From Gemmata obscuriglobus (GTDB taxonomy: Bacteria > Planctomycetota > Planctomycetia > Gemmatales > Gemmataceae): DNA of 32,000 nucleotides. The position numbers and the translations under genes are program-made. Below the pieces are notes generated by a model. The model saw nothing but the letters and a program-made list of their open reading frames with translations. It made no database searches and was not told the origin of the DNA. Position 1 is the stretch's first letter. Each line of letters opens with the position of its first letter. Shown here piece after piece: positions 1 to 32,000 of this stretch. The DNA is taken from positions 6,300,001 to 6,332,000 of the forward strand of contig NZ_CP042911.1 in the NCBI RefSeq assembly GCF_008065095.1, written 5' to 3'.

Positions 1-529
1 TACCCACGGTCGCTGCGCTGCCCGCGTCAGCCGCGCCCTTCTCGGCCGTCTTTTTGAGGTCTTCGGCGTCCTTTTTCAGACCTTCGGCGGCCTTCTTGCT
101 GTCTTCTGCGCCTTTTTCAAGGGCGACGAGTTTCTCGGCAGTGGCCTTGCCGTCGCCGCTCACGGCCTTGACCGCGTTTACATCGGCGGTGAGTTTAGCG
201 AGGTCGGCCTTCAGTCCGGTAGAGGTCTTGGTCGCAGCCGCGAGTTCCTTTTCGAGCGTGGCAACCTTTGTCGCGGTGGCCTTAACGTCTGCCGTGCCCG
301 TTTTCAGTTCATTGAGCGCTTTCTTGGTCGCATCGAGTTCCTTTTCTGTCGCTTTGAGTGCCTTCTTCAACTCAGCGATGGCTGTCTCAGTGTCATCCGG
401 ATTTGCCTTGGTGGCCTTTTTATTCTCTTCTTGCGCGAACGCTCTGCCCGAGGCGGGTGCCCACACGCTGGGCAGCCAACAGCAGCCCGCGAAGAGGAGG
501 GAGGCGAACAGGAGACGGCGAACTTGCAT
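1..529 (-). CDS. Secreted or lipoprotein-like coiled-coil protein (hypothetical); C-terminus cut by the window edge
   Basis: The reverse-strand ATG at 529-527 opens a frame that stays open to position 1. It has no stop in the window, so it is not in the ORF track. My translation starts MQVRRLLFASLLFAGCCWLPSVWAPASGRAFAQEE (signal peptide; possible lipobox FAGC or AFA-QE cleavage). It continues with K/A/E/T/L-rich heptad-like sequence (ELKKALKATEKELDATKKALNELKTG...KLVALEKGAEDSKKAAEGLKKDAEDLKK). The listed + ORF 54..584 is its low-complexity antisense shadow. Confidence 0.55.
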   Translation of the reverse strand, partial: MQVRRLLFASLLFAGCCWLPSVWAPASGRAFAQEENKKATKANPDDTETAIAELKKALKATEKELDATKKALNELKTGTADVKATATKVATLEKELAAATKTSTGLKADLAKLTADVNAVKAVSGDGKATAEKLVALEKGAEDSKKAAEGLKKDAEDLKKTAEKGAADAGSAATVG

Positions 530-584
530 TACGCACCTTGGTTACGCACACCGCGGCGGGAAAGCACCAGTTTCTCAGCACTGA

Positions 585-1019
585 TGCTAACTGGTAAACG
601 GGAGGGAACAGGGGTGCTGGAAGGCAGACGAGGTGCCACGTGCGAGAAAAGAAGAAAATTGGTTGCAAGATACTAATTGATAGATACTTACAGCAAATTG
701 GCACTCTTCGACTTATTGCTACACCACTGGGCATTCGCCTATTTACTGCGCATTGGTGCCTGCTATTTCAACTTCAGGCTTTAGCCCATAAATGAGGCTA
801 ATGCTAATCCTCACCGGAACAGCCGGTACAACCGGTACGTGGGCAAAGTAATTTCTTCGCAGTCGATCGCTTCCGCTGCCTGTTCCGCACGTTGTTGGTC
901 GATCCGAAATCTCGCTGGAAGTTCGCGAGTCAACCCGAACGACGGCTCAGGAAGGGCCGACGCAAGGAACAACCGGGAGCGCCCGACGCGACCTCCAATC
1001 CAGCCCAAGGAAGGATCAC
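585..1019. promoter_or_regulatory. AT-rich divergent intergenic region, with presumed promoters for the 1..529 gene and the porin-like gene
   Basis: There is a clear GC drop around 600-830 between divergently oriented genes. A direct repeat AGATACT(A/T) lies at 668-675 and 682-689. The Shine-Dalgarno AAGGAAGGA at 1007-1015 sits 4 nt before ATG 1020. No -35/-10 could be assigned with confidence. Confidence 0.35.
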
Positions 1020-2366
<1,347 letters not shown>

Positions 2367-2387
2367 GCGGCCGGTTGACGAGCCGCG

Positions 2388-2416
2388 ACGGCCGGGGGCC
2401 TTCCCGGCCGTTTTCG
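2388..2416 (+). terminator. Rho-independent terminator candidate downstream of the porin-like gene
   Basis: The stem CGGCCGGG (2389-2396) pairs with CCCGGCCG (2403-2410) around the loop GGCCTT, followed by TTTT (2411-2414). It lies 22 nt after the stop at 2366. Confidence 0.65.
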
Positions 2417-2969
2417 TTAGTGTGCCTTCACGCCCCTTCGTCGGTCACAACGCTCGGGCCGCCTCGGCCCGGCAGACCCGCAGTAAAAACGACCGGTATC
2501 ACTTCTCTCGCCCGAACCGCTGGACAACATGTGTTCGGCGTGCCGACGCCAGGCGGCCCGGCACGTGGTAGTCGGTTTGAGGGCGTTCCGGTGGGCCCTG
2601 CCGGCCGGGGTGCGGGAGACACATCGGGCGCCCTTGGGTCCGAGTTCCGCGAGCGCCCGCCGCATACCGTCGCCGAGGCGACCGGGCGCATCAAGACGTT
2701 GACGGGCGTGCGGCGAAACGACACCCAGGCGCGTGTGCCCCTCAATAAAGTCGTGGCCGGAGGTGGCGTCGGCTGGGTCCGGTGCCGGCGCCGGCGCGTG
2801 CCGGGCAACGGAGCGGGGTTCTTCGTGGGCGCCCCTCACTTCGCGCCGGGGTCGTTCCTGTGCGGCGTCTAGTGACCGGTGCGGATGTTCGTGGGCGCGG
2901 CCCCGGGGTGGCGAAGGTACTACATCCTTGGGGGGCGTGAAACGGCGTGACTCGGGAGCTAATCCGCGT

Positions 2970-3005
2970 GACCATCGTATCCGCATGCCTTCGGATACGA
3001 TGGTC
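2970..3005. repeat. Perfect 14-bp-stem hairpin / inverted repeat
   Basis: GACCATCGTATCCG (2970-2983) and CGGATACGATGGTC (2992-3005) are exact reverse complements separated by 8 nt (CATGCCTT). The hairpin lies in a non-coding stretch just upstream of the transposase remnant. Confidence 0.9.
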
Positions 3006-3047
3006 CGGTTCCCGCACCGGTCACCGGAACGGCGACGTTGGTTCTGA

Positions 3048-3334
3048 ATACCGCGCGCCATCAGCGGAGTAGCGGTGGGGACCGAAGCCAAGCGATTGAG
3101 GCTCGTGTTGCTGTTCCGGCCCTCGTGTTCGCCGAACCTGAACGTGATTGAGTGGCTGTGGCGGTTCACCAAGGGTACGGCCCTGCGGGCCTACACGACG
3201 CCGGCGTCGCGACCTTACGGGCGGCCATCGACGAGTGCCTCGATCGCATCCCCACGGACCACCGCGAGTCTCTCGCCTCGCTCATGACGCTGAAGTTCCA
3301 GACGTTCAACAGCGGCTCATTCCTCGCCGTGTAA
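3048..3334 (+). pseudogene. IS630-family (DDE) transposase, C-terminal remnant with a frameshift
   Basis: Frame A (3048-~3210) reads ...LRLVLLFRPSCSPNLNVIEWLWRFTKGTAL, matching the IS630/Tc1-like block 'i.l.fLPpYSPnLN.IE.lW...K'. Frame B (ORF 3152..3334) continues as ...LRAAIDECLDRIPTDHRESLASLMTLKFQTF, a typical IS630 tail. A stop at 3045-3047 and no recognisable DDE core upstream mean only about the last 90 codons survive. Confidence 0.55.
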
Positions 3335-3652
3335 AGAATAACACGATTCCTTCCAACGAACATGATGCCTACACGGGTAAAAACGGCACGCGGCGTGCAG
3401 CGGTGAGTGGCGCCGGAAGCAACTCGGACTCGGGTTCCCCGGCCCGCCTCTATACCTTCCTGCAACGATGCGCCGGCATTTATTTCAATCAAATTTGATT
3501 TCAAAGTCACTTTACAACAATAGCACCGATTGCAAAATGAATAATGATCATAAATCTTTTCAAAATCAATTACATAAATACGACGGAATCTCCTGCCTGC
3601 GTCACGTCGCTCCCCACCGCGAGGTACGAGCGGTATTTCAAAGGGGAGCAGC

Positions 3653-3940
3653 ATGACGAGCAACACAACCCAGATGCGCGCCGGTGAGCGCACCGAAAAC
3701 GCCGAACGGCACTCTGAGGGTCGCGTGGCTCGCAACATCGAGAACTACACCGCGCAAGCGCCGTCCGACTGGTTCCTGTGGGCCGCCGGGGCGTCCATAG
3801 TCGGGTCCCCCACCCTGCGCGCGATCAGCCGCAAGGAGCCCCCGCAGTTCGTGGGCCTGTGGGTGGCCCCGTTCATGCTCCTCGGCGTCTCCAACAAGAT
3901 CGTCAAGGTCGCGGGTTCCGACCGCGTCCATGCCTCCTGA
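3653..3940 (+). CDS. Small hypothetical membrane protein (95 aa)
   Basis: ATG 3653 is preceded by AAGGGGAG (3641-3648). The protein has a charged N-terminus and then two hydrophobic segments (WFLWAAGASIVGSP, FVGLWVAPFMLLGV). It sits 60 nt upstream of the methyltransferase on the same strand. I recognise no family. Confidence 0.55.
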   Translation: MTSNTTQMRAGERTENAERHSEGRVARNIENYTAQAPSDWFLWAAGASIVGSPTLRAISRKEPPQFVGLWVAPFMLLGVSNKIVKVAGSDRVHAS

Positions 3941-4000
3941 TCGCCCGACACCCGGCCCGCCCCGGCACGGGCCGGGCTCTCCCCATACCCGCACTGTACG

Positions 4001-4792
4001 ATGTCGAACACCCCCGATTACGACGCCTACCAGTCGTCCTTTCATGAAGCGTTCCGAGCCGAACTGTACGGCATCGTGGACGCGATGCCCGCCGGCGGCC
4101 GCGCGCTCGACGCGCCCTGTGGCAACGGGTTCTACTCGCGCCGGCTCGTCGAGCGTTTCCGGGGGCGGCTGACCGCGATCGATTCCAACGACGAGTACCT
4201 GCGATGCACCCGCGACGCCGTCGGCGCCGGGGCCGAGGTCGTCAAGGCGGACGCCTATCGGCTCCCGTTCGGGGACGCCACGTTCGACCTGGTGTGGTGC
4301 GCCCAAAGCCTCATCAGCCTGGACCCGGGCCGCGCCCTTCGGGAAATGGCTCGCGCGGTCAAGCCTGACGGTGTGGTTGCCATCCTGGAGGTGGATGAGT
4401 TCCACCGGGTGCTGCTGCCGTGGCCCGTCGAACTGGAAGCGGCGCTACCGCTGGCGGTCCGCGCGGCGTCCGAACAGGAGTACGGCGACGGGGCGAAGAC
4501 TTCCCCGGCCCGGCGGCTCCGCGGCGTGCTCAAAGAGGCCGGGTTCCGCTCCGTGCGCCGGGTGACGTACCCGTTCGACCGGGCCGCCCCGTTCGACCCA
4601 CCCGCGACCGCGTTCCTGGGTTACCATTTCGAGCACCTGCGCGCTTTCGTGCGCCCGCACCTGCCGCGCGACCTGCAAAAAGCGTTCGACCGGGCGACCG
4701 ATCCCGAGAGCGACGATTCGCTGTACCGGGCGGATGTCGAACTGGTGTGCATCAACGCCGTGTATCTGGCCTCACCCGCGCCACAGAAGTGA
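4001..4792 (+). CDS. Class I SAM-dependent methyltransferase (Methyltransf_11-like)
   Basis: 263 aa. Motif I is ALDAPCGNGFYS, with acidic post-I AIDSND, a motif II-like FDLVWCAQSL and motif III VKPDGVVAI. Confidence 0.85.
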   Translation: MSNTPDYDAYQSSFHEAFRAELYGIVDAMPAGGRALDAPCGNGFYSRRLVERFRGRLTAIDSNDEYLRCTRDAVGAGAEVVKADAYRLPFGDATFDLVWCAQSLISLDPGRALREMARAVKPDGVVAILEVDEFHRVLLPWPVELEAALPLAVRAASEQEYGDGAKTSPARRLRGVLKEAGFRSVRRVTYPFDRAAPFDPPATAFLGYHFEHLRAFVRPHLPRDLQKAFDRATDPESDDSLYRADVELVCINAVYLASPAPQK

Positions 4793-5210
4793 GACGCGCA
4801 GCCCTTCGACGCTCTTCACAGCGTGCGGGACCGGTTCGTACCGTTCGGGCCGAGCCTGTCGCTAACGTGATGTGGGAGATTGGTCCCTTCGTTTAAAATG
4901 CGCGACTCGGGTTCGGGCTGTTGGCACGCACCACTCTCGGAGGGGCGGCGGTGGGGTTGGCCGTGTCGCTTACCGCGCGTGTGCCCCGACGGCGAGTGCG
5001 CCGGTCCTGAGGGGAGAGCGGCTGACGCAGTGCGCCATCCCCTTGATTAATGCCTTATCATCTTTCAATCACTCCGCCGCCGCTTGATTTGCGACCCGCC
5101 AATTCGAGTTGTCGTGTCGGTCGAGTTCCGCAGTTAGGATGCCCCCCCTCGTCTCCCCGAACGGCTCACACATCGCCGAGAGCGGACCGTGTTGAACGCT
5201 GGCCGATCTG

Positions 5211-5225
5211 TGGCACAGAAGGTGC
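5211..5225 (+). promoter_or_regulatory. Sigma-54 type -24/-12 promoter candidate upstream of the KaiC homolog
   Basis: TGGCAC (5211-5216) - N5 - GTGC (5222-5225), compared with the consensus TGGCAC-N5-TTGC. It lies 39 nt (TTG 5264) or 99 nt (ATG 5324) upstream of the possible starts. This is a single motif match only. Confidence 0.25.
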
Positions 5226-5323
5226 TATAGTCATCGCCCCGTTGCGGCCCCGTTCCCAGGATTTTGGACCCAACCGCTGACAGTGCTCCTCGGACGGAGA
5301 GGAACGCACATTCGGAACGAAGT

Positions 5324-6844
5324 ATGAACAATCAAGACGATTCCCTCCCTCTCGTTTCGACCGGCGTTCCTGGGCTCGATGACGTTCTCTGCGGAGGGCT
5401 ACCCAAGGGGCACCTTTACCTCGTCGAGGGCGACGCCGGTGCGGGCAAGACGACGCTCGGCCTCCAGTTCCTGCTCGAGGGCAAACGACGCGGTGAAAAA
5501 ACGCTTTGGATCAGCTTGTCTGAAACCGAGTCCCAGCTTCGCGCCACGGCAGCATCGCACCGCTGGGACCTGTCGGGTGTCGAGATTCGAAATCTCACCC
5601 AAACGGGAAGTGGCGCTCCCGACGAACAGTACTCCTTCTTCTCGCCCGCCGACATCGAGCTGAACGAGATTACCAAGGCCGTCAAGAGGGTGGTCGACGC
5701 GGTCGCACCGGACCGCGTGGTGTTCGACCCGTTTTCGGACATCAAGCTGCTGGCCCGCGATCCGCTCCGCTACCGGCGCCAGGTGCTCGAACTTCGGGAG
5801 TACTTCGTGGGGCGGAAATGCACGGTCTTACTCGTTCAAGAGAGAACATCGGATAATTCGTCCCGCGACCCATCTGCCGAAGGCGTAGTTCAGGGCGTTC
5901 TCGCACTCTACCAGGCGTCGCCGGACTTCGGCCGCCAGCGGCGCCGGCTGCGGGTGCATAAGTTGCGCGGGGTGGCGTTCCGGGAAGGGTTCCACGATGT
6001 CAGCATCCTGACCGGCGGCATACACGTTTACCCGCGGCTGGTCGCCGCCGACCACACCGAGGCCCCGCAGGATGAGGAGGTGTCCACGGGCCTGCCGCCG
6101 CTCGACGCCATGCTCGGTGGCGGCGTCGACCGCGGGGCGAGCCTGCTCATCCTGGGACCGGCGGGGGTCGGTAAAAGCACGATTGCGAGCCAGCTCTCGG
6201 TCTCGGCGGTGGCGCGCGGCGAGCCCGTCGCCGTGTTCCTGTTCGACGAAACCGCGCGCGCGTACGTGGCCCGGGGCGAGGGTCTGGGCATGGGTGTCAG
6301 CGAGCTGATCCGGGGCGGGCGCCTGAGGGTTAGGCAGATCGACCCGGCCGAGTTCACGCCCGGCGAGCTGGCCCACACGGTGCGGCGCGACGTCGAGACG
6401 AGTGGCGTTCGCCTCGTGGTGATCGACAGCCTCAACGGGTATCTCAGCGGCATGCCCGACGAGCGGCACCTCTCGATGCACCTCCACGAACTGCTGACCT
6501 ACCTGAGCTACCAGAACGTCGTGACTGTGCTGACGATGAACCAGGACGGCTTTATGGGCGATTCGGTCGCCGCCCCGGTCGACGTGTCCTACCTGACGGA
6601 CGCCGCCCTCATGCTCCGCTACTTCGAATCCGAGGGCGTCGTTCGGCGGGCCGCGTCGGTGATGAAGCGCCGCTGCGGCCCCCACGAGGTCCACATCCGC
6701 GAGATGACTATTACCGACAAGGGCGTGCAGATCGGCCGCGTGCTGACCGAGTTCCGCGGTGTGTTGACGGGACAGGCCCATTTTACCGGGCGCCCTTCGG
6801 GACGCCTGCAGGCTGATGCAGAGAAGGGGCTCGCTAATGGCTGA
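5324..6844 (+). CDS. kaiC: KaiC-family double-domain RecA-like ATPase (circadian clock protein KaiC homolog)
   Basis: Two tandem KaiC/RecA-like domains. Domain 1: GVPGLDDVLCGGLPKGHLYLVEGDAGAGKTTLGLQFL (Walker A) and VVFDPFSD (Walker B). Domain 2: TGLPPLDAMLGGGVDRGASLLILGPAGVGKSTIASQL and LVVIDSLNG. The C-terminal block LRYFESEGVVRRAASVMKRRCGPHEVHIREMTITDKG parallels the cyanobacterial KaiC tail. The ORF track begins at TTG 5264. I prefer the in-frame ATG 5324 (MNNQDDSLPLVSTGVPGLDD). Confidence 0.9.
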   Translation: MNNQDDSLPLVSTGVPGLDDVLCGGLPKGHLYLVEGDAGAGKTTLGLQFLLEGKRRGEKTLWISLSETESQLRATAASHRWDLSGVEIRNLTQTGSGAPDEQYSFFSPADIELNEITKAVKRVVDAVAPDRVVFDPFSDIKLLARDPLRYRRQVLELREYFVGRKCTVLLVQERTSDNSSRDPSAEGVVQGVLALYQASPDFGRQRRRLRVHKLRGVAFREGFHDVSILTGGIHVYPRLVAADHTEAPQDEEVSTGLPPLDAMLGGGVDRGASLLILGPAGVGKSTIASQLSVSAVARGEPVAVFLFDETARAYVARGEGLGMGVSELIRGGRLRVRQIDPAEFTPGELAHTVRRDVETSGVRLVVIDSLNGYLSGMPDERHLSMHLHELLTYLSYQNVVTVLTMNQDGFMGDSVAAPVDVSYLTDAALMLRYFESEGVVRRAASVMKRRCGPHEVHIREMTITDKGVQIGRVLTEFRGVLTGQAHFTGRPSGRLQADAEKGLANG

Positions 6845-8375
6845 GCCCGTCGATGAGCGTGTGCTTGTTCTCGCGCCCGGGCGAGACGGAGCTCTGACTT
6901 GCCGCATCCTTGGAGAGGCCGGGATCGGGTGCCGAGCCGTCGCATCGGTGCCGGCGTTCAACGAAGAGTTCGCCCGCGGTGCCGGAGCTGCCATCATCGC
7001 CGAGGAGGCCCTCGATCAGGAGTCCGCGCCGCAGATCGCCGCCCTGCTCAAGGAGCAACCGGCGTGGTCGGACTTCCCCATCATCCTTGTGGTACGCGAG
7101 AGCGGTGCCGGAACGCGCCTTCAAGAGTTCTCTCCCCTTGGAAACGTTTCGCTATTCACCCGACCGATGAACCTGGGGGCGCTAACGACCGCGATCGGGA
7201 CGGCACTTCGCGCCCGCCGGCGGCAGTACGAGGTGCGAAACTTGCTGGCAGAGCGCGATTCGGCGGCGCGGCGAAAAGACGAGTTCCTGGCGATGCTCGC
7301 TCACGAGTTGCGAAACCCGCTCGCCCCGGTTCGAACCACGCTCCACGTGCTCAAGCTGCGGCACCCCGGGGATCGCGACACGCAGACCGCCGTCGGGGTC
7401 GCCGAGCGGTCCGTCAAGCACCTCGCCCGCCTCATTGACGACCTGCTGGACGTGTCACGAGTGACGCTCGGCAAAGTCGGGCTGCGGTGCGAGCACATGG
7501 ACGCGGCGGACGTGGTGCGACTCGCGACCGAGGCGATGGGAGCGCGGTTCGCAGAGAAGCACGTGGCCCTCGACATCGAGGTGCAAAGCGCGCGGCTACC
7601 CGTCTCCGGCGACGCCGTTCGCCTGGAACAGGCGATCGCGAACGTGCTCGATAACGCACTCAAGTTCACGCCGCCAGGGGGCAAGGTTCGCGTTCGGGCC
7701 GAAGCGGATCGGGGCGAAGCAAAGGTGACGGTTTCCGACACCGGTGCGGGGATCGCGCCCGAAGACCTGCCGCACGTCTTCGATCTGTTCGTTCAGGCGG
7801 ACCGGTCACTCGACAGAACCGTGGGCGGCCTGGGCGTCGGGCTCACAATCGTAAAGGGGCTGGTCGAACTGCACGGCGGACGGATTGCGGTGACTAGTGA
7901 CGGACTCGGCGCCGGCACCACGGCCGTGTTGCACCTCCCGTTGGCCGAGCCGCCGCCGTCCCAAATCGAGACGGACAACGAGGTCGAAGCGGGCGGGCGC
8001 CTGCGGGTCCTCGTTGTGGATGACAACCACGACGGGGCCGACTCGCTGGCGGACTTTCTTTCACTGACCGGGTGCGAGACCAAAACCGCCTACGACGGCG
8101 TTGAGGCTCTTGAGGTGTTCAGCGGGTTTCGGCCAGAGGCCGTGCTCCTCGACATCGGTCTGCCCAAGCTCAACGGCTTCGAGGTGGCCGAGAAGATCCG
8201 CACGTCGCCCGGCGGTGAGGGCGTTACGATCATCGCGGTCACCGGGTACGGGCGGGATGAGGACCGGGTCCGGGGCCGCTCGGTGGGGTTCGATCACCAC
8301 CTGGTCAAGCCGATCGACCTGACCGCCATCGGGCGGTTGATCACCTCGGCGGTCCGCTCGCCCCGGACGGAATGA
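6837..8375 (+). CDS. Hybrid sensor histidine kinase: N-terminal pseudo-receiver, HisKA, HATPase_c, C-terminal receiver
   Basis: H-box EFLAMLAHELRNPLAP. N/G boxes NVLDNALKFTP, VSDTGAGIAPEDLPHVFDLF, GGLGVGLTIVKGLVELHGG. The C-terminal REC is RVLVVDDNHDGAD...VLLDIGLPKLNG...HLVKP. The N-terminal REC-like fold (VLVLAPGRDG...AIIAEEAL...PIILVV) lacks the acidic pocket. ATG 6837 overlaps the kaiC stop (TGA 6842-6844) and follows GAGAAGGGG. The track start, ATG 6816, has no SD. Confidence 0.9.
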   Translation: MAEPVDERVLVLAPGRDGALTCRILGEAGIGCRAVASVPAFNEEFARGAGAAIIAEEALDQESAPQIAALLKEQPAWSDFPIILVVRESGAGTRLQEFSPLGNVSLFTRPMNLGALTTAIGTALRARRRQYEVRNLLAERDSAARRKDEFLAMLAHELRNPLAPVRTTLHVLKLRHPGDRDTQTAVGVAERSVKHLARLIDDLLDVSRVTLGKVGLRCEHMDAADVVRLATEAMGARFAEKHVALDIEVQSARLPVSGDAVRLEQAIANVLDNALKFTPPGGKVRVRAEADRGEAKVTVSDTGAGIAPEDLPHVFDLFVQADRSLDRTVGGLGVGLTIVKGLVELHGGRIAVTSDGLGAGTTAVLHLPLAEPPPSQIETDNEVEAGGRLRVLVVDDNHDGADSLADFLSLTGCETKTAYDGVEALEVFSGFRPEAVLLDIGLPKLNGFEVAEKIRTSPGGEGVTIIAVTGYGRDEDRVRGRSVGFDHHLVKPIDLTAIGRLITSAVRSPRTE

Positions 8376-8543
8376 TTGCTACTCCCAAAGGCATCCAGCC
8401 GCGCCTGGGCCGCCCGGTGTTTCGTGTCTACGGTCCGCACTTCGGGGCAGAACCGACCACGGTGCGACCACGCTCAATGGCGGCGAAGCCGAGTCGCCGC
8501 GCGAATTCGTGTACCATTTTCCGCGTCACAAGCTCTCTTTATT

Positions 8544-9992
8544 TCACACCAAAATGTCTTTCACCACCGTTCCGGCCACGTCGGTCAACCGGAAGTCGCG
8601 ACCGTTGTGCCGGTACGTCAGCTTCTTGTGGTCGAGCCCCAGCATGTGCAGGACGGTGGCGTGGAAGTCGTTGATACTCACACGGTTCTCGGCAGCCTTG
8701 AAGCCGATCTCGTCCGACGCTCCGTAGCTGACGCCGCCCTTCGCCCCGCCGCCCGCGAGCCAGAAGGTGATCGCGTGCGGGTTGTGGTCGCGGCCCGCGT
8801 TCCCCTTTTGCACGATCGGCAGGCGCCCGAACTCGCCGCCCCAGATGACGAGCGTGCTCTCCAGCAGTCCCCGGCGCTGGAGGTCTTCGAGCAGCGCGGC
8901 GATAGGCTGGTCGGTCTCTTGCGCGAACCCGCCGTGATTCTTCGCGATGTTGTTGTGCCCGTCCCACGACAGGTCGTTCTCCATCCCGCCGGAGTAGATC
9001 TGCACGAACCGCACCCCCTTTTCCACTAGGCGCCGGGCCGTGAGGCATTGCTTGGCGAAGTGCGTTGCTTTCGGGTTGTCCAGGCCGTACAGCCGCTTCG
9101 TTTCGGCGGTCTCCTTCGAGAGGTCGAGCACCTCGGGCGCGGCCATTTGCATCCGGTACGCGAGCTCGTAGGACTCGACGCGCGCGGCCCAGTCGGGCTC
9201 GCCGGGGTGCTTCTCGGCGCCCTTCTGGTTCAGCCGGGCGAGCAGGTCGAGCTGATTCCGTTGCCGCTCCTCGGTCACGTCTTTGGGGCGGCTGAGGTTG
9301 TCGATCGGCTCGCCCTGCGGCTTGAACGCGGTGCCCTGGAACACAGTGGGCAAGAAGCCCGCGCCCCAGTTCAGCGCGTGCCCCTTCGGGATGCCGCGCC
9401 CCAGTGTGTCGTACATCACGCAGAACGCCGGAAGGCTGCGGCTTTCGCTCCCCAGTCCGTAGGTGACCCACGACCCGACGCACGGGTGCCCCATCCGGGC
9501 CATCCCGGTGTTCATCTTGAACAGCGCCGGCGAGTGGTTGTTCGAGTCGCTCCACAGCGAGTGGATGAACGCCATCTTGTCGACGTGCTTCGCCATATGT
9601 GGGAACAGGTCGCTGACCATTTTCCCGCACTGCCCGTGTTTGGCGAACTTGAACGGCGACTTCATCAGCGGCCCGACTTGACCATTGAAGAACCCGGTGT
9701 TGGGGTCGAAGCCCTTCAGCTCCTGCCCGTCGCGCTTTTCGAGTTCGGGCTTGTAGTCCCACGTGTCAACGTGACTCGGGCCGCCGTTCATGAACAGCCA
9801 GATGACGGCCTTCGTCTTCCCCTCGAAGTGCGGCTTCCGGGGCACGAGCGGGTCTTCGGCCCGCTTCTCCTCGGCGCGGAGGAGGTCGGCCAAAGCGAGC
9901 ATCCCGAACCCGCACCCGGCTCGGGTGAGGAACTCGCGCCGGGTGCGGTAGGCAGCATCGGGCGAGGCGAACAGACGAGGGAGCGTGTGCAT
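8544..9992 (-). CDS. DUF1501 domain protein (sulfatase-like fold) with a twin-arginine signal
   Basis: 482 aa. Tat-type N-terminus RTRREFLTRAGCGFGMLALADLL. The hallmark DUF1501 blocks are present: AVIWLFMNGGPSHVDTWDYKPE, FIHSLWSDSNNHSPA, VQIYSGG...WDGH, TLVIWGGEFGRLP, GRDHNPHAITFWLAGGG and DFHATVLHMLGLDH. Confidence 0.95.
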   Translation of the reverse strand: MHTLPRLFASPDAAYRTRREFLTRAGCGFGMLALADLLRAEEKRAEDPLVPRKPHFEGKTKAVIWLFMNGGPSHVDTWDYKPELEKRDGQELKGFDPNTGFFNGQVGPLMKSPFKFAKHGQCGKMVSDLFPHMAKHVDKMAFIHSLWSDSNNHSPALFKMNTGMARMGHPCVGSWVTYGLGSESRSLPAFCVMYDTLGRGIPKGHALNWGAGFLPTVFQGTAFKPQGEPIDNLSRPKDVTEERQRNQLDLLARLNQKGAEKHPGEPDWAARVESYELAYRMQMAAPEVLDLSKETAETKRLYGLDNPKATHFAKQCLTARRLVEKGVRFVQIYSGGMENDLSWDGHNNIAKNHGGFAQETDQPIAALLEDLQRRGLLESTLVIWGGEFGRLPIVQKGNAGRDHNPHAITFWLAGGGAKGGVSYGASDEIGFKAAENRVSINDFHATVLHMLGLDHKKLTYRHNGRDFRLTDVAGTVVKDILV

Positions 9993-10014
9993 GGCGGGCT
10001 CTCGGGTGACGGGG

Positions 10015-10965
10015 TCAGGCCTGTGGTTCGGGCGGGAGCAGGGCGCGGAGCGCGTCGAGGTCGGGGGCGGTCTTGGCCGCCTGGAGGAGTTGCTCCAGGG
10101 TCGCAGCGTCGGTAATCTGTTGGACGCGCGGCATCAGCGAGGTGCCGTCCGCGCGGAATCGCAGGTCGAGAACGGCCTCGATCCCGTTGCGCAGCCCCCT
10201 GGCGGCGCCCGCGTCCAACAGCCGTTGTTCGCGGGGCGTGATCACCGGCATCTGTTTCTCCTTCTCGAACCGGTCGAGGTCGGCATCGAATTGAGCGACC
10301 TGTGGTGCGGGCAGCGACATCATCCAGTCGACGAGCCGGAACAGGCGAACGATCTCCGCGGGACCGGTTCCGCGGTCGTACAGCCCTTTCACGACCCGCA
10401 GCTTCCATGCTAGCCGGTCCGCCGGGCTGTTGTTCGTTTCGATCGTTTTCAGATGCGCCAACGCAAACGGGGCGAACGGGTTCGGGGATTGCTCCAGCTC
10501 TTCCTCGCGGCCCCGCCAGTCCATGACCTTCGCGACCGGGAACGTGAACCGCACCTCGCAGCCCTAGCGTCCGGCGGTGAATTCCATCGGGCACCACGAG
10601 CGACTGGCGTCGCCGAGTACGGCGACGCTCACCGGCATTTTACCGTACTTGTCCTCTAACCGGTGGTTGTAGCGATACATGCGCTGCGACAGGTCCGCGT
10701 CCTGCTGGCTCTGCACTTCAACATGAACGAGCACCCACTCCTCGCGCCCCTGCGCAGTGAACACCCGGGCGAGCTTGTCCACAGTCCCGCGCCCGGTTGC
10801 GGCGTTGGGAGCGAGTTGCTGAAGTTCCTTGTCAAGGAACTCGACCGGCCGCGCCCAGTCGATCTCACGGGCCACCTCCGGGAACAGCAGTTCGGCGAAC
10901 GGCTGGAAGTACTGTTCCAGGGCCTCTTTCCAAGGGCCGTCGAATTCGGCTGCCGGGTCGCTCAA
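10015..10965 (-). pseudogene. Rpn-family (YhgA-like PD-(D/E)XK) recombination-promoting nuclease / putative transposase, interrupted by one in-frame TAG
   Basis: ORFs 10564..10965 (133 aa) and 10015..10554 (179 aa) are in the same frame (10965-10554=411). They are separated only by TAG at 10566-10564: ...PMEFTAGR*GCEVRFTFPVAKVMDW. The N-part has DGPWKEALEQYFQPFAELLFPE...FLDKELQQL...VDKLARV...WVLVHVEVQSQQD...RMYRYNHRL. The C-part has NPFAPFALAHLKT...RLFRLVDWMMSLP...EKEKQMPVITPREQ. Together they match, from memory, the ~310-aa Rpn/DUF4351-type family. The start is TTG 10965 with GGAG 6 nt upstream. Confidence 0.7.
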
Positions 10966-10968
10966 CCG

Positions 10969-13900
10969 TCACTCCGCGTAGAGGAACTCGTTCAGGCAGA
11001 ACAACACCTGGCACAGGTCGGCGAGTTTCGCTTCGCGGTCGGCGCCGGTCGCGCCCTTCAAGAACGCGATACCGTCCGTCAGTTCGTCTTTGGTGGGGGC
11101 GCGGCACAGCGCGATCTGATAGGCATTGGCGATGCTATCCGGGTCACTTGCCTTGCCGCCGTTGGAGGCACGCGCCGCGAGCCCGTAGGCCGCGGCGCGG
11201 ACGTGCGGGTTGTTCATCAGGTGGAGCGACTGCGGCGCGACGGTCGTGTTCGGGCGGTCGCCGACGCCGACGGTGCCGTCCGGGGCGTCGAACACCACCA
11301 ACGCCGGGATCAGCTTGCTCCGCTTCATCGTGAAGTAAACGCTGCGCCGAGTGCTCTCCTCGCTCAGTGTGCCCGGGCCGTACATGGTGGTGTTGAGCCG
11401 CCCGCCCGCCGCCAGAATGCTGTCGCGGATCACCTCCGCCTGGAGCCGCCGCACCGGCTGCCGCCACACCAGCTTGTTCTCGGGGTCGAGCTTCACCTTC
11501 GCCTCATCGCGAACCGAACTCTGCTGGTACGCGGCGCTGGTCACGATGAGCTTGTGAATCGGCTTCAACTTCCAACCGCCGCGGACCAACTCGGCTGCCA
11601 AGTAATCGAGCAGTTCGGGATGAGAAGGGGCGTCCCCGCGCACCCCGAAGTCGCTCACCGTTGCCACCAGCCCGCGCCCGAAGTGCTGCGCCCACAGCCG
11701 ATTCACGACGACCCGCGCGACCAGGTTCCCGGCGCCGCTCTCGGTATCGGTGAGCCAGTTGGCGAACGCCGTCCGCCGGTAGCTGAGGCGTGCTCCCGCC
11801 GGTGCCGGCTTCACCCACTTGGTTTGCGCTTCGGCGTCGGGCATCAAGGTTTGCAGGAAAGACACCTGCGCAACGCCGTTTTTCTGAGCCGGGTCGCCGC
11901 GGCGGAGGAAGTGCGTTTCGTTCAGAAACTCGGCTTCGGCTTGCGTGTGCAGCTTGACCGCCGGTAGCCCCTCGCTCGCAACCAGCGCCTTCACCTTGTT
12001 CGGCTTCGGAGCGGTCGCAAGGTGATCCCGCTCGGCCTTCTGAAGCTTTCGGTACTCGGCATCTTGTGGGGCGTACCACTTCAAGAGCGCGGCCGTTTGC
12101 TCCGGGGTGCGCCCGCCCGCGGGGCGAGCCAAAGCGGTTTGAACGAGTTCGCTTGTTGCGGGGGCGGTCAGGTCCGGTTTCTCACTCGCACTCACCGCAA
12201 ACCGCGGCCGACCGATCCCGTGCCCGGTATTGTTGTTGAACGACAGCGTCACGGTAAGCCTGGTGCCGCCCGTGAAGCCCACCGGCTTCTCGAACGTGAA
12301 GGCCGCCGCGTGGTCCTTCCCGAATTGCGGGTCCACAGCCCACGCGCTGGTTGCGTTGTCGTCAACCGCGGCGGCCACCGGGAGCCCCTTTTGCTCGAAC
12401 GTGGCCCGCGGGTCGATCAGCTTCACCCGAACCGGCGGTTGCGCCTCTTTTTGCGCAATGGGTTCCGCAAACACCCGCAGGTCGGACAGCGCAAAGTTGC
12501 CGTTGGCGGCCCGGCCCGGTCCGCTCTTCACCAATCCGGCGTGCGTCAGCGCCTCTAATCGCAAGGCTTTGATGCCTTTCAGGTCGGTGAAAAGCTCGAA
12601 GGTGAGCGTTTCGGTGGTCGGGTTCTTCCCCGACAGCAGCACGCTCCCGTCGGGCTGAGCGGTGACAGTGGCACCACCCGCCGACTTACTGGCCCCGATG
12701 CGTGGCAGCAGCCAGTTCGCCCCGGAAAGCGCCTTCCCGCTCTGCTCTTTTTCCCACGTCGCGAAGCGGGTCGGCAGTTGTTCCCGTTCGAACTGCTCCA
12801 GAGCGTCCGTGAACCGCTTGTGTGCGGCGTCGAACGCCTTCTTCTGGCTCGCGTACTTCTCGGGCTCGAGGTCCAGTTCTACCTCGGTTCGGACGACGGT
12901 GGTGAACGCGGACAGCATCCGGTAGTAGTCGCGCGCCGGGATCGCATCGTACTTGTGGTCGTGGCACCGCGCGCACCCGGTGGTGAGCCCCAGGAACGTC
13001 GTCCCGATGTTGCCGAGGATGTCGTCGAGTTCGTCGTACCGGTGCTTCTCGGCCTCGTTCTTGGTGATCTGCGTGCTGTGGACGCCCGCAGCGAGGTAGC
13101 CCGTGGCCATCAGCGCGAGTGGATCGTTCGGCGCGAACTCGTCGCCCGCGAGCTGCCACTTCGTAAAGGTGTCGAACGGGAGGTCGGAGTTGAGCGCCTT
13201 GATGACGAAGTCGCGGTAGTGGTAGGCGGTGGGGCGGTCGTAATCGTGCTCGAACCCGTGGCTCTCGGCGAACCGCACGAGGTCCAGCCAGTGTCGCGCC
13301 TGCTTCTCGCCGAAGTGCGGGGACGCGAGCAGCGAGTCGACAACCTTCTCGTAAGTCTGTGGCGAAGTGTCTTTCAGGAAGGCATCGACCTGTTCGGGCG
13401 TAGGCGGTAGCCCGATGAGCCCCAAGTACGCGCGGCGGATCAGGGTGCGCCGGTCCGCGGCGGGGTTGGGCTTCAACCCGGCTTTCTCCAGTTTGTCGAG
13501 CAGAAACCCGTCAATTGGGTTTTGGGTCTCCGGCTTCGGATTGCGGACGTCCCGTGCGAGTGGCTGATACGCCCAATGCTTCTTGTCCGTGGCCGCGACG
13601 GTTTTCCTCGTCCACGCAGTCTCGTCCACCGCGACGAACGGCTTGTCGTATGGCGCGCCGAGGTCGATCCACTCGGCAATCTTTTGGAGATCGGCGTCCG
13701 GGAGCTTGCGCCCGTTCTCCGGCATGTGTGGCTCTTTGAGGTGAGCCGAGAGTTGGTAAAGCAGGCTCTTCTTGTGATCACCGCTGACGATCCCTGGGCC
13801 GCGTGCTCCCCCTTTTAGGAGGGACTCGCGGGTGTTGATATCGAGTTCACCCTCGACTCGCTCGCCGCTGTGGCACTTCACACATTTGGCCTGGAGCACA

Positions 13901-14043
13901 TTGCGAACGCTCGCCTTGAACAGTTCGGTGCCCTTCACCATTTTCGCGGCGTGATCAGAATCGACCGCCTCTTTCTGCGACTGTCCAAACGCGGGGGCGT
14001 GTGTCGCGACGAGCAGAACGGGCGCGAGGTAGGAGAAGCGCAT
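10969..14043 (-). CDS. PSCyt1/DUF1549/DUF1553 (planctomycete cytochrome-c domain) giant exported protein
   Basis: 1024 aa. Signal peptide MRFSYLAPVLLVATHAPAFG. Heme-binding-like CVKCHSGE (PSCyt1). DUF1549 blocks NPIDGFLLDKLEKAGLKP...RRAYLGLIGLPPTPEQVDAF and CARCHDHKYDAIPARDYYR. DUF1553 blocks FLRRGDPAQK, ARVVVNRLWAQHFGRGLV.TVSDFGVRGD.PSHPELLDYLA and PIHKLIVTSAAYQQSS. Confidence 0.95.
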   Translation of the reverse strand: MRFSYLAPVLLVATHAPAFGQSQKEAVDSDHAAKMVKGTELFKASVRNVLQAKCVKCHSGERVEGELDINTRESLLKGGARGPGIVSGDHKKSLLYQLSAHLKEPHMPENGRKLPDADLQKIAEWIDLGAPYDKPFVAVDETAWTRKTVAATDKKHWAYQPLARDVRNPKPETQNPIDGFLLDKLEKAGLKPNPAADRRTLIRRAYLGLIGLPPTPEQVDAFLKDTSPQTYEKVVDSLLASPHFGEKQARHWLDLVRFAESHGFEHDYDRPTAYHYRDFVIKALNSDLPFDTFTKWQLAGDEFAPNDPLALMATGYLAAGVHSTQITKNEAEKHRYDELDDILGNIGTTFLGLTTGCARCHDHKYDAIPARDYYRMLSAFTTVVRTEVELDLEPEKYASQKKAFDAAHKRFTDALEQFEREQLPTRFATWEKEQSGKALSGANWLLPRIGASKSAGGATVTAQPDGSVLLSGKNPTTETLTFELFTDLKGIKALRLEALTHAGLVKSGPGRAANGNFALSDLRVFAEPIAQKEAQPPVRVKLIDPRATFEQKGLPVAAAVDDNATSAWAVDPQFGKDHAAAFTFEKPVGFTGGTRLTVTLSFNNNTGHGIGRPRFAVSASEKPDLTAPATSELVQTALARPAGGRTPEQTAALLKWYAPQDAEYRKLQKAERDHLATAPKPNKVKALVASEGLPAVKLHTQAEAEFLNETHFLRRGDPAQKNGVAQVSFLQTLMPDAEAQTKWVKPAPAGARLSYRRTAFANWLTDTESGAGNLVARVVVNRLWAQHFGRGLVATVSDFGVRGDAPSHPELLDYLAAELVRGGWKLKPIHKLIVTSAAYQQSSVRDEAKVKLDPENKLVWRQPVRRLQAEVIRDSILAAGGRLNTTMYGPGTLSEESTRRSVYFTMKRSKLIPALVVFDAPDGTVGVGDRPNTTVAPQSLHLMNNPHVRAAAYGLAARASNGGKASDPDSIANAYQIALCRAPTKDELTDGIAFLKGATGADREAKLADLCQVLFCLNEFLYAE

Positions 14044-14224
14044 AACAAGAACCTCGTCAGGCGGGTACGAACGAGGTTACCAGTTCGCGCCCGGCGATGG
14101 AAGCCACAACCAAGCTCCCGACCGGACAGTTCAGGGGGCCACGCGGAAAAAACTTGTCCGCCCGGTACGGCGGCCGGACATTACATCTCACCAGAGACCA
14201 CCACCCACCGATGAAGGGGCACGG

Positions 14225-15988
14225 ATGGCCACACTCCTCACACTCCTCCGCCGCTCGGGCGCACCCGTCACCGACGCCGAACTACTCGACCGCTTCGGTC
14301 GAACGCGCGACGAAGCGGCGTTCGCCGAACTGGTCCGGCGGCACGGCCCTGTGGTGTACCGGATCTGCCGGCGGCTGGTCGGACCGGCCGACGCGGACGA
14401 CGCGTTCCAGTCCACCTTCTTGGTGCTCGCGACTCGTCTACGAGCGGCCCGGGCGTCCGGCGCGCTGGGCGGGTGGCTGGCCGGCGTTGCCGGGCGGGTC
14501 GCGCGACAGATGCGGCGCATGGCCGCGCGCCGGTTGCGGCACGAACAAGCATCCGGAGAGGAACGGCCCGTCGCGTGGGAGGACCGAGCGGCCGACCTGG
14601 AAGATCAGATCCGGGCGCTCGACGAGGAGCTGACGCGCCTGCCGGAAGAGTTGCGCGGACCGGTGGTGTTGTGCCTGCTTCAGGGGTACACGCAGGAGCA
14701 GGCCGCGGCCGAGTTGGGGCGCGACCCGCGCACCCTGCGCCGGCGCCTGGACCGGGCCAAGGGGGTGCTGCGGGCGCGGCTGGAACGTCGGGGCGTGGTG
14801 CCCGCGGTGGCAGCGGCGCTGGTGTCCGGTGGTGGCGGGGCGGTCACGGCAGTGCCTCCGGATCTGAACACCCGAGCGGTCTGTCTGGTGTGCGATTTCT
14901 TGGCCGGTGGCGTGTCGCCCTCGTCGCCCCCGGTCACGCTCGCGAAAGGAGTTGCGACGGCCATGCACGCGCGGAAACTGGTGTGGACGATGGCGGTGGT
15001 GGCGCTCGGGGCAATGGGGCTGGGTGTGGTGACAGCGAACAACGGCCCGCCGGGGGCGGCGCTCACGCCTCCGGCGGCGCCGATCAAAGAGTTGGCGAAG
15101 GAGCCGGTGGACAAGCCGACGGCCAACGCGGACGAGGTGACCGGGCTCGATTGGGCGAAGGATGAAGAGCTGGCCAAGCGCGCGGTCGAGGCGCTGAAGC
15201 GTGACCCGAAGGCGGTGCCGTCGGTGGTGATCCAGTCCGTGTGCGTCCATGTGCCCGACGGGTTCTGCAAACGCGCCGGGCTGACCGAAAACTCACTGGT
15301 GGGTCCTGGAGGCGATTGCTGGCAGTTAAACCAGCGTGAAGCGCGAATGCTCAAGAGCCTGCTCGCCACGGAACGGAACAGTTCCGTCGTTCACCGCCAC
15401 CAGCTCGTCGTGGCAGACGGTAAGATGGCTTCCGCGGAATCTCTCCGGAAGTTGGACGTGGTCACCAGCGTGCAAACGACGACCGAAGGTGGGGCCAAGG
15501 TTTACACCACCAAGACACGGCCTGTAGAGGTGGGGCTCAAGCTCCGGTTCGCTCCGAAGTTTTTACCCAACGGCTCCGCATCTCTGGATGTCAAGTTAAC
15601 CAATACTGTGGTTGTCGGACCAGGGGTGGAACATTTCCAAGGCTATCTTGAGATTTTGTCAGATCCTGCTAATTTCCACGACACCTCATGGATGCGGAGG
15701 AGTTTGCACGGGAGAAACCTCCTGGTGGAGATGATTGACGGGGGAGCGGTTGTTGTGAGGACTCGCCACAAAGGTAGCCTTTCACAGACCACTGTCAACA
15801 TCGGCGGCATCCCATTGACCGAATTGCCAGAGCATAACGGCTCGGCATATGAAGTGTTACTGCTGCTGACGGCCGATGTAGTTGGACCGCAAGACAAAAT
15901 CACGCGACCTCATCCGAATGCCCTGCCCGCTTCACCGCCGAAAATGCCATCCGACCCAGCGGGGCTCGGGCCGTCCACGAACCCGTAA
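14225..15988 (+). CDS. ECF (sigma-70 family) sigma factor fused to a TM helix and a ~320-aa extracytoplasmic secretin-like domain
   Basis: 587 aa. Region 2: FAELVRRHGPVVYRICRRLVG..DADDAFQSTFLVLA. Region 4: LPEELRGPVVLCLLQGYTQEQAAAELGRDPRTLRRRLDRAKGVLRARL. One TM helix KLVWTMAVVALGAMGLGVVT (aa 251-270, nt 14975-15034). The C-terminal part shows secretin-like blocks (see findings). There is no stop between the modules. Confidence 0.85.
   Translation: MATLLTLLRRSGAPVTDAELLDRFGRTRDEAAFAELVRRHGPVVYRICRRLVGPADADDAFQSTFLVLATRLRAARASGALGGWLAGVAGRVARQMRRMAARRLRHEQASGEERPVAWEDRAADLEDQIRALDEELTRLPEELRGPVVLCLLQGYTQEQAAAELGRDPRTLRRRLDRAKGVLRARLERRGVVPAVAAALVSGGGGAVTAVPPDLNTRAVCLVCDFLAGGVSPSSPPVTLAKGVATAMHARKLVWTMAVVALGAMGLGVVTANNGPPGAALTPPAAPIKELAKEPVDKPTANADEVTGLDWAKDEELAKRAVEALKRDPKAVPSVVIQSVCVHVPDGFCKRAGLTENSLVGPGGDCWQLNQREARMLKSLLATERNSSVVHRHQLVVADGKMASAESLRKLDVVTSVQTTTEGGAKVYTTKTRPVEVGLKLRFAPKFLPNGSASLDVKLTNTVVVGPGVEHFQGYLEILSDPANFHDTSWMRRSLHGRNLLVEMIDGGAVVVRTRHKGSLSQTTVNIGGIPLTELPEHNGSAYEVLLLLTADVVGPQDKITRPHPNALPASPPKMPSDPAGLGPSTNP
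15084..15280 (+). repeat. Copy A of a 197-bp near-identical direct repeat inside the paralogous genes
   Basis: 15084-15280 aligns to 16323-16519 (offset 1239). I saw only 2 mismatches (ccggtGgac/ccggtAgac; acgCgcc/acgGgcc). Flanking homology (14939-15083 vs 16184-16322) is clearly more diverged and has a 6-nt indel. Confidence 0.9.
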
Positions 15989-16144
15989 CGTTTGGCGACG
16001 GTGACCTTGTGCGGTTGATCGGCACCGCTGTGTCCGTGCTGTAGTTCATCGTGGAGAGGCGTTCGGAAGTCGCGCACCTTTGCCGCAATCGGTGGCTCAC
16101 AAGATCGTCTGGCAACGGCACTGACCTTCGGCGCTTCGGGTGTT

Positions 16145-17104
16145 GTGTTCGATTTCGTGACCGGCGGTTCTTTGCCGGTCGTCCTCGCGAAGGGAGTTGC
16201 GACGACCATGCACGCACGGAAGTTGACGTGGACGTCAATGGCACTGGTAGCAGTGGGTTTGGGGGCGGTGGCGGCGAATAACGGCCCGCCGGTGGCGGCG
16301 CCCACGCCCCCGGTGGCGCCGGTCAAAGAGTTGGCGAAGGAGCCGGTAGACAAGCCGACGGCCAACGCGGACGAGGTGACCGGGCTCGATTGGGCGAAGG
16401 ATGAAGAGCTGGCCAAGCGCGCGGTCGAGGCGCTGAAGCGTGACCCGAAGGCGGTGCCGTCGGTGGTGATCCAGTCCGTGTGCGTCCATGTGCCCGACGG
16501 GTTCTGCAAACGGGCCGGGATGACACCCACCACGCCGCCCGTGGCGGGAGCAATTATCGATCAGTGGCAACTGAGTCAGCGGGAAACGCGAATGCTCAAA
16601 GGACTTTTGGGTGCGGAGCAAAGCCGCTCCATTGTTCACCGGCGCCAGCTCGTCGTAACTGATAGGGCGATAGGCGCTGCAGAGACGCTTCAAAATCTGA
16701 ACGTGGTAACCGATGTCGAATCAACGACTGAGGAAGGCGCCCAGATCTACACAGCAAGAACCGTATCCGCAAACGTGGGACTCAAGTTCAAGTTCGCTCC
16801 CCAAATCATGTTCACGGGCGACGTGCATCTCGACATCAAATTGACCTGCTACTCTATAGACATACCGACCGTTGTTGGCGGAAAGCGTGTGGCAGTATTC
16901 AACGAAGCAGGGCTCAATGTCACGTCGCCTATTCCAGACGGCGGCACACTCGTCGTAAAAGCCGTTCACCGAGGGATACCTTGGCAGTCTCCCATTTCGA
17001 TCGGCGGAGCTTCTCTAACAGAGGTGCGTTCCGACAATACCCCTTATGAAATGTTGCAGTTCTTTACCGTTTACGCAACCGCCCCGTCGAAGAAACTGCC
17101 CTGA
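16145..17104 (+). CDS. Bitopic membrane protein with a secretin-like domain; sigma-less paralog of the C-terminal half of the preceding gene
   Basis: 319 aa with a GTG start. The first ~125 aa (LAKGVATTMHARKLTWTSMALVAVGLGAV...KELAKEPVDKPTANADEVTGLDWAKDEELAKRAVEALKRDPKAVPSVVIQSVCVHVPDGFCKRAG) are nearly identical to aa 239-352 of ORF 14225..15988. The rest is a diverged homolog (WQLSQRETRMLKGLL, RRQLVVTD, VGLKFKFAP, IPDGGTLVV, ISIGGASLTEV, YEMLQFFTV). The frame is open back to 16019 but has no ATG/GTG/TTG before 16145. Confidence 0.75.
   Translation: MFDFVTGGSLPVVLAKGVATTMHARKLTWTSMALVAVGLGAVAANNGPPVAAPTPPVAPVKELAKEPVDKPTANADEVTGLDWAKDEELAKRAVEALKRDPKAVPSVVIQSVCVHVPDGFCKRAGMTPTTPPVAGAIIDQWQLSQRETRMLKGLLGAEQSRSIVHRRQLVVTDRAIGAAETLQNLNVVTDVESTTEEGAQIYTARTVSANVGLKFKFAPQIMFTGDVHLDIKLTCYSIDIPTVVGGKRVAVFNEAGLNVTSPIPDGGTLVVKAVHRGIPWQSPISIGGASLTEVRSDNTPYEMLQFFTVYATAPSKKLP
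16323..16519 (+). repeat. Copy B of the 197-bp near-identical direct repeat
   Basis: See copy A. Downstream of 16519 and 15280 the two genes keep protein-level similarity but the nucleotide sequences differ strongly. Confidence 0.9.
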
Positions 17105-17200
17105 CTATGACCGAGCGCAGCCAGAGCTGCACGACACTGCCATTGACTGGCACCATGCGCACAGCACCGGCTCGGTCGCCAGTTCATACCGGCGGTTCGC

Positions 17201-17722
17201 TCACGCCCGCGTGCGGAACGTGTGCATCCGTTCGTACCCGGCGCGGGCCGAGCCGCTCACGTCGTCCCAGTCGGGGCCGTCCGCGCCGTACCGGTCGTGC
17301 CACTTGGTCCGCAGCGCGGGCTCGACTTCGTCAAAGGTCCGGTTCGGGTGCTCGAACTCGGACTGCAGCCCGAAGCGGTACGCCAGCGCGGCGTGCTCGT
17401 CGCTCGCCTGCTTCTCGTACTCGCGCCGGTCCAGCCACTCGCGGATCCAGTTGTCCTGGGTGGTCGGGTCGATCAACTCGCCGACGCCCTTGCCGGCCAG
17501 CCCGCCGGCGACCGCCCCCACGACGGCACCCGCGATCACCCCGGGGGGACCGAGCACCATCCCGACCGCCGCGCCGCTGGCGGCCCCGCCGAGCGCGGCG
17601 CCGACCCCGGCCTCGATCGGGTGCGACCCGGGCTGATCGGTCAGCGGGTCCGGGTTCCGCGCGCCGTACGGCGGTAGGTCGAGTGACTTCTCCGGGTCCT
17701 TGCCGTCGGATTTCTTGCTCAT
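17201..17722 (-). CDS. Glycine-zipper membrane protein with a C-terminal soluble domain (hypothetical)
   Basis: The ORF track gives 17201..17920, but that extension overlaps the upstream gene. The internal ATG 17722 has a strong SD, AAGGAG (17734-17729), at 6-nt spacing. The product is 173 aa: MSKKSDGKDPEKS..., then a Gly/Ala zipper GVGAALGGAASGAAVGMVLGPPGVIAGAVVGAVAGGLAGKGVG, then a W/D/E/R-rich tail. Confidence 0.7.
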   Translation of the reverse strand: MSKKSDGKDPEKSLDLPPYGARNPDPLTDQPGSHPIEAGVGAALGGAASGAAVGMVLGPPGVIAGAVVGAVAGGLAGKGVGELIDPTTQDNWIREWLDRREYEKQASDEHAALAYRFGLQSEFEHPNRTFDEVEPALRTKWHDRYGADGPDWDDVSGSARAGYERMHTFRTRA

Positions 17723-17775
17723 CTCGTGCTCCTTGTTGAGGGTCCAAATCCCGGCCCGCTTCCGCACGGCCGGGG

Positions 17776-19293
17776 CTATTTCTTCTCGATCACCTTCAGC
17801 CCTTCGACCGCCGGCCCGTGCTGCACCTCGCCGGTGCAGGTGAACCGCGACCCGTGGCACGGGCAGTCCCACGTCTTCTCGCCCGGGTTCCATTGCACGA
17901 CGCCGCCGAGGTGCGGGCACACCGCCGACAGTTCATGCACCTGTCCCTTCTCGTCCTTGTAGACCGCGTGCTTGCTCAGCCCCTTCCGCACGACGGCGCC
18001 GTGCCCGGGCGGAACGCTTGCGACCGACGCGACCTCGCCCCCGGTGAGCCAGTCCGCGTACTGGGCCGCGAGGTTCACGTTCTCTTCGAGCAGCGTCTTC
18101 AGCGCCGCGGGCATCCACCGCGACGGCGAGTACAGGCTGGCGAACTCGTTCGTTCGCCCCAGGATGAGGTCGGCGACCAGCCGCGCGCCCAACGTGCCGT
18201 GCGTCATCCCCATTCCCGAATCGCCGGTGATGACGTAAAGGTTGTCCCGGAGCCCCGGGGCGCGGCCGATCAGCCCCAACCCGTCGGGCGTTTCGAACAC
18301 CTGTCCGGACCAATGGTGCTTCACCGCGCCGGCCTGCGGGAACCGCGCGCGGGTCCAGGCTTCGAGCCGCTCCCACCGCTGCTGCTGGTCTTGGGCCTGC
18401 CCGGTCTTGTGATCCTCACCGCCCACGATCAGGAGGTCGGTTCCGTCAGCGCCCCGCGCCCCGCGGACGTAGTGGTACGGGTCTTCCGTGTCCCAAAAGA
18501 GGGCCGCGGGGACGGTCCCGGCGGGGGCCTCCAGAGCGACCGCGTATGTGGTGTAAGCCGCAAGTTTGAAGTGCAGCGACAGGCCCGAATCGAACGGCGT
18601 GTTCGTCGCCACCACAATCGCGTCGGCCGCCACCTGCTGCCCGCCCCTCATATGGGCCACACAGGTCTTGCCGCTTTCAACCTTAACCACCGAGGCGTCG
18701 GTATGAATCGTACCGCCGTGGCGTCGGATCGCGCGGGCCAGGCCGCTCAGGTACTTCAACGGGTGAAACTGACCGTTATCGGGACACCGAAGCCCCGGCC
18801 CGGTGTCGTGGGCGGGGAGCGGCACGCGGTCCACCCGCTCGAACGCCAACCCGAGCCGGGTCAGCGTGAGCATCTCCTCGCGCACTTTTTGAGGGCCGTC
18901 GGCTCCGGGGAACAAGTACCCGTCGAGTCGCTGAAAATCGCACGCAATGTTCTCGCGCTGGGCGATCTGCTCGATCAGGGTAATCGCGCCCTGATGGCTC
19001 TTCGCTGCGAGTTGTGCGGCGGCGTCCCCGCGGACCGACGCGAGCCGGGTGAACCGGTCGTCGATCACCCACGCGAGGTGGGCGGTGGTGAACTCGGTCT
19101 CACCCCCAGCGACAACAGGTTTGCTCTCAAGAACGGCTACTGACTTGCCTGCCGACGCGAGCAAGTAGGCGGTTGTGAGGCCGGCAATCCCGCCCCCAAT
19201 GACGCACACATCGTAGCGGGGGCTCCCGCCCGGCGGTGCGGCCGAGCGGGCGGGGTCATCAAGGGACCAAACGGAGCTGGTAGCGTTCGTCAT
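17776..19293 (-). CDS. FAD-dependent oxidoreductase (DAO-like) fused to a C-terminal Rieske [2Fe-2S] domain
   Basis: Dinucleotide fold YDVCVIGGGIAGLTTAYLLASAGKSVAVLE. The DAO-like body includes LYVITGDSGMGMTHG. Rieske motifs CPHLGG (C-x-H) and CPCHGSRF (C-x-x-H) lie in the last ~100 aa. I prefer ATG 19293 (MTNATSSVW...). GTG 19356 (the track start) is an alternative and adds 21 aa. Confidence 0.9.
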   Translation of the reverse strand: MTNATSSVWSLDDPARSAAPPGGSPRYDVCVIGGGIAGLTTAYLLASAGKSVAVLESKPVVAGGETEFTTAHLAWVIDDRFTRLASVRGDAAAQLAAKSHQGAITLIEQIAQRENIACDFQRLDGYLFPGADGPQKVREEMLTLTRLGLAFERVDRVPLPAHDTGPGLRCPDNGQFHPLKYLSGLARAIRRHGGTIHTDASVVKVESGKTCVAHMRGGQQVAADAIVVATNTPFDSGLSLHFKLAAYTTYAVALEAPAGTVPAALFWDTEDPYHYVRGARGADGTDLLIVGGEDHKTGQAQDQQQRWERLEAWTRARFPQAGAVKHHWSGQVFETPDGLGLIGRAPGLRDNLYVITGDSGMGMTHGTLGARLVADLILGRTNEFASLYSPSRWMPAALKTLLEENVNLAAQYADWLTGGEVASVASVPPGHGAVVRKGLSKHAVYKDEKGQVHELSAVCPHLGGVVQWNPGEKTWDCPCHGSRFTCTGEVQHGPAVEGLKVIEKK

Positions 19294-19411
19294 GGCTCGT
19301 GCAGAGAGGGTGAGCGGCGACAGCGGCAAAAACAACGCAACCGATGTGCCGCTCACGCCAACGAGCGGAACCGCCGGGTCAGCCGCGCCCGCTGACGCGC
19401 ACGCTTCCCAA

Positions 19412-20107
19412 TCACGACACGGCCACTTCCCGGCGTTCGATTGCGATCGCCCGCCCGGTCGACAGCAACCGGAACGCCACCCCGCGCCCGGCCATCGCGC
19501 CGCCGATCGCCGCCGCCATCGATAACATCACGCCCACAAGTGCGGCCCATGATGCTCCGATGGCAGCGCGCTCGGCCCGCTCGCGCGTCGCGGGGTCGGC
19601 GGCCGCTTCCCGGGCCTTGTTCGGGTCCATGTTGGCCTTCCACGCGTCGATCCGCTCTTGCGAGACGCCGGCGTCGCGGGCCGACTGTTCCCAGTTCTGC
19701 GCCGCGGGGCTCTGCGCCGCGACCATCGATCCGCCCACGAGCGCGAAGTACCCCGCGCGGGCGCCCATTCCCACCAGCGCGAGCGAGAAGCCGACCACCA
19801 GCGCCCAGGTGAGGATGCCGTACAGCACCGCCTCGCGCTCGTTCTCGCCGGCGGTGAGTTGGGTGCTCACCCAGCCGCCCACGAACAGGGCGACGATGAT
19901 GCTCAGGAGGGCCGCGACGAGCGCCCCGACGCCGATCGCGTTGGCCCGCACTCCAGCCTCCGCGATGGTCAGCCCGATGGCCCCGAAGAACAGGGTGAGC
20001 ACCAGGTTCGTGGCGACGGCACAGATGGCCCCGGCCAGAATTGCGGGCCACGAGAGGCGGCTTCGGACACCGGTCACGTCTTCCATTTTCAATTGCTCGA
20101 TTGCCAT
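19412..20107 (-). CDS. Integral membrane protein (hypothetical, ~4-5 TM segments)
   Basis: This is the C-terminal 231 aa of the 953-aa track ORF 19412..22273, starting at ATG 20107 (MAIEQLKMEDVTGVRSRLSWPAILAGAICAVATNLVLTLFFGAIGL...). Hydrophobic helices alternate with short loops. Everything upstream of 20107 in that ORF is antisense to glgX and Arg/Pro/Val-rich. Confidence 0.65.
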   Translation of the reverse strand: MAIEQLKMEDVTGVRSRLSWPAILAGAICAVATNLVLTLFFGAIGLTIAEAGVRANAIGVGALVAALLSIIVALFVGGWVSTQLTAGENEREAVLYGILTWALVVGFSLALVGMGARAGYFALVGGSMVAAQSPAAQNWEQSARDAGVSQERIDAWKANMDPNKAREAAADPATRERAERAAIGASWAALVGVMLSMAAAIGGAMAGRGVAFRLLSTGRAIAIERREVAVS

Positions 20108-20287
20108 ATGCTTGCTCGCTGCGTGTAAGGTGGGGAACGGTGAGTCGCGCGACATTCGCGCCGCTCTCTTCATTTGCACGAGGCGTGCCGCCGGATCGGA
20201 GTTCGGAATCTCGCGCCCCGGTACGGAATTCGCTATCGGTGGGCGCCGCTGGCGCGGAGTCCGCGCCATGACATCCAGGAGACGTTC

Positions 20288-22447
20288 ATGCGTGTGTGGC
20301 CGGGGCGCCCGTATCCGCTGGGGGCGACGTGGGACGGGGTGGGTGTGAACTTCGCCGTGTTTAGTGAGCACGCCACCGAAATCGATTTGTGTCTGTTTGA
20401 TGGCCCCGGACTGGTTGAGACCCGCGTCCCGTTGCGCGAGCGGACCGACCAGGTGTGGCACTGCTACCTCCCGGACGCCCTCCCGGGGCAGCTCTACGGG
20501 TTCCGGGCGGCGGGGCCGTTCGAGCCCGAAAAAGGGCTGCGGTTCAACCCCCACAAGCTGCTCTTTGATCCGTACGCAAAGGCCGTGGGCCGCGGGCTGA
20601 CGTGGCACGACGCGCTGTTCGGCTACACCATCGGCCGCGACGACACCACCCTCGACGCCCGTGACAGCTCCGCGTTCGCGCCGCTGGCCGCGGTGGTCGA
20701 CGGCGCGTTCACCTGGGACAGTGACCGCCGGCCCGGCCGGCCCTGGCACGAGACGCTGATCTACGAGCTTCACGTCAAGGGGTTCACGCAGCGCATGCCG
20801 GGCGTGCCGGACCGCATGCGCGGCACCTACGCAGGCATCGCGTCCGAGGCCGCGCTCGATCACCTGCGGCAGCTCAACGTCACCGCGGTCGAACTGCTGC
20901 CGGTCCACTACCGCGTGGACGACCGGCACCTCATGGAAAAGGGGCTCACGAACTACTGGGGGTACAACACGCTGGGGTTCTTCGCCCCGGACCCGCGGTT
21001 CAGCACCGACCCGGGCGACCCGGGCGCCGCGGTGCGCGAGTTCAAGAGCATGGTGCGGTCGCTCCACGCGGCCGGCATCGAGGTGATCCTCGACGTGGTG
21101 TACAACCACACCGCCGAGGGCAACCAGATGGGGCCGACGCTCTCGTTCCGCGGGCTGGACAACTCCAGCTACTACTTCCTCTCGCCGGAGGACCGGCGCT
21201 ACTACATGGACTTCACCGCCTGCGGGAACAGTCCGAACATGCAGCACCCGCGCGTGCTGCAACTCATCATGGACAGCCTGCGGTACTGGGTCGAGGAGAT
21301 GCGGGTCGACGGGTTCCGGTTCGACCTCGCCCCCACCCTGGCGCGGGAGCTGGCCGAGGTGGACAAGCTCGGATCGTTCTTCGACATCATCCACCAGGAC
21401 CCGGTGCTGTCGCGGGTGAAGCTGATCGCCGAGCCGTGGGACATCGGCCCGGGCGGGTATATGGTCGGCAACTTCCCGGTCGGGTGGACCGAGTGGAACG
21501 GCGAGTACCGGGACGCGGCCCGCGCGTTCTGGGCCGGCCGGGACGTGCCCACCAAGACTCTCGCCCACCGGCTCACCGGCTCGGGCGACCTGTACGAGCG
21601 CACCGGCCGCCGCCCGTACGCGAGCATCAACTTCGTGACCTGTCATGACGGGTTCACTCTGTGTGACCTGGTGAGCTACGAGCAAAAGCGCAACTGGGCG
21701 AACGGGGAAGACAACCGGGACGGTAGTAACGACAACCACAACTGGAACTGCGGGCACGAGGGGCCGACCGACGATACCAAGGTGCTCGCCCGGCGCGCCC
21801 GGCAGCGCCGCAACATGTTCGCCACGCTGATGCTCAGCCAGGGCGTGCCGATGGTGCTGGCGGGCGACGAGCTGGGCCACACGCAGCAGGGCAACAACAA
21901 CACGTACTGCCAGGACAACGAGCTGACCTGGCTCGACTGGGCGGCGGCCGACCGGGAATTCCTCCGGTTCGCGCGGGCGGTTGCGCAAATCTGGCGGGAC
22001 CAGCCCGTTCTCAAGCGGCGGACGTTCTTCCAGGGCCGCGCGATCCGCGGCGCGGGCGTCGCGGACGTGTCGTGGTTCCGCCCCAGCGGGCACGAGCTGA
22101 CCGACGCGGAGTGGGAGGAGCCGCACAAGTGCGTCGGGATGCGCCTGGCGGGCGATTGCATCCGCGAGGTCGACGAGCGGGGCGAACCCATCCGCGGCGA
22201 TACGCTGCTGGTGATCATGAACGCGAGCCAAAAAACGGTCCGGTTCGTGCTTCCGGCAACGAACCCCGAGCACGTGTGGGAACTGATGTTCGACACGGCC
22301 GACGACTGTGCCCCGGCTGTAACGCTCGCGGGCGGGGAACGGTACGAGTTAAAGGACCACACGCTGGCGGTGCTCCGCACGCGGCCCCAGGCGCCCCCGA
22401 CCGCGGAGGTGGCCGCGCTGCTGCGGGCCGCCCGGCGCGTGGTGTAA
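20288..22447 (+). CDS. glgX: Glycogen debranching enzyme GlgX (GH13)
   Basis: The canonical N-terminus MRVWPGRPYPLGATWDGVGVNFAVFSEHA starts at ATG 20288, with AGGAG at 20277-20281. GH13 regions: VILDVVYNHTAEG, GFRFDLA, AEPWD and FVTCHDGFTL. The product is 719 aa. The track start 20174 adds a non-homologous 38-aa leader. Confidence 0.95.
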   Translation: MRVWPGRPYPLGATWDGVGVNFAVFSEHATEIDLCLFDGPGLVETRVPLRERTDQVWHCYLPDALPGQLYGFRAAGPFEPEKGLRFNPHKLLFDPYAKAVGRGLTWHDALFGYTIGRDDTTLDARDSSAFAPLAAVVDGAFTWDSDRRPGRPWHETLIYELHVKGFTQRMPGVPDRMRGTYAGIASEAALDHLRQLNVTAVELLPVHYRVDDRHLMEKGLTNYWGYNTLGFFAPDPRFSTDPGDPGAAVREFKSMVRSLHAAGIEVILDVVYNHTAEGNQMGPTLSFRGLDNSSYYFLSPEDRRYYMDFTACGNSPNMQHPRVLQLIMDSLRYWVEEMRVDGFRFDLAPTLARELAEVDKLGSFFDIIHQDPVLSRVKLIAEPWDIGPGGYMVGNFPVGWTEWNGEYRDAARAFWAGRDVPTKTLAHRLTGSGDLYERTGRRPYASINFVTCHDGFTLCDLVSYEQKRNWANGEDNRDGSNDNHNWNCGHEGPTDDTKVLARRARQRRNMFATLMLSQGVPMVLAGDELGHTQQGNNNTYCQDNELTWLDWAAADREFLRFARAVAQIWRDQPVLKRRTFFQGRAIRGAGVADVSWFRPSGHELTDAEWEEPHKCVGMRLAGDCIREVDERGEPIRGDTLLVIMNASQKTVRFVLPATNPEHVWELMFDTADDCAPAVTLAGGERYELKDHTLAVLRTRPQAPPTAEVAALLRAARRVV

Positions 22448-22456
22448 GGAGCCGCG

Positions 22457-23800
22457 ATGGGAGTCGGTAACCTGATGGCCATGCCCACACAGATCACCGC
22501 AACGTGGCAGGCGGCCGCCCCGCCCGAACCGCCCGAACCGCCCGCGCCGCACCGGGGCGCGTCCGAGGGACCGACGGCCGCGGCCCATCCGTCCCCCTAC
22601 GAGCCGGTGCTCCAGTACGTCACGGCCTTCTGGGACCGGCTGTTCCGGTTCCACCCGCACGACGAGGGCACCCTGATCGGGCTGCCGCGGGCGTACGTGG
22701 TGCCGTCGGTGGACCCGGTGCGCCCGCTGTTCCAGGAGATGTACTACTGGGACAGCTACTTCAGCGCGCTGGGGTTGCTCGGCACCCTGCACGAGTGGCT
22801 GGTGTTCGACCTCGCGGAGAACATGGCGGCCCTGGTGGAGCGGTTCGGGTTCATCCCGAACGGGACGCGGTACTACTTCACTTCCCGGAGCCAGCCGCCG
22901 TTCTTCACCAAGATGTACCGGCTCGCGCACGAGCTGAAGGCGGCCCGCGGCGACGCCGACGCCGACGAGTACCTGCGCCACATGACCCGGCTCGGGGTGC
23001 GCGAGCACGAGACGTGCTGGCTGGGCGAGAAGCACCCGCACGAGCGCCGCAAGTACCGCGGCCTGTCGCGGTACCACGACATCAACTACAGTCACTTCCT
23101 GGCGTCGTGCGAGAGCGGGTGGGACCACTCCACGCGGTGCGACGGCACGGAACCGGGGGCCGAGGCCGGCCGCTGGATGGACTTCCTGCCGGTGTGCCTG
23201 AACAGCATCCTGTACGCCCGCGAGGTGGACTTCGCGTGGGCGTTCGCGCGGCTCGGCGCGGCCACCGAGGCGGACTACTGGCAGCGGGCCGCGGAAGAGC
23301 GCGCCGCGACCATGAACGAGTTGATGTGGGACGAGGGCCAAGGGTTCTTCTTCGACTTCGACTGGAAGGCCGAGCGCCGGTCCCCGTGCGCGTCCCTGGC
23401 CGGGTTCTACCCGCTGTGGGCCGGGTTCGCGACGCAGCGCCAGGCGGAGGTGATCGTCGAGCGGTGGCTGCCGCAGTTCCTCCTCCCGGGCGGTCTGGTG
23501 ACCGCGCTCGACTCCCACCCCGGGCGGCAGTGGGCGTACCCGAACGGATGGGCGCCGCTCCAGTGGCTCGCGGCGACCGGCCTCGACCGGTACGGCTTCA
23601 AGGCCGAGGCGAACGAGGTGCGGCGGCGGTGGTGCGACACCTGCACCTACGCTTTCACGAAAGCCGGCACGCTGGCAGAGAAGTACAACGTGGCAGACCC
23701 GCACGCCGAACCCGAACACGGGTTGTACGGACTGGTGCAGGGGTTCGGGTGGACCAACGGCGTGTTCGTGGACTTCGCCCGCTCGCTCGCCAGTGCCTGA
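22457..23800 (+). CDS. Alpha,alpha-trehalase (GH37), cytoplasmic type
   Basis: GH37 signature 1, F-x-E-x-Y-x-W-D-x-Y, matches as FQEMYYWDSY. Signature 2-like: QWAYPNGWAPLQ. Also present: SRSQPPFF, ESGWDHSTR, EKYNV and GFGWTNGV. There is no signal peptide. The SD AAGGAG (22446-22451) overlaps the glgX stop codon. Confidence 0.9.
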   Translation: MGVGNLMAMPTQITATWQAAAPPEPPEPPAPHRGASEGPTAAAHPSPYEPVLQYVTAFWDRLFRFHPHDEGTLIGLPRAYVVPSVDPVRPLFQEMYYWDSYFSALGLLGTLHEWLVFDLAENMAALVERFGFIPNGTRYYFTSRSQPPFFTKMYRLAHELKAARGDADADEYLRHMTRLGVREHETCWLGEKHPHERRKYRGLSRYHDINYSHFLASCESGWDHSTRCDGTEPGAEAGRWMDFLPVCLNSILYAREVDFAWAFARLGAATEADYWQRAAEERAATMNELMWDEGQGFFFDFDWKAERRSPCASLAGFYPLWAGFATQRQAEVIVERWLPQFLLPGGLVTALDSHPGRQWAYPNGWAPLQWLAATGLDRYGFKAEANEVRRRWCDTCTYAFTKAGTLAEKYNVADPHAEPEHGLYGLVQGFGWTNGVFVDFARSLASA

Positions 23801-23818
23801 GCCGGTTCGCGGGGTTGC

Positions 23819-23847
23819 GCGGCGCGTTCGGCGCCGCCCGACCTTTT
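23819..23847 (+). terminator. Weak intrinsic terminator candidate after the trehalase gene
   Basis: The 7-bp GC stem GCGGCGC (23819-23825) pairs with GCGCCGC (23831-23837) around the loop GTTCG. The TTTT run (23844-23847) is displaced 6 nt from the stem. Confidence 0.3.
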
Positions 23848-24385
23848 GCCAAAACGGAATGACCCGTTCCCGTTCAGCGTCGCGCCGATGGTTGAGCAAT
23901 TGGCACATCAGGTATTCCCCTGCCCCATTTCCGCCGTTTGGTAGTTCTCGCAGTCCAAAGGCCGCTTCCGTTGACCCATGCGAAGCCGCTGAAACCGGGT
24001 AGTCAACCGAAACGCAAATCGCGATCGCACAGGCCGACCGAATCACAAGTAATTTCCGCCAAATGACTTACCGCACCCTACTTGTGCGTCTCGCAACGGG
24101 TCTTGGTTGGCACCGGAAACCGCGCCCGGGTCTTGGGACCCGGGATTCGGTGGTAGCGATCACCCAGCGATTCGGTAGCGAACGGGCAGCGAACCGCCTC
24201 TCGATGTCCAGTCGGCGTACCGTCGGTTGTCGGGCAGTTCCGGTTATCCTTGTAGCCCGCGGAGTCAGCGGGCGGCGCTCCGGACACCACAACTCGCTTT
24301 GCCACACGGTTTCGTGACCGCCCGCGGAGCGAGCAGACCCACGGAAGACCGGAACCGCCCTAAACTCGGTCCGAAGTCTTGCCGG

Positions 24386-25081
24386 CTACTCGGCTGATGG
24401 CACGGGTGGTTCTGGCGGGCTCAGTTCGCTCGCCGCGGTCCCCCGAGCGGGCAGACCGTCACTGTAGCGCAGGGCGACCGACGGTTTGCCCGTCTTGCGG
24501 AACGCGAGTATTTCGGGGTGCTCCTCCGCGTAAGCCGCGAGCTTGTCGCTGTCCCAGGTCACTGGCGGGGAGCGGTACGTCACTTTGATCGCTCCCGCGC
24601 CGACGCTCCGGCCGAGCGAGAGCACCAGTTCCCGCAGCTCCTGCTCCGCCTGCGCGGCCTCGGCACTGGCGGCCTGTATTTGCTCCGCGAACGCGGCGTC
24701 CACCTCGTCGAGTTGGTCGCGGATGGTGGCCAGCACGGCGGTCCGGGCGTCGCGGTATTCGGCGTCGAGCAACAGCGACTTCGCGCGGGCCGTCTGGAGC
24801 GCGTGCAGCCGGTCCGACACGAGGGCGGCAACGTCCCGCTCCCGCGCCACCTTGGCCCACGCCCGCTCGAAGTCGCTGGCCGGCTCACCCTCGCCCCGGG
24901 CGACCAGGACGAACTGCTCCTGGCTCGTCGTGGTGGGCCGAATCGCACCCGAAACAAGTGCCTCCATCCACCGGCCGTACTTGGTGAGCAGTTCGCGCTC
25001 GGCGGGTGTGAACGACTCCCCCGGCGGGACGAAGAAGTCGTGCCGGGCGAGGTACGCGGCGTGGTCTTCCGGGTGCAGCAT
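24386..25081 (-). CDS. Hypothetical protein: DUF413/MaoP-like N-terminal motif, central coiled coil, C-terminal beta-rich segment
   Basis: ATG 25081 is preferred (MLHPEDHAAYL...); the track start 25147 is a TTG. The segment FFVPPGESFTPAERELLTKYGRWMEALVSGAIRPTTTSQEQFVLVARGEGEPASDFERAWAKV resembles, from memory, E. coli YifE/MaoP (GDFTIKEAQLLERHG...[25 protein letters not shown].KY). An Ala/Glu/Gln-rich helix follows, then GAIKVTYRSPPVTWDSDKLAAYAEEHPEILAFRKTGKPSVALRY. Confidence 0.6.
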   Translation of the reverse strand: MLHPEDHAAYLARHDFFVPPGESFTPAERELLTKYGRWMEALVSGAIRPTTTSQEQFVLVARGEGEPASDFERAWAKVARERDVAALVSDRLHALQTARAKSLLLDAEYRDARTAVLATIRDQLDEVDAAFAEQIQAASAEAAQAEQELRELVLSLGRSVGAGAIKVTYRSPPVTWDSDKLAAYAEEHPEILAFRKTGKPSVALRYSDGLPARGTAASELSPPEPPVPSAE

Positions 25082-25135
25082 GGTTCCGGTCCCGTGAACG
25101 TCGGCGATTCCGCCGGGCACCGTAGCACATCGGGT

Positions 25136-25166
25136 TTGCGACCACAACGACCGCGGGCGCTACAAT
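25136..25166 (+). promoter_or_regulatory. Sigma-70-like promoter candidate for the methyltransferase/PKS operon
   Basis: TTGCGA (25136-25141), a 19-nt spacer, then TACAAT (25161-25166), 29 nt upstream of GTG 25195. The spacer is longer than optimal. Confidence 0.25.
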
Positions 25167-25194
25167 AAGCCCCGTCTGCCCCACGGAGCCGCAC

Positions 25195-25893
25195 GTGATT
25201 TTGAGCAGCCTCCGCGCCCGCGCCCGCATCCCGGAGCTGATGGACGATCCCGCCATCGACCCCGCCGAACACCGGCACGCGCTGGAGGGGTTGCGCCGGC
25301 TGAACCGGGCCAGCGACAGCGCCGGCGTGCTGTGGCCCGCTATCGCGGAACTGTCCGCCCGGCTCGGGCGACCGGTGAAGGTGCTGGACGTGGCGACCGG
25401 GAGCGGCGACGTGCCCCGCGGGCTGCTCCGGCGTGCGGAGCGAGCGGGCGTGGGGCTCGAAATGGCCGGGTGCGACATCAGCCCCACGGCACTCGACGAA
25501 GCCGCCCGACAGGCACCCGGCGTCCGGTTCTTCCAGCACGATGCGTTACACGCCCGGCTGCCGACGGGCTTCGACGTGGTGACGTGCTCGCTGTTCCTCC
25601 ACCACCTGAGCGGGGACGAGGCGATCGCCTTACTGGCGAACATGGAAAACGCCGCCGAACACCTGGTGCTGGTGAACGATCTCGCCCGCTCGCGGTTTAA
25701 CTACTGCGGTGTGTGGCTCGCGTGCCACCTGCTGACCCGGTCGCGGGTGGTGCGGTTCGACGGCCCGGCGTCGGTGCGGTCGGCGTTCACGCCCGCCGAG
25801 GCGCTCGCTCTGGCCCGCCGCGCCGGGCTGAGCGGCGCAACCGTGCGGGGCCGGTTCCCCGCCCGGTTCCTTCTGTCATGGAGTCGCCGGTGA
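25195..25893 (+). CDS. Class I SAM-dependent methyltransferase (first gene of the type III PKS cassette)
   Basis: 232 aa. GTG start with GGAG (25185-25188) 6 nt upstream. Motif I VLDVATGSGDV, then GCDISPTAL and FDVVTCSLFLHHL. Its stop TGA 25891-25893 overlaps the next gene's start by 16 nt. Confidence 0.85.
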   Translation: MILSSLRARARIPELMDDPAIDPAEHRHALEGLRRLNRASDSAGVLWPAIAELSARLGRPVKVLDVATGSGDVPRGLLRRAERAGVGLEMAGCDISPTALDEAARQAPGVRFFQHDALHARLPTGFDVVTCSLFLHHLSGDEAIALLANMENAAEHLVLVNDLARSRFNYCGVWLACHLLTRSRVVRFDGPASVRSAFTPAEALALARRAGLSGATVRGRFPARFLLSWSRR

Positions 25894-26981
25894 CGCACGA
25901 CGCCGTTGTCATCGGGGCCGGTCCCGCCGGGGCGGTCGCGGCGCGCGAGCTGGCCCGGCGGGGCTGCTCCGTGCTGCTCGTCGACAAGGCACAGTTCCCG
26001 CGGCCGAAAGTGTGCGGGTGCTGTCTCAACGGGTCCGCGGTCGGCACGCTCCGGCGGCTCGGACTGGGGCACGTTCTGGACCGCGGGGTGCCGCTCCGAA
26101 ACGTGCGCATCGGCGCCGGCCGGCGCGCCGCGGTCGTGAAACTGCCCGGCGGGGCGGCGCTGTCGCGAGAGTCCTTTGATGTCGCCCTGATTCGCGAGGC
26201 CGAGAAGGCGGGGGCACGGCTACGCGAAGGCGTTACCGCGAAACCCGGCCCCTTGGGCGAAGTGTATCTCGGGGCCGAGAGCGTCGGCACAAAGGTCACG
26301 ATCGTTGCCTCGGGGCTGACGGGCAGCGACGCTCACCCCGAGCCGGGGGCGCGGATCGGCGCCGGGGTGGTGGTGCCCGCGAACGCAGCGCCCAGCTTCT
26401 TCGCCCCCGGCACCATTTTCATGGCCACCGGGAGCGGCGGGTACGTCGGGCTGGTGCGCGTCGAGGACGGGCGGTTGGACGTGGCCGCGGCGTTCGATGT
26501 GTCGTTCGTGAAGTCGCAGGGCGGGCTCGGCCCCGCCGCCGAGGCGGTGCTGGGCGCGGTCGGGTGGCCGGTCCCGCCCGGGCTAGCGGAACTCCCGTGG
26601 AAGGGCACACCGGCGCTCACCCGCCACCCGGAGCGATTGGCGGGCGAGCGGTGGTTCGCCATCGGCGACGCCGCCGGCTACGTGGAGCCGTTCACCGGTG
26701 AAGGCATGGCCTGGGCGGTCGCGTCCGCGGCGGCGGTCGCTCCCATCGCGGCACGCGGCGTGCTGCATTGGTCCCCTTCCCTGGTCCGCGAATGGGAAGC
26801 CACGCACCGGCGTGCCGTCGGTCGCCGACAGCACGTGTGCCGGATCGTATCGCGGGTGCTGCGGTCGCCGGCGCTGACGGCGACCGCGGTTCGTGCGCTG
26901 TGCGCGTTCCCGTTTCTGTCGCGCCCAGTCGTTCGCGGTCTGAACCGCCCTGCCCCGTGCCCCCACGGTACACCCGCATGA
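25878..26981 (+). CDS. FAD-dependent oxidoreductase (geranylgeranyl-reductase / aromatic hydroxylase-like)
   Basis: ATG 25878 gives [51 protein letters not shown] (Rossmann GxGxxG plus the FPR.K.CG block). A later [15 protein letters not shown] motif is also present. 367 aa. The track start 25713 lies inside the methyltransferase gene. Confidence 0.85.
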   Translation: [367 protein letters not shown]

Positions 26982-28081
26982 GCTTTGCGATTCACGGCCT
27001 CGGCACCGCGCACCCGCCCGACCCGATGACCGCGGCCCAGGGGCTCGGGCTCGCGCGCGCCCTCGCGGGGTCGGACGTGCGCACCTCCACCTGGCTCAAC
27101 CCGATCTACGCGAACTCCGGAGTGACGCAGCGGTTCCAGGTGATCGGCGGACCGGTGGTGCGCGACGTGCTGAACGGCACCACTCACACGAACTCGCCTT
27201 TTCTCCCCACTACCGCTAACGACGGGGTCGGACCGACCACGGGTCAGCGGATGGCGATCTACGCCCGCGAGGCCGGCCCGCTCGCGCTGCGGGCGTCACA
27301 ACGCGCGCTGGCAGAGTCGGGCTTCGCGCCGGAATCGATCACGCACCTGTTGACGGTGTCGTGTACTGGCTTCGCCGCGCCGGGCGTCGATTTCGCGCTC
27401 ATGACCGGGCTGGGGCTGAAGCCGACGGTGGCGCGAACGCACGTCGGGTTCATGGGGTGCCACGGGGCTCTGAACGGGCTGCGCGTGGCGAACGCGTTCG
27501 CGACCGCCGACCCGGCCGCCCGCGTGCTCGTGTGCGCGGTGGAATTGAGTAGCCTGCATTACTACTACGGCAGCGCCGCGGACAAGCTGATTGCGAACGC
27601 GATCTTCGCGGACGGTGCGGCGGCGGTGGTCGGAGCGAGCGTGGGGGGAAGCTCTTTCCCACTGACGCTCGTCGCGTCCGGTTCTTGCCTGATCCCGGAC
27701 TCGGCCGCCGACATGGGCTGGACGGTTGGCGATCACGGGTTCGAGATGTCCCTGTCGCGGCGCGTCCCGGGGCAGATTGCGGCGCACCTGCGGCCGTGGC
27801 TCGAAGCGTGGCTGGCCGACAACGGGCTCGCGCTCGCGGACGTCAGGAGTTGGGCGGTCCACCCGGGCGGGCCGAAGATCGTCAGCGCCGTCGGCGAGTG
27901 CCTGGGGCTGTCGGCCGAGGCGCTCGCGCCGTCGCTCGGCGTGTTCGCGTCGAACGGCAACATGTCCAGCCCGACCGTGCTGTTCATCCTCGAAAAGCTG
28001 CGCGCGGCCGGCGCCCCGCGGCCCTGCGTCGCGCTCGGGTTCGGCCCCGGGCTGGTAGCCGAAGCAGCACTGTTCGTGTAG
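26978..28081 (+). CDS. Type III polyketide synthase (chalcone/stilbene synthase superfamily)
   Basis: ATG 26978 overlaps the upstream stop as ATGA (26978-26981). 367 aa. The catalytic triad context is present: LLTVSCTGFAAPGVD (Cys), WAVHPGGPKIV (His) and FASNGNMSSPTVLF (Asn). The C-terminal GFGPGL motif is also there. Confidence 0.95.
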   Translation: MSFAIHGLGTAHPPDPMTAAQGLGLARALAGSDVRTSTWLNPIYANSGVTQRFQVIGGPVVRDVLNGTTHTNSPFLPTTANDGVGPTTGQRMAIYAREAGPLALRASQRALAESGFAPESITHLLTVSCTGFAAPGVDFALMTGLGLKPTVARTHVGFMGCHGALNGLRVANAFATADPAARVLVCAVELSSLHYYYGSAADKLIANAIFADGAAAVVGASVGGSSFPLTLVASGSCLIPDSAADMGWTVGDHGFEMSLSRRVPGQIAAHLRPWLEAWLADNGLALADVRSWAVHPGGPKIVSAVGECLGLSAEALAPSLGVFASNGNMSSPTVLFILEKLRAAGAPRPCVALGFGPGLVAEAALFV

Positions 28082-28227
28082 CAGTGTTTGACCGGATCGA
28101 CCGGATGAAAGAACGCACTACCGGCGTCTGAAATCTCCAGACCGCGCCGCGGAATGAAGCCCTCTCGGGGGCGTTGTCCGCCCAGGGCGAGGGCCATGCG
28201 GCGCTTAATCGCGATGGGCGAAGGCCG

Positions 28228-28380
28228 TTTTTGACAGGATCGACAGGATAAACAGGATTTAAAACTGATCTGTCTTCATCCCCCCTATGTTCTGCACTGG
28301 GGCGGAACGCACTAAGCGGATAAACAGGATTTAAAACTGATCTGTCTTCATCCTGTTTATCCTGTCGATCCTGTCAAAAA
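28228..28380. repeat. Composite palindromic repeat element (31-nt perfect inverted arms; internal 36-nt direct repeat)
   Basis: The left arm TTTTTGACAGGATCGACAGGATAAACAGGAT (28228-28258) is the exact reverse complement of 28350-28380. GGATAAACAGGATTTAAAACTGATCTGTCTTCATCC occurs twice (28246-28281 and 28318-28353). Each arm carries three ACAGGAT units at 9-nt spacing. A degenerate arm copy, TTTGACCGGATCGACCGGATGAAA, lies at 28088-28110. Confidence 0.9.
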
Positions 28381-28451
28381 CTGCCTTCAGATTTGAGGCG
28401 CGCATACCACGTCGTTACGATCCGCCTGAAAAACGCTGACGGGTCTCGGCA

Positions 28452-29399
28452 TCAGCCCGCGTACCCGATCGCGCTCAGCAAATCGGCGGTCAACACGAAC
28501 GTGCGCTTCGGGATCGTTTCCAGCCGGAACCGCGCAATTAAATCACGCGCACGCACCGGCTCCGGCCGGTCGAGCCAGCCGCACGACCACCCCAGCAACC
28601 CGAGCAGAGCCTCCGGTTTAACGCCGGCGGAACGCAGCGCCGCGAGCCGCGTGTCGCCGTGGCGCTTGGCGAGCCGTCGGCCGTCCGCACCCACCACCAG
28701 CGGGACGTGCGCGAACGCCGGCGGGGCCAGCCCCAGCGCGCGATACAGCAGGAGTTGCCGCGGCGTGGACGGGATGAGGTCGTCGCCGCGCACCACTTCC
28801 GTCACGCCCATCGCGGCGTCGTCCACCACGACCGCGAGCTGATAAGCCGGCGTGCCGGCGCTTTTCCACACCACGAAATCGCCGCCCGCGTGCTTCAAAT
28901 CGATCTGCTGCTCGCCCGCAAACAGGTCGGTGAACGCCGGGCTGTCGGCGACGCGAAACCGCCATGCGAACGGTTTGCCGTCACGCTGGAGTACGACCGC
29001 GTCCGCCGCAGAACGGTGCGCGCACGTGCCGGGGTAGGTGACTTCTTCCCCGGCATGTGGGGCGCTGGCCGCCGACGCGATGTCGCTGCGCGTGCAGGTA
29101 CACGGGTAAATCTGTTCGGCCTGCTTCAGGGTTTCGAGGGCGGCTTCGTAGAGCGGGAGTCGCGTCGTCTGGGTGACAACTTCACCGTCCCAGTCGAGCC
29201 CGAGCCAGCGGAGGTCGTCGAGCGCCTGCTCCGCCGCGCCGGGCTTGATCCGCGGCGAGTCGATGTCCTCGATGCGGACCCGAACGGTTCCGCCGCCGGC
29301 CCGCGCCGCGAGCCACGCGACCAGGTACGTGCGGGCGTTCCCGACGTGCTGCGCGCCGGTCGGCGAGGGGGCCAGTCGGCCGGTGAGTGCGGTTGACAT
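28452..29399 (-). CDS. gluQ: Glutamyl-Q tRNA(Asp) synthetase (GluQRS / YadB)
   Basis: The truncated GluRS catalytic domain is present: GRLAPSPTGAQHVGNARTYLVAWL (HIGH-type), VRIEDIDSPR, YPCTCTR...YPGTC (Zn-binding Cys cluster), PAYQLAVVVDDAAMGVTEVVRGDDL and RLAKRHG (KMSKS-like). There is no anticodon-binding domain. 315 aa from ATG 29399 (MSTALTGRLAPSP). ATG 29450 is an alternative. Confidence 0.9.
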   Translation of the reverse strand: MSTALTGRLAPSPTGAQHVGNARTYLVAWLAARAGGGTVRVRIEDIDSPRIKPGAAEQALDDLRWLGLDWDGEVVTQTTRLPLYEAALETLKQAEQIYPCTCTRSDIASAASAPHAGEEVTYPGTCAHRSAADAVVLQRDGKPFAWRFRVADSPAFTDLFAGEQQIDLKHAGGDFVVWKSAGTPAYQLAVVVDDAAMGVTEVVRGDDLIPSTPRQLLLYRALGLAPPAFAHVPLVVGADGRRLAKRHGDTRLAALRSAGVKPEALLGLLGWSCGWLDRPEPVRARDLIARFRLETIPKRTFVLTADLLSAIGYAG

Positions 29400-29488
29400 G
29401 CGCTCATCATAGCCGCCGTTGGGGTTGTGCGTTCGGTCCCGCAACGGCATGATCCGGCGCGGTTCGCCACTTCCCCCAGGAGGCGTCC

Positions 29489-32000
29489 ATGTCGGGTCGA
29501 AGAACGTCCACGCTCACACTCGCGGTCGCGCTGCTCGTCGGAGCGGCCGGCGGCGCGGCGGCCCAGGAGCCGTTTCAAACGCCCCTTAACAGCGGGACCA
29601 CGAACGGCGAAGGCACGGTCGTGCGCGCCGGGGACAGTGGCGTTTACCAGAGCGGTAATTACGGCTTCTTCATTCAAGCACGGGCAATCACTCCGGCTTG
29701 CAAGGATCTGTCGCGGGTCACGAAGGGCGGCTTCGGCTCGTACTGCGCGAGCCAGTTTCAGGTGAAACATGAGGACGGACTGTCGGGGGCAGTGACGCCA
29801 GCCCCGGGGAACGTTCCGAACGCACGCGCCACCAGGGGTTTGCAGTTCGGGTCGGTGCCCGGCGCAACCTCCGAACGCGCCCAGCCCAAGTTCCGGCACG
29901 TGGGCGGTCTGGTCGCTGGCGCCATTGCGGAGCGGGAGCAATGGGTGCCGCACGAAGACGCGGCTCAGAAATGGGGCGCCCGGCTTTCGATCGGCTGGGG
30001 TGGGACAACCGTTTTCTCCGCCGCAGCGCCCCTGGACGACATCGCGCAGGTGACCCAACCGGTCGTTCCAAGCCTCGCGCAAATCACGACCGGCGGTTTC
30101 GGCTCGTACTGCGCGTGCCTGCTCCCCCAACTTGATCGAGACGTCTCCCTGAGCTCCGGGGCGATTATTTTCAGCGGGTCAGTCAATACCGATTCCGACT
30201 CGCTCTCCTTGCTGTGGTCAGGCGCAACCAACGAGACTCTGCGTCAGGCCACGAAGGGCGGCTTCGGCTCGTACTGCGCGCCGTTGCTGCCGCGGGCCTA
30301 CGTACCGGAGAGCCCGTACGTGCGTGTAGTTCGCGAGGCCGCTCCGGGAACGCACTTTATAGCGGCCGACGACGTGCGTGTGGCGACCCGGCAAGCGACC
30401 GGAAACGCACTGGTGTTCTCGCAGGCCGTCGCCGATCATCCGCCACCGAGCCCCACTTCCGAGCCCCGGCAAGTGTTCAACTTCGTCACCGGGCTATTCG
30501 GCAGCCCGCGGGACGCAACTCCGTCAGAAAGAACGTCTGACAAGACGGCCACGGCCTCCGTTCCGGCCGAAGTGGTGCCCACGTTCCGGCCGCTTCCACC
30601 GGCGCCGCCCGGCGTGATTCGCACCGTTGAGGCCGTCGAAGACGCGGTGATGACGCCGCCGACGTGCCCCCCGTGCCCGCTGCCGAAGGTCACACCGAAT
30701 CCGCTGCTCGGGACGTGGTACCACGAAGCGCCGACGCTCGGGGTCGTGACCGCCCTGACCTTCGCGCACGACGAACTGAAAATGAGCGTGGCCCACCAGT
30801 TCAACGGGCACGTCCTGACGGTCAACGTCACCGCGCACTACACCCTCACGCCAGACGGGCTCGTCTACGGGGCCGTGACCGGCGCGGACGTGGGCATCAA
30901 AGCCGACCCGAAAGCGGAGTCACCGGCCGGTGAGTTGGCCAAAGCGGCGTTGATCTCCCAAATGGTCGTGGACGCCCCCTTTTCCTGTCGGACCAAAGCC
31001 ACTTCCGCCGGACTGATGGTGAGCGGCGTCAAGTTCGGTCTGAAGCTGGAAGCGGACGAGAACGAACAACTTCAGATGGCGTTCGGCGGGCTGTTCAAGT
31101 GCGCGAAGGACGGGCAGGCTCCGCCGCAGCCGGTCGCCATCAAGACCAAGGCCGCCGGCAAGTGTGACTGCGGCTTTAATCCGAACGACTACGCGGATCT
31201 CAAACCGAAAGCTCAGCCGATCGAGTCCACCGGTGGTGCTACGTCGCGGCCCGCTCCCGTTACGCCAAGCGCCGGCACCGAGTCGTTCGGGCCGCCGTTC
31301 CTGACGAAGATTAAGGGCCTGGACCCGTACAGCCCGCAAGCGGTTCCGGCTGTTCCGCCTCCCGCGCCGGCGCGCCAGCCGGGGGTCTCGGAAGACAGCA
31401 CCAAGCAGATGGCGCTGGAGGCGTTCGGCCAACTGCTCCAACAAAGCGGCGTGGTGCGCCCGGCCACAAGCGGGATGACGCTGCCTTCCGGACGGTATGA
31501 ACCTTACCCTCAGTACTTTCCGCCGGACCCGGTCCCCCCGCTGCCGCGCGAGTTGGCGAACGAAGGCGCGGTGCGGCCCGCGACGGCGATCGATCCGTGC
31601 GCCGTCGAGCGTTTCAACTCCGTTGCCAAGCAGGCTACTTTAGCCCAGTTCGGTACTCCGAATTCGATCCTCAGCACGTGGTACCACGAGGTGCCGGCAC
31701 ACGGGGCCGTGATCGCCATGACGTTCACGCGCGACGAGTTGCAAACGCGCCTGACCCTCAGCGTCGAAGGGAACGTCCTCACGGTCGCCACGACCGCACG
31801 CTATACGTTCACGCCGGATGGGCAGGTGTTCGGCGTCGTCACCGGCGTTGATGTGGAGATGAAGGGCGGTAAGGCTGAAAAAACCGTCTCACACCTGCGC
31901 GGCGAACTGCAGGTGATGACACAAACTCTGCTGGGCGCACCGTTCGCGTTCCGCGCAAACGTCACCTCAATCGGGCTAACGGTGGAGGGCGCGAAGTGCG
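29489..32000 (+). CDS. Large secreted repeat protein (hypothetical); continues beyond the window end
   Basis: It is not in the ORF track because there is no stop in the window. ATG 29489 is preceded by AGGAGG (29478-29483). By my manual translation the frame stays open for 837 codons to position 32000. Signal peptide MSGRRTSTLTLAVALLVGAAGGAAA-QEP. It has three GGFGSYCA motifs, Pro-rich linkers and two ~150-aa homologous domains starting (G/S)TWYHE (nt 30713 and 31676). Confidence 0.75.
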   Translation, partial: MSGRRTSTLTLAVALLVGAAGGAAAQEPFQTPLNSGTTNGEGTVVRAGDSGVYQSGNYGFFIQARAITPACKDLSRVTKGGFGSYCASQFQVKHEDGLSGAVTPAPGNVPNARATRGLQFGSVPGATSERAQPKFRHVGGLVAGAIAEREQWVPHEDAAQKWGARLSIGWGGTTVFSAAAPLDDIAQVTQPVVPSLAQITTGGFGSYCACLLPQLDRDVSLSSGAIIFSGSVNTDSDSLSLLWSGATNETLRQATKGGFGSYCAPLLPRAYVPESPYVRVVREAAPGTHFIAADDVRVATRQATGNALVFSQAVADHPPPSPTSEPRQVFNFVTGLFGSPRDATPSERTSDKTATASVPAEVVPTFRPLPPAPPGVIRTVEAVEDAVMTPPTCPPCPLPKVTPNPLLGTWYHEAPTLGVVTALTFAHDELKMSVAHQFNGHVLTVNVTAHYTLTPDGLVYGAVTGADVGIKADPKAESPAGELAKAALISQMVVDAPFSCRTKATSAGLMVSGVKFGLKLEADENEQLQMAFGGLFKCAKDGQAPPQPVAIKTKAAGKCDCGFNPNDYADLKPKAQPIESTGGATSRPAPVTPSAGTESFGPPFLTKIKGLDPYSPQAVPAVPPPAPARQPGVSEDSTKQMALEAFGQLLQQSGVVRPATSGMTLPSGRYEPYPQYFPPDPVPPLPRELANEGAVRPATAIDPCAVERFNSVAKQATLAQFGTPNSILSTWYHEVPAHGAVIAMTFTRDELQTRLTLSVEGNVLTVATTARYTFTPDGQVFGVVTGVDVEMKGGKAEKTVSHLRGELQVMTQTLLGAPFAFRANVTSIGLTVEGAKC

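What the first reader, a model, noticed from the sequence alone, without database searches (positions are those of the whole stretch)
14225..17104. ECF sigma factor covalently fused, through one TM helix, to a secretin-homology domain, with a sigma-less paralog immediately downstream
ORF 14225..15988 begins as an ordinary ECF sigma factor (regions 2 and 4, aa ~20-187). It runs without a stop through a linker and one TM helix (aa 251-270) into a ~320-aa extracytoplasmic part. By eye, aa ~334-553 (nt ~15224-15883) reproduce the order of conserved blocks of the secretin C-domain (Pfam PF00263, T2SS/T3SS/T4P secretins):
- VVIQSVCVHVPDGFCKRAGL (cf. 'v.Iea.ivEv....lG')
- VVHRHQLVVADGKMASAES (cf. 'vls.P.l.tl.nq.A.i')
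- VEVGLKLRFAPKFLPNGSASLDVKLTNT (cf. 'd.Gl.L.vtP.i..dg.i.l.v....S')
- LLVEMIDGGAVVV (cf. 'v.v.dGqt.viGG')
- IGGIPLTELP....YEVLLLLTADVV (cf. 'giP.L..iP.....tELlifitP.iv')
The downstream gene (16145..17104) encodes only a ~25-aa cytoplasmic stub, the TM helix and the same domain (IPDGGTLVVKAV, ISIGGASLTEV, YEMLQFFTVYAT). Secretins are normally outer-membrane channel subunits. A secretin-like module anchored in the inner membrane and joined to a sigma factor would be a single-polypeptide sigma/anti-sigma/sensor design. I am not aware that this has been characterised. Planctomycete ECF sigmas with long C-terminal extensions are known as a class, but not (to my knowledge) with this domain.
Basis: partly seen in the sequence, partly recalled or inferred. 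Interest (0 to 1): 0.7.

Follow-up and report, generated by a model that had tools for sequence, protein, structure and literature searches.

The report
Sigma factor fused to secretin core
A Gemmata obscuriglobus gene joins an alternative (ECF) sigma factor, through one membrane-crossing segment, to a cut-down copy of the secretin channel domain; this design recurs in the family Gemmataceae, has not been studied, and probably lets an envelope structure control gene expression.

Summary
ORF 14225..15988 (587 aa) is one uninterrupted gene. The identical protein is called in three G. obscuriglobus assemblies, and 46 of the 120 closest relatives share the architecture. It reads ECF sigma (sigma2 + sigma4), conserved cytoplasmic linker, one hydrophobic anchor (aa 252-271), disordered linker, then a secretin-homologous beta domain (aa 333-556).

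- **Homology.** Pfam PF00263 is only just above threshold for the single proteins. A family profile hits solved GspD, RcpA, PilQ and pIV structures at E = 1e-21 to 1e-11. AlphaFold models of both genes match only sigma factors and secretins.
- **No anti-sigma domain** is detectable.
- **Truncated module.** It lacks the amphipathic helical loop motif (0 of 53 members) and most of the beta-lip, the parts that put secretins into the outer membrane. It is more likely a periplasmic ring or sensor module than an outer-membrane pore.
- **Signal-peptide-like anchor.** It looks like an internal Sec signal peptide with a conserved AXA-type cleavage motif. This suggests sigma release by proteolysis.
- **Sigma-less neighbour (16145..17104).** It is a lineage-specific truncated tandem copy. 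It shares a 164-nt identical tract with gene 1, and its core is hypervariable between near-identical genomes.

The general class (planctomycete ECFs with variable C-terminal extensions) is known. This variant is uncharacterised.

The parts
14147..14186 (+). Conserved upstream element: A-tract followed by TGTCC-N18-GGACATT(AC), an imperfect 28-nt palindrome about 40-70 nt before the ATG. It is a candidate promoter or operator that travels with ECF genes of this clade.
   Evidence: It occurs once in the window and once, at the same position, in each of 11 loci (9 different genes). One of these, L006, is a non-secretin ECF of the clade. It is absent before gene 2. RNA covariation is not supported.
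14225..15988 (+). Gene 1: a 587-aa ECF sigma factor fused to an anchor and a secretin-like domain. This is a single ORF.
   Evidence: The identical protein is called on three assemblies. The JC673 orthologue is also 587 aa.
14330..14530 (+). Sigma-70 region 2 (aa 36-102).
   Evidence: Pfam PF04542 at 34.1 bits. TIGR02937 sigma70-ECF at 67.5 bits over aa 32-186. Model confidence (pLDDT) about 90. Foldseek matches ECF sigma factors.
14612..14761 (+). Sigma-70 region 4 (aa 130-179).
   Evidence: Pfam PF08281 at 33.4 bits.
14780..14977 (+). Cytoplasmic linker (aa 186-251). It holds a weakly hydrophobic Ala/Gly-rich stretch (aa 190-210) and the clade-wide motif (V)FDFLTGG...P..LAKGVA...(R)K.
   Evidence: In the anchor-region alignment of all 120 closest relatives, the A and G of the LAKGVA motif (A240, G242) are invariant and K251 is present in 104. 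L214, R217, V219, V222, L226 and G229 are invariant among 18 fusion proteins. There is no match to any anti-sigma domain.
14978..15037 (+). Single hydrophobic anchor (aa 252-271) with signal-peptide anatomy: n-region R250-K251, h-region about 15 aa, Gly at -5, V/G at -3, Ala at -1.
   Evidence: Kyte-Doolittle maximum 2.0 at aa 252-270. G267 is present in 119/120 and A271 in 116/120, with Ser in the other 4.
15038..15220 (+). Extracytoplasmic linker (aa 272-332): a Pro/Ala-rich disordered stretch followed by one helix (aa 310-326).
   Evidence: pLDDT is below 50 for aa 251-304, and a helix is predicted at aa 310-326. Linker length across the family has a median of 60 aa and ranges from 24 to 104.
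15221..15892 (+). Truncated secretin core (aa 333-556). It comprises a first strand, a C340-x7-C348 loop, a helix with invariant R371-E372, long beta hairpins (the gate/inner-barrel region) and a last strand. It has no amphipathic helical loop (AHL) motif and only a very short lip region.
   Evidence: The region is under weak purifying selection (dN/dS 0.39 against JC673).
15893..15985 (+). Pro-rich C-terminal tail (aa 557-587).
   Evidence: Low confidence in the model. In many relatives the tail ends in P-x-(R/K)-(P/Q).
15084..15273 (+). Gene-conversion tract, copy in gene 1. It has 164 nt identical (15110-15273) to 16349-16512, and 190 nt with one mismatch.
16145..17104 (+). Gene 2: a sigma-less truncated paralogue. 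It is 319 aa from GTG 16145. Alternative starts are ATG 16208 (M22, which gives a textbook signal peptide) and ATG 16238 (M32, as annotated in GobsT_53920).
   Evidence: The model has a core pLDDT above 90 and matches only secretins.
16323..16512 (+). Gene-conversion tract, copy in gene 2.
16500..17200 (+). Hypervariable segment: the secretin core of gene 2 plus its 3' flank. It is 40-70% identical to G. algarum JC673, whereas the surrounding 5.5 kb is 78-100% identical in 100-nt windows, mostly 93-99%.

Best explanation
Gene 1 encodes a membrane-tethered pro-sigma factor of a Gemmataceae-expanded ECF clade.

Shown:
- The cytoplasmic N-terminus is a normal ECF sigma (sigma2 + sigma4).
- A conserved linker and one N-in/C-out hydrophobic anchor follow.
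- The extracytoplasmic part is a disordered Pro/Ala-rich linker plus a truncated secretin core. The core keeps the gate/inner-barrel part of the secretin fold. It has lost the amphipathic helical loop and most of the beta-lip.

Inferred:
- While tethered, the sigma factor cannot engage RNA polymerase productively.
- The secretin-like module sits in the periplasm. It self-assembles into a ring or docks onto another envelope assembly, as secretin cores do, and serves as the input domain.
- The sigma factor is released by proteolysis at the anchor. The anchor carries a clade-wide signal-peptidase-type motif (Gly at -5, V/G at -3, Ala at -1). Cleavage would leave a signal-peptide-like stub, the kind of substrate that site-2 proteases (RseP type) clear.
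- The state of the periplasmic module (folded, oligomerised or docked, versus not) would decide whether that cleavage happens.

Gene 2 is a truncated tandem copy: pre-anchor motif, anchor, linker and core. Read from Met22 it is an ordinary exported protein, so it could co-assemble with the gene 1 module. It is specific to this lineage and is not part of the family's core design.
For: The fusion is real and conserved:
- The identical 587-aa product is called on three assemblies.
- 46 of the 120 nearest relatives carry sigma + anchor + secretin-like domain. They come from Gemmata, Frigoriglobus and Gemmataceae MAGs.
- dN/dS is below 1 in every segment.

Domain identities:
- Pfam and NCBIfam.
- The family profile hits solved secretins at E = 2.4e-21 to 1e-4.
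- AlphaFold gives pLDDT of about 90 in the sigma and beta domains.
- Foldseek hits are only ECF sigmas and secretins.

Topology:
- There is one strong hydrophobic segment, with R/K on its N-side and an acidic or neutral C-side.
- A conserved Cys pair (C340, C348) fits an oxidising compartment.

Truncation:
- Pfam matches stop at model positions 84-128 of 169.
- In the alignment with EPEC GspD (5w68), the kvPllgdiPlignLF stretch falls in an insert state of the family profile.
- The AHL-like motif is present in 0 of 53 family members, against 8-10 of 14 large secretin proteins.
- About 22 profile positions separate the first strand from the PF00263 start, against about 65 residues in GspD and ExeD.

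Anchor as a processing site: G267 in 119/120, A271 in 116/120 (Ser in 4), V/G/A at -3, K251 in 104/120.

The anchor and linker are shared by all 120 clade members, whatever their periplasmic domain. This points to one common release mechanism with exchangeable inputs.

Precedent: the sigma-fused, envelope-spanning Dma3 and the processed Dma1 in Bacteroides (PMC10927553).
Against: - No experiment bears on localisation, processing, oligomerisation or activity.
- No site-1 or site-2 protease gene, and no target gene, is linked to the locus.
- Signal-peptidase cleavage of an internal signal sequence 250 residues from the N-terminus is unusual in bacteria. If it were constitutive, there would be no regulation.
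- I could not run a dedicated signal-peptide or topology predictor, and I could not inspect model coordinates or predict a multimer.
- A second, weakly hydrophobic Ala/Gly-rich stretch (aa 190-210, Kyte-Doolittle 1.63) is not formally excluded as a membrane segment.
- The clade's many unrelated extensions have been explained as accidents of insertion (PMC7671368).
Confidence: 0.5

Rival explanations
1. Dual-membrane-spanning device. [quoted passage not shown] The sigma factor would then report directly on an outer-membrane channel, as in a multimeric version of Bacteroides Dma3.
For: - The homology to pore-forming secretins is true.
- The linker is disordered, with a median length of 60 aa.
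- Dma proteins show that an inner-membrane anchor, a disordered region and an outer-membrane barrel can coexist in one chain (PMC10927553).
- BlaR1-type giants in Planctomycetota end in a full secretin domain with an AHL-like motif.
Against: - The family lacks the AHL motif (0 of 53) and most of the beta-lip. The literature calls these essential for membrane insertion and the membrane-spanning part (PMC8134430, PMC6532946, PMC10653833).
- Some members have linkers of only 24-31 aa.
- There is no pilotin-type S-domain and no neighbouring secretion or pilus genes.
Confidence: 0.12
2. Evolutionary passenger. A duplicated sigma2-sigma4(-anchor) unit landed in front of a secretin-type gene, and the captured domain has no sensory role. 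Regulation, if any, rests on the tether alone.
For: - The mechanism was proposed for exactly this group of planctomycete ECFs (PMC7671368).
- The same sigma-anchor unit carries Secretin_N, POTRA, Poly_export and Peptidase_MA_2 domains in relatives.
- The genomic context is not conserved.
Against: - 46 members in several genera keep family-specific invariant residues in the module (G352, L368, R371, E372, P444, T549 and the Cys pair) despite 25-40% identity.
- dN/dS is 0.39 in the core.
- All variable domains are extracytoplasmic envelope modules. This is what exchangeable sensor domains would look like.
Confidence: 0.2
3. Artefact. A frameshift or mis-assembly joins a sigma gene to a separate membrane-protein gene, or the secretin resemblance is chance.
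For: The Pfam score for the single proteins is only at threshold: 28.8 and 27.5 bits against 27.5.
Against: - Three independent assemblies give the identical product.
- Orthologues and paralogues have the same architecture.
- The family profile reaches E = 2.4e-21 against solved secretins, and fold matches have probability 1.0.
Confidence: 0.01

Closest known systems
Planctomycete ECF sigma factors with long, unrelated C-terminal extensions (Pinto & da Fonseca 2020, PMC7671368; the Gemmata expansion noted by Jogler et al. 2012)
   Same: Same organism group. The sigma2/sigma4 regions are highly conserved while the C-terminal parts are variable. There is no conserved neighbourhood and no separate anti-sigma gene. 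Gene 1 is a member of this phenomenon.
   Different: The text I could read neither names a secretin extension nor mentions the shared anchor and linker (no secretin mention). Here the conserved unit is sigma + linker motif + signal-peptide-like anchor. That unit is present in all 120 relatives, and the variable part is always extracytoplasmic.
[quoted passage not shown] 2024, PMC10927553)
   Same: A cytoplasmic sigma-controlling head, one alpha-helical anchor, a long disordered periplasmic linker and a C-terminal beta-rich domain of an outer-membrane protein type. In Dma3 the sigma factor is fused to the same chain. Dma1 is proteolytically processed.
   Different: Dma proteins carry an anti-sigma domain and a monomeric 8-stranded barrel (OMP_b-brl_2). 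Their authors reported finding them only in Bacteroidota. Here there is no detectable anti-sigma domain, and the C-terminal domain is a truncated secretin core that probably does not enter the outer membrane. The resemblance is functional, not homologous.
Secretins (GspD/PulD, PilQ, RcpA, InvG, pIV; Pfam PF00263)
   Same: Homologous core covering the first strand, the helix, the VG..L.VTP..I..G motif and the gate-forming hairpins, the ..dGgT.vi.. motif and the last strand. The fold matches have probability 1.0.
   Different: - No N-terminal signal peptide.
- No N0-N3 ring domains in gene 1.
- No AHL motif, and the lip region is reduced to a disulfide-type loop.
- No S-domain.
- No linked secretion or pilus genes.
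- It is tethered to the inner membrane and to a sigma factor.
RseA/sigma-E type regulated intramembrane proteolysis, and the post-liberation cleavage of signal peptides by RseP (textbook knowledge, not tested here)
   Same: A sigma factor is held at the inner membrane by a single-pass N-in/C-out segment. Release needs removal of the periplasmic part and then cleavage within the membrane.
   Different: Here the sigma factor is covalently joined to the anchor rather than bound by an anti-sigma domain. The first cut is proposed to be by signal peptidase at an AXA-type site.
BlaR1/MecR1-type Peptidase_M56 sensor-transducers fused to secretin modules in Planctomycetota
   Same: An inner-membrane signalling head joined in one polypeptide to the same subfamily of secretin-like modules.
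   Different: The head is a four-TM zinc protease instead of a sigma factor. These are giant proteins (1766-3205 aa) with 3-4 Secretin-matching stretches. At least two of them (P0176, P0258) end in a full-length secretin domain that has an AHL-like motif.

Membership tests
ECF (group 4) sigma-70 factors | Sigma2 and sigma4 domains are present, and sigma1.1 and sigma3 are absent. | tested here: met
   PF04542 at aa 36-102 and PF08281 at aa 130-179. TIGR02937 scores 67.5 bits (cutoff 42.9) over aa 32-186. No region 3 or region 1 hit appears. Foldseek matches ECF sigma structures.
ECF (group 4) sigma-70 factors | A cognate anti-sigma factor or other regulator is usually encoded next to the gene or fused to it. 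| tested here: not met
   No anti-sigma gene lies beside any of six loci. No anti-sigma domain is found in aa 186-275 by profile search against PDB or Pfam. A fused extension is the candidate regulator.
Secretin (PF00263) | Significant sequence match to the secretin domain. | tested here: met
   Single proteins score 28.8 and 27.5 bits against a gathering score of 27.5. The family profile against PDB gives GspD 2.4e-21, RcpA 5e-15, PilQ 1e-13, pIV 1e-11 and InvG 1e-4.
Secretin (PF00263) | Secretin fold: inner- and outer-barrel beta sheets with gate hairpins. | tested here: met
   AlphaFold pLDDT is about 90 in the beta domain of both proteins. For gene 2 the best 35 Foldseek hits are all secretins. 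For gene 1 all listed hits are secretins or ECF sigma factors. Probability is 0.9-1.0 over 250-320 columns. TM-scores are low (0.15-0.3), as expected when an isolated protomer is compared with an assembled one.
Secretin (PF00263) | Amphipathic helical loop (VPxLGDIPxLGxLF-type motif), described as a signature of the family and essential for membrane insertion (PMC8134430, PMC6532946). | tested here: not met
   The motif falls in an insert state of the family profile in the alignment with EPEC GspD (5w68). A regex finds it in 0 of 53 family members and in 8-10 of 14 other large secretins. Pfam matches end at model positions 84-128 of 169. No helix is predicted there.
Secretin (PF00263) | Beta-lip region between N3 and PF00263, which forms the membrane-spanning strands (PMC10653833, PMC6532946). 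| tested here: not met
   About 35 residues (aa 345-379, containing the C340-x7-C348 loop and one short strand) replace about 65 residues in E. coli GspD and A. hydrophila ExeD. This was judged from alignment spacing and secondary structure only; coordinates were not inspected.
Secretin (PF00263) | N-terminal Sec signal peptide and periplasmic N0-N3 ring domains. | tested here: not met
   Gene 1 starts with the sigma factor, and its only hydrophobic segment is internal. No Secretin_N hit appears in gene 1 or gene 2. A few relatives keep Secretin_N (P0042, P0063). Gene 2 read from Met22 has a signal-peptide-like N-terminus.
Secretin (PF00263) | Encoded with a type II or III secretion, type IV or Tad pilus, or filamentous-phage system. 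| tested here: not met
   No such genes occur in the 32-kb window or beside five other fusion genes.
Secretin (PF00263) | Forms 12-15-mer rings located in the outer membrane. | not testable with these tools
   Only monomer prediction was available, and there are no experimental data.
[quoted passage not shown] | N-terminal anti-sigma domain, TM helix, disordered linker and C-terminal 8-stranded OMP_b-brl_2 barrel; Bacteroidota (PMC10927553). | tested here: not met
   The TM helix and disordered linker are present. There is no anti-sigma domain. The C-terminal domain is secretin-like rather than an 8-stranded barrel. The organism is a planctomycete. It is an analogue, not a member.

The most novel reading that the evidence does not exclude
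In Planctomycetota, secretin-derived modules have been recruited as the extracytoplasmic part of envelope signalling proteins with at least two different inner-membrane heads: ECF sigma factors and BlaR1-type M56 proteases. In the sigma fusion the truncated secretin core would form, or join, a multimeric periplasmic ring. The assembly state of that ring would gate proteolytic release of up to a dozen tethered sigma factors at once. This would be a self-contained, oligomerisation-switched pro-sigma with no anti-sigma factor. The sigma-less neighbour, with its homogenised 5' tract and hypervariable core, would be an exchangeable or co-assembling subunit.
Probability: 0.25. Interest if true: 0.8.

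Novelty: new variant of a known kind. Interest (0 to 1): 0.6.

Why it matters
- **For sigma-factor biology.** This would be a clean example of an ECF sigma with no anti-sigma factor, controlled through a covalently attached envelope module. The whole clade (sigma + linker motif + signal-peptide-like anchor + exchangeable periplasmic domain) would then be a modular one-component trans-membrane signalling system. That would help explain how Gemmata came to have so many ECFs.
- **For secretin biology.** It shows a secretin core stripped of its membrane-insertion elements and reused outside any secretion machine. The BlaR1-secretin giants suggest an unrecognised signalling role for secretin modules.
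- **Beyond Bacteroidota.** It extends the idea behind the Bacteroides Dma proteins to another phylum with a non-homologous solution.
- **Testability.** G. obscuriglobus is cultivable, so the predictions (processing at Ala271, dependence on a site-2 protease, ring formation) can be tested directly.

Tried and rejected
- **Frameshift or mis-assembly.** Rejected. The identical protein is called on three assemblies and the architecture is conserved.
- **Chance resemblance to secretin.** Rejected.
- **Gene 2 as the ancestral stand-alone gene into which a sigma unit was inserted.** Rejected. Gene 2 keeps the clade-specific cytoplasmic pre-anchor motif (FDFVTGG..LAKGVA), and DNA homology to gene 1 starts exactly at its first possible start codon. 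Nearly all other 'sigma-less' database entries are 5'-truncated fragments on contigs of about 1-5 kb (P0123 and the short entries), or calls from an internal Met.
- **Hidden anti-sigma domain in aa 186-275.** Nothing found.
- **RNA hairpin in the conserved upstream element.** The outer arms are invariant and the inner pairs are poorly compensated. The covariation term is unfavourable, so I treat it as a DNA element.
- **Searches that yielded nothing useful.** The word-indexed protein search with the domain profile returned only 5 hits. The scan with A4 returned 18 loci.
- **Papers not available.** Supplements of the two ECF classification papers, and the papers of Jogler 2012 and Wiegand 2020, are not held. 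I could not check whether a Secretin column appears in their Pfam heat maps or tables.
- **Second TM at aa 190-210.** Considered unlikely. It is borderline in hydrophobicity, would violate the positive-inside rule for the main anchor, and would place a Cys-paired secretin fold in the cytoplasm.

Full report
**1. What is in the sequence.**
The window is from Gemmata obscuriglobus. The exact 587-aa product of ORF 14225..15988 is called on GCA_000171775.1 (contig ABGO01000053.1) and on two contigs longer than 1 Mb. The downstream ORF matches GobsT_53920 at 100%.

Pfam finds three domains in protein 1 (p1):
- Sigma70_r2, aa 36-102.
- Sigma70_r4_2, aa 130-179.
- PF00263 Secretin, aa 380-463, 28.8 bits against a gathering score of 27.5.

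Protein 2 (p2) scores exactly at threshold for Secretin, at aa 156-271. NCBIfam places the N-terminus in the ECF superfamily (TIGR02937, 67.5 bits) and in no named equivalog. p1 aa 224-559 and p2 aa 3-318 are 56% identical.

**2. It is not an artefact.**
Three assemblies give the identical protein. The G. algarum JC673 orthologue is also 587 aa and collinear. All 120 of the closest database relatives carry the sigma part and the linker-plus-anchor part, and 46 of them also carry the secretin-like domain. These 46 come from Gemmata spp. (JC673, JC717, SH-PL17, G18, IIL30), a second G. obscuriglobus paralogue (P0016), Frigoriglobus tundricola and Gemmataceae MAGs. Between G. obscuriglobus and JC673, dN/dS is 0.10 in the sigma part and 0.39 in the secretin-like part.

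**3. The C-terminal domain is a true secretin homologue.**
- A profile of 33 C-terminal domains (alignment A3) hits solved secretins and nothing else of note: GspD/ExeD 6i1x at 2.4e-21, E. coli GspD 5wq7 at 3e-20, RcpA 8odn at 5e-15, PilQ at about 1e-13, phage pIV at 1e-11, then BfpB, MxiD and InvG.
- The AlphaFold model of p1, built on 46 sequences, has pLDDT of about 90 in the sigma domains and in the beta domain (aa 333-553). It predicts a helix at aa 235-263 that covers the anchor, a disordered stretch at aa 264-304 and a helix at aa 310-326.
- Foldseek against the PDB returns only ECF sigma factors and secretins.
- The p2 model has a core pLDDT above 90, and its best 35 Foldseek hits are all secretins.

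**4. It is a truncated secretin core.**
- Pfam matches in this family stop at model positions 84-128 of 169.
- In the alignment with EPEC GspD (5w68), the stretch kvPllgdiPlignLF has no counterpart in the family profile and falls in an insert state.
- A regular expression for that motif finds it in 0 of 53 family members. It finds it in 8-10 of 14 other large planctomycetal secretin proteins.
- The literature identifies this motif region as the amphipathic helical loop (AHL). [quoted passage not shown]
- The beta-lip is the main membrane-spanning part and lies between N3 and PF00263 (PMC10653833, PMC6532946).
- Here, the segment between the first strand (aa 333-344) and the PF00263 start (aa 380) is about 35 residues. 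In GspD and ExeD it is about 65. It contains a family-specific, nearly invariant Cys pair, C340-x7-C348.

The module therefore keeps the gate/inner-barrel/vestibule part and has lost the two elements that put secretins into the outer membrane. Most members lack it, and the model there has low confidence.

**5. The anchor.**
There is one strongly hydrophobic segment, aa 252-270, with HARK before it and a neutral to acidic Pro/Ala-rich segment after it. This indicates an N-in/C-out orientation.

Across all 120 clade members the segment has the anatomy of a cleavable Sec signal peptide:
- Lys at 251 in 104 of 120.
- An h-region of about 15 residues.
- Gly at -5 in 119 of 120.
- Gly, Val or Ala at -3.
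- Ala at -1 (A271) in 116 of 120, and Ser in the other four.

Upstream lies an invariant cytoplasmic motif, (V)FDFLTGG ... P..LAKGVA. A profile of aa 186-275 matches no anti-sigma domain in the PDB or Pfam. A weakly hydrophobic Ala/Gly-rich stretch at aa 190-210 is at threshold (Kyte-Doolittle 1.63). I regard it as cytoplasmic.

**6. The wider family.**
The same sigma-linker-anchor unit carries other extracytoplasmic envelope modules in relatives: two Secretin_N domains, Secretin_N plus Secretin, POTRA, Poly_export and Peptidase_MA_2. This fits the published picture of planctomycete ECF duplication with unrelated C-terminal extensions (PMC7671368). It adds that the conserved unit includes the anchor and that the variable part is always outside the cytoplasm.

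An exhaustive profile search with A3 finds 152 cluster representatives at E <= 1e-30. The nearest non-sigma relatives are all planctomycetal:
- Signal-peptide proteins of 580-690 aa. They hold Secretin_N and two tandem copies of the truncated module.
- Giant proteins of 1766-3205 aa. They have an N-terminal BlaR1-type Peptidase_M56 head and 3-4 Secretin-matching stretches. At least two of them (P0176, P0258) end in a full-length secretin domain with an AHL-like motif.

**7. The sigma-less neighbour.**
- DNA homology between the two genes begins at about 16140, right at the first possible start of p2.
- p2 keeps the clade's cytoplasmic pre-anchor motif, so it is a truncated tandem copy of a fusion gene and not the ancestral free gene.
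- A 164-nt stretch is identical between the genes (15110-15273 and 16349-16512), and 190 nt have one mismatch. The flanks are 65-75% identical. This indicates gene conversion.
- Read from Met22 (ATG 16208), p2 has a textbook signal peptide: MHARK-LTWTSMALVAVGLGAV-AA|NNGPP.
- The tandem pair exists in G. obscuriglobus and JC673. The syntenic locus of JC717 holds a single fusion gene whose core has the length of p2. Four other fusion genes have no such neighbour.
- Other 'sigma-less' database entries are 5'-truncated fragments or calls from an internal Met.
- G. obscuriglobus and JC673 are mostly 93-99% identical over 13000-18500, but only 40-70% identical over 16500-17200. The p2 cores are 43% identical in protein, whereas the p1 cores are 94.6% identical. 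This must be allele replacement. Its cause is unexplained.

**8. Context and cis element.**
No secretion or pilus genes lie in the window or beside the other fusion genes. The neighbours are PSCyt/PSD1, DUF1501, a porin, a KaiC-like ATPase, a hybrid histidine kinase, an oxidoreductase and glycogen/trehalose enzymes.

About 40-70 nt upstream of every fusion gene examined lies a conserved element: an A-tract plus TGTCC-N18-GGACATT(AC) (window 14147-14186). It is also upstream of one non-secretin ECF of the clade. It occurs once per locus and is absent before p2. RNA covariation does not support a hairpin. It is a candidate promoter or operator that moves with the gene.

**9. How it most likely works.**
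Shown: the domain order, the homologies, the truncation, the conservation of the anchor motif and the lack of an anti-sigma domain.

Inferred:
- The sigma factor is inactive while tethered.
- The periplasmic secretin-like module oligomerises, or docks onto another envelope assembly, and acts as the input.
- Release needs a cut at the AXA-type site by signal peptidase or another site-1 activity. A site-2 protease then clears the signal-peptide-like stub, as RseP does for RseA and for free signal peptides (established knowledge, not tested here).

I put 0.5 on this general scheme. The main alternatives are:
- A true outer-membrane pore tethered across the periplasm (0.12). The missing AHL and lip, and linkers as short as 24 aa, weaken it.
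- A functionally idle captured domain (0.2). Family-specific conservation weakens it.

**10. Comparison and novelty.**
- It is a member of the ECF family, and of the known phenomenon of planctomycete ECFs with C-terminal extensions.
- It is a homologue of the secretin family but not a full member, because two defining features were tested and not met.
- It resembles the Bacteroides Dma proteins, especially sigma-fused Dma3, but is not related to them. Their authors found none outside Bacteroidota (PMC10927553).
- No searchable paper combines Gemmata, secretin and sigma factor, or BlaR1, secretin and Planctomycetes.
- The architecture is visible in public domain annotations but is uncharacterised.

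I rate it a new variant of a known kind, with interest 0.6.

**11. Limits.**
I had no access to model coordinates, multimer prediction or dedicated topology and signal-peptide predictors. I had no whole-genome motif scan and no expression data. The supplements of the ECF classification papers, where a secretin extension might be listed, were not available.

Noticed in passing
window 16500-17200 (compare L003 about 6290-7000): The secretin core of the sigma-less gene and its 3' flank are only 40-70% identical between G. obscuriglobus and G. algarum JC673. The surrounding 5.5 kb is mostly 93-99% identical. The cores are 43% identical in protein, against 94.6% for gene 1. JC717 has a single fusion gene at the same locus with yet another core of p2 length. 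This looks like allele or cassette replacement through the homogenised 5' tract.
   Followed up: partly
window 14147-14186; the same place in L003-L007 and L021-L024: A conserved A-tract plus TGTCC-N18-GGACATT(AC) imperfect palindrome lies 40-70 nt upstream of every sigma-secretin gene examined and of one non-secretin ECF of the clade. It occurs once per locus. It is a candidate autoregulated promoter or operator. RNA-hairpin covariation is not supported.
   Followed up: partly
proteins P0176, P0214, P0252, P0258 (Planctomycetota MAGs; e.g. MCP4611928.1): These giant proteins (1766-3205 aa) have an N-terminal BlaR1-type Peptidase_M56 membrane head followed by 3-4 Secretin-matching stretches. 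P0176 and P0258 also carry Secretin_N repeats and end in a full secretin domain with an AHL-like motif. They are a second kind of inner-membrane signalling head fused to secretins, and I found no description in the searchable literature.
   Followed up: partly
proteins P0128, P0129/P0269, P0134 (Isosphaera and Gemmata): These signal-peptide proteins of 580-650 aa carry two tandem copies of the truncated secretin-like module in one chain. The first copy holds the VPAGFCER Cys motif. Canonical secretins have one secretin domain per subunit.
   Followed up: no
proteins P0042, P0053, P0057, P0061, P0063, P0101, P0049, P0054, P0081: The same sigma-linker-anchor unit is fused in relatives to Secretin_N, POTRA, Poly_export or Peptidase_MA_2 domains. 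All of these are extracytoplasmic envelope modules.
   Followed up: partly
C-termini of P0003-P0037 (compare window 15893-15985): Many family members end in a Pro-rich tail that closes with P-x-(R/K)-(P/Q), for example PVRP, PARP, PPRQ and PVKP. This is a possible C-terminal recognition motif, by analogy with the RcpA C-terminus that binds its pilotin. Gene 1 ends in STNP and gene 2 in KKLP.
   Followed up: no
window 15242-15268 (p1 C340 to C348) and the same residues in p2: A nearly invariant Cys-x7-Cys pair (CV.VP.GFC) follows the first strand of the module. It is absent from canonical secretins and is likely a periplasmic disulfide.
   Followed up: no
window 14792-14854 (p1 aa 190-210): An Ala/Gly-rich, weakly hydrophobic stretch (GVVPAVAAALVSGGGGAVTAV, Kyte-Doolittle 1.63) directly follows sigma4 and is conserved in the clade. 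It may associate with the membrane or be a second regulatory element.
   Followed up: no
window 16129-16145: A weak terminator-like hairpin followed by a T-rich run lies immediately before, and overlaps, the first possible start codon of gene 2. No promoter-like site or clade element lies upstream of gene 2, so its expression is uncertain.
   Followed up: no
window 5264-8375: A KaiC-like double ATPase gene (5264..6844) overlaps by its end a hybrid histidine kinase / response-regulator gene (6816..8375). This is a possible KaiC-output pair and is unrelated to the finding.
   Followed up: no
window 25713-28081: An FAD-dependent oxidoreductase/cyclase-like gene overlaps a type III polyketide synthase (chalcone/stilbene synthase-like) gene. 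This is a small candidate secondary-metabolite pair.
   Followed up: no
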